From an uncultured Actinomycetes bacterium (GTDB lineage: Bacteria > Actinomycetota > Actinomycetes > S36-B12), in the NCBI GenBank assembly GCA_903832025.1, contig CAIKZY010000058.1, forward strand, positions 3,527 to 67,526: a stretch of DNA of 64,000 nucleotides, read 5' to 3'. Below the pieces are notes generated by a model. It made no database searches, was not told the origin of the DNA, and saw only the letters and a program-made list of their open reading frames with translations. Made by a program: the position numbers and the translations under genes. Below, one piece after another: positions 1 through 64,000 of this stretch; the first letter of the stretch is position 1; each line of letters starts with the position of its first letter.

Positions 1-1
1 C

Positions 2-1657
2 TGGCTATCGGGCTTTCGGCTGTACTTCGCCAATGACCAAATGTCCTACGCCGGAATTGCGGTAAACGTCGCGCACGGGCACAGTCCGCTGACAGAGCCC
101 TTCACACTCACTGGCGCTTCCTACTACCCCAGTGCCTGGTACACACTCTTGGGAATCTTCTCCCGACTCACGCACCTTCCCCCGTGGACAAGCTGGCAAG
201 TCTGCGGACTTGCCGTGGTGAGTGTGACCGTTGCCCTGCTCGGTGTTCTGGGGTGGCGAATGTCCAGGTACTGGTGGGCACCGGCCCTTCCGGGCATCGC
301 ACTGGGTACCGGCTGCCTGGCGCACTTCACCTCGGGCTACTGGTACGCCTCCCTGAACTCACATGCAGTGCTGTGGGGGCCGTTCGCCACGTTTTTTACC
401 TTGAACGCCGAGGTCATCGGAATGTGCGCATGCGCACTGGTACTTGCCGGCCTCGGGTGGGCAAGTACTGCCTACCCGAACATGACCACGACGCGAACGC
501 GGTGGATTCTGCTGCTGAGCGGGGTCGTCGCCGGCGCCATCTCCTCCGTGCAAACATACAGCTTCTTCACGGTTACGACACTGATCGCCGTCTGGGCTGC
601 CATCTATGGCATTACCCAGGCAAAGTCCAAGGCGCGGCTCACGATCACGCTTCTGCTCTTGGCGGGAGTGCTGCTCGTGGGTCCGATCGTGGGCAGCAAC
701 GTCAGTCAAATAGCTGTGTTCGCCATGCTGCTGCTTGCCTGTCTGCCCGGAGCCCTGTGGACGATTCGCAAGCACTGGTGGGCGGCACGCTGGTTTGGCC
801 TGGCCTACGCATTGGCGGCGAGCTTCCAGATCCTGCGCACGCTTGATGGATTGCTGCACCATGACCCATTCCTGCTGTATCGCCAGGCCTCAACGCAAGG
901 ACTGGGTGTGTCGATCTGGTCCGGGCTGCTGGCCGGATCACCGGTCATCGTGCTTGCAATCGCCACGCTCTTGGGACTGGTCCGACGGGGGGATACGGCC
1001 CTTGCCTCGCTGGTGAGCGCAGCTTTGGTTTCGTGGGTCATCCTCAGTCAAAACGACCACTGGGGCTTTTCGCAGGAGCCCTACCGACTGTGGATTGAAG
1101 GCCTCATCCAGGCCGCATTCCTTACCGCGGTGTTCCTGCCACGTGCACTACGTGCACGTGGCAGGGTGCCACGCTCATGGCTGACACCTGCCGTGGCCCT
1201 GGCCGGGGCAGCTCTTGTCATAGCGTCCTGGGCAGATATCCCTGGCTTCGCCGCGTATGCAAGTCAGCAAGGCGTCGTTGACACCCAGGCATCCCGATCC
1301 CTGGCACTGGCACGCGCCGCAGACCCAGTAAGTGCGCCTGGTCTCCTGGCAGCGGGAGCCTGCATCGATCCCAGGGAGCTCAAACTGGTGAGCGGCGGTC
1401 AAGTGGCCTTTGAGAACCTTGGGCTCGCCTGGGCAGCCGATCACATCGCAATCGAGAAGCTTGCCGCTGAGCATGACGCCGGGGTCCTGACGGCGGCCAC
1501 CCTGCGCGCCGCCGGCGTGCGATACCTCCTTACCGACTCAGCCTGCGCAGAACCGCACTTTGCCGCACGTGATCATGTCGTTCCAGACGTCGTGGTTGCC
1601 TACCGAACCGGGACACGTTCTGGAGTCATCACTCGTTGGTCGATAACCCCGCAGTGA
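2..1657 (+). CDS. Polytopic membrane protein, 5'-truncated by the window edge; paralog of the 760-aa and 752-aa GT-C-like proteins
   Basis: The reading frame is open from nt 2 into the listed ATG at 41 (WLSGFRLYFANDQ-MSYAGIAVNVAHG...), so the gene starts upstream of the window. It has many hydrophobic helices. Its loop motif (DQMSYAGIAVNVAHGHSPL...GASYYPSAWY) and C-terminal motif (GVRYLLTD...VVAY) align with 17174..19456 and 30650..32908. Confidence 0.7.
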   Translation, partial: WLSGFRLYFANDQMSYAGIAVNVAHGHSPLTEPFTLTGASYYPSAWYTLLGIFSRLTHLPPWTSWQVCGLAVVSVTVALLGVLGWRMSRYWWAPALPGIALGTGCLAHFTSGYWYASLNSHAVLWGPFATFFTLNAEVIGMCACALVLAGLGWASTAYPNMTTTRTRWILLLSGVVAGAISSVQTYSFFTVTTLIAVWAAIYGITQAKSKARLTITLLLLAGVLLVGPIVGSNVSQIAVFAMLLLACLPGALWTIRKHWWAARWFGLAYALAASFQILRTLDGLLHHDPFLLYRQASTQGLGVSIWSGLLAGSPVIVLAIATLLGLVRRGDTALASLVSAALVSWVILSQNDHWGFSQEPYRLWIEGLIQAAFLTAVFLPRALRARGRVPRSWLTPAVALAGAALVIASWADIPGFAAYASQQGVVDTQASRSLALARAADPVSAPGLLAAGACIDPRELKLVSGGQVAFENLGLAWAADHIAIEKLAAEHDAGVLTAATLRAAGVRYLLTDSACAEPHFAARDHVVPDVVVAYRTGTRSGVITRWSITPQ

Positions 1658-3056
1658 ATGAAGGCTGGCGCTCGCGCAGGAATCGTAGAAGCTGAACAAG
1701 GGCCGCCCCGAGCGAGAATGCTCCGGCGATGATGCCTGCCAGGGAGGCCATCAGCGTATTCCAGACCACTACCGAGCAGATACCGATGCAGATCAACATG
1801 GATAGCGAACTGAAGAGCACCAGTCGACTTCGATAGCGCGCCAGTGACACCAACGGAATGCATGCTGCCAGGAATGCAGCCTTATACGCCCAGCCAAAAC
1901 CAGCCAGCAGCACCGCGCTCAAGAACACCGCAGAGCACCCGGCCGCCAACATGGCTGGCCATACCCGAATCGCGATTGATGCGCCGAAACTTGCGCCCCA
2001 GACAAGTGCGGCCAGGGCACAGAGCCAGACCAGCAGATCCCCAGCGCCAAATCCTGAACCTGGCACGTGGGCACCCACCATGCGAGCAACGATGTCAACG
2101 CGGCCCAGTGCCACGACATCACCGATGTTCGCCATGGCCGAATTCGACTGAGCACTGAAGGTGAAGTTCTGCCAGGTTGCCAGGACATAACCGCCACTTG
2201 CAAGGATGAACGCCGCAAAGACGATCCACCCTCGCCTCAGTCGCAGCGATGGGACAAGCATCAGGCCCAGGGCGAATGGGTAGTACTTCCACGTTCCAAC
2301 CACCCAAATCGCGGCGGCTGCCAGTGTCCACATCCAGATCCGATTCCAGCGTCGACACCCGATGATGACAGCAACGGCAACCCACAGGACGACGGCGTCG
2401 ATGTTGCCACGCTCTAACAGCAGCAGCCAGGGTGCGCCAAGCGCCGTAGCAAGCAGAACAAATACTCCCGGGCCCTTGGTCATGCGCGCCAGCCACAGCA
2501 AGCACAGGCTTGACACGCACAGCATCACCAGCCCGAGTGCCTCAAGGTGCGCTGAGCTAAACGGGTGTCCGGGGAGTTTGGCCCACCACAGCACGCCGGG
2601 GCCATAGATCGCCGGCTGCGCAAGACAGCCATTGTGCTGCGCGAAGACATCGAAGCCGAATCGATGGCAATCCAGACTCTCCAGGACCAGGCTCAAGTCC
2701 CAAAAGCGCACTTGACCCTGCGGTACATGTGTGCCGTGATACACCCACGACGCCAGATTGCTATTCCCGGTTTGCAGGGCAAGCCAGGGGATGAAGGCAA
2801 GGGCGAACGATACGGCGCCGATGATCCAGGCAATCGCCGGAGCCACTGAAATCTCAAAACTCCGAAGAACGGCCGGGATGCCGAATGCAAGGACGAAGAC
2901 TGCGGCAGCCGTGGTGGCCGCTGGGACATAGAACTGCGCCGACGCATTGGCTGGATCAGCTGCGGTGCGCAGGACCTGAGTCTCGATCACCACCAGCAGG
3001 GCCAAAGTCAGGCTCAGGCCGATTACCTGGCCCCGAAATGCATTGAGTTGCCGCAC
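1629..3056 (-). CDS. Polytopic membrane protein (polymerase or GT-C-like, family unassigned)
   Basis: 475-aa ORF that is almost entirely hydrophobic helices (VIGLSLTLALLVVI, AAAVFVLAFGIPAVL, GVFVLLATALGAPWLLLL, LAAAAIWVVGTW). It has an RGNIDAVV loop and no soluble domain. The 3' end overlaps the convergent gene by 29 nt. The GTG start at 3056 is uncertain. Confidence 0.6.
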   Translation of the reverse strand: MRQLNAFRGQVIGLSLTLALLVVIETQVLRTAADPANASAQFYVPAATTAAAVFVLAFGIPAVLRSFEISVAPAIAWIIGAVSFALAFIPWLALQTGNSNLASWVYHGTHVPQGQVRFWDLSLVLESLDCHRFGFDVFAQHNGCLAQPAIYGPGVLWWAKLPGHPFSSAHLEALGLVMLCVSSLCLLWLARMTKGPGVFVLLATALGAPWLLLLERGNIDAVVLWVAVAVIIGCRRWNRIWMWTLAAAAIWVVGTWKYYPFALGLMLVPSLRLRRGWIVFAAFILASGGYVLATWQNFTFSAQSNSAMANIGDVVALGRVDIVARMVGAHVPGSGFGAGDLLVWLCALAALVWGASFGASIAIRVWPAMLAAGCSAVFLSAVLLAGFGWAYKAAFLAACIPLVSLARYRSRLVLFSSLSMLICIGICSVVVWNTLMASLAGIIAGAFSLGAALVQLLRFLRERQPSFTAGLSTNE

Positions 3057-3947
3057 CAGCGGATACTAACGCTCGTGAGTGCGCTGGTCTCTATCGTCGT
3101 GCCCGTCTTTAACGGAATGCCCCACCTGCCGGCCGCTGCGGAGTCACTCCTGGGCCAGGACTACGGCAACATCGAAATCATCTTCAGCGATGGCGGCTCA
3201 AGTGACTCATCGCGGGAATACCTTTTCGCCCTTTCCGATCCTCGCGTGCGCGTGGTTGATGGACCAGTCGGAGCATCGGCCAACTGGACATTTGCGACCA
3301 AGCAAGCCCGTGGGGCGTTCATCAAGCTGGTGTGCCAGGACGACGTGCTCAATGCAGACGCCGTTGGCAAGCAGGTGCAGGATCTGGAGCGGCACCCGAC
3401 AGCAGTGATGGCGATCGCCCAGCGAGACATTATCGATGCCCGCGGCAACGTGCTCTACCGACGTCGTGGACTTGCGGGGCTTCATGCACCCCTGTTATCC
3501 GGAGATGAAGTCATCCGGCGCTGCTATCTCGCCGGGACCAACGTGATCGGCGAGCCACTGGCGGTGCTCTTTCGCGCTGACGTCCTTGATTCCCGTCTTC
3601 CATGGGATGACAGCAATCCGCTGATGCTGGATCTGTCCATGTACGAGCGACTGGCTCCAGCCGGTGACATCGTCCTCCGACATGAATCAGTGGGCGGATT
3701 TCGCGTGAGTGCCAGTTCCTGGTCCACCCGTCTGGTCAAGGTACAACTTCAACAAACGAAGCAATGGCAGAGGCAATATGCCGACAGGCAGATCACCGCG
3801 CCGGGAATGGGTCAGCGTGCGATGGCCTTCGCAGGGCGGCATCGCCAAACCGCCCTGCGTCGAGTGGCTTACCGCGTGCTGCAAATGAAAGGCGCCTTTG
3901 AATCGAGCGAGGGCACCGGCAGCCTGCGCGCAGCAGGCCAGGACTGA
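3048..3947 (+). CDS. Glycosyltransferase family 2
   Basis: GT-A N-terminal signature VSIVVPVFNGMPHLPAAAESLLGQDYGNIEIIFSDGGSSD, with a CQDDV acidic motif. TTG 3048 gives the longest ORF. GTG 3075 (VSALVSIVVPVFN) is a plausible alternative and avoids overlap with the divergent gene. Confidence 0.85.
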   Translation: MPHQRILTLVSALVSIVVPVFNGMPHLPAAAESLLGQDYGNIEIIFSDGGSSDSSREYLFALSDPRVRVVDGPVGASANWTFATKQARGAFIKLVCQDDVLNADAVGKQVQDLERHPTAVMAIAQRDIIDARGNVLYRRRGLAGLHAPLLSGDEVIRRCYLAGTNVIGEPLAVLFRADVLDSRLPWDDSNPLMLDLSMYERLAPAGDIVLRHESVGGFRVSASSWSTRLVKVQLQQTKQWQRQYADRQITAPGMGQRAMAFAGRHRQTALRRVAYRVLQMKGAFESSEGTGSLRAAGQD

Positions 3948-3948
3948 C

Positions 3949-4839
3949 ATGACACGGTGGCTGGTCATTGGTGCCAACGGATTCCTGGGGCACAACGCTC
4001 TGCACGCATTGCCCGGGGAGGTACATGCGGCCACCAGAGGTGGCAGGCATGCGATCGCCCATGGCTCCACCATTGAGGTTGATCTGTGCAACCCACGTGC
4101 TGCTGCCGGTGCCATCGAGGCACTTCAGCCACAAGTCGTGCTGAACACTGCGGCACTGGCCAATCATGAGGAGTGCGAACTTCATCCGGAACTGGCGCAG
4201 CAAATCAACGCAACTGCTCCCGGCGTCCTTGCCGGAATCGCACACCAGATCGGTGCGCGATTCATTCACATCTCGACCGACGCTGTGTTCGACGGACGCA
4301 GCGGGAACTATCGAGAAACTGATGAGCCTGAGCCGTTCTCTGTATACGGGCAAACGAAACTGGCCGGTGAGCACGCCGTGTTGCAGTACGCCAGCGCACT
4401 GGTCGTCCGTACCAACTTCTTCGGTTGGAGCCCCGGTGGTCAACGCTCGATCTTGGAATTTTTCGTCAATAACTTGCGTGCTGGTATCGAAGTCAATGGA
4501 TACTCCGACTTCACGGTGACCTCGTTATACGTCGGTTACCTGCTCTCCGCGCTTGATCAGCTAGCACGGCAGGGTGCGACTGGCTTACTCCATGTGGCTT
4601 CGCGCGATCCGCTGACCAAGCTCGCCTTCGGCCAACAAGTTGCACACGAATTCGGCCTCAACGCCGAGCTCATCAGGCCGGCCAGTGCAGCAATCGGCGC
4701 TCACGCCACATCACGAGTGCTGAACTTGTCCTTGAATTGCGACTTGGCTGCTCAGACACTCGGTGAGCACCTCCCAACACAAGCACAGGGCATTGCGCAG
4801 GCACATCGTGATCAGCCACCACAGCCCACGACGCAATGA
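3949..4839 (+). CDS. NAD(P)-dependent sugar-nucleotide reductase/epimerase, RmlD-like
   Basis: Rossmann motif WLVIGANGFLGHN, STDAVFDG, and the catalytic motif SVYGQTKLAGE (YxxxK). ATG 3949 lies 1 nt after the upstream TGA. The longer ORF from 3898 would overlap the upstream gene. Confidence 0.8.
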   Translation: MTRWLVIGANGFLGHNALHALPGEVHAATRGGRHAIAHGSTIEVDLCNPRAAAGAIEALQPQVVLNTAALANHEECELHPELAQQINATAPGVLAGIAHQIGARFIHISTDAVFDGRSGNYRETDEPEPFSVYGQTKLAGEHAVLQYASALVVRTNFFGWSPGGQRSILEFFVNNLRAGIEVNGYSDFTVTSLYVGYLLSALDQLARQGATGLLHVASRDPLTKLAFGQQVAHEFGLNAELIRPASAAIGAHATSRVLNLSLNCDLAAQTLGEHLPTQAQGIAQAHRDQPPQPTTQ

Positions 4840-4883
4840 TGGAGCCGGGTCGATTCGCTCCTAGGATGAAAGCACCCAATCGC

Positions 4884-4889
4884 AAGGAG
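4884..4889 (+). promoter_or_regulatory. Ribosome-binding site (AAGGAG) for the NeuB-family gene
   Basis: AAGGAG followed by 5 nt (tagcc) and then GTG at 4895. Confidence 0.7.
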
Positions 4890-4894
4890 TAGCC

Positions 4895-5962
4895 GTGGCA
4901 GCCTTTCAGCTCGGAAATCGACGCATCGGTTCTGAGGAGCCGACGTACTTCATTGCAGATATCGCTGCCAATCACGACGGTAGTCTGGATCGCGCATGTG
5001 AGTTGATGACCCTGGCCAAGGCAGCCGGTGCCGACTGCGCCAAGTTTCAGCACTTCCGCGCACCGCACATCGTGTCGGACTACGGCTTCCGCTCGCTGGG
5101 GACGCAGCAGTCCCACCAGGCATCCTGGAGTAAATCGGTGTTCGAGGTCTACTCCGAGGCTTCCTTGCCATGGGAGTGGACCGCCTCACTGGCTGAGCAT
5201 GCTCACGCGATCGGCATTGAGTTCATGTCAGCACCATACGACTTGGAGGCAGTTGCGCACCTTGACCCATACGTCAATGCATTCAAGGTCGGTTCTGGCG
5301 ATGTGAACTGGCTCGAGGAACTGCACGTCATTGCAGAGCTCGGCAAGCCCGTTTTGCTGGCTACGGGAGCTGCTGGGATTGATGATGTCGATCGGGCGAT
5401 GGGAGTGCTGCAGGATGCTGGAGTTGACATCGTGCTCATGCAATGCAATACCAATTACACGGGCTCCTTGGAGAACGCCCATTTTGTGAATCTTCGTGTC
5501 CTGCAGCAGTACAGCCAGCGATTTCCCCACGTCACCCTCGGCCTGTCCGATCACACCCCCGCCCACGTGACCGTGCTTGGCGCTGTCGCGCTAGGTGCCC
5601 GGGTGGTGGAGAAACACTTCACGGACGACATCAAGCGCCCCGGGCCCGACCATGGCTTTTCGATGGATCCGATCACCTGGAAGGCAATGGTCGAGGATGT
5701 CCGACTCCTGGAGGCCGCGCTGGGAAGCGGTGACAAGAAAGTCGAGGACAATGAGGCCGAGACCGTAGTGCTCCAGCGTCGTTGCGTGCGCAGCGCGCGA
5801 GATCTTGCAGCCGGTACCGTGATTCGCAGGTCCGATGTCGAGGTACTGCGACCTGCCCCCATCGATGCAGTGCCTGCTCATGAAGTCACTGCAGTGATCG
5901 GCAGGACCGTGACGACGGCCTTGCCTGCTGGAGAGGCAATCAGGTGGACCGACCTGGCATAG
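4895..5962 (+). CDS. Nonulosonic acid synthase (NeuB/PseI/LegI family)
   Basis: FIADIAANHDGSLDRACELMTLAKAAGADCAKFQHF, LGLSDHT, and a C-terminal SAF-like domain (VIRRSDVEVLRPAP...GEAIRWTDL). Strong RBS upstream. Confidence 0.85.
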   Translation: MAAFQLGNRRIGSEEPTYFIADIAANHDGSLDRACELMTLAKAAGADCAKFQHFRAPHIVSDYGFRSLGTQQSHQASWSKSVFEVYSEASLPWEWTASLAEHAHAIGIEFMSAPYDLEAVAHLDPYVNAFKVGSGDVNWLEELHVIAELGKPVLLATGAAGIDDVDRAMGVLQDAGVDIVLMQCNTNYTGSLENAHFVNLRVLQQYSQRFPHVTLGLSDHTPAHVTVLGAVALGARVVEKHFTDDIKRPGPDHGFSMDPITWKAMVEDVRLLEAALGSGDKKVEDNEAETVVLQRRCVRSARDLAAGTVIRRSDVEVLRPAPIDAVPAHEVTAVIGRTVTTALPAGEAIRWTDLA

Positions 5963-6921
5963 GGCTCAACTGCTTCTATCTGTCGGAGACCGACGGCATC
6001 CATGACCAACGGTGGCTGAATGCGCTGCGAAGCGGTGGACTCGAACCCATGCACCTGAAGGTGCAGCAGGATGCCGCAGACATTCAGCGCGTCGTTGGTG
6101 TGATCAGTGCTGCTCCGCAGGTGCCGGTGTTCCTGGGACCGCTTCGCCCGATGTACGCGCCAATCGCCCGGGTGGGGAATCGCGTAGTGGGACTGTCCTG
6201 GGGCTATGACTTGGCTGAGCAGGGACGACACCTCGATGACGCCTCGTGGCTCTTGGCGCTTGACGCGGTGATTGTGGACTGCAACGCCAGCCGAGACTTG
6301 CTCTCGACGATCGGCATGAGCGAGCTCCAGATTCATCAAATGCCGTGGGGCATTGACCTTCGCGTGTTCGACCCGGACCGCTTCAGTCCACGATTGGCGT
6401 CGAGCATTCTGACGTTACGCGGTCACGAGTCGATGTATCACGTGACGGATGTCGTCCACGCATTCGCGCAAATCTCGAGCGAATTTCCCGGCACGCAACT
6501 GGTGATTGGAAACGATGGCTCGCAAACACAATCACTAAAGAGGCTCGTGCAAGACCTGGGTATGGCATCGCGCGTGGACTTCATCGGACGCGTGGACGAG
6601 GACGTGCTTCCATCATTGCTTGCGAACGCACGTGCCTACGTCACCGCAAGTGAGGTTGACGGAACTTCAGTCACTTTGCTTCAGGCCATGGCAATGCGGT
6701 GCCCAGTCATCGCATCCGACATCACCGGGAACCGCCAGTGGACACATGGCAATCGCGCCCTTTCCTTTCCCAGTGGGGATGTGCAGGGGTTAGCCCAATG
6801 CATGGCCGATGTGCTCACGGGACGGACCATGCCTGACATTGATGCCGCCCGCCAAGCAGTGCTCGCCGAAGCCGACTGGTTTGCGAACATCCGCCGGCTA
6901 CCACAGATCATCACCGGGTAA
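5944..6921 (+). CDS. Glycosyltransferase family 4 (GT-B)
   Basis: C-terminal GT-B motif VTASEVDGTSVTLLQAMAMRCPVIASDITGN. GGAGAGG lies 7 nt upstream of GTG 5944. The gene overlaps the upstream stop by 19 nt. The N-terminal half is atypical. Confidence 0.7.
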   Translation: MDRPGIGLNCFYLSETDGIHDQRWLNALRSGGLEPMHLKVQQDAADIQRVVGVISAAPQVPVFLGPLRPMYAPIARVGNRVVGLSWGYDLAEQGRHLDDASWLLALDAVIVDCNASRDLLSTIGMSELQIHQMPWGIDLRVFDPDRFSPRLASSILTLRGHESMYHVTDVVHAFAQISSEFPGTQLVIGNDGSQTQSLKRLVQDLGMASRVDFIGRVDEDVLPSLLANARAYVTASEVDGTSVTLLQAMAMRCPVIASDITGNRQWTHGNRALSFPSGDVQGLAQCMADVLTGRTMPDIDAARQAVLAEADWFANIRRLPQIITG

Positions 6922-6955
6922 CGCCAACTGCCGCGGTAGAAGGTACAACCAGAAG

Positions 6956-7702
6956 TCAGCGCACCCTCCGAAGGCCTGCGAAGGCGTGCGAGGGAATACG
7001 TGCGAGTGCTGATGCGGTGAACACATAGCCGGTTCCCCGTTTTGCTCCGGTTTCCCGTTCGGACGGTTGAGCTGGCACCCAGATCTGCACATCGGGAATA
7101 TCGGGGACGATGCCCGGTCCTATGACCACGTCTCCGTACTGGTCAAACCCGAAACCCTCATCACCGTCCACCTTGAAGTCATCGATGATGGCCATCCAGC
7201 AGCCACCCCAGGATTCGAGAGCCAGCAATTCAGACGTCGTGGGAATTTGATCGAGCCAATGCGCATCCAAGTAGGCCAGTACCGCGCTGTCCTGAGCAGG
7301 GATCCGCTGCAGCACATTGACGATCTGGCGCGCGGAATCACCCAGGACTAATTCAATCTGAAGTGCCGGGTGATTGTCCTCGAACCTCCGCCGCGCACGC
7401 GTTGCGAAGTGCTCTTCTATCTCGATGGTGTAGGTCGGCCCATCGGCAACACTGGCCAGGTACGGAGTGGATGACCCAAGGTAGGTTCCCGTCTCGATCA
7501 CGTGGGTGGGCGCAAATGCATCCGCAAGGGCGAAGATTGAGCTAATGCGCCGAGCTTGACCATTGAAGGGCTGAACCGACCAGTGGTCCATGTAGACAGC
7601 AGGCTCGATGTGATCGAGGATCACGGGCGAGAAATCACGGTTCAAGTAGAACTTGGGCGAGTGATCCCGAATCCACTCGTTGCCGAGTTTCCACATACTC
7701 AC
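6956..7702 (-). CDS. Class I SAM-dependent methyltransferase-like protein
   Basis: Motif-I-like VIETGTYLGSSTPYLA, then LVLGDSARQ and AYLDAHW. 248-aa soluble protein. The start is either GTG 7702 or ATG 7696. Confidence 0.55.
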   Translation of the reverse strand: MSMWKLGNEWIRDHSPKFYLNRDFSPVILDHIEPAVYMDHWSVQPFNGQARRISSIFALADAFAPTHVIETGTYLGSSTPYLASVADGPTYTIEIEEHFATRARRRFEDNHPALQIELVLGDSARQIVNVLQRIPAQDSAVLAYLDAHWLDQIPTTSELLALESWGGCWMAIIDDFKVDGDEGFGFDQYGDVVIGPGIVPDIPDVQIWVPAQPSERETGAKRGTGYVFTASALARIPSHAFAGLRRVR

Positions 7703-7784
7703 TTGCGACAGGATACCTGAGGGCCCTGCGCAGACCCGTCATTCAGTCGACTCACCTGCCTGGGGTCACCCTCCCACGTCATCG

Positions 7785-8819
7785 GTGTTCGGCATCTACA
7801 CTTCGGGTGTGGCGTCCGCAGATCCAGCACCGCTGAGTGTGAGTGTGGTCATCCCCGTCTATCGCGGGGAGGCAACCCTTCCCGCCCTGATCGCAGAACT
7901 CGCCGAACTGATCGATCCGCTGCTCACTCCCAATGGCCGTCGGTTTCGCATCGGTGAGGTCCTTTTAGTCTGGGACCGGGGCACAGCGGCCTCGCACGAC
8001 GTTATTCGAGAGTTGGCTGATCGCTACCCCTGGGTCAAGCCCATTTGGCTGTCACGCAACTTCGGTCAGCACGCGGCGACGCTTGCTGGCATGACCTCCA
8101 GTGGTGGTGACTGGATCGTGACCATGGATGAAGATGGTCAAATGGATCCGCAGTACGTGGGCGCGATGCTCGACCGTGCATATGCCAGCGGATCGCAACT
8201 GGTGTACGCGGCCCCCGACAGCCTTCCACACTCGTCGATGCGCAATACCGGCTCACGTCTGGCCAAATGGCTCTTCACCCGATTTCTGGCCGATCAACAG
8301 TTCGCCAAGTTCAACAGTTACCGCCTGGTCTTGGGGGAAGTGGGGCGAAGTGTTGCTGCATACACCGGAACTGGGGTGTATCTCGACGTCGCTTTGAGCT
8401 GGGTGGTCTCGGATTCCACGACCTGTCCGGTCCGCGGTCGTCAGGAAGGTCGACCTGCGGGCGGATACAACTACCGGCGCCTTGCCTCGCATTTCGGTCG
8501 CCTGGTGGTATCAAGCGGTACGCGACCACTGGTCTTTGTGTCCTGGCTCGGCATTGCATTCGTGGTTATCGGAGCACTGACCAGCATCTATGTGCTTTTC
8601 GAGCGAGTGACCGGAGGACTACCCGTCACGGGCTGGGCATCCTTGCTCGTGGCTGTGCTCGTGATCGGGGGGGCGATCCTGCTGAGTTTGGGAATCATCG
8701 CCCAGTACGTCGGAGCTTCGACGAATATGAGTCTGGGTAAGCCGCTGTACGTGATCGTTCGTGATCCAGCGCTCACGTTTGATCCTCACGTTGAGTCTTC
8801 CACTGACCCGACTGAGTGA
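7785..8819 (+). CDS. Polyprenyl-phosphate glycosyltransferase (GT2, ArnC/GtrB-like) with two C-terminal TM helices
   Basis: VSVVIPVYRGEATLPALIAEL, WLSRNFGQHAATLAG and TMDEDGQ. C-terminal helices LVFVSWLGIAFVVIGALTSIYVLF and WASLLVAVLVIGGAILLSLGIIAQYV. The start is uncertain: TTG 7680 overlaps the divergent gene, and in-frame GTGs occur at 7785, 7809 and 7839. Confidence 0.8.
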   Translation: MFGIYTSGVASADPAPLSVSVVIPVYRGEATLPALIAELAELIDPLLTPNGRRFRIGEVLLVWDRGTAASHDVIRELADRYPWVKPIWLSRNFGQHAATLAGMTSSGGDWIVTMDEDGQMDPQYVGAMLDRAYASGSQLVYAAPDSLPHSSMRNTGSRLAKWLFTRFLADQQFAKFNSYRLVLGEVGRSVAAYTGTGVYLDVALSWVVSDSTTCPVRGRQEGRPAGGYNYRRLASHFGRLVVSSGTRPLVFVSWLGIAFVVIGALTSIYVLFERVTGGLPVTGWASLLVAVLVIGGAILLSLGIIAQYVGASTNMSLGKPLYVIVRDPALTFDPHVESSTDPTE

Positions 8820-8825
8820 GTTCCT

Positions 8826-9755
8826 GTGCTGATTTGGATCGTCGGCAGGGGCGGACTCCTTGGTTCAGCTGTAGCGCGACGCATGGAGATGCGCCCTGAC
8901 ATCAGCGAATACCTGGCTTTGCCACTGCCGTGGAACGATCGCGAAGGTCTTGAGATGGCGTTTCAGGCAAGCGCTGCAGATTTTGCTCGGGCAGCCGCGC
9001 ATCAACCCTGGGCGATTGTCTGGGCAGCCGGGCACGCCTCCGTGTCCACACCGCACGCCGAGGCATTTGCCGAACTTGAGGCACTTGACCTGCTGGTTTC
9101 GGCCGTTACCGTGCACCGACCATCTGGTGTCGGGCGATTCTTCCTGAGCTCATCCGCTGGCGGGGTATTTGCCGGATCACACCATCCCCCGTTCACGCTC
9201 AACACCTCAGTGGCACCACTCAGTGCATACGGTGAACTCAAACTTGCCCAGGAGTCACTGGTGCGCACGCGTTTGGATGGTGTTTGCGAAGTGGATATCG
9301 GGCGACTGAGCAACCTGTACGGTCCCGGCCAAGATCTGGTCAAGCTGCAAGGCTTGATCTCGGCGCTGATCAAGGCGGTGATCACTCGGACGCCGATTAA
9401 CGTGTTTGTCTCGCTGGACACGCTACGCGACTATCTGTTCGTTGATGACGCAGCGGACGCCATTCTCGATATTTGCTTGCGACCTTCCTCGCCACTCCAC
9501 GCGGCCTGGGCAATGCATCTCCTGGCTTCGGGTCAACCTGTATCACTGGGGCATTTGATCAACCTTGTGCAGGACATCAGTCGGGCGAGGGTACCCCTGG
9601 CCCTTGGTGTGCATGCGAGCGCTGCAGGACAGTCCCGAGATCTGCGCATCATTCCCGCTCCGCTGGCCACCTATGCCACGACGAGCCTGCCGCAGGGAGT
9701 CAAGCTGGTGTACCTGGATCTTCTCCAACGATTGCAAGCCAACAGCTTGGCCTAG
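8826..9755 (+). CDS. NAD-dependent epimerase/dehydratase (extended SDR)
   Basis: IWIVGRGGLLGSAV glycine-rich motif and SAYGELKLAQE (YxxxK). The GTG start lies 6 nt after the upstream stop. Confidence 0.75.
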   Translation: MLIWIVGRGGLLGSAVARRMEMRPDISEYLALPLPWNDREGLEMAFQASAADFARAAAHQPWAIVWAAGHASVSTPHAEAFAELEALDLLVSAVTVHRPSGVGRFFLSSSAGGVFAGSHHPPFTLNTSVAPLSAYGELKLAQESLVRTRLDGVCEVDIGRLSNLYGPGQDLVKLQGLISALIKAVITRTPINVFVSLDTLRDYLFVDDAADAILDICLRPSSPLHAAWAMHLLASGQPVSLGHLINLVQDISRARVPLALGVHASAAGQSRDLRIIPAPLATYATTSLPQGVKLVYLDLLQRLQANSLA

Positions 9756-9830
9756 CCGTCTAGAGGTTCCTCAGGGGCTTTCCGCACGAGCGAAGGGCAG
9801 GCTCAGCGACCACCGAAGGCATTCATTCGG

Positions 9831-11855
9831 CTACGAGGTGGCCGGTGAAGTACCAGAGGTCGTACTGGTCACTGCGGTGGGAGCATTGGCGGCCGTCGCG
9901 CTGTCCGCCGGGTAGCGCTCAAGCAGGTACCGAATGGTGTCCAGGCCGATCACGTTGCTTCCATCGTCAAGCAAGATCATCTGCTTGTCCTTGACCGAAT
10001 CCGGAAGGCCCTGCAGATAGCCGTATACATCAGACCAGGCACCCTTGTTCCCGAGCCACTCTCGGCGCAACCAATCCACCACTGGTTGAGCCTGGGCATC
10101 CTGGCCGGACAGACCGGACAGGATACGTGTGCACGCATATACCCGTTGCGCATCTGATAACTGGCTCACCAGCAGCGCCGACGGTACCTTGGCCTCCTGC
10201 GGGAGGTACACACAACCGATCGGATTGCCGGCGATCGACTGGCTGCCTGTCCCATTGACTTCTGCAGGCCACCAGTAACTCTGCGGATTGTTGAACGGGA
10301 TCGACGGACTCCACTGCTGAGGTCGAGCTGCACTCACCGCACGCGGCAGAAAGCTATCGATAGTCATCAGGTAAATGACCGCCACGATGGCGATCCAGCG
10401 AACGGCGCTCATGCGACCGTCCGCTGCGACCGAGAGATTCATCAGAGCGAACGGTGTGCAACTGGCGAACGCGACAATACTGACCATGAACGTGAACTTC
10501 ATGGATCCGTAATGCGGGCCACCGCCAGTCGACCAGAAGTCCAGGAAATAGATCAGTAGAGCGAAGCAGGCCAGCAAGGCAATCGGTGCAAAGCGCTTGT
10601 ACATCGACCATCTCGTGGCGATCGACTGCCTGGACAGATACACCGCGGCGGCAATCACGGCAACCGCAGCAAGCATCGCCAGAAGCGGTTCGGTCTGCTC
10701 AGTTCCGCCATTGCTACTGAACAGTCCCGAGTTGTCCAACCCCATCGAAATCAATTGCCGAATCGGCGTTGACGCGGCAATTGCACCGCCCACCCCGGAT
10801 CGACCGGCTGCAGTAGGAGCCGGGCTCATCAAGTACGCCAATGAACTGCGAACTGGCTCCCAAACGCAAATGGCGAACAGGAGCCAAGCCAGCATGCCTG
10901 GGATGTCCATGTGAGATCGACCGAAGCGAACCGGGCGGGAAACCAGAACCACCAGTGAAATCGCCAGAATCACCACTGCGAGCACGTTCAACGGCAACCA
11001 GACCGTCATGGCACCGGCGACGATCAGGCTAGTCATCAGGCGCGCACGGCGAATCGGGATCTGCGTTAGGAAGGTCACGGCCCACAGGCTGCACACCAGC
11101 AACGTGAATTGCAGGGTCATGTGACCGTATTCAGTTACCAGGAGCACGGTTGCTGCCAGAATCACCGTTGATAGCCATATGAATGGGGCGGGGATCCTGG
11201 CTTTAAAGCGGCCCGACTGCGCGCGAACTCGGGCTTCGGCCAACGGTGCCAGGAACAAAGGTGAAATAACGACGAAGAAGTACTCACCGAATACCACCGA
11301 GTTCGCAGCGACGGCGACCTGGTTGTAGCCGTGCCAGAAGAACTGGGACACAGCTCCCATGGCTGTCCCGATGAACGTCAGATACAACTCAAGCGGCCCG
11401 CCCATGGTGACCGCCTGGTGAATGGGGACACCGGAAGCGTACTGAGAGGTGAAGTCAAGCCACTTGGCATTGTCCTCTGCTGACTCGTGCCCGACCAGAT
11501 AGGCAACGGGGTGCAGGTATGCCGGTTGCGGCACCCACACGACGGTGATCAGGTATAGCGCAATCAACAAGATGAGGATCGGGAGCACGGTTGTGAGCAG
11601 TTGGCGCCGGAAGGAGGCAAGTCCGGCTTGGCCCCGCTTGAGCGCGAAACCAAGGACTGCCAGGAGTGCAATCAACAGGACCACTTGCAGCTGCGGCCGT
11701 GTCCATCCATGGCCGAGATCGTCTCCGAGTGAGACCAGGACCCCGAACGCAGAAATGGAGAAGGCAAGCGCGATGGCCATCCAGGCCATGCTTCGTACCC
11801 GCACGTAGGACATGACGACGATCGCTACATACGCAATCAGATAGGCGATGTCCAC
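9831..11855 (-). CDS. Large polytopic membrane protein, GT-C-like candidate
   Basis: 674 aa with at least 14 hydrophobic helices. Acidic loop HESAEDNAKWLDFTSQYASG after the first helices. About 170-aa C-terminal soluble region ending in an S/T/A/P-rich tail (ATAANAPTAVTSTTSGTSPATS). Confidence 0.6.
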   Translation of the reverse strand: MDIAYLIAYVAIVVMSYVRVRSMAWMAIALAFSISAFGVLVSLGDDLGHGWTRPQLQVVLLIALLAVLGFALKRGQAGLASFRRQLLTTVLPILILLIALYLITVVWVPQPAYLHPVAYLVGHESAEDNAKWLDFTSQYASGVPIHQAVTMGGPLELYLTFIGTAMGAVSQFFWHGYNQVAVAANSVVFGEYFFVVISPLFLAPLAEARVRAQSGRFKARIPAPFIWLSTVILAATVLLVTEYGHMTLQFTLLVCSLWAVTFLTQIPIRRARLMTSLIVAGAMTVWLPLNVLAVVILAISLVVLVSRPVRFGRSHMDIPGMLAWLLFAICVWEPVRSSLAYLMSPAPTAAGRSGVGGAIAASTPIRQLISMGLDNSGLFSSNGGTEQTEPLLAMLAAVAVIAAAVYLSRQSIATRWSMYKRFAPIALLACFALLIYFLDFWSTGGGPHYGSMKFTFMVSIVAFASCTPFALMNLSVAADGRMSAVRWIAIVAVIYLMTIDSFLPRAVSAARPQQWSPSIPFNNPQSYWWPAEVNGTGSQSIAGNPIGCVYLPQEAKVPSALLVSQLSDAQRVYACTRILSGLSGQDAQAQPVVDWLRREWLGNKGAWSDVYGYLQGLPDSVKDKQMILLDDGSNVIGLDTIRYLLERYPADSATAANAPTAVTSTTSGTSPATS

Positions 11856-11945
11856 TCGCGACCTCTCGATGTGTCCCTACCAGCGCAGGGTGTCTTACAT
11901 TTTAGGTGAGCCGAACTGCCAGGGACACCGCCGCCTGTTCATTAT

Positions 11946-12815
11946 CTAGTCGATCTCGTGGCCCATGCCTGCCATCAGCCACTGCTGCATCGCAAGCTGG
12001 ACCTCCGCCAGGCTGAGTGTCGCTTTCCATCCCGCCGCGACCAGGGCGCCTGGCGGGGCCAATTGGAAGGGATCGGTGTCAGCGCCAAAACTCATGGTGG
12101 GCCGTGCCTTGCCGATCATTTCGACCGCGCCGGCTGCCGCTTCCGCAAGCTCACGAAGCGTCATCGGACAACCCGGGTTGGTCGATACGGTCCTGCCGGT
12201 CCAGCCCTGACGACAAATGGTCAATGCAGCTTGCGCTGCGTCCAGGGCAGATACGAACTCTTTGGTCGCGCTCGGTCCGGACCGCACCTGTATCGACGAG
12301 CAAGCCACGGCCTCGGTGAGCAGGGACCACGGCAGCAGTTGCACCTGTGGCGACTCAGCATGGAGCGGGGTCGTGAAGAAATTGGCGATCCGGAGCACTG
12401 AGCCCTGACCGTGAGTTTGGCGAAGCCATGCTTCCTCGTTCTCAGCGTTTGCTCTGGCGTACTCAGTGGTGGGTCGGGGGGGCGAGTCTTCACTTGCCTG
12501 TCCCTCATAACCCTCGAGAACTCTGGTGGTGGAAATTAGAACTGCAGGAACACCAGCTTCGCTGACGTGCCCGGCCAGTGCTTGTGTTGCCTCCCGACCA
12601 CTGCGCACGCTGGCACGTCGATCCCCTCTGCCTGAGGCATTGATCAGCAGATCAACTTCACCCCTACCGATCACCTGCTCGGCGAGCGCGAAGTCGATGC
12701 AGTGCCCGTCAGGTGAGACTGGCTGTGCTGAACTGACGGAAATTGTCGTGTGTCCCAGGGACTCAAAGGACGCGCATAGCGCTGATCCCACCTCGCCACG
12801 TGCTCCCACAATCAT
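11946..12815 (-). CDS. Atypical SDR-fold NAD(P)-binding protein (YxxxN instead of YxxxK)
   Basis: MIVGARGEVGSAL Rossmann motif. At the position of the SDR catalytic motif the sequence is TTEYARANAENE (Y-A-R-A-N). ATG 12815 is preceded by AAGGTG 6 nt upstream; GTG 12824 is the alternative start. Confidence 0.6.
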   Translation of the reverse strand: MIVGARGEVGSALCASFESLGHTTISVSSAQPVSPDGHCIDFALAEQVIGRGEVDLLINASGRGDRRASVRSGREATQALAGHVSEAGVPAVLISTTRVLEGYEGQASEDSPPRPTTEYARANAENEEAWLRQTHGQGSVLRIANFFTTPLHAESPQVQLLPWSLLTEAVACSSIQVRSGPSATKEFVSALDAAQAALTICRQGWTGRTVSTNPGCPMTLRELAEAAAGAVEMIGKARPTMSFGADTDPFQLAPPGALVAAGWKATLSLAEVQLAMQQWLMAGMGHEID

Positions 12816-12838
12816 GACCTGCACCTTGATACCTTCTC

Positions 12839-13765
12839 ATGGTGAGCGGACCGTTACAGCCGATCCTGGTACTGCCGGTGTATCGGGGTGGCGCAAAATT
12901 CGAGCGGGCCCTTCGATCGATTCGAAACGCCGAGCAGCACTTCAGTCGAATCCTGATAAGCCTGAACAGCGAGCGGGATTCCCCAGACTCGCAGGCAGTC
13001 CAGGCCTATCTCTCCCACGCAGATTCCAAGATCGAGTTCATCCAATCTGGAACCGAACTTCCCTGGATGTCACACCAGTACTTCTGGCTCGAGCATCTCG
13101 AACGCACCGGAGCCACCGGCGACCAGTGGGTGTACTGGTTCGCCCATGATGACGAGGTCAAGGCAAGTGGGATCACGGCCATCACTGATGCTGACGGCAA
13201 TTGGCCCCTGCAGCCCGGCACGATCTACCTAGGTCCGTGGGCCATGCGCCCGGACGAGCCGGATCGCATGTATGACGGTCCGACCGACATCGCACTGGAG
13301 TCTTGGACGAGTTTTCCGATACAAGGTCCGCTCGAGCTCCCTGTTGCCGAGTGGATTGCTGAGCAATTCATCCAGCCGACGTACATCAACATGAGTGGAT
13401 GCATCACCCAGTTGCGAAGCTTCCAACAACTCCGTGACTTTCGCAGACAAAAGCCCGGCGGCATGCGAATCGAGATGGCAACCGCCGCAGCGCGATTCAA
13501 TCTGAACGTCGCTGAATTTCCTGAGCCGGTTGTGATCACGTACAGTTGCGCAGCCTCCGACCGCACGAAATACGCAAAGGTGGCGCGGCAAGACGATCGC
13601 CACCTGGTCTTCTGGCTGCTTCGTTATGTCGCTGCTCACCCTCGTGCTGCATTGCCCCTGGCGCGCGCTTGCGCCATCGTGCTCAATTACCATCTGCGGT
13701 ACCGGCTCACCGGAACCGGACTGCAGAGTGAGGACTGGCGATACCGAACGACGGTCAATCCCTAG
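12839..13765 (+). CDS. GT-A-like glycosyltransferase (GT2-like)
   Basis: ILVLPVYRGGAKFERALRSIRNAEQHFSRILISLN resembles a GT2 N-terminus, and WFAHDDE is a DxD-like motif. Family assignment is tentative. Confidence 0.5.
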   Translation: MVSGPLQPILVLPVYRGGAKFERALRSIRNAEQHFSRILISLNSERDSPDSQAVQAYLSHADSKIEFIQSGTELPWMSHQYFWLEHLERTGATGDQWVYWFAHDDEVKASGITAITDADGNWPLQPGTIYLGPWAMRPDEPDRMYDGPTDIALESWTSFPIQGPLELPVAEWIAEQFIQPTYINMSGCITQLRSFQQLRDFRRQKPGGMRIEMATAAARFNLNVAEFPEPVVITYSCAASDRTKYAKVARQDDRHLVFWLLRYVAAHPRAALPLARACAIVLNYHLRYRLTGTGLQSEDWRYRTTVNP

Positions 13766-13827
13766 GACTTCCGTTCACCCGTCCTCGACGGTCGCGTCTT
13801 CGGATTCTTGAGACTTTGGGAGCCGCA

Positions 13828-14601
13828 TTAGACTGATTTCGCGGCCAACAGTGCCTGAGCAATCACATCAGGGTCTACCGCGGAATGATCCGACTCCTGC
13901 GGAATGACGACGTACCTTTGCCCGCATGCTGTGGCGAGATCCTGGAAAATGCGCACAGTATTGCTCTGGCGCGGAGGCTGGATTTCAATGACTAAGCCTC
14001 CACGAGGCATCCAGATGAGGTTGGCCAATCCCGCGCCATGCTGACCGATGAGCGTTCGCGTGCCCGAAAATTGAAGTACTTGCTCTCTCGGTGAAAGTGC
14101 TGAGGCGTCGAGCATGGCCACATTGCCAGCAGAACCCAGTCTCTCGCGCACCTGGTGCAGGTTCGGTATCGATCTGCGCTCGGCACCGGACTGGCGTGCC
14201 TCAGATGCTGCTGAGTTGTAGTACGGATCAGCATAGGTGCGATCCAGGATCATGGTTGTGGTCGCCAATGCCTGACTCGACGGAACTTCCACGAGCTCTC
14301 GATACAGGTGAGTAAAGCGCTCCAAATCACGGGTCAGGAAGGTTCGAGGATCATCCATGGGGCGAAGGACGACACTGCGCTTGTGCTTTCCGGCAAAGTC
14401 ACGCAGTACCGAGCCTGTCGACATCATTTCCAGGTTGACGAACTGACGGATCGGCTCAAACCATCGGTTCATGGGGCTGCAATCACGAACTCCAACACTG
14501 CTGATTGTTCCCTTGTCCACGAGCAGTGTGAGCGGCATCAGGTATCCGAGCAGGAAGTGGTAAAAATGCTGAACCGACCCATCCCACTGGTTGGGAATCA
14601 T
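13828..14601 (-). CDS. Glycosyltransferase family 61-like (DUF563)
   Basis: HFYHFLLGYLMPL near the N-terminus and GQHGAGLANLIWMPRGGLVIEIQP near the C-terminus. ATG 14601 lies 46 nt downstream of the upstream stop. The listed longer ORF to 14892 overlaps the RmlC-like gene in another frame. Confidence 0.65.
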   Translation of the reverse strand: MIPNQWDGSVQHFYHFLLGYLMPLTLLVDKGTISSVGVRDCSPMNRWFEPIRQFVNLEMMSTGSVLRDFAGKHKRSVVLRPMDDPRTFLTRDLERFTHLYRELVEVPSSQALATTTMILDRTYADPYYNSAASEARQSGAERRSIPNLHQVRERLGSAGNVAMLDASALSPREQVLQFSGTRTLIGQHGAGLANLIWMPRGGLVIEIQPPRQSNTVRIFQDLATACGQRYVVIPQESDHSAVDPDVIAQALLAAKSV

Positions 14602-14647
14602 CAGGACTGGGGATTCAGACTTTTTTCGCCACGGGATGTGCACCGCT

Positions 14648-15205
14648 TCAGCCCGACACGGCGTCAAAGGTGAACGGCGATCGGAACTCGTCCAGCGTCG
14701 GGAACTCCAGGTCCCGCGGCATGATGATGGGATTGGACGATCGCGGCACAATGCCAGCCGACGCGCACAGGATGCCGGCATAGGTATCCGCACTAGAGAA
14801 CGGAACGTCCTGCGCGTAACACACGATGGTGTCATCGGTGAGCGCCTCGTAGGCATGGGCACACCCAACGGGAACCAACAGCCCGCCGACACGTGGATTG
14901 AGCTCTATCTCGAAGACTGTTCGCTCAGTCGGGCTTCCTACTCGAAGGTCGACGACGAAATCTCGGATCGCTCCGTTGGCGACGTAAACCAGTTTGCGAG
15001 TGGACTGCGGAGGCAACTGGAAGTGCAGCCCTCGCATCACACCAGCAGTCGATCGAGTCCAGTACAGCTCACGTCCGATGAATCCATCGATGGCCTCGTC
15101 ATCGCCGGAAAGCACCTTCGTAAACGACCCTCGCTCATCGACGACAGCAGCCCCCTCAGAGAGCAGCAATCCCGGTACCGACAGTTCAGTCCATGTTACC
15201 TTCAC
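14648..15205 (-). CDS. NDP-4-keto-6-deoxyhexose 3,5-epimerase-like cupin (RmlC family)
   Basis: VDERGSFTKV, RGLHFQLPPQSTRKLVYVANGAIRDFVVDLR and VPVGCAHAY. GTG 15205 lies 4 nt after the rfbF stop and gives 185 aa, typical of this family. Confidence 0.8.
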   Translation of the reverse strand: MKVTWTELSVPGLLLSEGAAVVDERGSFTKVLSGDDEAIDGFIGRELYWTRSTAGVMRGLHFQLPPQSTRKLVYVANGAIRDFVVDLRVGSPTERTVFEIELNPRVGGLLVPVGCAHAYEALTDDTIVCYAQDVPFSSADTYAGILCASAGIVPRSSNPIIMPRDLEFPTLDEFRSPFTFDAVSG

Positions 15206-15209
15206 TGCT

Positions 15210-15968
15210 TCACCAGGTCTTCCACGGAGCGTGGCCGGAGTCCCACAGCTCGCTGAGCATGAGGTACTCGCGATAGGTGTCCATTGGCTGCCAGAAGCCT
15301 TCGTGGCGGAACGCATTGAGCTGTCCACTTGCCGCGAGCTGGGTGAGGCAGTCCTCCTCGAGGCCACCGTTTTCGTCCAGCACGTCCAGTACATCCGGTT
15401 CGAAGATGAAGTACCCGATGCTGACCCAGTCCTTCATCTTCGGCTTTTCCCGAAAATGAGTGACCCGACCTGAAGCATCGATGTCCATGAGTCCGAAGCG
15501 ACTTGTCGGCTGCACTGCGGTCAGCGTGGCGTGCGCTCCGTGCCCCTGATGAAAGCGAAGAAGTTCTGTCACGTTCACGTCAGCCAAGCCATCGCCGTAT
15601 GTCACGAAGAAGGGCTTTCCTGCAAGATACGGAGCGCATCGAGCCACGCGGCCTCCGGTTCCGGTGGTGTCGCCGGTGAAGGCCAATGTCACCTGCCAGG
15701 GCTGGCCGCCGCTGCGTTGATACCGAGGAGCTTCACCTTCGGCATTCTCGATCCGCTGCCATTGGACATGGTCGTCAAAGTAAGCGTCAATCACTTCACG
15801 CTTATACCCGGTGGCAATCACAAATTCGGTAATCCCGTGCTGAGCTAGGTTCGACATGATGTGCCAAACAATCGGTTGACCGCCGATCTGCACCATTGGC
15901 TTGGGACGAAAGTCGGTTTCCTCGCGCATACGAGTGCCCAGTCCGCCAGCAAGCAAGACCGCCCTCAC
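15210..15968 (-). CDS. rfbF: Glucose-1-phosphate cytidylyltransferase
   Basis: VRAVLLAGGLGTRMREETDFRPKPMVQIGGQPIVWHIM...GFWQPMDTYRE. GTG 15968 gives 252 aa. The listed 380-aa ORF is an N-terminal extension overlapping rfbG. Confidence 0.85.
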   Translation of the reverse strand: MRAVLLAGGLGTRMREETDFRPKPMVQIGGQPIVWHIMSNLAQHGITEFVIATGYKREVIDAYFDDHVQWQRIENAEGEAPRYQRSGGQPWQVTLAFTGDTTGTGGRVARCAPYLAGKPFFVTYGDGLADVNVTELLRFHQGHGAHATLTAVQPTSRFGLMDIDASGRVTHFREKPKMKDWVSIGYFIFEPDVLDVLDENGGLEEDCLTQLAASGQLNAFRHEGFWQPMDTYREYLMLSELWDSGHAPWKTW

Positions 15969-16017
15969 GCCAGCAAGACTACTGAAGGGTGCTGATCCTG
16001 CCGGCGTCAACCACTTC

Positions 16018-17037
16018 CTAGGCGGGGAGTTCCATGAAATGCTGCAGTTGATCGACCATGACCGACTCAGGATGCTCACCACGGCGAACGCGCTTGTCCC
16101 ACGCCACCGTGAGCTCGACCGCCTGCTCGAATGTGAGCCTGTCCTTCCAGCCCAGTTCCGTGCGCGCGCGTGATGAGTCAAGGACCAACAGGCTCGCCTC
16201 ATGCAAGTCGCTTTGGCTACCGGTCGTCCATGTCGCTTCCGGACTCCAGTGCCTGGCTGCGGTGTCGGCGAGTTCGGCGACGGTGCGGACTGCATCGGCA
16301 TCAGGACCAAAGTTCCATTCGCCTCGACCAGAGCCCTCGACGAGGGCGTCAACCAGCGTCACATAGCCCTGGAGGCAATCCAGGACATGCTGCCATGGCC
16401 GAACTGCTGAAGGCATCCGGACAATCGCAGATTTTCCATCAGCGAAAGCATTGAGCAGATCGGGCATGATTCTGTCGCGAGATGTGTCCCCACCACCAAT
16501 GACGTTTCCGGCTCGGGCGACGGCAGTGGGCGTGCTCGGGAACGAGGACACCCAGGATTGGACGAGCAAGTCCGCCATGGCTTTTGACGCTGAGTACGGA
16601 TCGTGACCGCCCAGGCAATCGCTTTCCCGATAGCCGAAGGACTGGCCGACATTGCGATATACCTTGTCGGTAGTGACCGCAACCAGCGCCGATACCGAGG
16701 GAACGGCAGACACCGCCTCGAGGACAGACAGTGTTCCCATGACGTTGGTCTGCACAGTCCATCTCGGGCGGACGTAGGAATCTCGAACGAGCGCTTGTGC
16801 TGCTAGATGAATGACAACATCTGGCTGAGCCTGGTCGATGCGTTGGCGGACCAGATCGGGATCGCTGATATCTCCCCGAGCATCCATCGTGAAGCGACGG
16901 CCCAGACCCGCGCGCTCAAACAGGCCATCGGAATCCGGATCCAGCGCGAGTCCGAATACCTGATGTCCGCACTCGCTGAGCATCACACTGAGCCAAGACC
17001 CCTTGAAGCCCGTATGCCCGGTTATGAAGAACTTCAC
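16018..17037 (-). CDS. rfbG: CDP-glucose 4,6-dehydratase
   Basis: MKFFITGHTGFKGSWLSVML, TTDKVY and DPYSASKAMADL (YxxxK). Gene order with rfbF is as in CDP-sugar operons. Confidence 0.85.
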   Translation of the reverse strand: MKFFITGHTGFKGSWLSVMLSECGHQVFGLALDPDSDGLFERAGLGRRFTMDARGDISDPDLVRQRIDQAQPDVVIHLAAQALVRDSYVRPRWTVQTNVMGTLSVLEAVSAVPSVSALVAVTTDKVYRNVGQSFGYRESDCLGGHDPYSASKAMADLLVQSWVSSFPSTPTAVARAGNVIGGGDTSRDRIMPDLLNAFADGKSAIVRMPSAVRPWQHVLDCLQGYVTLVDALVEGSGRGEWNFGPDADAVRTVAELADTAARHWSPEATWTTGSQSDLHEASLLVLDSSRARTELGWKDRLTFEQAVELTVAWDKRVRRGEHPESVMVDQLQHFMELPA

Positions 17038-17173
17038 TTAGGAAGTCTATCCATCAGCTGGCTGCCTCAGCCGGAGTTGTTCACACCGCTGCAGGCCTCC
17101 GGGTGCACGCTTTTGACCGTTTACGTCCACGCCCGACGGAAGCTCGGACAGGATGGGCCGCCTTGAAGGATGG

Positions 17174-19456
17174 TCAATGACCGAGGCCACAACTGGATGG
17201 ATTCAGGCGCAGGATGATGGCTGATGCGTTGCGATACACGATTGTTGCTTGTGGCTCCCATTGACGTATCGGCGTTTGCGTTGGGTCAACCCACACCCAT
17301 GACACTGACGATGCGCATAGTGGCTGGACTGTCTGGGCAGAGGGCATCCGCAGGAATTGCCAGATCTGATCATCATGGACAAGCAACTGCGGTGCGGTAC
17401 TCGGACGACCATAGGGTGCCTGGTACTGGATCCCGGAAACGAACGACTGGAGCCCGGTGACAGCAGGAATCAGCGGACCAAAGGTGAGATTCGTTGCCAG
17501 GACATCAGACTGGCCGGCATGCGCCCGCAGCCAGTTTCCCGCTTCGATCACGTCCCAAGGAATATTTCCGATCAGTACCGTGTCGTGGCCGCGCACGATC
17601 GGCGCTATTCCCATGCTGAACGTGTCGGGACGCAGTCCCGGCGGGCGGCCGATCATTCCTGTGCCAACGCCAAGGAGTCGTCCCGGCACGGCAACAAGGA
17701 CAAGCACCACCGTGCATCCGGCAAGGATGGCTAACCGTCTTGGTGGTGCGGCAGCGGTCCTCGGATCAGCGACCGATCCCCCGCCTTCGGCAAATCTGGA
17801 TACCAGCCCACCGGCAAGCAGGCCGAGCACGAGGGCAAGGATTGGGCCTGTCCAGCGCCAGGTGCTCTGCCAGACACTGCCGCCAGCTGGACCGGTTTGC
17901 CAGACGACCCAAACCGCGCCATAGATGCACACCGCGAGCGCCAGAGACACCCAGATCACCGATGCCGAACTGCGCCGGTGCAGCCTCGTCAGCGCATCTA
18001 GGGCGGATTCGAACCCCTCCGTGGAAATAACGGCCAATGGGGCGCTGGCTGCTGAGGCGAACCAGATTTCGTTGAATCCGGTGAACGCAATCAACAGCAG
18101 CAGGCTGGACAGGGCGAGCCCGACGGCAAACAGCCATTCCGGACTCCGGCGATGCTGACGCTGTGTCGCGAGCCACACCACACCAGACCAACGCAACGCC
18201 ACAGCCAGCGCCAACAGGCCAGTCCCTAAGGCAATCCCCAGTGATCCCTCAATTGGGTTCATTCCCTGCTGGCTGGAACTGCGGTCGATCAGCGAACCTA
18301 GAGAAAGTCCGCCGCCGCCATTTGCCCCGGACAGAATCAGGACATAGGCCAACGCACCACCGAGCCAAAGCGCGGCAGTGGCCATCGCCGCCCGACGCGT
18401 CCACGCCGCCCGCATGAGGCACCCTGCACCTGTCATGACACCGGCTCCGACCAGTGCCGGAATTGCCGCGCTGATCTTTCCTCCGGTCGTCGCAAAGCCA
18501 AGCATGGCGATGAGTCCAACCCACGCCATTGCCGTCACGCGAGATTGGACTGCCCGCCCTTGAACGAAGGTCAAGATCGCGATCGCAGTGGCCAGGAGCC
18601 ACACCACGCCCATGGACTGCGATGGTGAGTCAAAGTTCAGGATTCCACCGTAGGTGGCCCCGACATAGCCACCAGTCAGTAGCAGTAACACCGCCAAGGT
18701 CGGAGCCAGCACATGGCGTGTCACTCGGCGGGTCCAGGAAATCACCAGCAGCGAGCTGGCCATGACGACCACGAGCTGAAAGCCTCGGGTGAGCATGACG
18801 AATTCCTGGGCACTGGAAGCAGCAGAGACCTGACCGGACCACGCATAGGACAGCCAGTGGTATCGGATTTGTGCACCCGGCATGAAGATGCTGTGCAGTG
18901 GACCGAACTTTGCCAGCGACGTCGACAGTGCCTCGAAGAACGGCATGTCAGGGTGATACAGGCTCCAGCTTCCCTGCCAGCTCAATGGATAGTGGCTGAT
19001 ATTCGCGACGAGGGATGCGCCACCTGCAATGACTGCGACTATCGCCGCGATGATCGATGCCCGGTCCGGTGCGACAACGCGCGAGGCATTGCTGCCATTG
19101 CGTAGTCGTCGCCCGATGGCCAGTATCACCAAAAGTGCGGTCGGAACCCACCAACCCCAGTTCTGATTCAGGATGACCTTGACTGCCAATCCGGCTATGA
19201 CCGACAGTGACGTGCCTACGGCAAGGGCCATGCCGCCCAGTTCGAACACCTGACACCCCGGACGCACAAATCGCCAGGCGATGGCACCACCAATGGCCTG
19301 GACGATCACCACCGCCACGATGGCAAGGCTTGTACGAGCATCGACGCCGACGCAGGCCAGGAATCCCACTGAGGCCGCGGCGAGTACCACCGTGAATATC
19401 AGGAGCGTGAGCGCTGAGCTCGTGCCCCGTGAGCGGTGCCACGCCAGAACATTCAT
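17174..19456 (-). CDS. 760-aa polytopic membrane protein, GT-C-like; paralog of 30650..32908 and 2..1657
   Basis: At least 14 hydrophobic helices. Loop motif YHPDMPFFEALSTSLAKFGPLHSIFMPGAQIRYHW. C-terminal soluble domain ending SVSWVWVD...IVYRNASAIILRLNP. Confidence 0.65.
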   Translation of the reverse strand: MNVLAWHRSRGTSSALTLLIFTVVLAAASVGFLACVGVDARTSLAIVAVVIVQAIGGAIAWRFVRPGCQVFELGGMALAVGTSLSVIAGLAVKVILNQNWGWWVPTALLVILAIGRRLRNGSNASRVVAPDRASIIAAIVAVIAGGASLVANISHYPLSWQGSWSLYHPDMPFFEALSTSLAKFGPLHSIFMPGAQIRYHWLSYAWSGQVSAASSAQEFVMLTRGFQLVVVMASSLLVISWTRRVTRHVLAPTLAVLLLLTGGYVGATYGGILNFDSPSQSMGVVWLLATAIAILTFVQGRAVQSRVTAMAWVGLIAMLGFATTGGKISAAIPALVGAGVMTGAGCLMRAAWTRRAAMATAALWLGGALAYVLILSGANGGGGLSLGSLIDRSSSQQGMNPIEGSLGIALGTGLLALAVALRWSGVVWLATQRQHRRSPEWLFAVGLALSSLLLLIAFTGFNEIWFASAASAPLAVISTEGFESALDALTRLHRRSSASVIWVSLALAVCIYGAVWVVWQTGPAGGSVWQSTWRWTGPILALVLGLLAGGLVSRFAEGGGSVADPRTAAAPPRRLAILAGCTVVLVLVAVPGRLLGVGTGMIGRPPGLRPDTFSMGIAPIVRGHDTVLIGNIPWDVIEAGNWLRAHAGQSDVLATNLTFGPLIPAVTGLQSFVSGIQYQAPYGRPSTAPQLLVHDDQIWQFLRMPSAQTVQPLCASSVSWVWVDPTQTPIRQWEPQATIVYRNASAIILRLNPSSCGLGH

Positions 19457-19631
19457 TATTCAACGATCATAGAGTGCTGAGCATGGATGCCGATGGCTCA
19501 GCAGGCCGCGGCACGCAGGCACCATGGCCACGCAAACCGCGTGTATTCACACGGGCATAGGCCTATGGATCTGTACTGCCGGCGGGCCGAAATCTGACAT
19601 CGCCCGATCATTCGGATGCTGCACCTCGACG

Positions 19632-20480
19632 TCAGTCCCACCGTCGCGGATCCAACAGCTCCTCGTCCCTGGATGCCCACTTCGCCCAATCGTGATGGAC
19701 AAGCACTTTCGTCCAGGCGGACCAAAAAGCCTCTAGCTCAGATTGATTCGTAAAGCCAGCGACCACCTCATCGATGGCATCCACTGATCGCACGAAGGAC
19801 ACCGCTGCCGTCACGGGATCTACATCGATGCCATCGAGTCCTTCATGCAGTCTGACAACGTCAATGTGACTGGAATGCCGACTGAGGCGCGACTGGTCAA
19901 GCATGACGCCCTGGAGGAAGATGCTCCGCGCCTGAATGCTTGCGCCCTGCTCCCGCAGTTCAGACAGTTCAACACAGTTCAGCAGACGTTGATCCAGGAT
20001 GCTCATTGGCACTTGCACGACATCGATCGGCAGATCTAGCTCCAACAGCAGCTGAAGGTCTTGAGTTTCATACACGGAAACCCCGATTTGCCCAACAACT
20101 CCGCCAGACCGCAGATCCGCCAATTCCTCGATGGCCGAGCGTGCCGACTTCGCATCCAAGCTCGGCCAGTCGTGAACGAGCACTCTCCAGATGTGCGAGC
20201 GACGCAGCCTGCCCAGGCTTTTTCGCACCTGATCGTGGATGGAGTCACCCACGATCCCACTGGCTTGCACCTTGCTCTGGACGAGGAATTCTGGCGCCAA
20301 CATCCCGATGCGGGATTCTGCATCTCCGTATCCCGGTGCCGTATCAAGGCAGTTGATGCCCAGGTCATTGGCAACGCGAATTACTGCACGGAGTTCGACG
20401 TCGGTGACTCGTCCTGATGCATTGGTGATCCCGTAGTCCAAACCCCACTGTGCCGTTCCAAGAATGAGTGTCTGACTCAT
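19632..20480 (-). CDS. Aldo/keto reductase
   Basis: LILGTAQWGLDYG and GINCLDTAPGYGDAE, both typical AKR motifs. ATG 20480 (MSQTLILG) is preferred over the longer listed ORF. Confidence 0.8.
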   Translation of the reverse strand: MSQTLILGTAQWGLDYGITNASGRVTDVELRAVIRVANDLGINCLDTAPGYGDAESRIGMLAPEFLVQSKVQASGIVGDSIHDQVRKSLGRLRRSHIWRVLVHDWPSLDAKSARSAIEELADLRSGGVVGQIGVSVYETQDLQLLLELDLPIDVVQVPMSILDQRLLNCVELSELREQGASIQARSIFLQGVMLDQSRLSRHSSHIDVVRLHEGLDGIDVDPVTAAVSFVRSVDAIDEVVAGFTNQSELEAFWSAWTKVLVHHDWAKWASRDEELLDPRRWD

Positions 20481-20637
20481 CCGCAACAAGATCCTGTCCG
20501 GGCCACGCCAGCAGCCTACCGATACCTGTTTGGTCCACCGGTTACATTCCATCGGCCCTTCACGGGCATGACGATTCCACGATTCAGATTCCGGCTCTGG
20601 AGCCGTCATTGGTTGACTGGATTCCGCAAGACTTCGC

Positions 20638-21777
20638 GTGATGCTCCGCCGTGCTCTCGGTCCAGGCGCCTACACTGATCTGGTGCAAGTGGCCTTCGAC
20701 GAGCAGATCTTTGCACTCCAGGAATACGGCGGAATATCGCGGCTGTTCACCGAATTGGCGCGACAGTACCTCCAGGATCCGTCATTGGACGTGGAACTGC
20801 TTCCGCTGAACGCACCGGTGATCAATCGCTATGCGCTCGACGATCGACAGATCTCGACCGCTTTGGGCTTGCGGCAGACTCGACACGAGTATTACTCACT
20901 GCTGCGTTACCTGTGTCGCCTCATGCCACGCCCGGGCAACGACATCGTCCACAACACCTTCTACCTACCACACGGCTTATCGGGTTATCCTGGCGCTAAA
21001 CGAGTGATCACCGTCTACGACATGATCCCTGAGCGCCTTCCGCAGACTCGTCGCCGGCTAGACCTCCTCACGCTCAAGCACCGATACGTGATGAATGCCG
21101 ATCACGTGATCTGCATTTCCGATGCCACCAAGGCAGACTTACTTGCTACATACGGGGACATCGATGTGCCGATCAGCGTGGTGCATCTGGGCGTGGACGC
21201 ACGGTTTCGGCCGGGAGTCCCCAGATTCACGACTCTGCCTGACAACTACATCCTGTTCGTTGGAAACCGCGGCCAGTACAAGGATGCTGAAGTTCTGCTA
21301 CGCGCATTTTCTGAACTCGCCAAAGCGCACCCCGACATTACGTTGCTGTTTGTTGGCGGTGGCTCCTTCACGGCGGCCGAAGAGCGCCAGCTGGCTGAAC
21401 GCGGGATCGTTGACCGAGTGGAGCAGCTTGCCCTTACCGATGATGCGATGCCCGCTGCGTACGGCAACGCGCTCATGACGGTCTTTCCCTCGCGATTTGA
21501 GGGATTTGGACTACCCGCGCTTGAATCAATGGCGTGTGGGGTTCCCACGATCTTGGCGAGAGCGACGAGTCTTCCGGAGGTCGGTGGTAACGCCGCTGTG
21601 TACTTCACACCCGGCGTTGTACACGAACTTGTCGAAGTCATTTCGATGCTTCTCACCGATCCGTCTGCGCGAAGTCAGCGCTCATCGGCAGGTATCGAGC
21701 GAGCCTCAGCATTCACCTGGCACAAGTGTGCGCAGGAAACCGCGGACGTGTATTCAGCGGTGTTGAACGAATCATGA
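20638..21777 (+). CDS. Glycosyltransferase family 4 (GT-B)
   Basis: GGISRLF near the N-terminus and the C-terminal motif FPSRFEGFGLPALESMACGVPTILARATSLPEVGG. The start could be GTG 20638, ATG 20641 or GTG 20683. Confidence 0.85.
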   Translation: MMLRRALGPGAYTDLVQVAFDEQIFALQEYGGISRLFTELARQYLQDPSLDVELLPLNAPVINRYALDDRQISTALGLRQTRHEYYSLLRYLCRLMPRPGNDIVHNTFYLPHGLSGYPGAKRVITVYDMIPERLPQTRRRLDLLTLKHRYVMNADHVICISDATKADLLATYGDIDVPISVVHLGVDARFRPGVPRFTTLPDNYILFVGNRGQYKDAEVLLRAFSELAKAHPDITLLFVGGGSFTAAEERQLAERGIVDRVEQLALTDDAMPAAYGNALMTVFPSRFEGFGLPALESMACGVPTILARATSLPEVGGNAAVYFTPGVVHELVEVISMLLTDPSARSQRSSAGIERASAFTWHKCAQETADVYSAVLNES

Positions 21778-21778
21778 G

Positions 21779-22702
21779 CTAACGAGTCATACGGTGTGAC
21801 CAGCTATTGCGCAGCTTTGCCGCGACAAGCCGACCCAGCTCTTGGTAGGAAAGGTATGGCGCTAGCGACTGTGGCTTGCCGTCGGATGTGGCCAGCATTC
21901 CCATGCCACGTGAGTAGTTCGAATTCACGACAACGGCAAAGTATCCCCGAGCGATATCACGCTCGGTGATGCCGCTCAGGATGGCGGATAAGTGTTGATC
22001 CTCATTGTGGAACACCTTCACTAATGGCTCACGCTGGTAGATCGGGATACATGCGGACTTCTGGAGCCACATGGCATACCAGCTGAATTCGTAGGGGCTA
22101 CGCGAGATTGCATCGGCATACGTCCACGATCGAGATGTCAAGAAGTCATCACGAAAACTCTGCAAGACCCGACTACTGAAGACCTGATGCCCATGGCATG
22201 TGCGCATGATCGGATCGTCAAGGCCCACTTCCTGCATGATCGTGCGGATCGCTGCTTCCCTGCCCTGCCAGTGCGCATTGAAGTACCCGGGTTCAATCCT
22301 GAGATCGTTGTCTTCAACAAGGACGGTGTATGGCGATGTTGCATCCCGCATGAACTCACCTGCACCGAACGGTCGGAGAATGAATGCATCGGAGTCGATG
22401 CAGAAGTAGTTGGATGAGAGGCCGGTCTCCCAAAAGGCAAGCTTGATGATTTCCTGATTTGCATACCCGGGGCTCAATCCCGCAATCGGTTCATGCACTA
22501 GATGCTGGCCAAGCACATCCTCTTCGCAGTGCACATGAACCGTCGAACTTGCCAAGCCGGCGAACAATGCTGCATCCGCCGCTGGAACGACGCAGTGGAG
22601 TAGCAGGTTTTCCACGTTGTGCCGGTTGAAGGAATCGATCAAGCGCCTGGCGTACGCGATGTCGGGTCCATATGACTTCAGGAGCAGGGCAATTTGATCC
22701 AT
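21779..22702 (-). CDS. Hypothetical protein, possible GT-A-fold nucleotide-sugar transferase (DUF6492-like)
   Basis: 307-aa soluble protein with a DxD-like motif, CIDSDAFILRPF. ATG 22702 lies 3 nt after the upstream GT2 stop. Its stop is 1 nt from the convergent GT4 stop. Confidence 0.4.
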   Translation of the reverse strand: MDQIALLLKSYGPDIAYARRLIDSFNRHNVENLLLHCVVPAADAALFAGLASSTVHVHCEEDVLGQHLVHEPIAGLSPGYANQEIIKLAFWETGLSSNYFCIDSDAFILRPFGAGEFMRDATSPYTVLVEDNDLRIEPGYFNAHWQGREAAIRTIMQEVGLDDPIMRTCHGHQVFSSRVLQSFRDDFLTSRSWTYADAISRSPYEFSWYAMWLQKSACIPIYQREPLVKVFHNEDQHLSAILSGITERDIARGYFAVVVNSNYSRGMGMLATSDGKPQSLAPYLSYQELGRLVAAKLRNSWSHRMTR

Positions 22703-22705
22703 GAC

Positions 22706-23512
22706 TCACTTCGACGGCTGATTACTGGATGGCTTCCTTGCCGATAACGATAGCCGCGGCCGTATCTCCCGATGCGCAAACACCAGGAAGTACTGCCGGC
22801 AGGTGTTCCAACGCTCTTTCACGGCACGTACCCCTACAGGGTGCAATATTGACCGACGAGCGCGGTGGAACTCGCGAAAGGATTTTTGCCATTGACTCGT
22901 GGAGATTCCGCCTTCTGGAAACTTCGCCACGACAAAAGGCAATGTCAACGGGTCGGCAAGTTGTGACAGGCGCAGACATGCCGCGTAATCAGCAGCAATC
23001 TGGTACGACAAGTCAAAGCCGCCGATACTGCGTAGCGTCTGCGCGTGAACAATCGTTCCCTGGTGGGGCGGGAAGTGACCCCTGCTGAACAGCTGGGCCT
23101 GCTCGTGGCGATAGTCCCACTGGGGAGTGATGACCGCGGTGCCGGTTGGACTGATGATCGCCACCGGACCGAATGCCCATACTGGCTCCGGCGCAAGGGC
23201 ATCTCGCACGCGCTGCAAGACATCAGCAGCGTAAAACTCATCTCCCGCATTCAAGAAGTAGACATATAGCCCGTGCGCCATCGCCAGCGCCTGGTTCATA
23301 GCCGAGTACACCCCCGATGGAGGCTGATGCGCGTAGTTGACCGAAAGCCGGTCGGCTGCAGCTTCCACGAGCGGCGGAATCGCTCCGGTATCTGACGACC
23401 CATCAACGACGATCCACTCGCATGCACTGAGCTCCTGCGCCAGCATGGAATCCCGGGTCGCAAGAAATCCCGTGACATCATCTTTCACGACCGTAACAAT
23501 GCTGATGAGCAT
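22706..23512 (-). CDS. Glycosyltransferase family 2
   Basis: MLISIVTVVKDDVTGFLATRDSMLAQELSACEWIVVDGSSD. GAGGTG lies 9 nt upstream of ATG 23512. The listed ORF extends to 23578. Confidence 0.8.
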   Translation of the reverse strand: MLISIVTVVKDDVTGFLATRDSMLAQELSACEWIVVDGSSDTGAIPPLVEAAADRLSVNYAHQPPSGVYSAMNQALAMAHGLYVYFLNAGDEFYAADVLQRVRDALAPEPVWAFGPVAIISPTGTAVITPQWDYRHEQAQLFSRGHFPPHQGTIVHAQTLRSIGGFDLSYQIAADYAACLRLSQLADPLTLPFVVAKFPEGGISTSQWQKSFREFHRARRSILHPVGVRAVKERWNTCRQYFLVFAHREIRPRLSLSARKPSSNQPSK

Positions 23513-23754
23513 CAACCGAGACACCTCATAGCCAAGGCACAGTGACGATGGATCCCGGGTGAGTATCGAGAACACCACACGGCTGGGGTGAAGGCAGATT
23601 CGGCCACGTCATGTTCACGGGACCTCGCCACGATGTGGACCCCGCGCTCAGCCATGTGCCGCCTCCATAATTCAACGGGCCTGTCACTCACGCCTTAGCC
23701 TACGGCGCAACCTGGCCACAGATGTGTGCCGTGTGCGGAATATGCTGGTGACAA

Positions 23755-25035
23755 ATGGAAGAGTCCACCGTGAGCGCTCGCCGCACCGTGGTACCGGTGC
23801 GCTCAACTGTCGCTTATCTGTCGGTACTGGTCGTCGGCATCACGATGGCAACATACGCCCAATACCTGTTTCAATATTTCCAGTACCGCATTCCCGTGGT
23901 GAAAGGGCAACCGCCGATCATTTGGGGCGCAGGACTCACTGTTGCCGTTGCCGCCGTGCTGTGGCTCTTTGCGGCCAGGCACATCCAGGCGGGGCTCTGG
24001 GCTCAGGCATTCCTTGGAGTTCTGGCCGTGGGCTGGATGATCCGAATGTGCTTGGTCTATGTCCGCGGCGATTCATACGACTACCTGACCTGGCTCACTC
24101 CAGCAATCTTGGTCATGGTTTGGTTGAAGTCACCCACTGCCCGTGATGCGCGAACGGTCATGGGAGTCCTGGGGTGGACCGGTGCAGTGCTCTTGGTCTG
24201 GACTCGTCTTTCCGAGCTCCTTCACCTCATACCGATGCCGCAGGTCGGAAGGGATCTCCTGAAGTATGAGATCCACTCGTATTGGCTTCCGTTATCAGGG
24301 TGGCTCGGTCCGCAGGGCCGCTGGCCTGGTCCCCTCGGCGGAACCGCATACACCGGTGTACTCGCCGCATTCCTGGTTGTCCTGTCCGTCAGCCTCAGGA
24401 ATCGATCGTCATGGGTGTTTGCCAGCGTTGGCGCGGTGGCCCTACTCCTGACCTCCTCCCGTGGTGCCTACGTTGCCACCGCTATCGGTGTCGGGCTCGC
24501 GCTCCTCTTCAGTGCCTGGCCAGCTCTGCGTGCTATCAGTTTTCGATGGCGGCTCGTGCTGGCGTCAGTCGTGGGCGCTCTGGCCATCGGCTTGAGTTTG
24601 CGGTCATCACCGGACCTCACTGGTCGGACGGATTTGATCTGGCCCGACTTCCTGCACTTATGGGAGCGGTCACCCATTACCGGCGTTGGCGAAGCTGGTT
24701 ACGCGAATGGAACTGAGCTCACGCGCACCGCAACACAGGCACACAGTTTTTTCATTGATGAACTGGCGCGCAATGGTCTCGTAGGATTCGCGGTGCTGCT
24801 GGCGACCTTTCTGCTTGCCCTGACTCTTGGCGTCATGGCCGCCAAGCGCCAGTGTGGAGGTCCACTCGCCCTTGTCGCCACCACGATTGTTCTTGGTGTC
24901 GCAAACACCCCATTCTCCTGGCTTGGTCCATCACTGCTGTCCATTTTTTTCTTGCTCACAGTCCTGTGGGCCGCTGCCATCATCGCGGAGCCTGCGCCCA
25001 ATTCGACGAGCCAGCAGTCGAGTCCGCCAGCATGA
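23755..25035 (+). CDS. O-antigen ligase/polymerase-like membrane protein (Wzy_C domain)
   Basis: About 10-12 helices. LLLTSSRGAYVATAIGVGLALLF and AHSFFIDELARNGLVGFAVLLATFLLAL match the Wzy_C signature region. Confidence 0.75.
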   Translation: MEESTVSARRTVVPVRSTVAYLSVLVVGITMATYAQYLFQYFQYRIPVVKGQPPIIWGAGLTVAVAAVLWLFAARHIQAGLWAQAFLGVLAVGWMIRMCLVYVRGDSYDYLTWLTPAILVMVWLKSPTARDARTVMGVLGWTGAVLLVWTRLSELLHLIPMPQVGRDLLKYEIHSYWLPLSGWLGPQGRWPGPLGGTAYTGVLAAFLVVLSVSLRNRSSWVFASVGAVALLLTSSRGAYVATAIGVGLALLFSAWPALRAISFRWRLVLASVVGALAIGLSLRSSPDLTGRTDLIWPDFLHLWERSPITGVGEAGYANGTELTRTATQAHSFFIDELARNGLVGFAVLLATFLLALTLGVMAAKRQCGGPLALVATTIVLGVANTPFSWLGPSLLSIFFLLTVLWAAAIIAEPAPNSTSQQSSPPA

Positions 25036-25145
25036 CCGCTGACCGGTGCAATCGCCATGTCCAGCCAGTATTCGCACGAATCAAGAACTGACTGGCCGTA
25101 CCGACTGCTCCGCAACTTCTCGGTGGGACAACAGGTGGGCCCCGA

Positions 25146-25922
25146 CTACAACTGCATTGCCCCGGTGTCCAGGCCCGTTAACGCAGCGTTGCGCGGCAAG
25201 TCAGCACTGGTTCGATTGAGTGATGGATCTTGCTCAATGAGCCGCAAGACATCCCATATCTCGAACTCCGGGTTTTCCGAGTACAACCGTTCGTAGATGG
25301 TTCGCACGAATTCCAGGTCCGCTGTGGTATCGACAGTCCATCGAAGGGCCGAGAGGTCCTCACTCCCGAGCACATTCAGCAGCGAAAATACTTCTGGCCG
25401 CCGATACACACCGAGGGTGACGTGCTCACGCTCATGCGGATCGACCGTCTGCTCTGCCAGCCACGTCAGCGCCTGTGCGGTTACGACTTCAACATCCAGG
25501 CCATCTGGAAAACTCGGCGTCAACGTGTTGGACACATAGTCGTACTCACCCGAGTGAAACCGCTCAATGACCAAGTCTGCGACCGACGGACTAACCAGCG
25601 GGCAGTCAGCGGTTAGGCGAACAACCACGTCGGGGCCATAGTCCCTGATGACCTGCGCAAACCGACCGAGCACATCGTCAAGTGGCCCACGAACCACTGG
25701 CCAGCCGTGAGCCGTAACGACGTCGACTAACGCATCGTCTGAACTATCCACCGAGGTTGCAACCACTACCTCGGTCATTCCTTTCACTCGATCCAGCCGC
25801 TGAAGTTGGCGCACGATCATGGGCTCTCCGTTGAGCGGTGCAAGCACCTTCCCCGGCAACCGCGAAGAAGTCATGCGCGCCTGGAGCACTCCCAACGTCA
25901 TCACACCCCAAGTATCCCCCAT
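25146..25922 (-). CDS. Cytidylyltransferase-family protein (SpsF/PseF-like)
   Basis: GVLQARMTSSRLPGKVLAPLNGEPMIVRQLQRL and RLTADCPL. The start is ATG 25922 (GAGGGG 4 nt upstream) or ATG 25901. Confidence 0.75.
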   Translation of the reverse strand: MGDTWGVMTLGVLQARMTSSRLPGKVLAPLNGEPMIVRQLQRLDRVKGMTEVVVATSVDSSDDALVDVVTAHGWPVVRGPLDDVLGRFAQVIRDYGPDVVVRLTADCPLVSPSVADLVIERFHSGEYDYVSNTLTPSFPDGLDVEVVTAQALTWLAEQTVDPHEREHVTLGVYRRPEVFSLLNVLGSEDLSALRWTVDTTADLEFVRTIYERLYSENPEFEIWDVLRLIEQDPSLNRTSADLPRNAALTGLDTGAMQL

Positions 25923-26098
25923 TCAACCCCTCATTCCAGTCGGAAGTCAGCAAGTTCAGCTCCGCCCGGCAACGAGCACGGTGATCAGTTCCTGAGATCG
26001 GCTATTCGGCGCTGATCCAAATGACTGTCGCTATCCAGCGGAGAACTGGTTCTTGGAGCCTTGACGAGTTCAACGTCCATGAGACCGCGTGGGCTATC

Positions 26099-27121
26099 AT
26101 GAAGGACCTCTTGGAAGGAAGTTTCGCCGTGTCCATGCTTGATGGTGCGTCAATTCTCGTCACGGGTGGAACCGGATCCTTCGGCAAAGCCTTCCTGTCA
26201 CGAGTCCTGCAGACACGATCACCTGAACGAGTGGCGATTTACTCGCGAGATGAACTCAAGCAGTACGAGATGAAGCAGACGTACGGCGATGATCCCAGAG
26301 TTCGCTTTTTCCTCGGAGACGTTCGAGATCGTGATCGACTCAAGATTGCCCTCCACGGCGTTGACTATGTCGTTCATGCTGCGGCCTTGAAGCAGGTCGA
26401 TACGGCCGAGTACAACCCCATGGAATATGTGAAGACCAATATCCTCGGCTCGGAGAATGTCATGCTCGCGAGCATGGATGCCGGCGTCAAGAAGGTCATC
26501 GCTCTATCGACCGACAAGGCGTCTTCTCCGGTCAATCTCTATGGGGCCACAAAACTCACCGCCGACAAACTCTTCATTTCGAGTAATCACTACGCGCACA
26601 ATTTTGGGACTGCGTTTGCAGTCGTCCGCTACGGCAATGTCATGGGCAGTCGTGGCTCGGTCATACCGCACTTCCAAGATCTCGCTGCACGCGGTATGAC
26701 CCTGCCGATCACAGATGCACGAATGACACGGTTCTGGATCACCCTTCCCCAAGCCGTCGACTTCGTCCTGAACAGTTTTGAATCCATGGCCGGTGGAGAG
26801 TTATACGTCCCGCGTATTCCGAGCATGCGTGTCGTTGACCTGGCGCAGGCGATTTCGCCGGGTGGAGAGATCGTCGAGGTTGGCATCCGTCCCGGGGAAA
26901 AACTTCATGAGGAGATGATTTCGGTCGAAGACTCCCGGCGCACGATCGAGCTGTCAGATCGATACATCGTCACCCCAACCCTTGCCGAGTGGGGCTATAC
27001 GCCTCCTGAGGGAAAGCCTGTTCCTGATGGCTTCTCCTACACATCCGACACGAATGACCTGTGGCTCTCGGTGGAGGATCTTCGTGACCTGCTCAAAGCG
27101 GACATTGACTACGTGATTTGA
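26099..27121 (+). CDS. pseB: UDP-N-acetylglucosamine 4,6-dehydratase (inverting), PseB/FlaA1-like
   Basis: MLDGASILVTGGTGSFGKAF, YSRDELKQYEM, FFLGDVRD, NLYGATKLTADKLF, VVRYGNVMGSRGSVIP, ITDARMTRFWITL and GIRPGEKLHEEM. These are collinear with Helicobacter PseB as I remember it. The start is uncertain: ATG 26021, 26099 or 26135. Confidence 0.85.
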   Translation: MKDLLEGSFAVSMLDGASILVTGGTGSFGKAFLSRVLQTRSPERVAIYSRDELKQYEMKQTYGDDPRVRFFLGDVRDRDRLKIALHGVDYVVHAAALKQVDTAEYNPMEYVKTNILGSENVMLASMDAGVKKVIALSTDKASSPVNLYGATKLTADKLFISSNHYAHNFGTAFAVVRYGNVMGSRGSVIPHFQDLAARGMTLPITDARMTRFWITLPQAVDFVLNSFESMAGGELYVPRIPSMRVVDLAQAISPGGEIVEVGIRPGEKLHEEMISVEDSRRTIELSDRYIVTPTLAEWGYTPPEGKPVPDGFSYTSDTNDLWLSVEDLRDLLKADIDYVI

Positions 27122-27126
27122 TCACC

Positions 27127-27152
27127 CGCGTGGGAGGGTTCCCGCCCACGTG
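27127..27152. terminator. GC-rich hairpin between convergent genes (candidate bidirectional terminator)
   Basis: cgtgggaggg-tt-cccgcccacg at 27129..27150. The 10-bp arms have one mismatch and sit between the pseB stop (27121) and the aminotransferase stop (27192). There is no U-tract. Confidence 0.45.
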
Positions 27153-27191
27153 CAGCCCCACCGAGGTGTGCCGGCTGACATGCACTTGGCT

Positions 27192-28319
27192 TCACGGCCG
27201 GAATTCGACTATCGCTTGAATGATCCTTGCCTGGTCTGACTCAGAAAGTCCAACGAACAGCGGCAAACGCACGAGCCCGTCGGAAGCTGCGTCCGAATTT
27301 GGACACCACCGTGCTTGCTCACCCAGTCGCTGACCCATGGGTGAGGAGTGCAGGGACTGATAGTGGAACACTGTCATAACTCCGCGATCCTTCATGTGAC
27401 TGATGAATCGATCTCGGGATGCTCGGTCAGCCAGGCGCAAGTAGTACATATGCCCGGTGTGTTCTGCACCATTGGGGATATGCGGTTGAATCACCGAGTT
27501 CGTTCCCGACCAGTCTTGCAATGCATCGTGGTAGACCTGCCATATTCGTCGACGCTCCTGGTCAATCTGCGGAAATCGATCAAGTTGGGCGACCAAGATG
27601 CCTGCAAGGAGATCAGAAAGCACCCAACTGGACCCTGAGTCAACCCAGGTGTACTTGTCGACCTGCCCTCTGACGAACTTCGACCGGTCTGTCCCCTTCT
27701 CCCGCAATATCTCAGCGCGGTCGATCAGCGGGGCAGCATTCACCACTAAGGCGCCGCCTTCACCGCAGGTGATGTTCTTGGTCTCATGAAAACTCAAAGT
27801 CGACAATGCGCCAAAGGTTCCCAGCCGTTGGCACTGATAGGTGCCACCCAGACCGTGGGCGTTGTCTTCGATCAGCATGAGTCCATGTCGCTCGGCCATG
27901 GCAGCGAAGACTTCGGGATCGGCACCCACGCCTGCATAGTGGACGATGCATATTGCTCTCGTCCGATCGTTGATCAATGACTCCGCGGACTCCGGATCCA
28001 TCGTTAAGGTATCGGCCCGCACATCAGCGAAGACCGGGCGTGCTCCGTTCCACAAGAACGCACTGGCCGTAGATACGAACGTATAAGAGGGAACGATCAC
28101 CTCGTCGCCTGGCTGAAGATCCAGCAGCCTGGCGCTCATCTCCAGTGCGTGAGTGCATGAAGTCGTGAGCAGCGATCGTCCGTGCCCTTGAATCTGCTCC
28201 AGTTGTGCCTCAGCGCGTGCGGTGAATGGGCCATTCCCTGAAGTGTGCCCACCGCGCAGCGCCTGACTCAGCATTTCAACTTCGGCGTCGGCGAACCACG
28301 GGCGATTGAACGGGATCAC
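27192..28319 (-). CDS. wecE: dTDP-4-amino-4,6-dideoxyhexose transaminase-like (DegT/WecE subfamily)
   Basis: MIPFNRPWF...SGNGPFT, PSYTFVSTASAF, SFHETKNITCGEGGALVV and REKGTDRSKFVRGQVDKYTWVDSGSS. These are collinear with E. coli WecE as I remember it. The GTG start overlaps the upstream stop (GTGA). Confidence 0.8.
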   Translation of the reverse strand: MIPFNRPWFADAEVEMLSQALRGGHTSGNGPFTARAEAQLEQIQGHGRSLLTTSCTHALEMSARLLDLQPGDEVIVPSYTFVSTASAFLWNGARPVFADVRADTLTMDPESAESLINDRTRAICIVHYAGVGADPEVFAAMAERHGLMLIEDNAHGLGGTYQCQRLGTFGALSTLSFHETKNITCGEGGALVVNAAPLIDRAEILREKGTDRSKFVRGQVDKYTWVDSGSSWVLSDLLAGILVAQLDRFPQIDQERRRIWQVYHDALQDWSGTNSVIQPHIPNGAEHTGHMYYLRLADRASRDRFISHMKDRGVMTVFHYQSLHSSPMGQRLGEQARWCPNSDAASDGLVRLPLFVGLSESDQARIIQAIVEFRP

Positions 28320-29272
28320 TCAGGCACTCCATGAGTTGGTAGATCAGTCCCCGCTGTCGCGCTCACGATGTACGTGGGCTTGCCCATAATCCGAAAGTGC
28401 ATGCGCGCCAAGTACTCGCCGATAATCCCCAGCGTGACCAACTGCACCCCTGAAAAGATCGCAATAGTTGCTGCCAAGAAAGGGAAACCTGGTACCGAAT
28501 CACCGGTGAGGAGTGGGCGAGCGACGACGAAAATCAGCACGGCAAGCCCGAATGCTGCCGTCGCGAATCCCAAAATACTTGCGGCCTGAAGTGGCAGCGT
28601 GCTGTACCCCGTCGTGGTGTCGATCGCAAATCGCATGAGCTTTACGAACGTGAAATTCGATGTGCCTTCTCCTCGAGCATCATGCTGGACAGCAACACTG
28701 CCGAATCTGGCACCTCCCCATGTCAGCAAGGCATCCAGCGACACATTTGATCCGAGATCATTCGCGAAGGCATCGCGCAGACGTGTGCGAAATGCACGAA
28801 ACGAGCTCACATTTGGAGCAACGTCTACCCCAAGACCGCTCTTCAGGGCTGAGCGAGTCAGCCGTCCGGCTACGCGGCGGTGGACTGACTGCTCCACCCG
28901 TCGAGGCACGCCATAGACCAGGTCGAGATCCTCGGCCTGGAGCATCCCGATGAGGTTTGGTATCTCTTCGGGCGGGTTCTGGAGATCGTCATCGAGAGTG
29001 ACTGTGATCGGGAATGTCGCACTTCGGATTCCAGCAACCAAGGCGCTGTGCTGGCCGAAATTCCGACTCAGTCGTAGCCCGCGCACCTTCACGTTGTCTT
29101 CGCAGATCTGTGTCACAACGCGCCAGGTCTCTGCCGGACTGCCATCGTCGACGAGGATGACTTCGTAGTCAGTCCCTGCGGCAAACGTTTTGTCTATTCG
29201 TCGAACGAGTTCGAACAGGGAGTTGGTGCTCCTGTAGACAGGAACGACAATCGAGATTCCATGCAGATCCAC
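28316..29272 (-). CDS. Polyprenyl-phosphate glycosyltransferase (GT2, ArnC-like) with two C-terminal TM helices
   Basis: ISIVVPVYRSTNSLFELVRRI, RLSRNFGQHSALVAG, TLDDDLQNPPEE and RGEGTSNFTF. Helices ILGFATAAFGLAVLIFVV and FLAATIAIFSGVQLVTLGIIGEYL. AGGAG lies 9 nt upstream of GTG 29272. Confidence 0.85.
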   Translation of the reverse strand: MDLHGISIVVPVYRSTNSLFELVRRIDKTFAAGTDYEVILVDDGSPAETWRVVTQICEDNVKVRGLRLSRNFGQHSALVAGIRSATFPITVTLDDDLQNPPEEIPNLIGMLQAEDLDLVYGVPRRVEQSVHRRVAGRLTRSALKSGLGVDVAPNVSSFRAFRTRLRDAFANDLGSNVSLDALLTWGGARFGSVAVQHDARGEGTSNFTFVKLMRFAIDTTTGYSTLPLQAASILGFATAAFGLAVLIFVVARPLLTGDSVPGFPFLAATIAIFSGVQLVTLGIIGEYLARMHFRIMGKPTYIVSATAGTDLPTHGVPE

Positions 29273-29500
29273 GTTGTTCAGCTCCTGACATCGTCTTGTT
29301 CGTGGCCGAACTCAGGCGACACATCTCGTGCAGCTCATGACACCGAAAAAGTACATTCTGGGCAGATCTTCACTTCGGCGCAACCTCCGTCTGCGGCTCA
29401 GAACCTTACCAAAGGTCCACGCGAATATTCGACCCTCCGCCTGAGCTGATCAGGAGCACCTTGGTGTGCGGTCTACCGGAGAAACTTCACTTGAGGGCAT

Positions 29501-29521
29501 GCCGCAGGGGGACCCTGCGGC
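29501..29521 (-). terminator. Perfect 9-bp GC hairpin immediately after the GNAT gene stop
   Basis: gccgcaggg-gga-ccctgcggc, ending 2 nt from the stop codon at 29524..29526. No U-tract, which is common in GC-rich actinobacterial terminators. Confidence 0.5.
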
Positions 29522-29523
29522 TC

Positions 29524-30381
29524 TCAGTGGAAACTGCCCGTTTTCCGCACTACGTGAAACGTATTGATAGCCCGGGTAGGGACGAATCCGAGACGACACC
29601 AGGTGCGCATGACCGAGACATTGGCCGCCTGCGTAGAGATCACGATGCGCTGAATACTCATTGACGATGCGCGCAGGGCGACAGCACGGACCATGTCTGA
29701 GTACAGCCCCATTCGTCGTTGACTCGGGACAATGCCGGCTAGGACAATCTCGTGACAGTTCTCCTGTGACTCATCCAGGACGCAAATGCCGACTGGTTCA
29801 GTGTTCGGATTTCTCGCGACCCAAACCGATCCAGATTCCGATTCCAGGAAATTTGCGGTCCAATCCTGATAGGCATCCACGAGGTCGATTTTCGCCAACT
29901 GAATATTTGTCGAGTAATGATTGCGGTAGTCGGCAAATATTTCAGCCACAAGTTGATCTGCCAATTGACGATCATCCTTATGGAGTTGCCGCATTTCAAC
30001 ACTGTCAGCTGACGACTGCTCACGCTCGGAGCTCAACTCGAAGTACAACAGCGTGTCAGCCTGCCAGGACATAAATTCAGAACATTGCAGGTCTGCACCG
30101 AAGCTCATGTTTGAAGCATCTGCCCGGATAATCACCACGTCATAGTCTGAGTGCGAAATGATGCGCCGAATGGCTTCAGCGCTTGCTGCACCTGATGACC
30201 AGACATTGAGTCGACCAACGTGAACTCCGCTTGCGCGTGACTCCGCCTGCGATTCCACAATGCATAGGTCGGCTGACGATGAACGAAATGTCTCTAACAC
30301 GTACAACCTCCATCCAGATCGCCCACGTCGTTGTTCCAGGAGACTCTGTCCCGAGCGCGCCCGCCACAGTCTAAAACGCAA
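29524..30381 (-). CDS. Two-domain GNAT N-acetyltransferase (WecD-like architecture)
   Basis: C-terminal GNAT core: IVLAGIVPSQRRMGLYSDMVRAVALRA...ISTQAANVSVMRTWCRLGFVP. The ~130-aa N-terminal domain is of unknown function. The start is uncertain. Confidence 0.65.
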   Translation of the reverse strand: MRFRLWRARSGQSLLEQRRGRSGWRLYVLETFRSSSADLCIVESQAESRASGVHVGRLNVWSSGAASAEAIRRIISHSDYDVVIIRADASNMSFGADLQCSEFMSWQADTLLYFELSSEREQSSADSVEMRQLHKDDRQLADQLVAEIFADYRNHYSTNIQLAKIDLVDAYQDWTANFLESESGSVWVARNPNTEPVGICVLDESQENCHEIVLAGIVPSQRRMGLYSDMVRAVALRASSMSIQRIVISTQAANVSVMRTWCRLGFVPTRAINTFHVVRKTGSFH

Positions 30382-30649
30382 TGAGGGGCTCGTGCGAGGT
30401 CGATGTCAATCCGCGTTGCTTGAATCGGATGGCAGACCGCGAGTCCGATTCAATCGTGCCGACAGTGCACACGCACGACACTATCTACCGGCCTGCCGAG
30501 CAAGAGGGGAAGGCGGAGAATCCCGAGTGGTACCACCATCAGCCGCAGGTATTCGGTCTCGGTGGCTGGAATCTGAGGTCCGCGCACGGTGACGATGCCG
30601 TATAGGGGTGCGATACTTTGATCGCACATACTGACCTGCCACCGTTCGA

Positions 30650-32908
30650 GTGCACCCAGCGCACTCAGGTGCCGATCACGGGGATGGACCGTCCATGAGT
30701 CACGCGAGGGCCGGCGAGCTACTGGCGCTTCGAAATACCTTTCTTCTCGCGATGCTCGTCTTCGCGACCGCGGAAGCATTCCTGCTTTTCGGGGGAGGAA
30801 GCACCGAAACCAACTTCCTGTCCGCATGTGCAATTGCCGCGCAGGCATTTGGTGGTGTCCTGATCGTCAGTAGCCTGACCAGAAATCCAGTCAGCACGGC
30901 TTACGCACTGTCTATCGGCTTGCCCGTCGGCATGTGCACGGCACTTCTCAGCGCAACCCTCCTGCTCCACGCACTGTCTTGGGTGTCCAGTTGCGTCGTT
31001 CCGCTAGCTCTTGGCGTTCTGTCCGTGGTGTTCAGCCGGCGAACCGCCGCAATCCGCCTTCCGAGGCCGATGCAGTTCCCGATTGCCGCGGGCTTGGCAG
31101 CACCGCTGATCATCAGCGCAGGACAGATTTGGAAACTGTACCCGCTCTCAGGGAACCCATGGTGGCGGGTGAATCTCGATGATCCACTCCACGCGTCCTT
31201 TGCCGCAACTATGGCTGCTGTTGGCCCACTGCATAACCTGGCTGCCATCGCCGGGGGTGGCATCCGTTACCACTGGTTTGCCGACGCCTGGATTGCCAAC
31301 ATCGCCCAGATGAGCACATCGAACGTCTACTGGGCGATGTCTCGACCGTTGCTCATCGTCACGATGATCGTCGTGGTAAACGGACTGTGGGCATTGAGTG
31401 GCTTGGTGACTCAATCGGTGCCAGCGCGTTGCTTCGGGGTGTTTCTCGGGACGTGTGGATCGATTCTTACCGTGCGGTACGGGGAGTTCTCGCCTTTCAC
31501 CCTGGATGCCTCCCGACCGACTTTTCAATTTGGCTTGATGCTCTTCCTCGCCCTGTCCGTGATGTTTTTGCGACTCGCGAAGGAACCGCCGAGCCTTCGG
31601 GGTGACATCCTCATTGCTTTCCTAGCCTTCGCCAGTATCGGAAGCCGGATCACGAATGTCCTGCTCATCGGGCTTTGCACGATCACGGTCGTGGGTGTTG
31701 CACTCGCGAGCAAGGGTTACGTCCGGGAGATCTGCCGTCTGGCATGTGCTGTGTCTATCGGTTCGGTCGCAGGGCTCATTCTGCTCATCTTGCCTCCCGC
31801 GGGTTCCTCGTACGGGAATGCTTGGCTGTTCGGCTACTCCCATCGATTTGCTGACCTGATGGGAATGACACCGTTCTACTCCAGCAGCGGTTTTGCCATC
31901 GGGGTCATTGCCAGCCTTGTCGCGGCGTGCCTCGGGGGATACGGCCTCATCTTCTTCTTCTTGCAACGCAGCCGTCGAAATCTCCTCATCTACTGGCTCC
32001 TAGCGATCGCGGTGGCGGGCATCATCGGCGTGACATTCACACACCAGAACGGTGATTCGCAGGAGACGTTCATCCAGGAAGTGCAACCGTTCATCCTGCT
32101 GGGTGGCGGCCTAGGCGGTGCCTGCGCAATCGAATTCCTGGCCACCCGGTATCGGGCAGTTCCGGGCTTCCGTAAATTTGTTCTGCTGCTGACCGTCGTC
32201 GCATGCGCAATCGGCGGGATCTCCGTGTGGGCGTGGCCTCACCTGTTCGGTTTTCGATTTGACGGAATCGCTCGCACGCTCTTTCCATTCGCATTTCTTG
32301 GTGCCGGCGTACTCCTGAGTGTTGCGGCACGCACTGCGTGCCTTCCAGATCTGTCTGTGCGCCGGACCATCATGGCGACTTCGTGGACGGTCAGTTGCAT
32401 GGTCCTCGCAGCAAGCGTGCTCGGCACTGCCTTTCATGTCATGACGCCCGCTGACCAGCCGAATATCACCGACGATTACGTCATGAGTGACGCAGCGCTG
32501 AACGCGGGGCAGTGGGTGAAGGATCACACTCCAATAGACACTGTCATGGCAACGAACCGCCAGTGCACGGCTCCTGGGGCCTTGCCCCCAAATTGCCCCT
32601 CCACTGCGTTCACGGTCTCGGCACTTGCATCCCGGCAGGCACTGTTTGAGGGTCGATCCTTCAGCGTGACGCAGGAGGTCGACATCAGTGCTCCAAGATT
32701 CCAATGGGCGCGCGATCTGATGCTGAACAGCTATGAGTTTGGACTGCACCCGACGAAGTCCGAACTGAACTTTCTCTGGTCGCGGGGTGTTCGGTACTTC
32801 TGGGTCGATCACCTTGTCCCGCATGCCGCAACTTGGTCGCCGTACGCAAGTGTGGTCTACGAGAATTCAGCCGCAACGATCCTGAAACTGCATCCACCAA
32901 GCCCCTGA
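30650..32908 (+). CDS. 752-aa polytopic membrane protein, GT-C-like; paralog of 17174..19456 and 2..1657
   Basis: At least 14 helices. Loop motif NLDDPLHASFAATMAAVGPLHNLAAIAGGGIRYHW. C-terminal soluble domain ending GVRYFWVDHL...VVYENSAATILKLHP. The start is GTG 30650 or ATG 30695. Confidence 0.65.
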   Translation: MHPAHSGADHGDGPSMSHARAGELLALRNTFLLAMLVFATAEAFLLFGGGSTETNFLSACAIAAQAFGGVLIVSSLTRNPVSTAYALSIGLPVGMCTALLSATLLLHALSWVSSCVVPLALGVLSVVFSRRTAAIRLPRPMQFPIAAGLAAPLIISAGQIWKLYPLSGNPWWRVNLDDPLHASFAATMAAVGPLHNLAAIAGGGIRYHWFADAWIANIAQMSTSNVYWAMSRPLLIVTMIVVVNGLWALSGLVTQSVPARCFGVFLGTCGSILTVRYGEFSPFTLDASRPTFQFGLMLFLALSVMFLRLAKEPPSLRGDILIAFLAFASIGSRITNVLLIGLCTITVVGVALASKGYVREICRLACAVSIGSVAGLILLILPPAGSSYGNAWLFGYSHRFADLMGMTPFYSSSGFAIGVIASLVAACLGGYGLIFFFLQRSRRNLLIYWLLAIAVAGIIGVTFTHQNGDSQETFIQEVQPFILLGGGLGGACAIEFLATRYRAVPGFRKFVLLLTVVACAIGGISVWAWPHLFGFRFDGIARTLFPFAFLGAGVLLSVAARTACLPDLSVRRTIMATSWTVSCMVLAASVLGTAFHVMTPADQPNITDDYVMSDAALNAGQWVKDHTPIDTVMATNRQCTAPGALPPNCPSTAFTVSALASRQALFEGRSFSVTQEVDISAPRFQWARDLMLNSYEFGLHPTKSELNFLWSRGVRYFWVDHLVPHAATWSPYASVVYENSAATILKLHPPSP

Positions 32909-32989
32909 CCGATCGAGCTCGAGCCTGCATCGACCAGGGATGTCACATCGCCAATCGCTGGCAGCAGGTGAGTCCGCCGGAGCCAGGAC

Positions 32990-33592
32990 TTATGCCTGCG
33001 GCGGGGGGGCCTGGGTTGGACCGGTTACCGGCTCATGGGTCAGCGCCTTGAACAACCAGTGAACGACGACAAGGTGCACATTCTCAAGAACCTGCATATC
33101 GGTGGAGTCAACTCGCAACTCAATATCGGCGAAGTTCGAGATTTGACCTCCGTTGCGCCCAACAAGCACTGCGACGGGATATCCGTTGGCCTGTGCCCAG
33201 GAGGCTGCATTGACCACATTCGGCGAGTTACCACTTCCCGATATGGCCAGGACCGCGTCTCCGGGACGAACGAGCTGCTGGAGTTGATTGCGCATCGCGT
33301 CGTCAAACCCGAAGTCATTCGCCCACGCGGACTGGGTGATCGCCTGCTCATTGATGGACAGCGCTCGAATCGGCGAATCCAAGCTCGAGCCGATGCCCTT
33401 GCCCACATCGCAGGCCAAATGCGAGCCCGTTGACGAGGAACCGCCATTTCCCATGATCCACAGAATTCCATCGGTCTGTTGAAGGCCGAGAATCAGATGC
33501 GCCAATTGCTCGAGGACGGATTGATTCAAGGACGCAATAGCAGACATAGTGTCGTCAAGGCTCTGCTGCGCTCGCGCGATATCAAGACTCAT
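32990..33592 (-). CDS. gmhA: Phosphoheptose isomerase (SIS domain)
   Basis: ILWIMGNGGSSSTGSHLACDVGKG and VLAISGSGNSPNVVNA. ATG 33592 gives 200 aa and overlaps the hddA stop by 11 nt. The listed longer ORF overlaps hddA. Confidence 0.8.
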   Translation of the reverse strand: MSLDIARAQQSLDDTMSAIASLNQSVLEQLAHLILGLQQTDGILWIMGNGGSSSTGSHLACDVGKGIGSSLDSPIRALSINEQAITQSAWANDFGFDDAMRNQLQQLVRPGDAVLAISGSGNSPNVVNAASWAQANGYPVAVLVGRNGGQISNFADIELRVDSTDMQVLENVHLVVVHWLFKALTHEPVTGPTQAPPPQA

Positions 33593-34547
33593 GGATGACG
33601 CCCGCTCCTTGGCTACTGATTCGGAAATCCAGTCGCTGAGGAAAGCTCTCGTGGAATTGCTCCTGAGCATGCGCTGGCACGTAAAACGCAATATAGCCAC
33701 TTCCGCCTGCCCCGAGGAGCTTGCCACCCGTAGCGCCACTGGACATGCCGCGTTGGTATTGCTGATCCACGTCCGGATTGGTCACATCCGGGGCCACCTC
33801 CCGCTTCAGTTGCCATGCCTCGTGCAGCAGTGGGCCGATATCATCCATGTTCCATGACAGGGCATGCTGACCTTGTTTCACAAGGGCTACCATTCGTCGT
33901 GTCAGATTCTCCGCACTTGACCCAGCAGCCAATGATTGGGACTGCTTGGCAAGCAGGTCACTGGCGCTTCGTGGTTTGCCAACCGGCACGAGATGAAGTC
34001 GGGATTCCAGGGAGGCGACATCCGCTGCCCGCAGACCGAGCTGTTCAACATGCACGGCACCGCCGCCGAATCGAAGAACATTGATCCCGCCAAGGGCACT
34101 CGCCCACTGATCTTGAAACCCAATGGGCTCACGGAGCACATCAATTTCAATCTCGCACGCCTCACGCGCAAGGTCGGCCGGCGTGGAGACTTGGCCACAC
34201 ACATGACGGACAAATGCCAGGAACGCGACAGTAAACGATGATGAGCTACCAAGTCCTGTGCCTGCAGGCACATCGGACATCACGGCAAGGTCAATATCGC
34301 TCACGCCGTAGCGGGCGAGGACTTCCCGTGCTATCGGATGGCGTAGCAAGCCGGGATGTTCGACGTCCTCGCTGATCGAGTACTTCAGGACGATCCCAGT
34401 TCGGTGCGTGAACGGATGCCCGACGATGAAGACCCGGCGATCGATCGCAAACGACAGCACAGCACCATCGTTGTGCTCAAGGAAGGCAGGCAGATCACTG
34501 CCGCCTCCGAACAGACTTACCCTGAGCGGGGCCTGCGCTATCAGCAT
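33582..34547 (-). CDS. hddA: GHMP-family sugar kinase, D-glycero-alpha-D-manno-heptose 7-phosphate kinase-like
   Basis: APLRVSLFGGGSDLPAF and DVPAGTGLGSSSSFTVA (GHMP motif). It sits between gmhA and the HddC-GmhB fusion. Confidence 0.75.
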   Translation of the reverse strand: MLIAQAPLRVSLFGGGSDLPAFLEHNDGAVLSFAIDRRVFIVGHPFTHRTGIVLKYSISEDVEHPGLLRHPIAREVLARYGVSDIDLAVMSDVPAGTGLGSSSSFTVAFLAFVRHVCGQVSTPADLAREACEIEIDVLREPIGFQDQWASALGGINVLRFGGGAVHVEQLGLRAADVASLESRLHLVPVGKPRSASDLLAKQSQSLAAGSSAENLTRRMVALVKQGQHALSWNMDDIGPLLHEAWQLKREVAPDVTNPDVDQQYQRGMSSGATGGKLLGAGGSGYIAFYVPAHAQEQFHESFPQRLDFRISSQGAGVIHES

Positions 34548-35812
34548 CCCAGGATCTCCAATGCTCGGGCGATGGCTGTCTGCGCATCTGCATAACAGTC
34601 TTCACGTTCCAACTCGTGGCAGTCTGGCGATACGTGCACAAATTGCATACCCGTCGCTTCGGCCAGGCCGCGATCGCGGTCGGAATCACCGACCAGGACG
34701 CTCTGACTGAGATCCAGTCGATGCGCTGCAGCTGCGCCCCGAGCCAAACCGGGTGACGGCTTTCGGCATTGGCACTGCACTTTGAGTTCAGGGACCTCAT
34801 CGGTGAATCCCATATCCGGATGATGCGGGCAAAACCAGTAGTCATCGACGAAAGCGCCCTGCAGTGCCAGCAATTCATCCATTCGCGCACGTACGGACTC
34901 ATGTGCTGCAAAGGTCAGCCAACCCTTTGCGATCGCCGGTTGATTCGTCACTACTATCACGGGAATTCCCCGATCATTTGCGCGGGCAATCTGCCGTGCA
35001 ACGCCAGGAAGCAAGTGATAGGTGTCAGCGGAGGCCGCCGTGGAGTCATCGGGGTTGAGCACACCGTCTCGGTCAAGGAGCAGGGCCGGGCGATCTTGCA
35101 AGGCTCCGCGACGGGCGAATGCTCCCGAGTTCACATCGTCACGTGCATCGTGGAGCCGAGAGGCAGTACCCGTATCCTTGAAGTAATGACTTGATACGAA
35201 CGCAAAAAGGTCATCGGAATCTGCAGCAGCCGGCAGGACATCTGATCCGAAGTCTTTCAAATGCGCATACTTACGCAGGCCAGTCTGGCTAATGGCAAAA
35301 ATCCCAGCTGAAGACATGTTCGGCAGATGCTGCCGTGGCAAGGACTTGGAGACGACATCGACCTGCCCGGAGTGACGTCGAACCACTGCATCACTGTCCT
35401 CCGGATGCCGACTGGGGTGGACGACAACGGCGACACTGCGATCGCTGGCCCGCCATTGGTTTATGAAATCCTGCACAGGAAATGCCATGAGAATGTCACC
35501 GAGCACGATCAGCAGATCATTGTCAGTCTGCTCGGCAGCCAAAACGGCCGCTGACACCGTACCTTGCTGCTCAGCCTCAGTTACGACCTGAAGTTCAAGA
35601 CCAGCAGGATCCACCTGACTACAGATGTGCTGCACCTGCTCCGAGAGATGTCCTGCGATCACGAGCACGTGCTGAATACCGGATTGGTGCAGTGTTTGCA
35701 GGTGCCACTCCAAAAGTGACTTCCCGTCAATCACCTGGGCCAGCTTGGCCTGTTCAGGATTTGCAGACCGAGTTCCCTTGCCACCGGCCAGGATGGCGGC
35801 TGAAACAGTCAC
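34541..35812 (-). CDS. Fusion protein: heptose-1-phosphate nucleotidyltransferase (HddC-like) + D,D-heptose 1,7-bisphosphate phosphatase (GmhB-like HAD)
   Basis: N-terminal half: AAILAGGKGTRS...VIDGKSLLEW. C-terminal half: LLLDRDGVLN, VVTNQPAIAKG, CPHHP...CQCRKPSPG and VGDSDRD. GTG 35812 forms a GTGA overlap with the upstream stop; the alternative GTG is at 35824. Confidence 0.8.
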   Translation of the reverse strand: MTVSAAILAGGKGTRSANPEQAKLAQVIDGKSLLEWHLQTLHQSGIQHVLVIAGHLSEQVQHICSQVDPAGLELQVVTEAEQQGTVSAAVLAAEQTDNDLLIVLGDILMAFPVQDFINQWRASDRSVAVVVHPSRHPEDSDAVVRRHSGQVDVVSKSLPRQHLPNMSSAGIFAISQTGLRKYAHLKDFGSDVLPAAADSDDLFAFVSSHYFKDTGTASRLHDARDDVNSGAFARRGALQDRPALLLDRDGVLNPDDSTAASADTYHLLPGVARQIARANDRGIPVIVVTNQPAIAKGWLTFAAHESVRARMDELLALQGAFVDDYWFCPHHPDMGFTDEVPELKVQCQCRKPSPGLARGAAAAHRLDLSQSVLVGDSDRDRGLAEATGMQFVHVSPDCHELEREDCYADAQTAIARALEILGC

Positions 35813-36738
35813 GAAGTCGCCCACTCCTTGATCAGATCCTCAGCAGCACGGCGAACCGCCTGTTGAGAGGTACTGTCAATCACAAAGCCAGCCGAGCGCA
35901 TCGCGGCGGTGTCGAATTCGTATCGAGGAACATCACCTGGCCACCCAAAGGGAGAGTTCTCATACGTGATGGTCGGATCCACTCCCAGCGCACTGCACAC
36001 CTCAGCAGCAATTGTGCGCACGCTGACCAGATCCGGCGGACCGATATTGATTCGCGTTACTCCTGAGTCCAGATTTCGCTGGAAGAATTGAATGCCGTCG
36101 ATCAGGTCGTGGACGTGAACGTACGGCTTGGTCTGGTGGCCATCGCCCAGGACTGCAAGATGGGAGGGGTCGGCCTGGAGCTTTCTGATGAAGTCAAAAA
36201 CAACACCATGGGTGGCAAGTGGGCCCACCACGTTCGGGAAGCGCACGAACAACATGGAAAGTTCGGGTTGACTCACCTGCAGTGATTCCAGCACGTATTC
36301 GCTGGCAAGCTTGGCCTTTCCGTACCAGCTCACCGGGCTGGGAGGGGTGCTGGGGGACTCGGGGATCGCGCCCTGGATTGGGCCGAAAATCGCTGACGAC
36401 GAAGCGAACACCAGCCGATCCACTGTGGTGCGATCCAGCGCGATTCGCAATGCGATCGTCGTCATCAAGGTATCGCCGAAGTCCAAGCTCGCATCAGCAA
36501 CGCCAGCCGAGATGTCGCTGTTTGCTGCCAAGTGATAGATCACTTCGGGTCGAATTCGACCGATGACATCGCTGAGCACATGAGCATCCTGCGCATCCGC
36601 TTCGATGAAAGCTCCAGTGAAGGCACGTGTGGCGTCCGGCCGCCGGTCCACGACGACGACGTCCCTGCCCTGGGCCATCAGTCGTCGGGCAAGATTTCTC
36701 CCCACGAACCCAGATCCGCCGATGATCAAATCGTGCAC
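35809..36738 (-). CDS. NAD-dependent epimerase/dehydratase (extended SDR), first gene of the heptose operon
   Basis: DLIIGGSGFVGRNLARRL, ASSSAIFG and SWYGKAKLASE (YxxxK). Confidence 0.75.
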   Translation of the reverse strand: MHDLIIGGSGFVGRNLARRLMAQGRDVVVVDRRPDATRAFTGAFIEADAQDAHVLSDVIGRIRPEVIYHLAANSDISAGVADASLDFGDTLMTTIALRIALDRTTVDRLVFASSSAIFGPIQGAIPESPSTPPSPVSWYGKAKLASEYVLESLQVSQPELSMLFVRFPNVVGPLATHGVVFDFIRKLQADPSHLAVLGDGHQTKPYVHVHDLIDGIQFFQRNLDSGVTRINIGPPDLVSVRTIAAEVCSALGVDPTITYENSPFGWPGDVPRYEFDTAAMRSAGFVIDSTSQQAVRRAAEDLIKEWATS

Positions 36739-36791
36739 TGGCGCAGTGTACCGCTACTGAATACCGCTTCCCGATCCCTGATAATGGCATT

Positions 36792-37637
36792 GTGCCCTTA
36801 CCCGTCTCCGTTCAGATCTGCACATTGAACGAGGAACTGAACATCGGTCCCTGCCTTGAAGCTGTGCTCGCGAACGACCCGGCTGAGATGATCGTCATCG
36901 ATGGCGGATCCACCGATCGCACAGTGGAGATCGCGCAGTCCATGGGTGCAATTGTCCTGCAGCCAGGTCGACTGGGTCTGGGACCTTCACGACGACTGGG
37001 ATACCTGACAACAACCAGGACCTACACCGCATTTGTCGATGCAGACGACAGGCTGCCAAGTGCATGGCTGTCGACGATGCTCTCGGAGTTGGAATCCGGC
37101 CAGTACTCCGCACTGCAAAGTTCCTTGCGCGCAGTCGTCAACGGGAGCTTCTGGAGTCGGGGCTGGGATCAGTACTTCCGCGAAAGCGTCCGTCCGGTTG
37201 CCGACACCAACATTGTGGGCCGTCCCGCGCTCTTCGTCACGTCAGCCTTGCAGTCGGACTCCGCTGAACTGACGTCCTTGGATGAGGACACCCATCTTTC
37301 GCGACGCTTTGAACTCGCTGGACTGCGTCAAGGCATCGGAACTGCTGTTGCACATCGCATTTGCGAGGACACATGGTCAGAGAACGCGCGCAAATGGAAG
37401 TCGTACGGGCGCGGATATCGAGGATTCGTGGCTGAGCATCCTGAACGACATCGCGCGATCGTCAAGCACATGGTCTATACGATCCCCTTTGCACGAGGGT
37501 GGCGGCCCGTCCTGCGGGGCGCATACTGGCAACCGGCATTCGCCGCTTTGATGTCTGCGAACGTCATATACGGATGGTTTCGCGCAGGTGGCAGCGAAAC
37601 ACCGAAGCTCTCGATGAGCACACCGCCAGAGAGCTAG
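36792..37637 (+). CDS. Glycosyltransferase family 2
   Basis: VSVQICTLNEELNIGPCLEAVLANDPAEMIVIDGGSTDRT and FVDADD. Confidence 0.8.
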   Translation: MPLPVSVQICTLNEELNIGPCLEAVLANDPAEMIVIDGGSTDRTVEIAQSMGAIVLQPGRLGLGPSRRLGYLTTTRTYTAFVDADDRLPSAWLSTMLSELESGQYSALQSSLRAVVNGSFWSRGWDQYFRESVRPVADTNIVGRPALFVTSALQSDSAELTSLDEDTHLSRRFELAGLRQGIGTAVAHRICEDTWSENARKWKSYGRGYRGFVAEHPERHRAIVKHMVYTIPFARGWRPVLRGAYWQPAFAALMSANVIYGWFRAGGSETPKLSMSTPPES

Positions 37638-37747
37638 CGTCTGAGCACTCGCTTCCGTCGAACGATCCTCACAGGGATCGGCATGACACGTCACCGGATT
37701 GACCGCACACCAGTCATACCTGTTCCAGCACTGCATGCTTCGAGACA

Positions 37748-39544
37748 ATGGCCCCGGTGTGCTTTACAGTCGTGGCCGTGAAGGAAACCGTCCACGCGTC
37801 ATGGCCGCCTCGGTGGATCTTGTGGCTGGCTGCTGTTCTGATCATCACGTGCACTGTCATGATGTTTGTGGGGGCCTGGGCCGTCGGCAGCACCTGGGAT
37901 GAGCACAGCCAGACCGTGTTCTTGCAGACCTACTTCAATAGCGGCTGGTTCGTTGCTCCCGGAGCAGTGGTACACGGTGTCGCCGACCCTCACTACATGT
38001 TCGGAATCTATGTGTACGGGCCGGTCGCCGATTTGATTGCCCACGGGTTCACTGCCCTCATCGGCCTGGAACCGTGGAAGTCGCAGTCAACCAGTGCAGC
38101 TGCGTACGGCGCTCGACACACGGCCATAGCCGGGATTGCACTTGCTGGAGTGGCCGCATCAGCCGTGACGGTCAAAGTCATCACCAGGTCATGGCGTTGG
38201 GCACTACTGGCCGCAGCCGTGCTCGCCGTGACTCCACTGTGGCTGGGGCATGGCATGTTCAACAACAAGGACATCCCGTGCGCCACCGGATACACCATCG
38301 CCACGCTCGGAATTGTGGCTCTGTGCAGACTCGACTACTTCGCACACCGTGCAGTGCGCATCACGTGTCTGGTCGCACTGGTCGCCGGGGCTGTCCTTGC
38401 CTCGGGCACCCGGCCGGTACTCGGGTTGCCGATCGCATTCAGTGGCGTGGTGTGCATGGTGTATCTCGCCGTCGTTCGAACGCGCGTCGCGGATCCTTCG
38501 GCGATGATTCGTTGGCGCCTGTGGCGACGATCCGCCGAGGGATTGGGAGCCCTCGTGGTCGCGTACCTGGCGCTGATCGCCATCTACCCCAAGGCGTACC
38601 TCAATCCGATACAACTCGGGGTCAACGCGATTATCGAATCTGGGCAATTCCCCATGAATGAAGCGCAGCTCACAGCCGGTACCTGGATGGTGCAACCCGT
38701 CTCCCCCACGTACCTCCCCCTGTGGTTCGCGGCTCAGCTGCCACTCCTGGTGTCCATCGCCGCGATTCTGGGCGTGTGCGGATGGCTATGGATCTCGACT
38801 CGCGGCCTCCTACGTGGCTTTGGCACGGTTCAATCCGCCGAGTCCAGTGCGATGCAACTGGCTGTGGTCCTCCAATTGCTCCTGCTGCCAATGGCGGCGA
38901 TCGCCGGTCATTCGGTGATGTACAACGCCGAGCGCCAGATGCTCTTTGTGGTCTCGGCTGCTGCCATCCTGGCCACCATTTGTCTGTATGAAGTCGCCAA
39001 TCGACTCCAGCATCGGCCATCGGGATCAAGCCGACGCTGGTCGATGCTCCTGTGGGCGACCGTCGTCCTCGGCCTGCTCGGCCCAGTTATCGGCCAGATT
39101 CGCCTCTTTCCCTATAACTACGTGTACTTCAACATCGCGGCCACCGCGTGGCCCATTGATGGCAATTGGTCCACGGACTACTGGCGTGCCAGCGGGCCTG
39201 AATTGCTGGCACACACCCCACGTGGTGGTCCAGACAGTTGTGGGTACGACCAACTCCAGCACGGAGGTTTTCCTCCATGCACCACCCAGTCGATGTTCTC
39301 CCCATACCTGTCGCTTCGCGGCACTGCCACCACACCGCACACGCTCCTGCCGACGCAGTACTGGTTCATTCGGGAAAACAACGGTGACCTCGTGCTCCCC
39401 CGGGGGTGCACTCCGTACGACACGATCACCCGACATCTGTTCTTCCGAACGATCACGATCGGTCAGATTGCTATCTGCGACAAGCGCCTTGCCGTGCCCG
39501 TGCGCAATGTCGTTGATCCGAGCAAGCCCCTACCACCCGGATGA
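37748..39544 (+). CDS. GT-C glycosyltransferase-like membrane protein (PMT/ArnT-like)
   Basis: 598 aa with about 11-13 helices. The first-loop acidic motif GSTWDEHSQTVFLQTYF resembles the DE motif of GT39/GT83 enzymes. About 120-aa C-terminal soluble region. Confidence 0.65.
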   Translation: MAPVCFTVVAVKETVHASWPPRWILWLAAVLIITCTVMMFVGAWAVGSTWDEHSQTVFLQTYFNSGWFVAPGAVVHGVADPHYMFGIYVYGPVADLIAHGFTALIGLEPWKSQSTSAAAYGARHTAIAGIALAGVAASAVTVKVITRSWRWALLAAAVLAVTPLWLGHGMFNNKDIPCATGYTIATLGIVALCRLDYFAHRAVRITCLVALVAGAVLASGTRPVLGLPIAFSGVVCMVYLAVVRTRVADPSAMIRWRLWRRSAEGLGALVVAYLALIAIYPKAYLNPIQLGVNAIIESGQFPMNEAQLTAGTWMVQPVSPTYLPLWFAAQLPLLVSIAAILGVCGWLWISTRGLLRGFGTVQSAESSAMQLAVVLQLLLLPMAAIAGHSVMYNAERQMLFVVSAAAILATICLYEVANRLQHRPSGSSRRWSMLLWATVVLGLLGPVIGQIRLFPYNYVYFNIAATAWPIDGNWSTDYWRASGPELLAHTPRGGPDSCGYDQLQHGGFPPCTTQSMFSPYLSLRGTATTPHTLLPTQYWFIRENNGDLVLPRGCTPYDTITRHLFFRTITIGQIAICDKRLAVPVRNVVDPSKPLPPG

Positions 39545-39578
39545 CAGGTCCGTGCGAAGCGGCGGCTGCTTGGGTCGA

Positions 39579-41496
<1,918 letters not shown>

Positions 41497-41695
41497 ACGG
41501 GCTAGGACACTGATCGATCCGAACAGCGACGATCGTAGTTGCCTGGATACCGACTCACCTGCGTGCCACGGCCACGGTCAGAATCCAGCTGCTCAGGTGC
41601 GGCTTCAATCTCCTAGGCGAAGCAGCGGGATTCTGAGCGTCAGGGGACGGTCGCGGCGCATGCTGCCAGTGCTGAACGCGCTGGGAAGTCCACTC

Positions 41696-42571
41696 CTAGC
41701 TCTTGGTCGCCTCGATGACTCCAGCGGAGCACAAGAACATGCCGCGCCAGTCGTCACTTCCCTCGCAGGCAATGCCGGCGGTCCGGAAATCCGATCCGAT
41801 GGACGCAGCCAGCATCGGCGGGGCGACGTGGTAGTTGTACCAATGGAATCGCACATCAGTGAAACCCCGGCTGCGAACCAGTGACTCCAGTTCGAAGGGA
41901 TTATGGAACTTTGCCAGGATCTCGTCGTACCCAGGTGCCTGCTGGGTGCCGGTTCGCTTCGGCGGCAGATCCATGGCCAGTCGCGGCCGCAGCTCGGCCT
42001 CCACGACGGTCCTGATTGACTCCGGCTGGCCGGCCAAGAGCTCACCCGTAATGAACTCCATCGTCAGTCGGTTGAATGAGTACAGGGACAGCATCGAGTT
42101 CCGGAATTGGAGGAACATCGTGCCGCCGCTGGGGATGAAGGCAGCCATGTTGTCGATGACCTGACCTTCATCTCGGACATGTGGCAATACGCCCAGGGCC
42201 ATCACCGCGTCGTATGGACCGGACGCGATCGCCTCCTGCAACGTTTCGCGATCCTGGATGTCTCCCCAGGTCAGGACACTTGGATCGAATCCCTTCGCCC
42301 GGAACTGCGCTCTGGCAACTTCCAGCATGCCCTCAGAGAAGTCACTGCCACCCACGCGAAGTCCGAGCTCGGCCATCGCGGCGATGGGGGAGCCGTCGCC
42401 GATGCCTAATTCATACACGCTGGTCAGGCCGAGTTCAGTGATGCGTTGCTTGATCTTCTTCAGCCTGAAGAAGTTCGCAGGATAGTCAGCTGACGTCAAG
42501 ATCTTGTCCGGATCGTACTGCTCGGAATATGTGGGGGCACTGGCGTTGTAGTGCTCAACGACTTCAGCCAT
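41696..42571 (-). CDS. Class I SAM-dependent methyltransferase
   Basis: Motif I, VYELGIGDGSPIAAMAELGLRVGGSDFSEGMLEVAR. ATG 42571 shares one base with the upstream TAA (TAATG). Confidence 0.8.
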   Translation of the reverse strand: MAEVVEHYNASAPTYSEQYDPDKILTSADYPANFFRLKKIKQRITELGLTSVYELGIGDGSPIAAMAELGLRVGGSDFSEGMLEVARAQFRAKGFDPSVLTWGDIQDRETLQEAIASGPYDAVMALGVLPHVRDEGQVIDNMAAFIPSGGTMFLQFRNSMLSLYSFNRLTMEFITGELLAGQPESIRTVVEAELRPRLAMDLPPKRTGTQQAPGYDEILAKFHNPFELESLVRSRGFTDVRFHWYNYHVAPPMLAASIGSDFRTAGIACEGSDDWRGMFLCSAGVIEATKS

Positions 42572-43902
42572 TAGCTTCTCTCTCCTGGGTGGTTACGTGT
42601 GCTCTGGTGCGCAGTGCGAATGAGCCCATGATCAATGAGTTCGTTCACCATTGGCGTCAAGGATTGCACGGTTGTGCCGAACAATTCGGCCATGTCCGTG
42701 ATCGCATGCTGGCCATCGGCGTACGCAAGGATGTTCGTTCGTAGCATCACATCCGCTGGCGTCGATTTCTCCATGAGCGTGTGATACAACCCCCGCCGTC
42801 CCAACTGGGGCTCCCCGAGCTGATTGCCGATGAGCACCATTTCCGACTCAAGAGTCTGGATGCATTCGCGAACAGCATCCAGGCCGCCTTGCAGGCCTGT
42901 CGGCGTGACGACATGCTCTAGGTCATCCAGGCTGGTGTGGTACTCGGGATAGTCCGCATAGCGCGAGCGCATGATCGAGACAAGCGGCAGGTCCACTCCC
43001 GGTGAACAGTATTGGCGCTCATCACTGCCACGCGCCAGGTATGAGTAATGGACCACGTTGTCCCTGCTGGCCAAGACGCGCTTGGCGATGCGGTCGATTC
43101 GACGATTCCCGTGACGAGAAGCCAGGTATGTGTACCTGCGATCATCGCCGATACAGGTGAGCTGGAACCCGGCAATCACGCGCTCACGAAGCTCTTCACG
43201 ATGATGTGCGATGTAGGTGACTGCACCGATTGTTTCGGGCACGAATGCAAAACGATAGGTGTAGTGCCGATGCTCAAGACGTTGCAGCCACTGAAACAGC
43301 CCCGTGGCGACCATTGGCCCGGACAGTTCATTGTTGGCCATCGACGGATGGCATATGTACGTGGAGATGAAGATTTCGTCCTGACTGTCTCCCGGGAGGA
43401 CGACATCTGCGTAGGTCAGACTTCCTGGAGCAAGGGTTGAGTCGATTCGTGCGTGATAGGTGCCGGGCTGCAGTTCGTCGCGGACACGCTGAGACAGGCA
43501 AAATCCCCAGCGTCGGTTGTAGTAACTGGTGACGTAGGGGATAGCCGTGGGCTGATCGGGAATCGAATGCAGATGGGACTGCAACTGGTCCAGCTCAAGG
43601 TGCTGATCCACCGGCTCGGAGTACCCGACCACGTGGAGATTGTTCAGTGCGAAGTCGGCGATGACTGAGCCATCCGGTGCCGTCAACGTGGCTGAGCGGA
43701 TACTCCACTCATCGGGGACGACCCAGTCCAGCACCGCCGTGCCTGAGGGAACCTCGTGGACGGTCAGTCCGGGGATTTCCTCTTGGAGCATGAGGCAGGT
43801 CCGGCGCACACCGTCCCCGGTGATACTTCGCGCAATGGGCCACAGTTGACGCGCGAGGGCATGCATCGCACGGCCCTCGGCGAGATCGTCGGCTGCAGCC
43901 AT
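42571..43902 (-). CDS. Aminopeptidase-like domain protein with C-terminal winged-helix (COG4310 / DUF4910-type)
   Basis: N-terminus LARQLWPIARSITGDGVRRTC...VHEVPSGTAVLDWVVPDEW. Central M28-like region (ICHPSMANNELSG). C-terminal ITDMAELFGTTVQSLTPMVNELIDHGLI. Recognised from memory of this family only. Confidence 0.55.
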   Translation of the reverse strand: MAAADDLAEGRAMHALARQLWPIARSITGDGVRRTCLMLQEEIPGLTVHEVPSGTAVLDWVVPDEWSIRSATLTAPDGSVIADFALNNLHVVGYSEPVDQHLELDQLQSHLHSIPDQPTAIPYVTSYYNRRWGFCLSQRVRDELQPGTYHARIDSTLAPGSLTYADVVLPGDSQDEIFISTYICHPSMANNELSGPMVATGLFQWLQRLEHRHYTYRFAFVPETIGAVTYIAHHREELRERVIAGFQLTCIGDDRRYTYLASRHGNRRIDRIAKRVLASRDNVVHYSYLARGSDERQYCSPGVDLPLVSIMRSRYADYPEYHTSLDDLEHVVTPTGLQGGLDAVRECIQTLESEMVLIGNQLGEPQLGRRGLYHTLMEKSTPADVMLRTNILAYADGQHAITDMAELFGTTVQSLTPMVNELIDHGLIRTAHQSTRNHPGERS

Positions 43903-43979
43903 TGCACGAGGATACCGTCACCTCTTCGGCATGCATTGGCAATTGGATGCCGGCTGGGCCCAAGACACGCGACTCATCG

Positions 43980-44852
43980 TCATGGCCGATGCATCGATGC
44001 CTGGATGATGGGCGCTGGGCTCAATGTCCAGCAGTCACCTGCCCCGATATTTCCCTGGGCTGACAGTTGCATCAAGGCCTCGTTGAGTTTCCAGTCGATG
44101 GGGATCACTGGAGACAGCGGAATCTGCGACAGCACTCGGACAAGGTCGGGCAGGAAGGTTCCCCGATATAGCACCGCGCACACAGTGTTCGTGATCGGTC
44201 GATCGGACTCCATGATGCGAGTCTGGTCCTGATTCATGGGCAGCCCCCCAATATCCCGCAGGTGTCCGTTCAGCCCAAGCTCGGATTCGGAGAATGAGCG
44301 AGAGACATTGACGTAGAGCGGTTGTTGGTTCGGACCTTGGGAAGTACCGGTGATCAGCGCGTCGATGAGTTCTGCGGTGTGCTGCGCATCAGCGGTGGCA
44401 TCATCTTCCACAATCAATGCCCAGTCGCAGCCGGCTTGGCTGGCCTGTCGTAGCAAGGACAAATGTGCGCTCTCGATGTTCACGAGTCGGCGGACCATGC
44501 GAACGCCAGGATGCTGGTCGTTGATGGCTATGCCACGGGGCAGGAACTTGCGCTTTCGATAGACCTTCCGCGCCGCCATCAGGGCACTGCGTCGTGCTGG
44601 CGAAGGCCGGCCTGAGAGAAACGCACGCCAGCGTGCTTCAACGTCAAGCTCCGCTGTTACCGAGGCCTTGATCTGGTTCTCATCAATTCGCAGCAGTGTC
44701 GGTGACCACACGTTGGTGTCATGAATGGAAACGTTCACACGATGACCCCGCTGTTCCAAGGCCGCGGCCAGTTGGCGGCTGAGTCCGGTGTCTGCCGAGC
44801 TCTCGGGAAATCTCGTACCGGGATACGTGACCAGTCCAATCAGCAGATCCAA
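43980..44852 (-). CDS. Hypothetical protein, possible GT-A glycosyltransferase (GT25-like)
   Basis: NIESAHLSLLRQASQAGCDWALIVEDDA resembles the GT25 core. The TTG start at 44852 is uncertain. Confidence 0.35.
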   Translation of the reverse strand: MDLLIGLVTYPGTRFPESSADTGLSRQLAAALEQRGHRVNVSIHDTNVWSPTLLRIDENQIKASVTAELDVEARWRAFLSGRPSPARRSALMAARKVYRKRKFLPRGIAINDQHPGVRMVRRLVNIESAHLSLLRQASQAGCDWALIVEDDATADAQHTAELIDALITGTSQGPNQQPLYVNVSRSFSESELGLNGHLRDIGGLPMNQDQTRIMESDRPITNTVCAVLYRGTFLPDLVRVLSQIPLSPVIPIDWKLNEALMQLSAQGNIGAGDCWTLSPAPIIQASMHRP

Positions 44853-44907
44853 GGCGCGCTCACCATCACTTGACTGTTGGACTCACGTAGACCAGTAGAT
44901 TAGTCGC

Positions 44908-46827
44908 ATGAGCGAAGAACCCTTGACTACGGTTGAGGAATTCGCAGATCGTGGTGGTAAGGGAGTCCAGGACTTCACCTCCCAGGGAGCCTGGCCTTCG
45001 GTGAAGCGCTCGATGCGGCTGCTCCCACCCAGTCGCCGGCGGTTGTTTGTCCTGGCGACCGCAGCCCAGGTTTCACTCGGCCTCCTGGATCTGCTTGGCA
45101 TCGCGCTGGTGGGCCTCCTGGCCGCAACTGCGGTGTCCGCCAGCGGGCTCAGTGCAGTTCCCGCTGGTGAGAAGTCATTCCTTTCCGCGGTGGGTCTGGG
45201 CAATCTCACCGTCACGCAATTGTCGGTGCTCCTCGCAGCTTCTGCGGTGGCCATCCTGATCGCCAAGACTGTGCTGGCCGCCTTGGTCTCCAGACGTATC
45301 TTCCGCTTCCTCGCCAATCGGCAAGCAGAGGTAGCAGCCGGCCTCGCGCGACGCTTCCTGCGAATGCCGCTTCTGGAAGTGCAGCGCTGGACCACACCTG
45401 AGGCGATTTACGCGCTGGGGAGCGGGGTGGGCTATGCCACTGTCGGTGTCCTGGGTGCCAGCGTCACCATCGCCGCAGAGACGTTCCTGTTCCTCATCGT
45501 GGGCGTGTCGCTGCTGGTGGTGGATCCGCTGGTGACCGGCGCCGCGATCGTGCTGTTCGCCATTGTCATCTACCTGAGCAATCGAGTGCTGACGAAGTGG
45601 GGTGCGCGCAATTCGCAGGTCCTGACCGAGTCATCGATTTCCACGTTATCCGCTGTTTCGGAGGCTTTGGACACCTACCGAGAGACCACTGTCCTCAACC
45701 GCAGGGACTTGTACATCAATCGCTACGAGCGCTTGGTCGGACGATTCGCAACGGCCACTGCCAATCAGCAGTACATGATGGAGATACCCAAGTACCTGCT
45801 GGAGGCAACCCTCTACATCGGCATCTTGCTACTGGCTGTGGCCCAGTTCCTGACCAAGGACATCGCTGCTGCAGCAGCAACCGTCGCGATCTTCCTCGCT
45901 GCCGGTTCACGAGTGGTACCCGCACTCTTGCGGCTACAGGGAGCCGCCATCACCATTAGAAATAGCGCAGTGCAGGCAATGCCCACGTACTACCTCGCAG
46001 ATTTTCTCGAGCACCATCATGCTGATGTCCCCCAATTGCAGCATGTGCACGGAGCCGGGGTCACCGAGCGCATTCGTCAGGGACACGAGGGATTTCAGGC
46101 GACCTTGGTGGTCGAGCACGCCAAAGTGACCTACATCGATGCCAGTGAGCCGGCATTGCAGGATGTCTCGTTCTCGGTACTGGCCGGACAATCAGTGGCG
46201 CTGGTCGGAGCCACGGGAGCCGGGAAGTCAACGCTGGCCGATGTCATCTTGGGAGTCCTGGAATGCCAAGGGGGCTCGGTGCAGATCAGCGGACTGAGCC
46301 CACGTGCTGCCATCGATCGCTGGCCGGGCGCGATCTCCTACGTGCCACAAACCGTGGCCTTAGTAGCCGGCACCGTTCGGGACAACGTCGCATTAGGGCT
46401 TCCCCGAGAGGCAATCGATGATGACCTGGTGTGGGAAGCGCTGGAACGTGCCTACATCGCTGACTTCTTGCGTGAAAGCCGGGAAGGCCTTGACACCTTC
46501 ATCGGCGAGCGCGGAGTCCGACTCTCCGGCGGACAACGCCAGCGCCTGGGCATCGCACGAGCCCTCTACACCCGACCGCTGCTTGTCGTCCTGGACGAAG
46601 CCACTAGTGCTCTGGATGCGGAAACCGAGCAGTCCATCGTTCGCACGCTAGATGCCCTCGAGGGCAACGTCACGACGATCACCGTCGCACACCGCTTGGC
46701 AACCGTCCGACGCGCTGATCTGCTGCTGTACCTGGAAGGAGGCCAGATCGTGAGCAGAGGAAACTTCGAACAGGTGCGCTCATCAGTGGCCGACTTCGAC
46801 CGGCAGGCTTCCCTGCTCGGACTGTGA
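44908..46827 (+). CDS. Fused ABC exporter (6-TM permease + ATPase, MsbA/PglK-like type)
   Basis: N-terminal TM domain. Walker A GATGAGKST, signature LSGGQRQRLGIARAL, Walker B LLVVLDEATSALD, and H-loop TVAHRL. Confidence 0.9.
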   Translation: MSEEPLTTVEEFADRGGKGVQDFTSQGAWPSVKRSMRLLPPSRRRLFVLATAAQVSLGLLDLLGIALVGLLAATAVSASGLSAVPAGEKSFLSAVGLGNLTVTQLSVLLAASAVAILIAKTVLAALVSRRIFRFLANRQAEVAAGLARRFLRMPLLEVQRWTTPEAIYALGSGVGYATVGVLGASVTIAAETFLFLIVGVSLLVVDPLVTGAAIVLFAIVIYLSNRVLTKWGARNSQVLTESSISTLSAVSEALDTYRETTVLNRRDLYINRYERLVGRFATATANQQYMMEIPKYLLEATLYIGILLLAVAQFLTKDIAAAAATVAIFLAAGSRVVPALLRLQGAAITIRNSAVQAMPTYYLADFLEHHHADVPQLQHVHGAGVTERIRQGHEGFQATLVVEHAKVTYIDASEPALQDVSFSVLAGQSVALVGATGAGKSTLADVILGVLECQGGSVQISGLSPRAAIDRWPGAISYVPQTVALVAGTVRDNVALGLPREAIDDDLVWEALERAYIADFLRESREGLDTFIGERGVRLSGGQRQRLGIARALYTRPLLVVLDEATSALDAETEQSIVRTLDALEGNVTTITVAHRLATVRRADLLLYLEGGQIVSRGNFEQVRSSVADFDRQASLLGL

Positions 46828-46860
46828 CAGGCTGAGCACCGTGAGCCATTCGTCCGGAAG

Positions 46861-46866
46861 AAGGAG
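46861..46866 (+). promoter_or_regulatory. Ribosome-binding site (AAGGAG) for the PhyH-like gene
   Basis: AAGGAG, 5 nt (atgaa), then GTG at 46872. Confidence 0.65.
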
Positions 46867-46871
46867 ATGAA

Positions 46872-47897
46872 GTGGGCGAGAGTCGCTTCGCGGAACCGTT
46901 CCTGCGCCGTCGTCGGTTCACCAGGACACTTCACGCAGCCCGGAACTTTGATGAGCGATTCACCCCTGGTGCCTCCGCTGACGGCCAGGAGTTTTTTGAC
47001 ATGCGTTCAGCCATGGATCTGCGCCCCACTGCAGGCAAGGAGATGTCCCGAAAGGCGCTGATCCACTCCCGCGGAGGCGTTCCGACCGAGGATCTTGCGC
47101 GCACGAGCACATTCGTGGCCTTCGACGAGATCGATGCCTGCGTGACCGGACTTGAGCAGGATGGGGTGTACGTCTTTCGTCAACTGATGCCATCGACGAT
47201 GGTTCACCCCATGCTGGAAAGTGCGCTGACAGTACCCGCGGCTCCGCGCGGACGTGATGCCGTGGCGTCACCGTTTCCTCGTTCGTCACCGACAGTCGGT
47301 CGATATGACATCGATGAGAACGACACGATGGCCAGTCCGCAGATGCAGGACTTTTGCAGCGATCCGGCGCTGGCACTGATCGCCGCGCGGTACCTGGGTC
47401 AGCCGGTTATCCAGGACCAGACGGCACTGTGGTGGACGACGACGCAGGGCGCCGCAGACGCTTCAATGAATGCGTGGCTGTTTCATCAGGACCGTGATCG
47501 GCTGTCATTCGTGAAGTTCTTCTGCTACCTCACCGACGTCGGACCGGAGAACGGCCCGCACACCATGGTTCGCGGCACGCACAAGCGTGTTCCCCGTGCC
47601 ATGTCGCGAGACGGCCGAAAGACCGATGAGGCAGTGCGAGCTGCGGGCCTGTGGGACCAGGTCACCGAGCTGACCGGCCCGGCCGGGACTGTCCTGGCAG
47701 TGGACACCGTCGGCCTGCACAAGGGACAACCGCCGATCAGTGGAGACCGCTGTGTCTTGCAGGTCGAATTCGCCACTTCGCTGTTCGGAGCGCACGTGGA
47801 CTATCCACGGTTTGACCCGACTGACCTGTCCCGTGAGCGCTTTGCTCAGGAACCGCAATTGCTTCAGCGCTGGTATCGCTCGTTCACCGACGAGTAA
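46872..47897 (+). CDS. Fe(II)/2-oxoglutarate dioxygenase, PhyH-like
   Basis: HxD in WLFHQDRD, a distal His in VDTVGLHKGQP, and the GPENGPHTMVRGTHK segment typical of the PhyH fold. Confidence 0.65.
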   Translation: MGESRFAEPFLRRRRFTRTLHAARNFDERFTPGASADGQEFFDMRSAMDLRPTAGKEMSRKALIHSRGGVPTEDLARTSTFVAFDEIDACVTGLEQDGVYVFRQLMPSTMVHPMLESALTVPAAPRGRDAVASPFPRSSPTVGRYDIDENDTMASPQMQDFCSDPALALIAARYLGQPVIQDQTALWWTTTQGAADASMNAWLFHQDRDRLSFVKFFCYLTDVGPENGPHTMVRGTHKRVPRAMSRDGRKTDEAVRAAGLWDQVTELTGPAGTVLAVDTVGLHKGQPPISGDRCVLQVEFATSLFGAHVDYPRFDPTDLSRERFAQEPQLLQRWYRSFTDE

Positions 47898-48414
47898 GCC
47901 ACCAGGTTCTGACCTTGCGCCAGGCATCGCTGGCTTTCTGAGCATTCTGGCTCGCCTCAGCGATGGGCTGTCCGTGCAACATCAACACATCATCGTCTTG
48001 TCGTTGGACATGCGCGTACGAAAAGCCACGTCGCTGCATCATCAATCCGTAAGGGATGGCTGCGGTGGGCTGCACCTGCGGCGGTGTATCGATCGCCGCT
48101 CCGATCTGGTCTTCGGTGGTGATGCGACGTGCGCAGCCGAGTTCGTCGTACGCCGACGGGCCCATCACCACAACAGGCCGGCCGAAGAATGCAGCCTCGA
48201 CACCCGCGGTAGATCCATAGGTGAAGACCACATCGGCTCGGTCCATCAACGCGTAGGAGTCCACCGAGGAGAACGGATCCAGATGCAGATCCGGGGCTGC
48301 CGCGGCCACCGCGGCCATCCAGTCCTGAAGGTCACCGGCCGGCTTCAGGCGCATGTGGGGATGCGTTCTGACCACAAGTCGCACGCCGGGTCGATCACGA
48401 CACTGCTTGGCTAA
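47884..48414 (-). CDS. C-terminal part of an HP-motif GT-B protein (capsule-synthesis KpsS/KpsC-like); same frame as 48451..49395 beyond an in-frame TAG
   Basis: VRLVVRTHPHM (HP motif) and VVFTYGSTAGVEAAFFGRPVVVMG. The frame is open from 48450 downward (QYLQSQEAALSALAKQCRDRPG-VRLVV). GTG 48414 is the first possible independent start. Confidence 0.55.
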   Translation of the reverse strand, partial: LAKQCRDRPGVRLVVRTHPHMRLKPAGDLQDWMAAVAAAAPDLHLDPFSSVDSYALMDRADVVFTYGSTAGVEAAFFGRPVVVMGPSAYDELGCARRITTEDQIGAAIDTPPQVQPTAAIPYGLMMQRRGFSYAHVQRQDDDVLMLHGQPIAEASQNAQKASDAWRKVRTWWLTRR

Positions 48415-48450
48415 GGCGCTCAGTGCCGCTTCCTGCGACTGGAGATACTG

Positions 48451-49395
48451 CTACCAGTCCAGGTCAAGCTCAGCGATCTCATCACCAGATGACGAGAAAA
48501 AGACAACCAGCGTCTGTGCCGGCGGAAGTTCGGTGACCAAACCCGGCTGCTGGATTCCCACGAAGCGAGCGTTGTGCTCGTCACTGTGCGACTTTCGGCT
48601 CGTGAACCAGCCGGAGCCGATGGCGTCGCGCTCGACCGGATCCCAGTGCTCGTACATGTCCATCATGCGATGCTGCAGGTCGGCCCAATCATGGGTCGTG
48701 GCGTCCGTCAGGTCGAAATCGGTCTCATACCCGCCGGTGTCGTAGTACAGGACGCGGATGCCCGCCTGCTCGGCCGCCGCAACGACAGCTTGATCATGGG
48801 TGAAGCGCCCGTTGTACACCACCACTGTGGTCAACCCACGTTCACGGATGAGCTCGCTGGCCTGGTCAAATGCCCAGGCGTAGCTCCGACACGCCGCACT
48901 CACCCACCGGCGCGGCCACCGATAGTCCTCGCGAATTGGCGTGTTGTCATCGGGGTGCACCTGAAGAACGGACCGGCCCATCGTGGACCCCCGATAGGTG
49001 AGCGCTCGAATGGCAGAACGGGTGAGCACCGCAGGCATTGCGGGCATGTGCTCGGCAGACCACGATCGAATTGGCGGCGAGACGAAGACCTGCCCGGGCA
49101 CCCCGATGGCTTCCATGGCGTGCTGAGCCTGTTCGTCTCGGGTCCGCGATCCCACCAGGTGGGCCAATGCCCTGCTCGAACGCCAGCCCACGTCCGGAAG
49201 GGGCGTCTTGTCGGCCCAGAAGCCAATGAACACCTCACAGCCCAGTGCGCGTGCTTCCAACGTCATCTCGATCACGGTGCCGACGGCGAACGACCAGTGA
49301 TTGAAGGTGATGATGCCAATGCGGGCTCGCTCGGCTTCTGTGGTCTTCGCCTGCAAGTGCGCGCGCAGCGAATCATGCTCTGCCCGCCTATCCAT
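48451..49395 (-). CDS. N-terminal part of an HP-motif GT-B protein (capsule-synthesis-like), ending at an in-frame TAG
   Basis: IGIITFNHWSF..., VVVYNGRFTHDQAVVAAAEQAGIRVLYYDTGG and LVVFFSSSGDEIAELDLDW, followed by TAG at 48451..48453. Both parts have their codon first bases at coordinates that are 0 mod 3. Confidence 0.55.
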   Translation of the reverse strand: MDRRAEHDSLRAHLQAKTTEAERARIGIITFNHWSFAVGTVIEMTLEARALGCEVFIGFWADKTPLPDVGWRSSRALAHLVGSRTRDEQAQHAMEAIGVPGQVFVSPPIRSWSAEHMPAMPAVLTRSAIRALTYRGSTMGRSVLQVHPDDNTPIREDYRWPRRWVSAACRSYAWAFDQASELIRERGLTTVVVYNGRFTHDQAVVAAAEQAGIRVLYYDTGGYETDFDLTDATTHDWADLQHRMMDMYEHWDPVERDAIGSGWFTSRKSHSDEHNARFVGIQQPGLVTELPPAQTLVVFFSSSGDEIAELDLDW

Positions 49396-50179
49396 GCTGA
49401 CTCTCGATCATCCTTCGGGCACGCCGCTGCAACTCCCAGGCCGCCATCCGAGTGGCTCCGCGCACCGGTCGCTCCCACATCCAGGCAACTCTGCGAGCAA
49501 ACGGCGTCAGCGCCCGACGACGCGCAACCTCAGATTCGCGCAAGGACGTGCTGCGATCTCCCACCGTCAGGGAGTCATCGTGCCAACGGAACGACGAGAC
49601 CACTTGGCCGATATCCACGAAGCTGCCGAGCGGCTGCAACTTCAGCAGGAGATCCAGGTCGAACGCGAATCGCATGGACTCGTCAACGCCGCCGACGCGC
49701 TCCCAGGCTGATCGACGCATCAGCATTCCCGGTTGCGGAATCAGGTCCGGCCCCCACTTCAGGATGCGAGGGGCCCACTTGCCAGCTCGACTGATCCACA
49801 ACTGACGGCCCTGGCTATCGATATATCGACAGGCACCGTACGTCAGCACTGCATCGGGAAGCCTGTCCAATACCGCAACGCTGCGGCGGACCGAATCCGG
49901 CTCCAGCAGGTCATCGTCACCGATCCAGTTCACGAATTCCGTACCGTCTCCCGCCGCAGCAACACCGGCATTGATGGCTGCCGGCAGATTGCCCGGATCA
50001 GGGATCAAGATCGCCCCGAACTGCTCACGAAGTCGCTGCACCTCCGGGGAATTCACCGGCGCAACGATGACGATGTCAATATCGACCTGTTGCGCGGCAA
50101 TCGAGTGCAGGCAGCGCTCCAGAAGGGCCGGGCGAGAGCCGAGAGTCGGAACAACGATCATGGTTCGGGCATGGGTCAT
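49388..50179 (-). CDS. Glycosyltransferase family 2
   Basis: MIVVPTLGSRPALLERCLHSIAAQQVDIDIVIVAP and GDDDLLEPD. ATG 50179 forms an ATGA overlap with the upstream stop. Confidence 0.8.
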   Translation of the reverse strand: MTHARTMIVVPTLGSRPALLERCLHSIAAQQVDIDIVIVAPVNSPEVQRLREQFGAILIPDPGNLPAAINAGVAAAGDGTEFVNWIGDDDLLEPDSVRRSVAVLDRLPDAVLTYGACRYIDSQGRQLWISRAGKWAPRILKWGPDLIPQPGMLMRRSAWERVGGVDESMRFAFDLDLLLKLQPLGSFVDIGQVVSSFRWHDDSLTVGDRSTSLRESEVARRRALTPFARRVAWMWERPVRGATRMAAWELQRRARRMIESQHG

Positions 50180-51312
50180 GTCAGCAGTGCCTGACTCAGC
50201 CATGCGTCAACGGCTACCTCATACCGCTCCGGTTCCCCGGCAACCCATTCGCGGTACTCAGCCTGGTCACGTCTGGATTGTTCGGGATCTGCCAGCACAG
50301 CCCTGATCACCGGCACCATCCGATCTGCCCAGTCTGCCTGGAACGGCACTCGGTACTGCATCGGAACCGGCGCATCGTCCCAGCAGTATGCCGATCCTCG
50401 AGCGACAAAAGCGACGGGGGTGCCCAGATGAGCCGCTTCACGAGGCAAGCGATCGCGACCATGCAGGAGTCCGAGCTCGACATACATGCTGGCTCGTGAG
50501 AGCAACTCGCACACCTGGGCGTAGCTCATTGACTGTATTGGTACGAAGTTGACATCCGGCATGCGCTCGCGAAGTGCCGGAACCAGCCATTGGCCTTTCG
50601 AGCCGTTGTAGGCCACGAGATTGCTGTCACGTGCGGTCGGTGGGACCGAGATCGTGCGAATCGGGTCGGTGATCAGGTGCGAATCGCGGCCGAAAGTCTG
50701 TCTGAGAAACCCCTGGCCGTAATACGACTGCGTGATGAAATTGGCATGCGAGTTATAGATCCTGCGCGCGTAGTGGATCGAGATATCTTCGGTGAGCACC
50801 GCGCGTATGCGGCGGGCACTTCCCACGCGGGCAATCGATTCACGCAGCGTGGCAAACGGCCCAGTTGACACCGGGCCAGGCAGTTCATAGTCCGCAGGGA
50901 CCGGTTCGTACGGCAGAGGAATGTCACCTCGGTAGTACTCCGGTGGGAATGTCCTGCAGTTCGGCTCACTGGGACGGAAGTAGCGGGCACGTGGGTCGGG
51001 GGAGAAATTGATACTCAGCCATGCGATCCACGTTCGCTCTTGAGGAATCTGACGGAGCTCTCGAAATGACTCGATGGGGCTGACCTCAGTCATGACGAAA
51101 TAGGCATCGGTGGCATCGGGGATGCGTTCAACCACGTCGAAGTCGTAGATGTCGTATTCGGGGTCATTGCGTCGGCCGCGGAAGTTATACATGGGGATCA
51201 GATGCGCTTCGATTCCGCGGCGACGAATCGCGTCCACCAGTTGTGTCAGCGCCTCCGGACCGGCGGTTCGGTCACCAAGCGGGGATGCCACGTAGAACTT
51301 CGGCGATCCCAT
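50176..51312 (-). CDS. Hypothetical protein, possible GT-B-fold transferase
   Basis: 378-aa soluble protein. C-terminal GRDRLPREAAHLGTPVAFVARGS resembles a GT-B donor-binding helix. GAGGAA lies 4 nt upstream of ATG 51312. Confidence 0.35.
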   Translation of the reverse strand: MGSPKFYVASPLGDRTAGPEALTQLVDAIRRRGIEAHLIPMYNFRGRRNDPEYDIYDFDVVERIPDATDAYFVMTEVSPIESFRELRQIPQERTWIAWLSINFSPDPRARYFRPSEPNCRTFPPEYYRGDIPLPYEPVPADYELPGPVSTGPFATLRESIARVGSARRIRAVLTEDISIHYARRIYNSHANFITQSYYGQGFLRQTFGRDSHLITDPIRTISVPPTARDSNLVAYNGSKGQWLVPALRERMPDVNFVPIQSMSYAQVCELLSRASMYVELGLLHGRDRLPREAAHLGTPVAFVARGSAYCWDDAPVPMQYRVPFQADWADRMVPVIRAVLADPEQSRRDQAEYREWVAGEPERYEVAVDAWLSQALLT

Positions 51313-51351
51313 GGGTTTCCTCAATGTGCGCACGGATAGGCGGGCACAACT

Positions 51352-53133
51352 TTACGGGAGAAAGCCCTGCTGGAGGTCGGTGCCGCGCATGCGCAGTGTC
51401 TTGGAAGGTTGCGGTGTGCACAGCGGGAAATGAAGCCAGCATTGATCTGTTCCCACAGGAACCGTGACCACGACCCCAGATGCCAATCGCTGAGCGCTGA
51501 CTGGCACCTGCTGCACCGGGCTCACCGCGTACGGAATCGACACGCCAAGTGTCCAGCGCTGGGCCTGGGTACGGGTGGATAGGTGGCTGCGGGCGATGAA
51601 TGAGATCAGGACGACCAGCACGATTGCTGCCATTGCCGGAATCTCGGCGCTTCGTGGCCAGGCGATGCGCCGTCTTGGGTCCGCGCTGAGCACCCACAGG
51701 CACCAGCCGATTGGCACTGCAAACAGCATGAACAACGGTCCCCAGGCAAAGCGGAAGGACGGCGGCGTGAACAGCCACCAGAAGGCCACCGTGACCACGC
51801 ACGGGATGCTGGCGAGGACCACACCGCGCAGGTTCCTTGTGTCCTGGACCGACCGCGCCTCGAGTGCTGTCCGTGCGTTGCCGGACCGGTCACGGCAGAC
51901 CAGGAGAAGGCAGATCATCACCAAGGCCAGGACCAGGATTTCGAAGGTTTCCCACTGATGCGGTAGCCGAGAGATCCACGCCGGTATCCATGCCCATCCA
52001 TGGGCTGACTGCCACATGTTGGCGGGATCTCGAGCAAAGCCCAGCGTTACCTCGCGCAGCGAAGTCGGGTTCGGTGCCAGCCAGGGGACGTTGAATGCAT
52101 GAATGGACAGTGGGTATTGCAGCCAGCCGCTGAGTCGGTAATCACGCATGCCCGAGACTGCGACAGCAAGCAGGCCGGCCCCGGCAACTCCGATGGCCGC
52201 CACACGTGGCCTGTGCTGCACCCCGCGTCGCGTTTGGATGAAGAAGATCGCAAGACACACGGCGATCACGCAGGCGACAAAGATTGCCATCGTGGGCCTG
52301 ATCATCCACGTGGTGATGGCGACAATGCACGCGATCGACGCATCGGCGGTCCAATTCCGTGCAGCTGCGATCGCATCCGACAGATAGGAGATCGCAACCA
52401 CCGTCAGCACGAGCACTGCTGAGTCCTGCGACGGGCTGGTAACCCAGAAGTCGCTCAGCGCAATCATCGGGACCCAGGCTGCAGTGAGGCCTACCAGCAT
52501 GATGTACGTGCCCACCGACCAACGTCGTCGGAAGATGCGTAAGCAGAAGTCAGCGGCAACAAGGCCGAGCAGCAGGCCGTTGAACAGCCGATAGCCCTGG
52601 TCTGACCAGGGCCCGTTGTCCAAGAGTGCCGCCAAGGGAAACTGCATCGATCCGTACCCAAGCGGAGCGTAGAGATTGGCAAGCCCGGGGATCGCGGCAA
52701 AGTTCGCTGAATACTTCACTGCCCCCAGGTGATACAAACCGGTGTCATACCCGGTGACCGGGCCAAGCGCGGCCAAGGCCAGGTACACCTGCGCCAAACC
52801 CAGGGACACCAGGGCCACCACCGCAGGTCGAGCCTCGGCACCCGCTGCGCGCGATCGCCGCCGAAGCGACGGATAGCCCAACACCCCACCAGCACACGCC
52901 ACGATCACCAGGGCCCACGCGGCAACGGGCGAGCGCATGGGCACAAGAACACTCAGCACGCCGACCATCAGTGCGGCAATCAGCGCGCCCCACCACAGAG
53001 CCCGGCGAACAAGTTGCTGCCGATCGGCCTCCGGTGCCGTCCACGACGCCACGGGAAGTCCCAGGGCAACCACCACGCAAGCCGCAAATGCCCACGTGAC
53101 CAGCACCAGGGCGATTCCCGTGAGCGTTATCAT
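51352..53133 (-). CDS. 593-aa polytopic membrane protein (polymerase or GT-C-like) with a Cys-containing C-terminal domain
   Basis: At least 14 helices. Loop motif TGYDTGLYHLGAVKY. C-terminal soluble segment ending VPVGTDQCWLHFPLCTPQPSKTLRMRGTDLQQGFLP. Confidence 0.6.
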   Translation of the reverse strand: MITLTGIALVLVTWAFAACVVVALGLPVASWTAPEADRQQLVRRALWWGALIAALMVGVLSVLVPMRSPVAAWALVIVACAGGVLGYPSLRRRSRAAGAEARPAVVALVSLGLAQVYLALAALGPVTGYDTGLYHLGAVKYSANFAAIPGLANLYAPLGYGSMQFPLAALLDNGPWSDQGYRLFNGLLLGLVAADFCLRIFRRRWSVGTYIMLVGLTAAWVPMIALSDFWVTSPSQDSAVLVLTVVAISYLSDAIAAARNWTADASIACIVAITTWMIRPTMAIFVACVIAVCLAIFFIQTRRGVQHRPRVAAIGVAGAGLLAVAVSGMRDYRLSGWLQYPLSIHAFNVPWLAPNPTSLREVTLGFARDPANMWQSAHGWAWIPAWISRLPHQWETFEILVLALVMICLLLVCRDRSGNARTALEARSVQDTRNLRGVVLASIPCVVTVAFWWLFTPPSFRFAWGPLFMLFAVPIGWCLWVLSADPRRRIAWPRSAEIPAMAAIVLVVLISFIARSHLSTRTQAQRWTLGVSIPYAVSPVQQVPVSAQRLASGVVVTVPVGTDQCWLHFPLCTPQPSKTLRMRGTDLQQGFLP

Positions 53134-53301
53134 TGCGGCTCCAGACTAGATCAGCGGCGCAGATCCCGGATGGCAACCAACACGTGTCCGCACAGGTTCC
53201 GCCGGACGACTGGACCGCGCATCGGGGAACTCGCCATGGACGCGGTGCTGATCACCAAGAGCCAGGAAGGCTCCCGATGGCGCGCCGGCGATCGCGCGCG
53301 G

Positions 53302-54249
53302 CTAGGAGATGGTTTGGCGGAAGTACTCGATAGTTCGAGCAAGACCTTCGGCAAGCGGCACCGAGGGCTGCCAGCCCAAGGTTGACATCGCACGAGTGAT
53401 GTCCGGTTGCCGGCGTACCGGGTCATCTTGCGGCAGCGGAAGATACTCGATGCCCGCGCTGGTCCCGGTCTGCTCGATGACCAGGTCCGCGAGATCGGAG
53501 ATCGTGAATTCACCCGGATTGCCCAGGTTGATCGGACCGGTGACCTCCGGCTGGGAACCCATCATCTTCAGCAGGCCCTCAATGAGGTCGTCGATGTAGC
53601 AGAACGACCGCGTCTGCTGGCCTTGACCGTAGACCGTCAGCGGCAGTTCCTTCAGCGCGCTGACAACGAAGTTGGACACCACCCGTCCGTCATGCGGATG
53701 CATCCTGGGACCGTAGGTGTTGAACAATCGAACCACCTTGATCTGGAGGCCATGCTGTCGGTGATAGTCGAAGAACAGAGTTTCGGCGGCCCGCTTGCCC
53801 TCGTCGTAGCACGCCCTGGGCCCGATCGGGTTCACGTTTCCCCAATAGTCCTCAGACTGCGGATGCACCAATGGATCCCCGTACACCTCAGAGGTAGACG
53901 TCAACAGGATCTTGGCACCGGTCCGCTTGGCCAGGCCCAGCATGTTGATCGATCCGTGCACGGCAGTCTTGGTGGTTTGCACCGGGTCACGCTGATAATG
54001 AATCGGGCTCGCTGGGCAGGCAAGGTGATAGATCTCGTCAACCTCGACGTACAGGGGGAACGTGACATCGTGGCGAATGGCCTCAAAGCGCGGATTGTCA
54101 AGAAGGTGCGCGATGTTGTCCTTGGTGGACGAGTAATAATTGTCGACGCACAACACGTGGAAACCGTCATTGAGTAGCCGCTCGCACAGGTGGGAACCAA
54201 TAAACCCCACACCGCCGGTCACCAGGACTCTGCCTCGAGCGATGGTCAT
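53302..54249 (-). CDS. UDP-glucuronate decarboxylase (UDP-xylose synthase)
   Basis: [59 protein letters not shown] and [12 protein letters not shown] 54249 forms an ATGA overlap with the upstream stop. Confidence 0.85.
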
Positions 54250-55190
54250 GGCGCTGTCCTCCGATTCGTCACATGTGCCCGGAAGCGATCCAGGCCTCCA
54301 AGTACCGTTGCACGATAGTGGTGGCGCAATTCCCACTGGTCGGCACGTCGGTTTCGGTGCACGGGCACGATCGGCAATTCACCGACCAAGGCACCTTGCT
54401 GCGGAAGTCCGGAATCTCCCTGCTGCGTATGCGTGGCATCGTCACCAAACCCGACATTGGAGACCATGTTGACATTGGGAACGACCGCCAGCTGATTGCT
54501 GCGCATCGCGGCAAAGCTCCACTGCCAGTCCCAAGTGTCGACCTCACCGCGCGCGGTGAATTCCAGATTTGCCGCCCAATACAAGATTGCCGACGGTGAG
54601 TAGTTGCACGCACTGACAAAGCGAGCCGGGCTGATCGTGCGCCACCAGCCGCGCGCATCGAGCTGATGCAACTGCCACGAGCGTCGCCAGCAGGCCCAGC
54701 CCCAGACGTGCATGTACTGCGAGAAGCGATAGCGATCATCACTTGGCCACAGCGAAGTATCGGCAACCGTGTTGCATCCGGTGATTGCGAAGATTCGCTC
54801 ATCATCTTGGTAGCGATCAAGCATCGTGGTGCAGAAGGGGAAGAAACTGGGATCGGGGCGAATATCGTCTTCCAGGATGATGCCACGCTCAACGTTGTCG
54901 AAGAACCACGTGATCGCAGTGGTGACGCCAAGGCCGCAGCCCAGATTGGAATCCTGGAAATTGGTATGAACCTCATCGGTCCAATCAATGGATGCCACCA
55001 GCTCCCGACATGCCTGGACACGGTCTGCCTCACCCGCCCGATCTGGACGCGCGCCATCAACGGCGACATAGACGCAGGCGGGCCGCACGTCACGAAGGAG
55101 CGAGATGAGTCCTTCCAGCAGATCAGGACGATTGAACGCGATGAGCAGGACCGGTTCATTCACCGTCAGGACGCTCCTGTGCTTGCGCAT
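54246..55190 (-). CDS. GT-A-fold glycosyltransferase (GNT-I/HlpA-like)
   Basis: [36 protein letters not shown] and [15 protein letters not shown]. The start is ATG 55190 or GTG 55163. Confidence 0.5.
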
Positions 55191-55524
55191 TCAGGTCGGT
55201 AATCCTCCGGTCCAGGAGCGCGATTTCCTCGGCGAGGCGCCGAATGCGCGCCTCGTGCCTGCTCAACTCGTAACTCAACTGGACGCTGACCATCACCAGC
55301 ATCACGATGGTGACGAAGAACAGCAGGTTCACCGGCTGGGAGACTCCCAGCCGGAAACTGATCCATTCCAGGACCTGAGGAACCAGCGCGAAGAACAACG
55401 CCGCACCGGCAAACAGCAGCCACAGCACCGCGTACTTTTCCTTCAGGACGCCACGGCGCAGCAGATCCAGGATGAAGATGAACGTGATGATCGCGGTAAT
55501 CGCAGCCAGGATGTTGGGAGTCAT
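55156..55524 (-). CDS. Small membrane protein, DUF2304 family (Rv3632-like)
   Basis: MTPNILAAITAIITFIFILDLLRRGVLKEKYAVLWLL..., three helices plus a C-terminal amphipathic tail. ATG 55524 shares a base with the upstream GT2 stop. Confidence 0.75.
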   Translation of the reverse strand: MTPNILAAITAIITFIFILDLLRRGVLKEKYAVLWLLFAGAALFFALVPQVLEWISFRLGVSQPVNLLFFVTIVMLVMVSVQLSYELSRHEARIRRLAEEIALLDRRITDLNAQAQERPDGE

Positions 55525-56249
55525 CAGGCACCGTCCCCCCTGCTCTGATTGGGTCGCTTGAGGACCGTGGCCACCAGCGCCAGGCCAGCCCGACCCAGGT
55601 ACAGGGCCGACCACAGGGCATTCTTGCTTGGCCGGCCGATCGCCCGGTAGTACATCGTGACCGGGGCCTCGTGAATGGTCAGACCGTGCCGGATCGCAAT
55701 CGACAATGAGCCGACCGTGTCACCGAGATACTCCGCGGGATAGTTCACGGCAAACAGCTCGATCGCCCTTGGTCCAGCGGAACGAAAGCCCGATGTGGGA
55801 TCGCTGATCGTGGCATGGTTCATCCGACTCAGGGCATGGGACAGCAGCACCATCGCCCAGCGACGAGGGCCACCGACGAAGTACATCGAATCTGGATGGA
55901 ATCTGGTGCCCACCACGATGTCGGCGGTTGCCAGGCCCTGTAGGAGCTTGTCCAGATCCGCCGGATCGTGCTGGCCATCGGCGTCGACCTGGACCAGGCC
56001 CTGGTACCCCTCCCGCTGGGCATACAGGAAGGCCGTGCGCATCGCACCACCGACGCCGACATTGAACGGCAGGGACACCACGGTTGCGCCGGCTTGCGCG
56101 GCGACCAGGGCCGTGCGGTCGGTTGAGCCGTCGTTGACCACCAGGATCCCTGCGGCCGGCAGATGCTGGCGAACCTTGCCAATCACCTCGCCAATGGCGC
56201 CGGCCTCGTTCCACGCGGGGATCGCGATGAGCACCCGATCGGAATCCAC
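55524..56249 (-). CDS. Polyprenyl-phosphate sugar synthase-like GT2 (PpgS/DPM1 subfamily)
   Basis: VLIAIPAWNEAGAIGEVI, ILVVNDGSTDRT, VDADGQHDP, and the C-terminal GLTIHEAPVTMYYRAIGRPSK. Confidence 0.8.
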   Translation of the reverse strand: MDSDRVLIAIPAWNEAGAIGEVIGKVRQHLPAAGILVVNDGSTDRTALVAAQAGATVVSLPFNVGVGGAMRTAFLYAQREGYQGLVQVDADGQHDPADLDKLLQGLATADIVVGTRFHPDSMYFVGGPRRWAMVLLSHALSRMNHATISDPTSGFRSAGPRAIELFAVNYPAEYLGDTVGSLSIAIRHGLTIHEAPVTMYYRAIGRPSKNALWSALYLGRAGLALVATVLKRPNQSRGDGA

Positions 56250-56303
56250 GCCCCCACGGTAGTCCAGCAGGGCGCTCGATTCCGAAGCCGCGGCCTGAAA
56301 TGG

Positions 56304-57430
56304 CTAGGAGATCCACTGTCCTTGGGTGTAGCGAATGGAAACCAGAATCAGGATGGGTAGGCAGCAGATCACGTAGGCCCAGCGCAGCCAGCGCCGGTGC
56401 GTCATCCACACCCCCAGCACCATCCAGATGGGGAAGAGCACCACGAGCGTGCGGGGAACCGAGTGGTACATGGTGCTGGTTCCCAGCGAGATCATGGTGA
56501 CCAGCAGGTAGATCGACTCGGGCCACCACCGGCGGCGAACCAGCACGATCGTGAAGATGGCGATGACCGCCATCGCCATGATCTCGGTGATCATGCGCGA
56601 GGAGGGCTGACCATTGGGGGCAAAGGTGTAAATCAGGTGGTACGTGTTGAGCAAGGACGTCACCGGATCAACAAGGTTCCGATGCCAGAAGTCTCGCTCG
56701 GCGTGCGACCATGCCAGCCAATCGCCGGTGATCGCCCGGAGATAGGCCGAGTACCCCACGACAGCGATGAATGGGATGAGCAAGGCCCAGGCACGGCTCC
56801 ACATTCGCGGCCGGGTGAGCGCGAACATGACGACCAGCGCGATTGCCAGGAACAGGCCTTCGGTCGAACGACGGCAGCCCCGCCAGCGAGCAATCCGGCC
56901 CACACCCAATCCTGGCGACGGGCAAAGATCCATGCCCACACGGCCAGGGCGCAGAACAGAGCCTCGGTGTACGGAGCTGTCACGAACAGCGCTGTCGGCG
57001 CGACAAAGAAGGCCATGGCCCCGTACGGTCCCGTTCCGCCCACCTCCTGGGTCAGGCGTGAGATGCCGAATCCGGCGATCAGGCTCGCGACCAGGGACAC
57101 GATCAATCCGGTTCCGGTCGCTGACAGCCCCAAGCCCATGCCGACCTTCATCAGCGCGGGTAGGCCGGGGAAGAACGCCACGTTGTAGTGGAAGTCTTGG
57201 AACGCACTTACATATGGACCCACGTATCCGTATGTGGCGATCGACTCGTACCAGGCGGTATCCCATTGGCGCCAGATGCCGACGTATGCGCGAAGTCCGC
57301 CGTGCGCAGAGATGGCAGTCCAGCTCCCCACCGCTGCTGCACCGAGCACGATCACGCGAGTGATCAGCCATATACCGACGATCTCCCACCGTTGCCGCGT
57401 GCGTTGCGCGGCGTGAACTTCCGAGCCCAT
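56304..57430 (-). pseudogene. PIG-V/GT-C-like mannosyltransferase-family membrane protein with a 1-nt frame offset
   Basis: The upstream half (frame of ORF 56660..57481) carries WDTAWYESIATYGY...YNVAFFPGLPAL...AGLLAGGAAVV. The downstream half (frame of ORF 56304..57602) continues STEGLFLAIALVVMF... to the stop at 56304. The junction lies at about 56862..56885. The span is 1127 nt (3n+2). ATG 57430 shares a base with the upstream TGA. Confidence 0.7.
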
Positions 57431-58581
57431 CACGGCCGAGCCGCTGCCGCCGCCCCCACTTGGGCCGCAAAGTTCTGCCATGTCGGGATATCGGCGCTAT
57501 CGATCGTGGCAGCCAGTTCCGCCACCGCCAACGGATCGGCGAGCTGGGTGAACACCGCGGACAATCCATCGGAGGAGATCTCATCCACGCTGACTGCGCC
57601 ATGGCCTCGCATCAGCTCACCGGCGGGCTGAATCCCCTCGAACACCACCGGAGTGTGCAGTTGCAGCGCCTCCAGCACCGGAATGCCGTATCCCTCGATT
57701 CCCACGGAGAGGAAGATATCGGCGCGATGCAGCTGGTCGTAAACCACCGCATCGTCTGCATGGCGGATCCATTCGATTGGCAGGCCCTGGGCAATTGCCT
57801 CCTCGATGCCGTCATTGATACCGGCGTCTGAGGCGGACGGCTTGCCAACGAACACCAACTCCGCGTTCGCGCCCTCGGCAATGGCCTGCGCAAACCCTGC
57901 CACGATTTCCAGGGGCTGCTTCCTGGCTTCCATAGTGCCCACGCGCAGGAATCGAATCGGCATGCCAACCCCGCGGGCGATCGCCGGGCGAGCTTGGATG
58001 TGATCACCGCCGGGGTGCGCAATGACCGTGGACAGGTGCCGGTCCCTGCGGAGCCTGGTCATGACCTCCTGCGCGGCGTAGTCACTGATGCAGATCACGG
58101 TGTCGACGCATGCAAGGAGACGGAAATACTCGCTAACCCATGCCGATGTGCCCGGAGCGAAGCGATAGTTGGCCGGCTGGGTCATCGGCAGTGCGTCATA
58201 TCCGATCATTGATGTCGGCATGCACCGGGCGAATGTGTTCAAGCGCTGCAGCACGCTGGGAAGGTACGTCACCTCCGGCAGCAGCCAACGATCATGAATC
58301 GCCAACAGGTCCCCGAAGCCAACCGTCGGTGCCGGCAGGCCTATGAGGTATTCGCTCACCAGGTCTCGTATGTCGGTATCAGCAGGTCGAGCTGCGAATG
58401 GCAGCGCCAGCAGGCCATCGGCCATCTGTGGGGTCAGGAGCAAGAAGCGATCACCGCGGGGCACGATGAATGTGGCCGGGATGTCGTCCGGCCAGTTGCG
58501 TGCGAGCTGCCACAGCACCCGCTGAATGCCTGATCCATATGGATCGGTCACGAATTGCTCGATATCGATGCCGACGTTCAT
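57430..58581 (-). CDS. Glycosyltransferase family 4 (GT-B)
   Basis: MNVGIDIEQFVTDPYGSGIQRV and the C-terminal SVGIEGYGIPVLEALQLHTPVVFEG. ATGA overlap with the upstream gene. Confidence 0.8.
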   Translation of the reverse strand: MNVGIDIEQFVTDPYGSGIQRVLWQLARNWPDDIPATFIVPRGDRFLLLTPQMADGLLALPFAARPADTDIRDLVSEYLIGLPAPTVGFGDLLAIHDRWLLPEVTYLPSVLQRLNTFARCMPTSMIGYDALPMTQPANYRFAPGTSAWVSEYFRLLACVDTVICISDYAAQEVMTRLRRDRHLSTVIAHPGGDHIQARPAIARGVGMPIRFLRVGTMEARKQPLEIVAGFAQAIAEGANAELVFVGKPSASDAGINDGIEEAIAQGLPIEWIRHADDAVVYDQLHRADIFLSVGIEGYGIPVLEALQLHTPVVFEGIQPAGELMRGHGAVSVDEISSDGLSAVFTQLADPLAVAELAATIDSADIPTWQNFAAQVGAAAAARP

Positions 58582-61500
58582 GACAGCCGTTCCAGGATGG
58601 ACAGCAGTTGCTCTGCGTACACCGCAGGGGACTTCTCCTGCAGATACTTGCGGCGCATGGCCTCCCGATCGTCCAGCGGCACCGGCTGCGCGAGTCGATG
58701 CTCAATGGCCTCGGCCACCAGCAGTGAGCTGACATCGTCCGGTATTGCGTCGATGAAATCCGGGGTGTCAACATCCACGGCAAGGCCTCGGCTCCCAATA
58801 CCCGGGGTCCCATACGCAGCCATATCGGCAAGGGGACCGCTGACGCCAAGGAATGGGCTCACGCGCAGTTGAATGCCCAGGTCGACACCCATGATGTAGT
58901 CGCGGTACTGGGCATCGGTGACGAACCCGGTGATCGCGAAATGCGCCAGGCCTGCGGCTTTGGCCTGCTCATTGAGCATCTGAGCAATAGCAGGCTCAGC
59001 TGCACCGACGAGGTGGAGATGAACGCGGTAACCCCATTGCGTCAGCCAGGCCCCGGCCTCAACGATCACATCAACGAGTTTGGTGCGCACGTCGACGAAC
59101 CCGAAACTTGCAAGATGAATCTCGCCACTTGCCATGCCCAGGCGTTCACGCGCGGCTGTGCGTGCTGACTCGGTGATCTGCTCGAAAGCCGGTGCGCGGT
59201 ACGCAGCGAAGGGCAGTTGCCACGGCCTGACGCCAGTCTGCCGCTCGATCATGGCTGCACTGGTCGGTGAATGCATCACCAGCGCCTTGGCCAGGTGGGC
59301 AACCTCCCACATTCCCGCATTCTGCAACAGCCGCATGTCGTCCAGTTGCTCGTCAAACGCTGGGATGATCGCTCGATCACGCTGGCCTCGCGTCATCACC
59401 TGTTCCGCACCTCCACGGCCGCGTAAGGCGGCGTAGAACTCGATCATGCGGGTGTCATGAGCAATAGCGACGCTGTCCGTGGACCGCAGGACGTCCAGGA
59501 ATGGGATGTGAAAGTGACTGTTGCCCAGGATCGAGACGACAACATCTTCGGTACTGGGGCCGCACAGCAACGCATCGACCGGGCGCGATGAGTACTGACT
59601 GTCCACGCGGGCATCCGCCGTGGTGTACAGGGTCAAATCGCAGATCTGTCGCAACTCGTGGCCGATGGCTGCACTGAAATCCGCGATTCCTGAGCGTTGC
59701 GGTGGCCACGGCGTCGCCATGCCGACTCGAAGGGCAGGTGCTGACAGGTGTACCTGTGCTGGGGGTACTGCGAATGGCTTATCCGCGGGCCGGTCCCCGA
59801 GCTGCTGCGACCGAGCCTGATGTGGCGATGACTGTTGGGGTGGTTCCTGCTGCGGCGAAGCCTGATGTGCATCGACGCTATGGGTCACACCCTGTCGGGC
59901 AACGACCAGCTGTGCCAAGACCGACTCCAACTGATGGTGTTGGTGCTGCAGGAGCCTGGTGCGCTGCCGGATGTATCCCCGTCGTGTTCCGGCGTATCGG
60001 CGGATCGCCTTGGCAACGTGTTGGAGGTTCGCCGGGTTGACCAGGTATGACCCGCCACCAAGGAGCTCTCGATGTGCCGGAATGTCCGATGCCACCACGT
60101 TGGCACCGCTGGCGATCGCCTCGATCACCGGAAGGCTCAGCCCCTCATCAAAGCTGGGGACCAGCACCACCGATGCCCGGCGCAGTGTGTCGCGCAGCTC
60201 CTGGTCGGTGAGTCGGCCAGCCGTTCGGCACTCACCCGGTCGCATCGCCGCGTGGATGCTCCAGTGATGGACCCTGGTGTCCTGCCCTGCCATCCCGATG
60301 ACCAGCACATCGCGTGGATCGGAACTGCCTGCGGTGGCCAATGCGATCGCTGCGAGGGCTCCATAGGTGTTCTTGCGTGCTTCGTCGCCGGTCATCACCA
60401 CGATCGGGCCGTCTGGGACACCTGCTGAACTGGCAAGCTCGGATGCGAGGTCTGCGGGCCACGCCACCGTGGATTGCACCGTGGGACGCTGCAGGACTTC
60501 AGCAAGCTCACGTTCGACTCCCTGGGAGATGCACACGTATTCGTCGTACCGGCGCAGGGCATCTAGGGCAGAGGCATATTCCGCGCACGCACCTGCTTGA
60601 GCGAGGTACACGCTGGGAAAGTGCCGGGGAATGAAGTCATACACGATCGCGACCTTGTGGGCGTTGCTGTCCAGGATCGACAGCAGCGGTTGCATCGTGG
60701 CGGTCATGGGCGAAGGCTCGATCAAGACCGCGTACTGCGGCACGCTGGATGCAGGGATGTGCGCGACCTGTGCGCAGTCACCGACCAGGTCAGCCGGCAA
60801 TTCCTCAAGGCGCGGATCGATCAGCAGCGTGATGTCGTGGTCTGCAACCGACGTTCGGATGCCCCGCAAGGCAGCGTTGGCAAAGCGGCCGATGCCTCTG
60901 CTCCCAAATGCCGGAATCTGCAGGCACCGTGCATCCACCAGCACTTTGCTGCCGGTGATCGGTGGCGCTGATGCGTGCGTGGTGGCCAACTGTGTGCGCA
61001 CGCGCAGTGCCGCGATCGTCCGGCCCAACTCATCGTCATGATTATCCATCCGACGGCGCAACAGGTCATCAGTGTCATACGGCTCGGCATCCAGCCACTG
61101 CTCAACCTGGCCGACCTGTTCTGATGACAGTGGTTGAAGCTCGAATCCGGTCCTGGGCAACGAGGGCATAGCCTCGGCATTGACCCAGCCCACCGAATAT
61201 TCCCTGGGCTCACCCAGGAATGCCTGATCCACCAAGTTCGCGTAGTTTGCCGTGACGTGCCGGCCGTGGCGGGCGCGAATAACTCGACGCTGAATGGGTC
61301 CAGGCAGTGTGGCGGCCGCTCGGCGAGCCATGTGCTGACCCCTGCGGGCCACCTTGGCCACCACTCGGGTGTACTTCCACGAGCGTGAACCTTCCACCCC
61401 GATCAACGCTGCGCGCAATTCAGCGATCTGCCGCTCGTACTCGCTGACAGGAACCGCGGTGACAACATCATGCAGGATGAGCTCACGCTGCCAGGCGTTC

Positions 61501-62252
61501 TTGTGATCGGCCGCGTTGGACTGGCGCACCAGATTCGCCGTCGCCTCCTGGGTCCAGCCGTGGACCCCGATGTCCAAGGCATGCAGCCCCAGGGCGATCG
61601 AATCCATGAGCTCGGCATGCTCGCTGGCGACATACCAGCGATTGATGCCATCAAACGTGGCCAATGCATACCCCTTGGCAAGGAGATCGCCCTCCCACTG
61701 CGCATGACTGGGAATCTGAGTGCCGGGAAACACCGCCTCGATGCACAGCACCCACGGCCGATGGCGCTGCAGTGACAGGCCCGACAGCACCTGCGCCTCA
61801 GCGCCTTCGACATCAATGGACATGAAGTGAATCTCAGTCAGGTGGGCCCGGTCGAGCATGTCATCCAGCGGCCGAGTCGGTACTGACTGGGCGATGACCT
61901 CAAAGCCTCGCTCGCGCGCGGCGTGGGCCTCGGTTGCGTCCATGGTTCCCAGACCGGTTCCCGGAACCCGATAGAACGTCAGTTCACCGACATCTGCCGA
62001 GGCCGCCTCCTCGATCACGGTGTCCAATGGACGAAAGCGACGCAGCTCGGCGGCCAGCTGAGGATCAGCCTCGATAAGCAGTCCCCGCCACCCCATGTCA
62101 TACAGACTTGCCGTGATCGATAGATGCTGCGGCTCATTGGCACCGACGTCGACATAGGTGAGTCGGGCTCCGGGCTGCTCACTGAGTTCGGCAAAGGCTC
62201 GCCAGACGCGAATATCCTCCGCGTTCTGCGCATAGGAGACCTTTTCCCGCAT
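58578..62252 (-). CDS. 1224-aa multidomain enzyme: FkbM-type methyltransferase + helical linker + GT4 domain + Q/P-rich linker + second GT-B domain (WsaE-like)
   Basis: FkbM domain: VDVGANEPQHLSITASLYDMGWRGLLIEAD...FMSIDVEGAEAQVLSGL (about 61704..62231). Linker: YERQIAELRAAL...SRSWKYT. First GT4 domain: KVLVDARCLQIPAFGSRGIGRF...VPSFDEGLSLPVIEAIASGANVVASD (about 59994..60953). Linker: QASPQQEPPQQSSPHQARSQQ. Second GT-B domain: about 58704..59735. ATG 62252 is preferred because the listed ORF to 62603 overlaps the upstream gene. Confidence 0.75.
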   Translation of the reverse strand: MREKVSYAQNAEDIRVWRAFAELSEQPGARLTYVDVGANEPQHLSITASLYDMGWRGLLIEADPQLAAELRRFRPLDTVIEEAASADVGELTFYRVPGTGLGTMDATEAHAARERGFEVIAQSVPTRPLDDMLDRAHLTEIHFMSIDVEGAEAQVLSGLSLQRHRPWVLCIEAVFPGTQIPSHAQWEGDLLAKGYALATFDGINRWYVASEHAELMDSIALGLHALDIGVHGWTQEATANLVRQSNAADHKNAWQRELILHDVVTAVPVSEYERQIAELRAALIGVEGSRSWKYTRVVAKVARRGQHMARRAAATLPGPIQRRVIRARHGRHVTANYANLVDQAFLGEPREYSVGWVNAEAMPSLPRTGFELQPLSSEQVGQVEQWLDAEPYDTDDLLRRRMDNHDDELGRTIAALRVRTQLATTHASAPPITGSKVLVDARCLQIPAFGSRGIGRFANAALRGIRTSVADHDITLLIDPRLEELPADLVGDCAQVAHIPASSVPQYAVLIEPSPMTATMQPLLSILDSNAHKVAIVYDFIPRHFPSVYLAQAGACAEYASALDALRRYDEYVCISQGVERELAEVLQRPTVQSTVAWPADLASELASSAGVPDGPIVVMTGDEARKNTYGALAAIALATAGSSDPRDVLVIGMAGQDTRVHHWSIHAAMRPGECRTAGRLTDQELRDTLRRASVVLVPSFDEGLSLPVIEAIASGANVVASDIPAHRELLGGGSYLVNPANLQHVAKAIRRYAGTRRGYIRQRTRLLQHQHHQLESVLAQLVVARQGVTHSVDAHQASPQQEPPQQSSPHQARSQQLGDRPADKPFAVPPAQVHLSAPALRVGMATPWPPQRSGIADFSAAIGHELRQICDLTLYTTADARVDSQYSSRPVDALLCGPSTEDVVVSILGNSHFHIPFLDVLRSTDSVAIAHDTRMIEFYAALRGRGGAEQVMTRGQRDRAIIPAFDEQLDDMRLLQNAGMWEVAHLAKALVMHSPTSAAMIERQTGVRPWQLPFAAYRAPAFEQITESARTAARERLGMASGEIHLASFGFVDVRTKLVDVIVEAGAWLTQWGYRVHLHLVGAAEPAIAQMLNEQAKAAGLAHFAITGFVTDAQYRDYIMGVDLGIQLRVSPFLGVSGPLADMAAYGTPGIGSRGLAVDVDTPDFIDAIPDDVSSLLVAEAIEHRLAQPVPLDDREAMRRKYLQEKSPAVYAEQLLSILERLS

Positions 62253-62316
62253 CCCACAAGGGTAGGGGGCATCACCGCTCACCCGGCACGGACACGTGGC
62301 GGGACAAGGCAATGGC

Positions 62317-63297
62317 CTAGAAGTCCGTCCACAAGGCGTCGGGGTCATCCAGTAACCGGAGGTCTTGCTGCACCATGCGGCTTGCCATCGCGTCGAAATC
62401 AACCGTGTGACGCCATCCGAGATCCAACATCGCGGCCCGACTGTCGCCCACCAGCAGATTGGTGTCGGCCTGGCGAGCGTTTTCACTGGTGCTGACCACC
62501 AGATCCGCCCAATCCACAATCCCGGCAGCCTCAAACGCCTTGCTGATGAAGTACGACAGCCGATGGGAGATACCGGTAGCCAGCAGGTAGTCCCGTGGTT
62601 CATCAGCAGCCATCATCAACGTGGCTGCGCGAACGTAGTCCGGCGCCCATCCCCAGTCGCGGGCCACCTCGATATCGCCGAGGGTGACGTGCTCCTGCTG
62701 GCCCGCCGCGATCCGCGCCACCGCCATGGTGATCTTGCGCGTCACGAAATTCGATCCGCGCAGTGGCGACTCGTGGTTGTAGAAGATCCCGGAGGCCGCG
62801 AACAGCCCGTCATGCTCACGAGCCTGCCGCACCAGTTCCATCGCTTCAGCCTTGGAGTGCGCGTACGGGCTCTTCGGTGCAGTTTCCATGCTCTCGGTCT
62901 GGGGTGAGCGATCCACGCCTTCGAAGACCAACGCCGATGACGCCTGGAACAGGCGCGCTGTCGGCGCTGCGGCCTTCATCGCGGCGATGATGGTGCTCAC
63001 CGCACCGACATTGATTGCTCGCACCTCATCAACGTGATCCCACGAGTCCCCCGGTGCGGTGAAACCGCCAAGGTTGTAGATGAACTCCGGGCAATTGGCA
63101 CCGATGACATCGAACAGGGTTCGGTGGTCAGCCAGGTCGCATGGCACCACCGCGACACGTGGGGCATACCTGGTCAACGCGGTCGTGTCGGTACCCGGCT
63201 TGACCAGGCCGATGACGTCCAACCCTTGCTCAGTGAGCATTCGGGACAGGATCAAGCCATCCTGTCCCGCTGAACCGGTGATGAGGGCTGAAGGCAT
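62317..63297 (-). CDS. GDP-4-keto-6-deoxy-sugar reductase, Gmd-paralog type (Rmd/DmhB-like)
   Basis: ALITGSAGQDGLILSRML, SPYAHSKAEAMEL (YxxxK) and FYNHESPLRGSNFVTRKITMAVARIAAG. It lies immediately downstream of gmd. Confidence 0.65.
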   Translation of the reverse strand: MPSALITGSAGQDGLILSRMLTEQGLDVIGLVKPGTDTTALTRYAPRVAVVPCDLADHRTLFDVIGANCPEFIYNLGGFTAPGDSWDHVDEVRAINVGAVSTIIAAMKAAAPTARLFQASSALVFEGVDRSPQTESMETAPKSPYAHSKAEAMELVRQAREHDGLFAASGIFYNHESPLRGSNFVTRKITMAVARIAAGQQEHVTLGDIEVARDWGWAPDYVRAATLMMAADEPRDYLLATGISHRLSYFISKAFEAAGIVDWADLVVSTSENARQADTNLLVGDSRAAMLDLGWRHTVDFDAMASRMVQQDLRLLDDPDALWTDF

Positions 63298-63311
63298 AGG
63301 AGCACAGTTCC

Positions 63312-64000
63312 TTAGAACTGACCTTCCTTGGCGCCCTCGAGCCGAGCGATATCGGCATCCACCATGATGCGGGCGAGCTCGGGCGGATGGACAGTCGCCT
63401 GCCAGCCCAGCTTTGCCTGCGCCTTGCTGGCATCACCGATGAGCTCGTCAACCTCGGTCGGGCGCAAGAACTTGGGGTCGAACTTCACGTAGTCCTCCCA
63501 CTTCAATCCCACATGGTCGAAGGCCAAGGCCAGGAAGTCACGGATGGTGTAGGCAGTGCCGGTGGCCAGCACGAAGTCATCAGGGGTGTCGGCCTGAAGC
63601 ATCCGCCACATGCCGTCGGTGTACTCCGGGGCGTAGCCCCAGTCACGCACTGAATCCAGGTTGCCCATCCACAATTCGGTTTGCAATCCTTTGACGATAT
63701 TGGCGACCGCCAGGGTGATCTTGCGGGTCACGAATGTCTCCCCGCGGCGTGGCGACTCGTGATTGAACAACTGCCCGTTCACCGCGAACATGTCATACGC
63801 CTCGCGATAGTTCTTGGTGATCCAATAGCTGTAGACCTTCGCCGCACCGTAAGGGCTGCGCGGGTAGAACGGGGTTGTCTCGTTCTGCGGTGGGGGGCTG
63901 GCACCGAACATCTCTGAGGTGCTGGCCTGATAGAAGCGAATTGAGGTATCGGTAGTGCGGATGGCCTCAAGCAGATTCAAGGTGCTCACGCCAGTGGCCT
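63312..64000 (-). CDS. gmd: GDP-mannose 4,6-dehydratase (5' end beyond the window)
   Basis: [46 protein letters not shown] and [19 protein letters not shown]. The frame stays open to the window edge. Confidence 0.85.

What the first reader, a model, noticed from the sequence alone, without database searches (positions are those of the whole stretch)
47884..49395. In-frame TAG splits a ~500-aa HP-motif GT-B gene (capsule-synthesis / ulosonic-acid-transferase-like)
ORFs 48451..49395 and 47884..48384 are in the same frame (codon first bases at coordinates that are 0 mod 3). Translating through gives ...LVVFFSSSGDEIAELDLDW-TAG-QYLQSQEAALSALAKQCRDRPGVRLVVRTHPHM.... The single stop therefore falls between the two Rossmann-like halves of what looks like one protein.

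The downstream half carries an H-P motif (RTHP). Motifs of this kind occur in KpsC/KpsS-type Kdo transferases and in bacterial sialyltransferase-like GT-B enzymes. That would fit a transferase for the NeuB-family product.

Possible explanations are a nonsense-mutated pseudogene, a sequencing error, or a genuinely split two-subunit enzyme restarting at GTG 48414. TAG is used as a normal stop elsewhere in the window (5960..5962 and 9753..9755).
Basis: seen in the sequence. Interest (0 to 1): 0.55.

Follow-up and report, generated by a model that had tools for sequence, protein, structure and literature searches.

The report
Nonsense-mutated surface-glycan glycosyltransferase allele
A single C-to-A change has put a stop codon in the middle of a conserved 503-residue sugar-transferase gene in one strain of an uncultured freshwater actinobacterium, so this is a recent strain-specific gene knockout rather than a new gene arrangement.

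Summary
On the minus strand, ORF 49395..48451 ends at TAG, and the same frame runs on to TGA at 47886..47884. Read through, it gives a 503-aa protein.

More than 500 homologues are unsplit proteins of about 500 aa. All 33 orthologues whose 3' end lies within the fetched DNA, from other species, are single intact ORFs. Near-identical strains (99.6-99.8 % DNA identity) carry TCG (Ser315) where the window has TAG.

The TAG haplotype occurs, base for base, in other metagenome assemblies, so a sequencing error is unlikely.

The protein belongs to an uncharacterised GT-B family, mostly from freshwater Actinomycetota. It passes the Pfam Capsule_synth threshold and has an invariant RTHPHM "HP" motif. 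Its closest solved relatives are the beta-Kdo transferases WbbB and KpsC, but only weakly.

The stop lies inside the C-terminal Rossmann domain, not between the two halves. It separates the invariant FSSSxDE motif from the HP motif, and no ribosome-binding site or promoter supports a restart.

The same strain also has a 1-bp frameshift in a GT-C-like gene of the same operon. Another strain has a 53-bp deletion in the adjacent GT2 gene.

Verdict: an ordinary, recent loss-of-function allele in a variable surface-glycan operon. Interest is low.

The parts
48451..49395 (-). 5' fragment of the disrupted gene. It runs 314 codons from ATG 49395 to the premature TAG and encodes the whole N-terminal domain plus strand beta-1 of the C-terminal domain.
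   Evidence: Its product equals P0122, which is recorded on 5 contigs. No Pfam hit is on record for this fragment alone.
48451..48453 (-). Premature stop codon TAG at codon 315. It derives from TCG (Ser) by a C-to-A change on the coding strand at window position 48452.
   Evidence: One search shows four differences from L001/L002 within the gene: three synonymous and this one. Searches show that all nine intact-allele loci have G on the plus strand at 48452. Residue 315 varies in the family (S/D/A/E/K).
47884..48450 (-). Untranslated 3' remainder of the gene: codons 316-503 plus TGA. It encodes the rest of the C-terminal Rossmann domain and the C-terminal helix.
   Evidence: The Pfam Capsule_synth match (residues 320-424) lies entirely here.
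48478..48498 (-). Codons 300-306, the invariant F-S-S-S-x-D-E motif at the end of strand beta-1 of the C-terminal domain. It is the candidate counterpart of the QXXXD nucleophile motif of Kdo transferases and lies upstream of the stop.
   Evidence: Invariant columns F300, S301, S302, S303, D305 and E306; strand 295-300. The QXXXD motif is described in PMC10148158. The correspondence is inferred from spacing and was not shown by superposition.
48352..48369 (-). Codons 343-348, the invariant R-T-H-P-H-M (HP) motif, downstream of the stop.
   Evidence: It aligns to WbbB 'VRAHPGS' in a sub-threshold stretch of the PDB profile search.
48382..48384 (-). First in-frame GTG after the stop (Val338) and the only plausible GTG restart. 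No Shine-Dalgarno-like sequence lies upstream.
   Evidence: Gene callers instead start a 156-aa ORF at ATG 48354, which is Met348, after the His-Pro.
49388..50203 (-). Upstream GT2 glycosyltransferase gene. Its stop overlaps the target's start by 8 nt. In strain L010 it carries a 53-bp deletion (window 49678..49730).
56304..57430 (-). GT-C-like (PIG-V mannosyltransferase family) membrane-protein gene of the same operon. In the window it is frameshifted by a missing C between 56858 and 56859.
   Evidence: the L001 version is 375 aa and collinear with the L022 orthologue over residues 14-375, whereas the window version aligns in two frames. PF04188, 23.5 bits against a cut-off of 22.4; a second assembly of the window haplotype shows only a 199-aa call there.
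46872..47897 (+). Convergent PhyH-family (2-oxoglutarate/Fe(II) oxygenase-like) gene. Its 3' end overlaps the target's 3' end by 14 nt. It is the neighbour most often found immediately next to the orthologue.
   Evidence: A homologue lies within the fetched flanks in 20 of 37 related loci, in most of them directly downstream and convergent.
47884..62603 (-). Co-directional gene string, a putative operon, of which the target is the last gene. In order it holds a 1341-aa ORF (1224-aa gene call; methyltransferase + GT4), GT4, GT-C (frameshifted), GT2, DUF2304, a 305-aa protein, an epimerase, DUF8201, a 378-aa protein, GT2, and the target.
   Evidence: Because the target is the terminal gene, the stop cannot have polar effects on other genes.

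Best explanation
The window carries a recently arisen loss-of-function allele, in effect a young pseudogene, of a conserved single-chain glycosyltransferase of about 503 aa.

Shown:
- A C-to-A transversion turned Ser315 (TCG) into TAG in one clonal lineage of an uncultured freshwater actinobacterium. Sister lineages 99.6-99.8 % identical keep the intact gene.
- The 314-aa product retains the N-terminal domain and the invariant FSSSxDE motif.
- It lacks the invariant RTHPHM (HP) motif, the YGST motif and the rest of the C-terminal Rossmann domain, the half that binds the nucleotide-sugar in GT-B enzymes.

Inferred:
- The truncated product should be catalytically dead.
- The intact enzyme most likely transfers a sugar from a nucleotide-activated donor onto a cell-surface glycan made by this operon. 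The donor may be a CMP-activated ulosonic acid, given the distant kinship to WbbB/KpsC/KpsS-type enzymes and the nonulosonic-acid pathway elsewhere in the window.
- The lineage therefore probably displays an altered or truncated surface glycan.
- This fits the second lesion in the same operon, the 1-bp frameshift in the GT-C-like gene. It also fits the usual variability of such islands under phage or grazer pressure.
For: - Single-base origin: within the gene the window differs from L001/L002 at 4 of 1512 positions, three synonymous plus TCG>TAG. The same holds against all nine intact-allele loci.
- Intact relatives: P0001 and P0121 (503 aa) occur on 3 and 25 contigs. One search returned 519 homologues; the 120 listed are almost all single proteins of about 500 aa. 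All 33 orthologues in other species whose 3' end lies within the fetched DNA are open through the site.
- Real, not an error: the truncated product P0122 is recorded on 5 contigs. L003 and L004, from different assemblies and assemblers, are 100 % identical to the window over about 4 kb including the TAG.
- TAG is an ordinary stop here, ending 14 of 49 ORFs taken as genes.
- The lesion is disabling: invariant R343, T344, H345, P346, H347, M348, Y393, G394, S395, T396 and E400 lie downstream of it. The stop falls between strand 295-300 and helix 321-333 of the C-terminal Rossmann domain.
- No restart signal: no Shine-Dalgarno-like sequence precedes GTG 48384, GTG 48375 or ATG 48354, and no promoter-like site was found.
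- Second lesion in the same strain and operon. An independent 53-bp deletion in the neighbouring GT2 gene occurs in another strain.
Against: - No read-level data were available, so allele frequencies within samples are unknown.
- How independent the TAG-bearing assemblies are is also unknown. Several may come from one study or lake.
- Downstream of the stop there are no further disabling changes: two synonymous and no non-synonymous differences. This is expected for a very young pseudogene. It is equally compatible with continued use through low-level read-through at a position that tolerates many residues.
- The enzyme's donor and acceptor are unknown, so the phenotypic consequence is inferred.
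Confidence: 0.8

Rival explanations
1. Leaky knock-down rather than knock-out. Occasional read-through or near-cognate suppression of TAG-C inserts some amino acid at the tolerant position 315. This would yield a small amount of full-length active enzyme, so the allele lowers the glycan modification rather than abolishing it.
For: Residue 315 is the variable residue of a low-confidence linker: S/D/A/E/K in homologues, with pLDDT about 66 for residues 301-310. The 3' remainder shows only synonymous differences.
Against: TAG is a routine stop in this genome, ending 14 of 49 ORFs. No tRNA of any kind is in the window. No recoding signal was seen. Basal read-through in bacteria is normally well below 1 % (general knowledge). 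The lack of extra mutations has no statistical weight over 564 nt at 0.2 % divergence.
Confidence: 0.09
2. Sequencing, assembly or consensus artefact: the organism really has TCG.
For: It is a single-base difference, and the source is a metagenome assembly, where the consensus can mix strains.
Against: The identical TAG haplotype, with its three linked synonymous SNPs, appears in at least four other assemblies made with different assemblers from several ENA analyses (ERZ1426846, ERZ1426622, ERZ18668134, ERZ27313605). Two of them were aligned and are 100 % identical over about 4 kb. The change is not in a homopolymer.
Confidence: 0.04
3. A functional split enzyme: the 314-aa fragment and a restarted C-terminal fragment (from GTG 48384 or ATG 48354) associate non-covalently, as in Alg13/Alg14-type split GT-B enzymes.
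For: Both ORFs remain open, and gene callers predict a 156-aa downstream ORF. Split GT-B enzymes exist in nature (general knowledge).
Against: No orthologue is split, in 33 species-level loci and the 120 listed homologues. The break is inside the C-terminal Rossmann domain, after beta-1, not at the domain linker. A restart at 48384 would lose helix alpha-1, and a restart at 48354 would lose the His-Pro itself. No Shine-Dalgarno or promoter-like signal is present. The allele is only one mutation away from intact sister strains.
Confidence: 0.03

Closest known systems
Retaining beta-Kdo transferases WbbB (GT99) and KpsC/KpsS (GT107), with the related Pse transferase KpsS1 (GT118) and KrkA (GT140)
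   Same: - GT-B-derived fold. KpsC structures give the highest target-normalised TM-scores (0.44-0.52) in the Foldseek list.
- WbbB is the best solved sequence match to the C-domain profile (E = 0.0095). Its 'VRAHPGS' lines up with 'VRTHPHM', and its 'FTINSSVGLEA' with 'FTYGSTSGVEA'.
- Passes Pfam PF05159 Capsule_synth, the family that holds KpsC and KpsS.
- An invariant acidic motif lies 40 residues before the HP His. In WbbB the corresponding spacing is about 33 residues (recalled from memory), and it appears similar in KpsC (peptide in PMC10148158).
   Different: - Sequence similarity is marginal: WbbB E = 0.01-0.12 and KpsC E = 1.1.
- The nucleophile motif reads S-S-S-x-D-E, not Q-x-x-x-D.
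- The N-terminal domain is large, about 290 residues with its own invariant motifs (YNGRFTHD, YYDTGG, TTHDW). In the Kdo transferases it is described as reduced (PMC12887879).
- The hosts are Actinomycetota, which are not known to make Kdo (general knowledge).
- The donor sugar is untested.
Strain-specific nonsense or frameshift alleles of surface-glycan glycosyltransferases (phage-receptor loss; variable O-antigen and capsule loci)
   Same: A point-mutation knockout of the terminal glycosyltransferase of a glycan operon. It segregates among strains more than 99.6 % identical. It is accompanied by other independent lesions in the same operon.
   Different: No phenotype, phage or selection data exist here. 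There is no simple-sequence repeat at the site, so this is not classical reversible phase variation.
Naturally split GT-B enzymes (e.g. Alg13/Alg14)
   Same: Two consecutive ORFs that together cover a GT-B fold.
   Different: Here the split is not conserved, is not at the domain boundary and lacks a translation start signal.

Membership tests
Pfam PF05159 Capsule_synth | HMM score at or above the curated gathering threshold (20 bits) | tested here: met
   The read-through product scores 25.7 bits, E = 9.9e-6, over residues 320-424 and profile positions 169-274 of 310. Most homologues carry a precomputed PF05159 hit. Coverage is partial, limited to the C-terminal half. Neither fragment alone has a hit on record.
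Retaining ulosonic-acid transferases (GT99/GT107/GT118) | HP motif (His that protonates the CMP phosphate) | tested here: met
   R343-T-H345-P346-H-M348 is invariant in 29 of 29 sequences. It aligns to WbbB ...VRAHPGS... in a sub-threshold stretch.
Retaining ulosonic-acid transferases (GT99/GT107/GT118) | Invariant QXXXD motif carrying the Asp nucleophile | tested here: inconclusive
   At the topologically equivalent place (end of beta-1 of the C-domain, 40 residues before the HP His) the family has invariant F-S-S-S-x-D305-E306. The Asp is present, but Gln is replaced by Ser. The motif definition is taken from PMC10148158. No structural superposition could be run.
Retaining ulosonic-acid transferases (GT99/GT107/GT118) | [quoted passage not shown] | tested here: inconclusive
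   The AlphaFold2 model (pLDDT 92) is GT-B-like. Foldseek gives KpsC TM 0.44-0.52 (target-normalised), while UDP-GlcNAc 2-epimerases have the better E-values. The N-terminal part is about 290 residues, so it is not reduced.
Retaining ulosonic-acid transferases (GT99/GT107/GT118) | Significant sequence similarity to a characterised member | tested here: inconclusive
   WbbB: E = 0.12 with the full profile and 0.0095 with the C-domain profile. KpsC: E = 1.1.
Retaining ulosonic-acid transferases (GT99/GT107/GT118) | Uses a CMP-activated ulosonic acid donor | not testable with these tools
   The window encodes NeuB (4895..5962), a CMP-transferase (25146..25922), and PseB- and PseC-like enzymes. 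These lie 20-42 kb away and are rarely within 10 kb of orthologues.
NCBIfam NF046086 (BFO_1060 glycosyltransferase) / TIGR04396 (surface carbohydrate biosynthesis protein) | Score at or above the curated cut-off | tested here: not met
   21.7 bits against 200, and 17.9 bits against 125.
Nonsense-mutated allele (young pseudogene) | Sense codon at the site in near-identical strains and in orthologues, with one base change explaining the stop | tested here: met
   TCG/Ser in nine loci at 99.6-99.8 % identity. D/A/E/K/S in orthologues. 33 of 33 orthologues with their 3' end in the fetched DNA are open.
Nonsense-mutated allele (young pseudogene) | The stop is reproducible in separate assemblies | tested here: met
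   P0122 is recorded on 5 contigs; L003 and L004 are 100 % identical to the window. Read-level support was not available.
Conserved split (two-gene) glycosyltransferase | Orthologues split at the same place with a conserved restart and ribosome-binding site | tested here: not met
   No orthologue is split. No Shine-Dalgarno-like sequence precedes the in-frame starts, and no promoter-like site was found.
Recoded TAG (suppression or non-standard code) | TAG avoided as a terminator, with in-frame TAGs recurring in conserved genes | tested here: not met
   TAG ends 14 of 49 window ORFs, including NeuB, whose Pfam SAF domain runs to residue 354 of 355. No tRNA gene is in the window.

The most novel reading that the evidence does not exclude
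The TAG may be one of several parallel, independently arisen knockouts of the same surface-glycan operon within a single natural population more than 99.6 % identical. The three lesions seen are the nonsense in the GT-B gene and the 1-bp frameshift in the GT-C gene in the window lineage, and the 53-bp deletion in the GT2 gene in another lineage. If so, there is recurrent selection, for example by phages that use this glycan as receptor, for losing a glycan decoration. That decoration would be made by an uncharacterised family widespread in Actinomycetota and related to ulosonic-acid transferases.
Probability: 0.3. Interest if true: 0.45.

Novelty: new member of a known kind. Interest (0 to 1): 0.2.

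Why it matters
- For annotation: the two ORFs should be merged and flagged as one disrupted gene. Neither fragment has a Pfam hit on record, so pipelines will call both hypothetical.
- For biology: it is a small, concrete example of strain-level inactivation in the hypervariable cell-surface glycan island of an abundant, uncultured freshwater actinobacterium.
- It also points to a large uncharacterised GT-B family. The family has about 4,000 cluster representatives at E <= 1e-3 and invariant FSSSxDE and RTHPHM motifs. It would be a reasonable candidate for a Gram-positive nonulosonic-acid or other CMP-sugar transferase.
- It does not reveal a new mechanism.

Tried and rejected
- I scanned JGI metagenome contigs for either allele with 40-nt and 27-nt patterns spanning the codon. 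There were no matches, so no extra allele counts came from that collection.
- I looked up the frameshifted GT-C product by exact sequence. It is not on record with that start. I used the neighbouring 383-aa gene instead.
- A profile search of PDB sequences with the full-length alignment gave spurious ankyrin-repeat hits on residues 50-104 and only E = 0.12 for WbbB. The C-domain-only profile improved WbbB to E = 0.0095 but did not reach KpsC significance.
- The promoter and terminator scan of 47500..49700 found no promoter-like site and one terminator-like hit at chance level.
- The tRNA scan of the window found none.
- I considered scaffold artefacts for the lesions in L006, L009 and L010. 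The ABC-transporter 'splits' in those loci are runs of N and were discarded. The 53-bp deletion in the L010 GT2 gene is not next to any N and was kept.
- The species-level source of the window could not be named. The best species-representative genome match is only 69 % identical.
Full report
**1. The observation**

- On the minus strand, an ORF opens at ATG 49395 and ends at TAG 48453..48451 after 314 codons. The same frame then stays open for another 188 codons to TGA 47886..47884.
- TAG is an ordinary terminator in this DNA. It ends NeuB (5960..5962), the ORF ending at 9755, and in total 14 of the 49 ORFs I took as genes.
- One coordinate is wrong. The coding strand has no GTG at 48414: that triplet reads TTA, and 48414 is the end of an unrelated plus-strand ORF.
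- The in-frame restart candidates are GTG 48384 (Val338), GTG 48375 and ATG 48354 (Met348).

**2. One gene, interrupted by one base change**

- A search of about 5.8 billion proteins with the read-through sequence returned 519 homologues. Nearly all of the 120 listed are single proteins of 496-517 aa covering 97-100 % of the query.
- The top hit, P0001, is identical to the read-through product over all 503 residues, with Ser at position 315.
- The cluster also contains P0121 (503 aa, one further substitution, 25 contigs) and P0122. P0122 is the 314-aa truncated product and is recorded on 5 contigs.
- Within the gene the window differs from the intact-allele contigs L001 and L002 at 4 of 1512 positions. 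Three are synonymous third-position changes; the fourth is TCG to TAG at nucleotide 944.
- All nine intact-allele loci (99.6-99.84 % identical to the window) share these differences. The window therefore represents a distinct clonal lineage in which the stop is derived.
- Across species, I fetched 37 related loci from species-representative genomes.
  - In the 33 loci that hold the gene through to its 3' end, it is one uninterrupted ORF of about 500 codons.
  - Four others are cut by a contig end.
  - One long-read MAG (L048) shows multiple frame changes.
It is not fulfilled.

**3. Not a sequencing error**

- L003 (ERZ18668134) and L004 (ERZ27313605, a different assembler) are 100 % identical to the window over 3,997 and 3,843 bases, including the TAG.
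- Two more assemblies (ERZ1426846, ERZ1426622) carry a gene with exactly the truncated product.
- The site is not in a homopolymer.
- I could not see reads, and some of these assemblies may come from one study. Independence is therefore good but not absolute.
- Two scans of JGI metagenome contigs for either allele found nothing.

**4. What the gene encodes**

- The read-through product passes the Pfam Capsule_synth (PF05159) threshold: 25.7 bits against 20, covering residues 320-424 only.
- Its NCBIfam hits fall far below their cut-offs.
- An alignment of 29 homologues shows a strongly conserved family (mean column identity 68 %). Its invariant motifs are YNGRFTHD (residues 194-201), YYDTGG (217-222), TTHDW (233-237), FSSSxDE (300-306), RTHPHM (343-348) and YGST (393-396). 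Residue 315 itself varies: S, D, A, E or K.
- AlphaFold2 gives a confident model with mean pLDDT 92.1 and pTM 0.88.
  - A large N-terminal alpha/beta part is followed by a regular beta-alpha-beta Rossmann domain.
  - That domain starts at strand 295-300, with helix 321-333, strand 338-343 and so on.
- Foldseek against the PDB returns GT-B proteins. UDP-GlcNAc 2-epimerases have the best E-values. KpsC beta-Kdo transferase structures have the highest target-normalised TM-scores, 0.44-0.52.
- By sequence profile, the best solved relative of the C-terminal domain is the GT99 beta-Kdo transferase WbbB (E = 0.0095). The region around YGST gives the scoring match, and the HP motif lines up with WbbB's 'VRAHPGS' in a sub-threshold stretch. 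KpsC scores only E = 1.1.
- In these enzymes an Asp of a QXXXD motif is the covalent nucleophile, and a conserved His protonates the CMP leaving group. [quoted passage not shown]
- In this family the equivalent position carries S-S-S-x-D-E rather than Q-x-x-x-D. The N-terminal domain is large rather than reduced.
- I therefore file it as a distant, uncharacterised relative within the Capsule_synth/HP-motif GT-B superfamily, not as a member of GT99, GT107 or GT118.
- An exhaustive profile search counts 4,002 cluster representatives at E <= 1e-3 and 359 at E <= 1e-30, mostly 470-530 aa.
- The named genomes are almost all freshwater Actinomycetota MAGs (Nanopelagicales, Actinomycetales), with two Rubricoccaceae/Rubrivirga MAGs.

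**5. Where the stop falls and what it does**

- The stop is not between the two halves. It lies in the loop between beta-1 and alpha-1 of the C-terminal Rossmann domain.
- The 314-aa product keeps the N-terminal domain and the FSSSxDE motif. It loses the HP motif, YGST, Glu400 and everything else that forms the nucleotide-binding half.
- A restart at GTG 48384 would lack beta-1 and alpha-1. A restart at ATG 48354, the start gene callers chose for a 156-aa ORF, would lack the His-Pro itself.
- None of the candidates has a Shine-Dalgarno-like sequence upstream. No promoter-like site was found.
- I conclude the allele is non-functional. This step is inferred, not shown.
- Because the gene is the last of a co-directional string running 62603 to 47884, and is convergent with a PhyH-family gene, the stop has no polar consequences.

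**6. Context**

- The whole 64-kb window is a surface-glycan island. It holds many GT2 and GT4 genes, epimerases, a Wzy-like protein and UDP-galactopyranose mutase.
- It also holds a nonulosonic-acid pathway:
  - NeuB at 4895..5962;
  - a cytidylyltransferase at 25146..25922;
  - a PseB-like dehydratase at 26021..27121;
  - a DegT aminotransferase at 27192..28319;
  - a GNAT at 29524..30381.
- The neighbours that recur with the target across species are different.
  - A GT4 or GT2 lies directly upstream, and the convergent PhyH-family gene directly downstream.
  - Close by lie a DUF4910/HTH protein, a methyltransferase and a DUF6492-like protein.
  - Upstream lies a GT2 + DUF2304 + epimerase + DUF8201 block.
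- NeuB or cytidylyltransferase homologues fall within 10 kb of the orthologue in only 4 of 37 loci.
- The idea that this enzyme transfers the NeuB-pathway product is therefore plausible but unsupported.

**7. More lesions in the same operon**

- Compared with L001, the window lacks one C between 56858 and 56859. The site lies inside a 375-aa integral-membrane gene that matches PIG-V-type (GT-C) mannosyltransferases (PF04188, 23.5 bits against 22.4).
- The L001 version is collinear with an orthologue in L022 over residues 14-375. The window version aligns in two different frames.
- A second assembly of the window haplotype (ERZ1426846) shows only a 199-aa call at that place. A contig from ERZ1426829, the sample that also carries the intact Ser315 allele, has a 392-aa call there.
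- Separately, L010 carries the intact Ser315 allele but has a clean 53-bp deletion (window 49678..49730) in the GT2 gene immediately upstream. That gene is split into two short calls.
- Apparent splits of the ABC-transporter gene in L006, L009 and L010 coincide with runs of N, and I dismissed them.
- Three independent lesions in one operon among strains more than 99.6 % identical suggest that loss of this glycan step is tolerated or even favoured. With so few genomes and no reads this remains a hypothesis.

**8. Verdict**

- The finding is real and correctly recognised as one interrupted gene of the Capsule_synth/HP-motif GT-B kind.
- It is best explained as a young, strain-specific nonsense allele (confidence about 0.8).
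- Low-level read-through at a tolerant position (about 0.09), an assembly artefact (about 0.04) and a functional split enzyme (about 0.03) are the remaining alternatives.
- Nothing here is mechanistically new, so interest is low (0.2).
- The more interesting by-products are the uncharacterised, highly conserved enzyme family and the hint of recurrent operon inactivation.

Noticed in passing
window 56304..57430 (minus strand); lesion between 56858 and 56859: A 1-bp deletion (L001 has CGAACGGCC, the window has CGAAGGCC) frameshifts a 375-aa PIG-V/GT-C-like membrane glycosyltransferase gene in the same operon as the TAG gene. A second assembly of the window haplotype shows only a 199-aa call there.
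   Followed up: yes
L010:340-400 (= window 49678..49730, GT2 gene 49388..50203): A strain with the intact Ser315 allele carries a 53-bp deletion in the GT2 gene immediately upstream, splitting it into 132-aa and 95-aa calls. No N runs are nearby. This is a third independent lesion in the operon.
   Followed up: partly
window 46872..47897 (+): A PhyH-family (2-oxoglutarate/Fe(II) oxygenase-like) gene converges on the target, with a 14-nt overlap of the 3' ends. A homologue lies in the fetched flanks of 20 of 37 related loci, mostly directly downstream of the orthologue. Its role in glycan synthesis is unknown.
   Followed up: partly
window about 50,400-50,520: All four TAG-haplotype contigs from other assemblies end within about 150 bp of window position 50,500. 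This suggests strain-level heterogeneity or an assembly-graph branch just upstream of the GT2 gene.
   Followed up: no
window 4895..5962, 25146..30381: A nonulosonic-acid pathway (NeuB/SAF, CMP-cytidylyltransferase, PseB-like dehydratase, DegT aminotransferase, GNAT) is scattered through the island. It lies 20-42 kb from the Capsule_synth-like gene, and no other candidate transferase for it was identified.
   Followed up: partly
window 55524..56249 and adjacent DUF2304 ORF (L001:3162-4240): A very highly conserved GT2 (75-91 % identity across species) is paired with a small DUF2304 membrane protein and lies next to the GT-C-like gene. This resembles polyprenyl-phosphate-sugar synthase plus extracytoplasmic GT-C systems that decorate actinobacterial cell-wall polymers; the resemblance is recalled from memory and was not tested.
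   Followed up: no
L048:10001-11498: The orthologue in a long-read MAG (MFD09779.bin.1.334) aligns in four pieces across three frames. This is either long-read indel error or another decayed copy.
   Followed up: no
window 42571..43902 (-): A DUF4910/DUF2172 aminopeptidase-like protein with a C-terminal winged-helix domain is a recurrent neighbour of the target family (14 of 37 loci). Its function is unknown.
   Followed up: no
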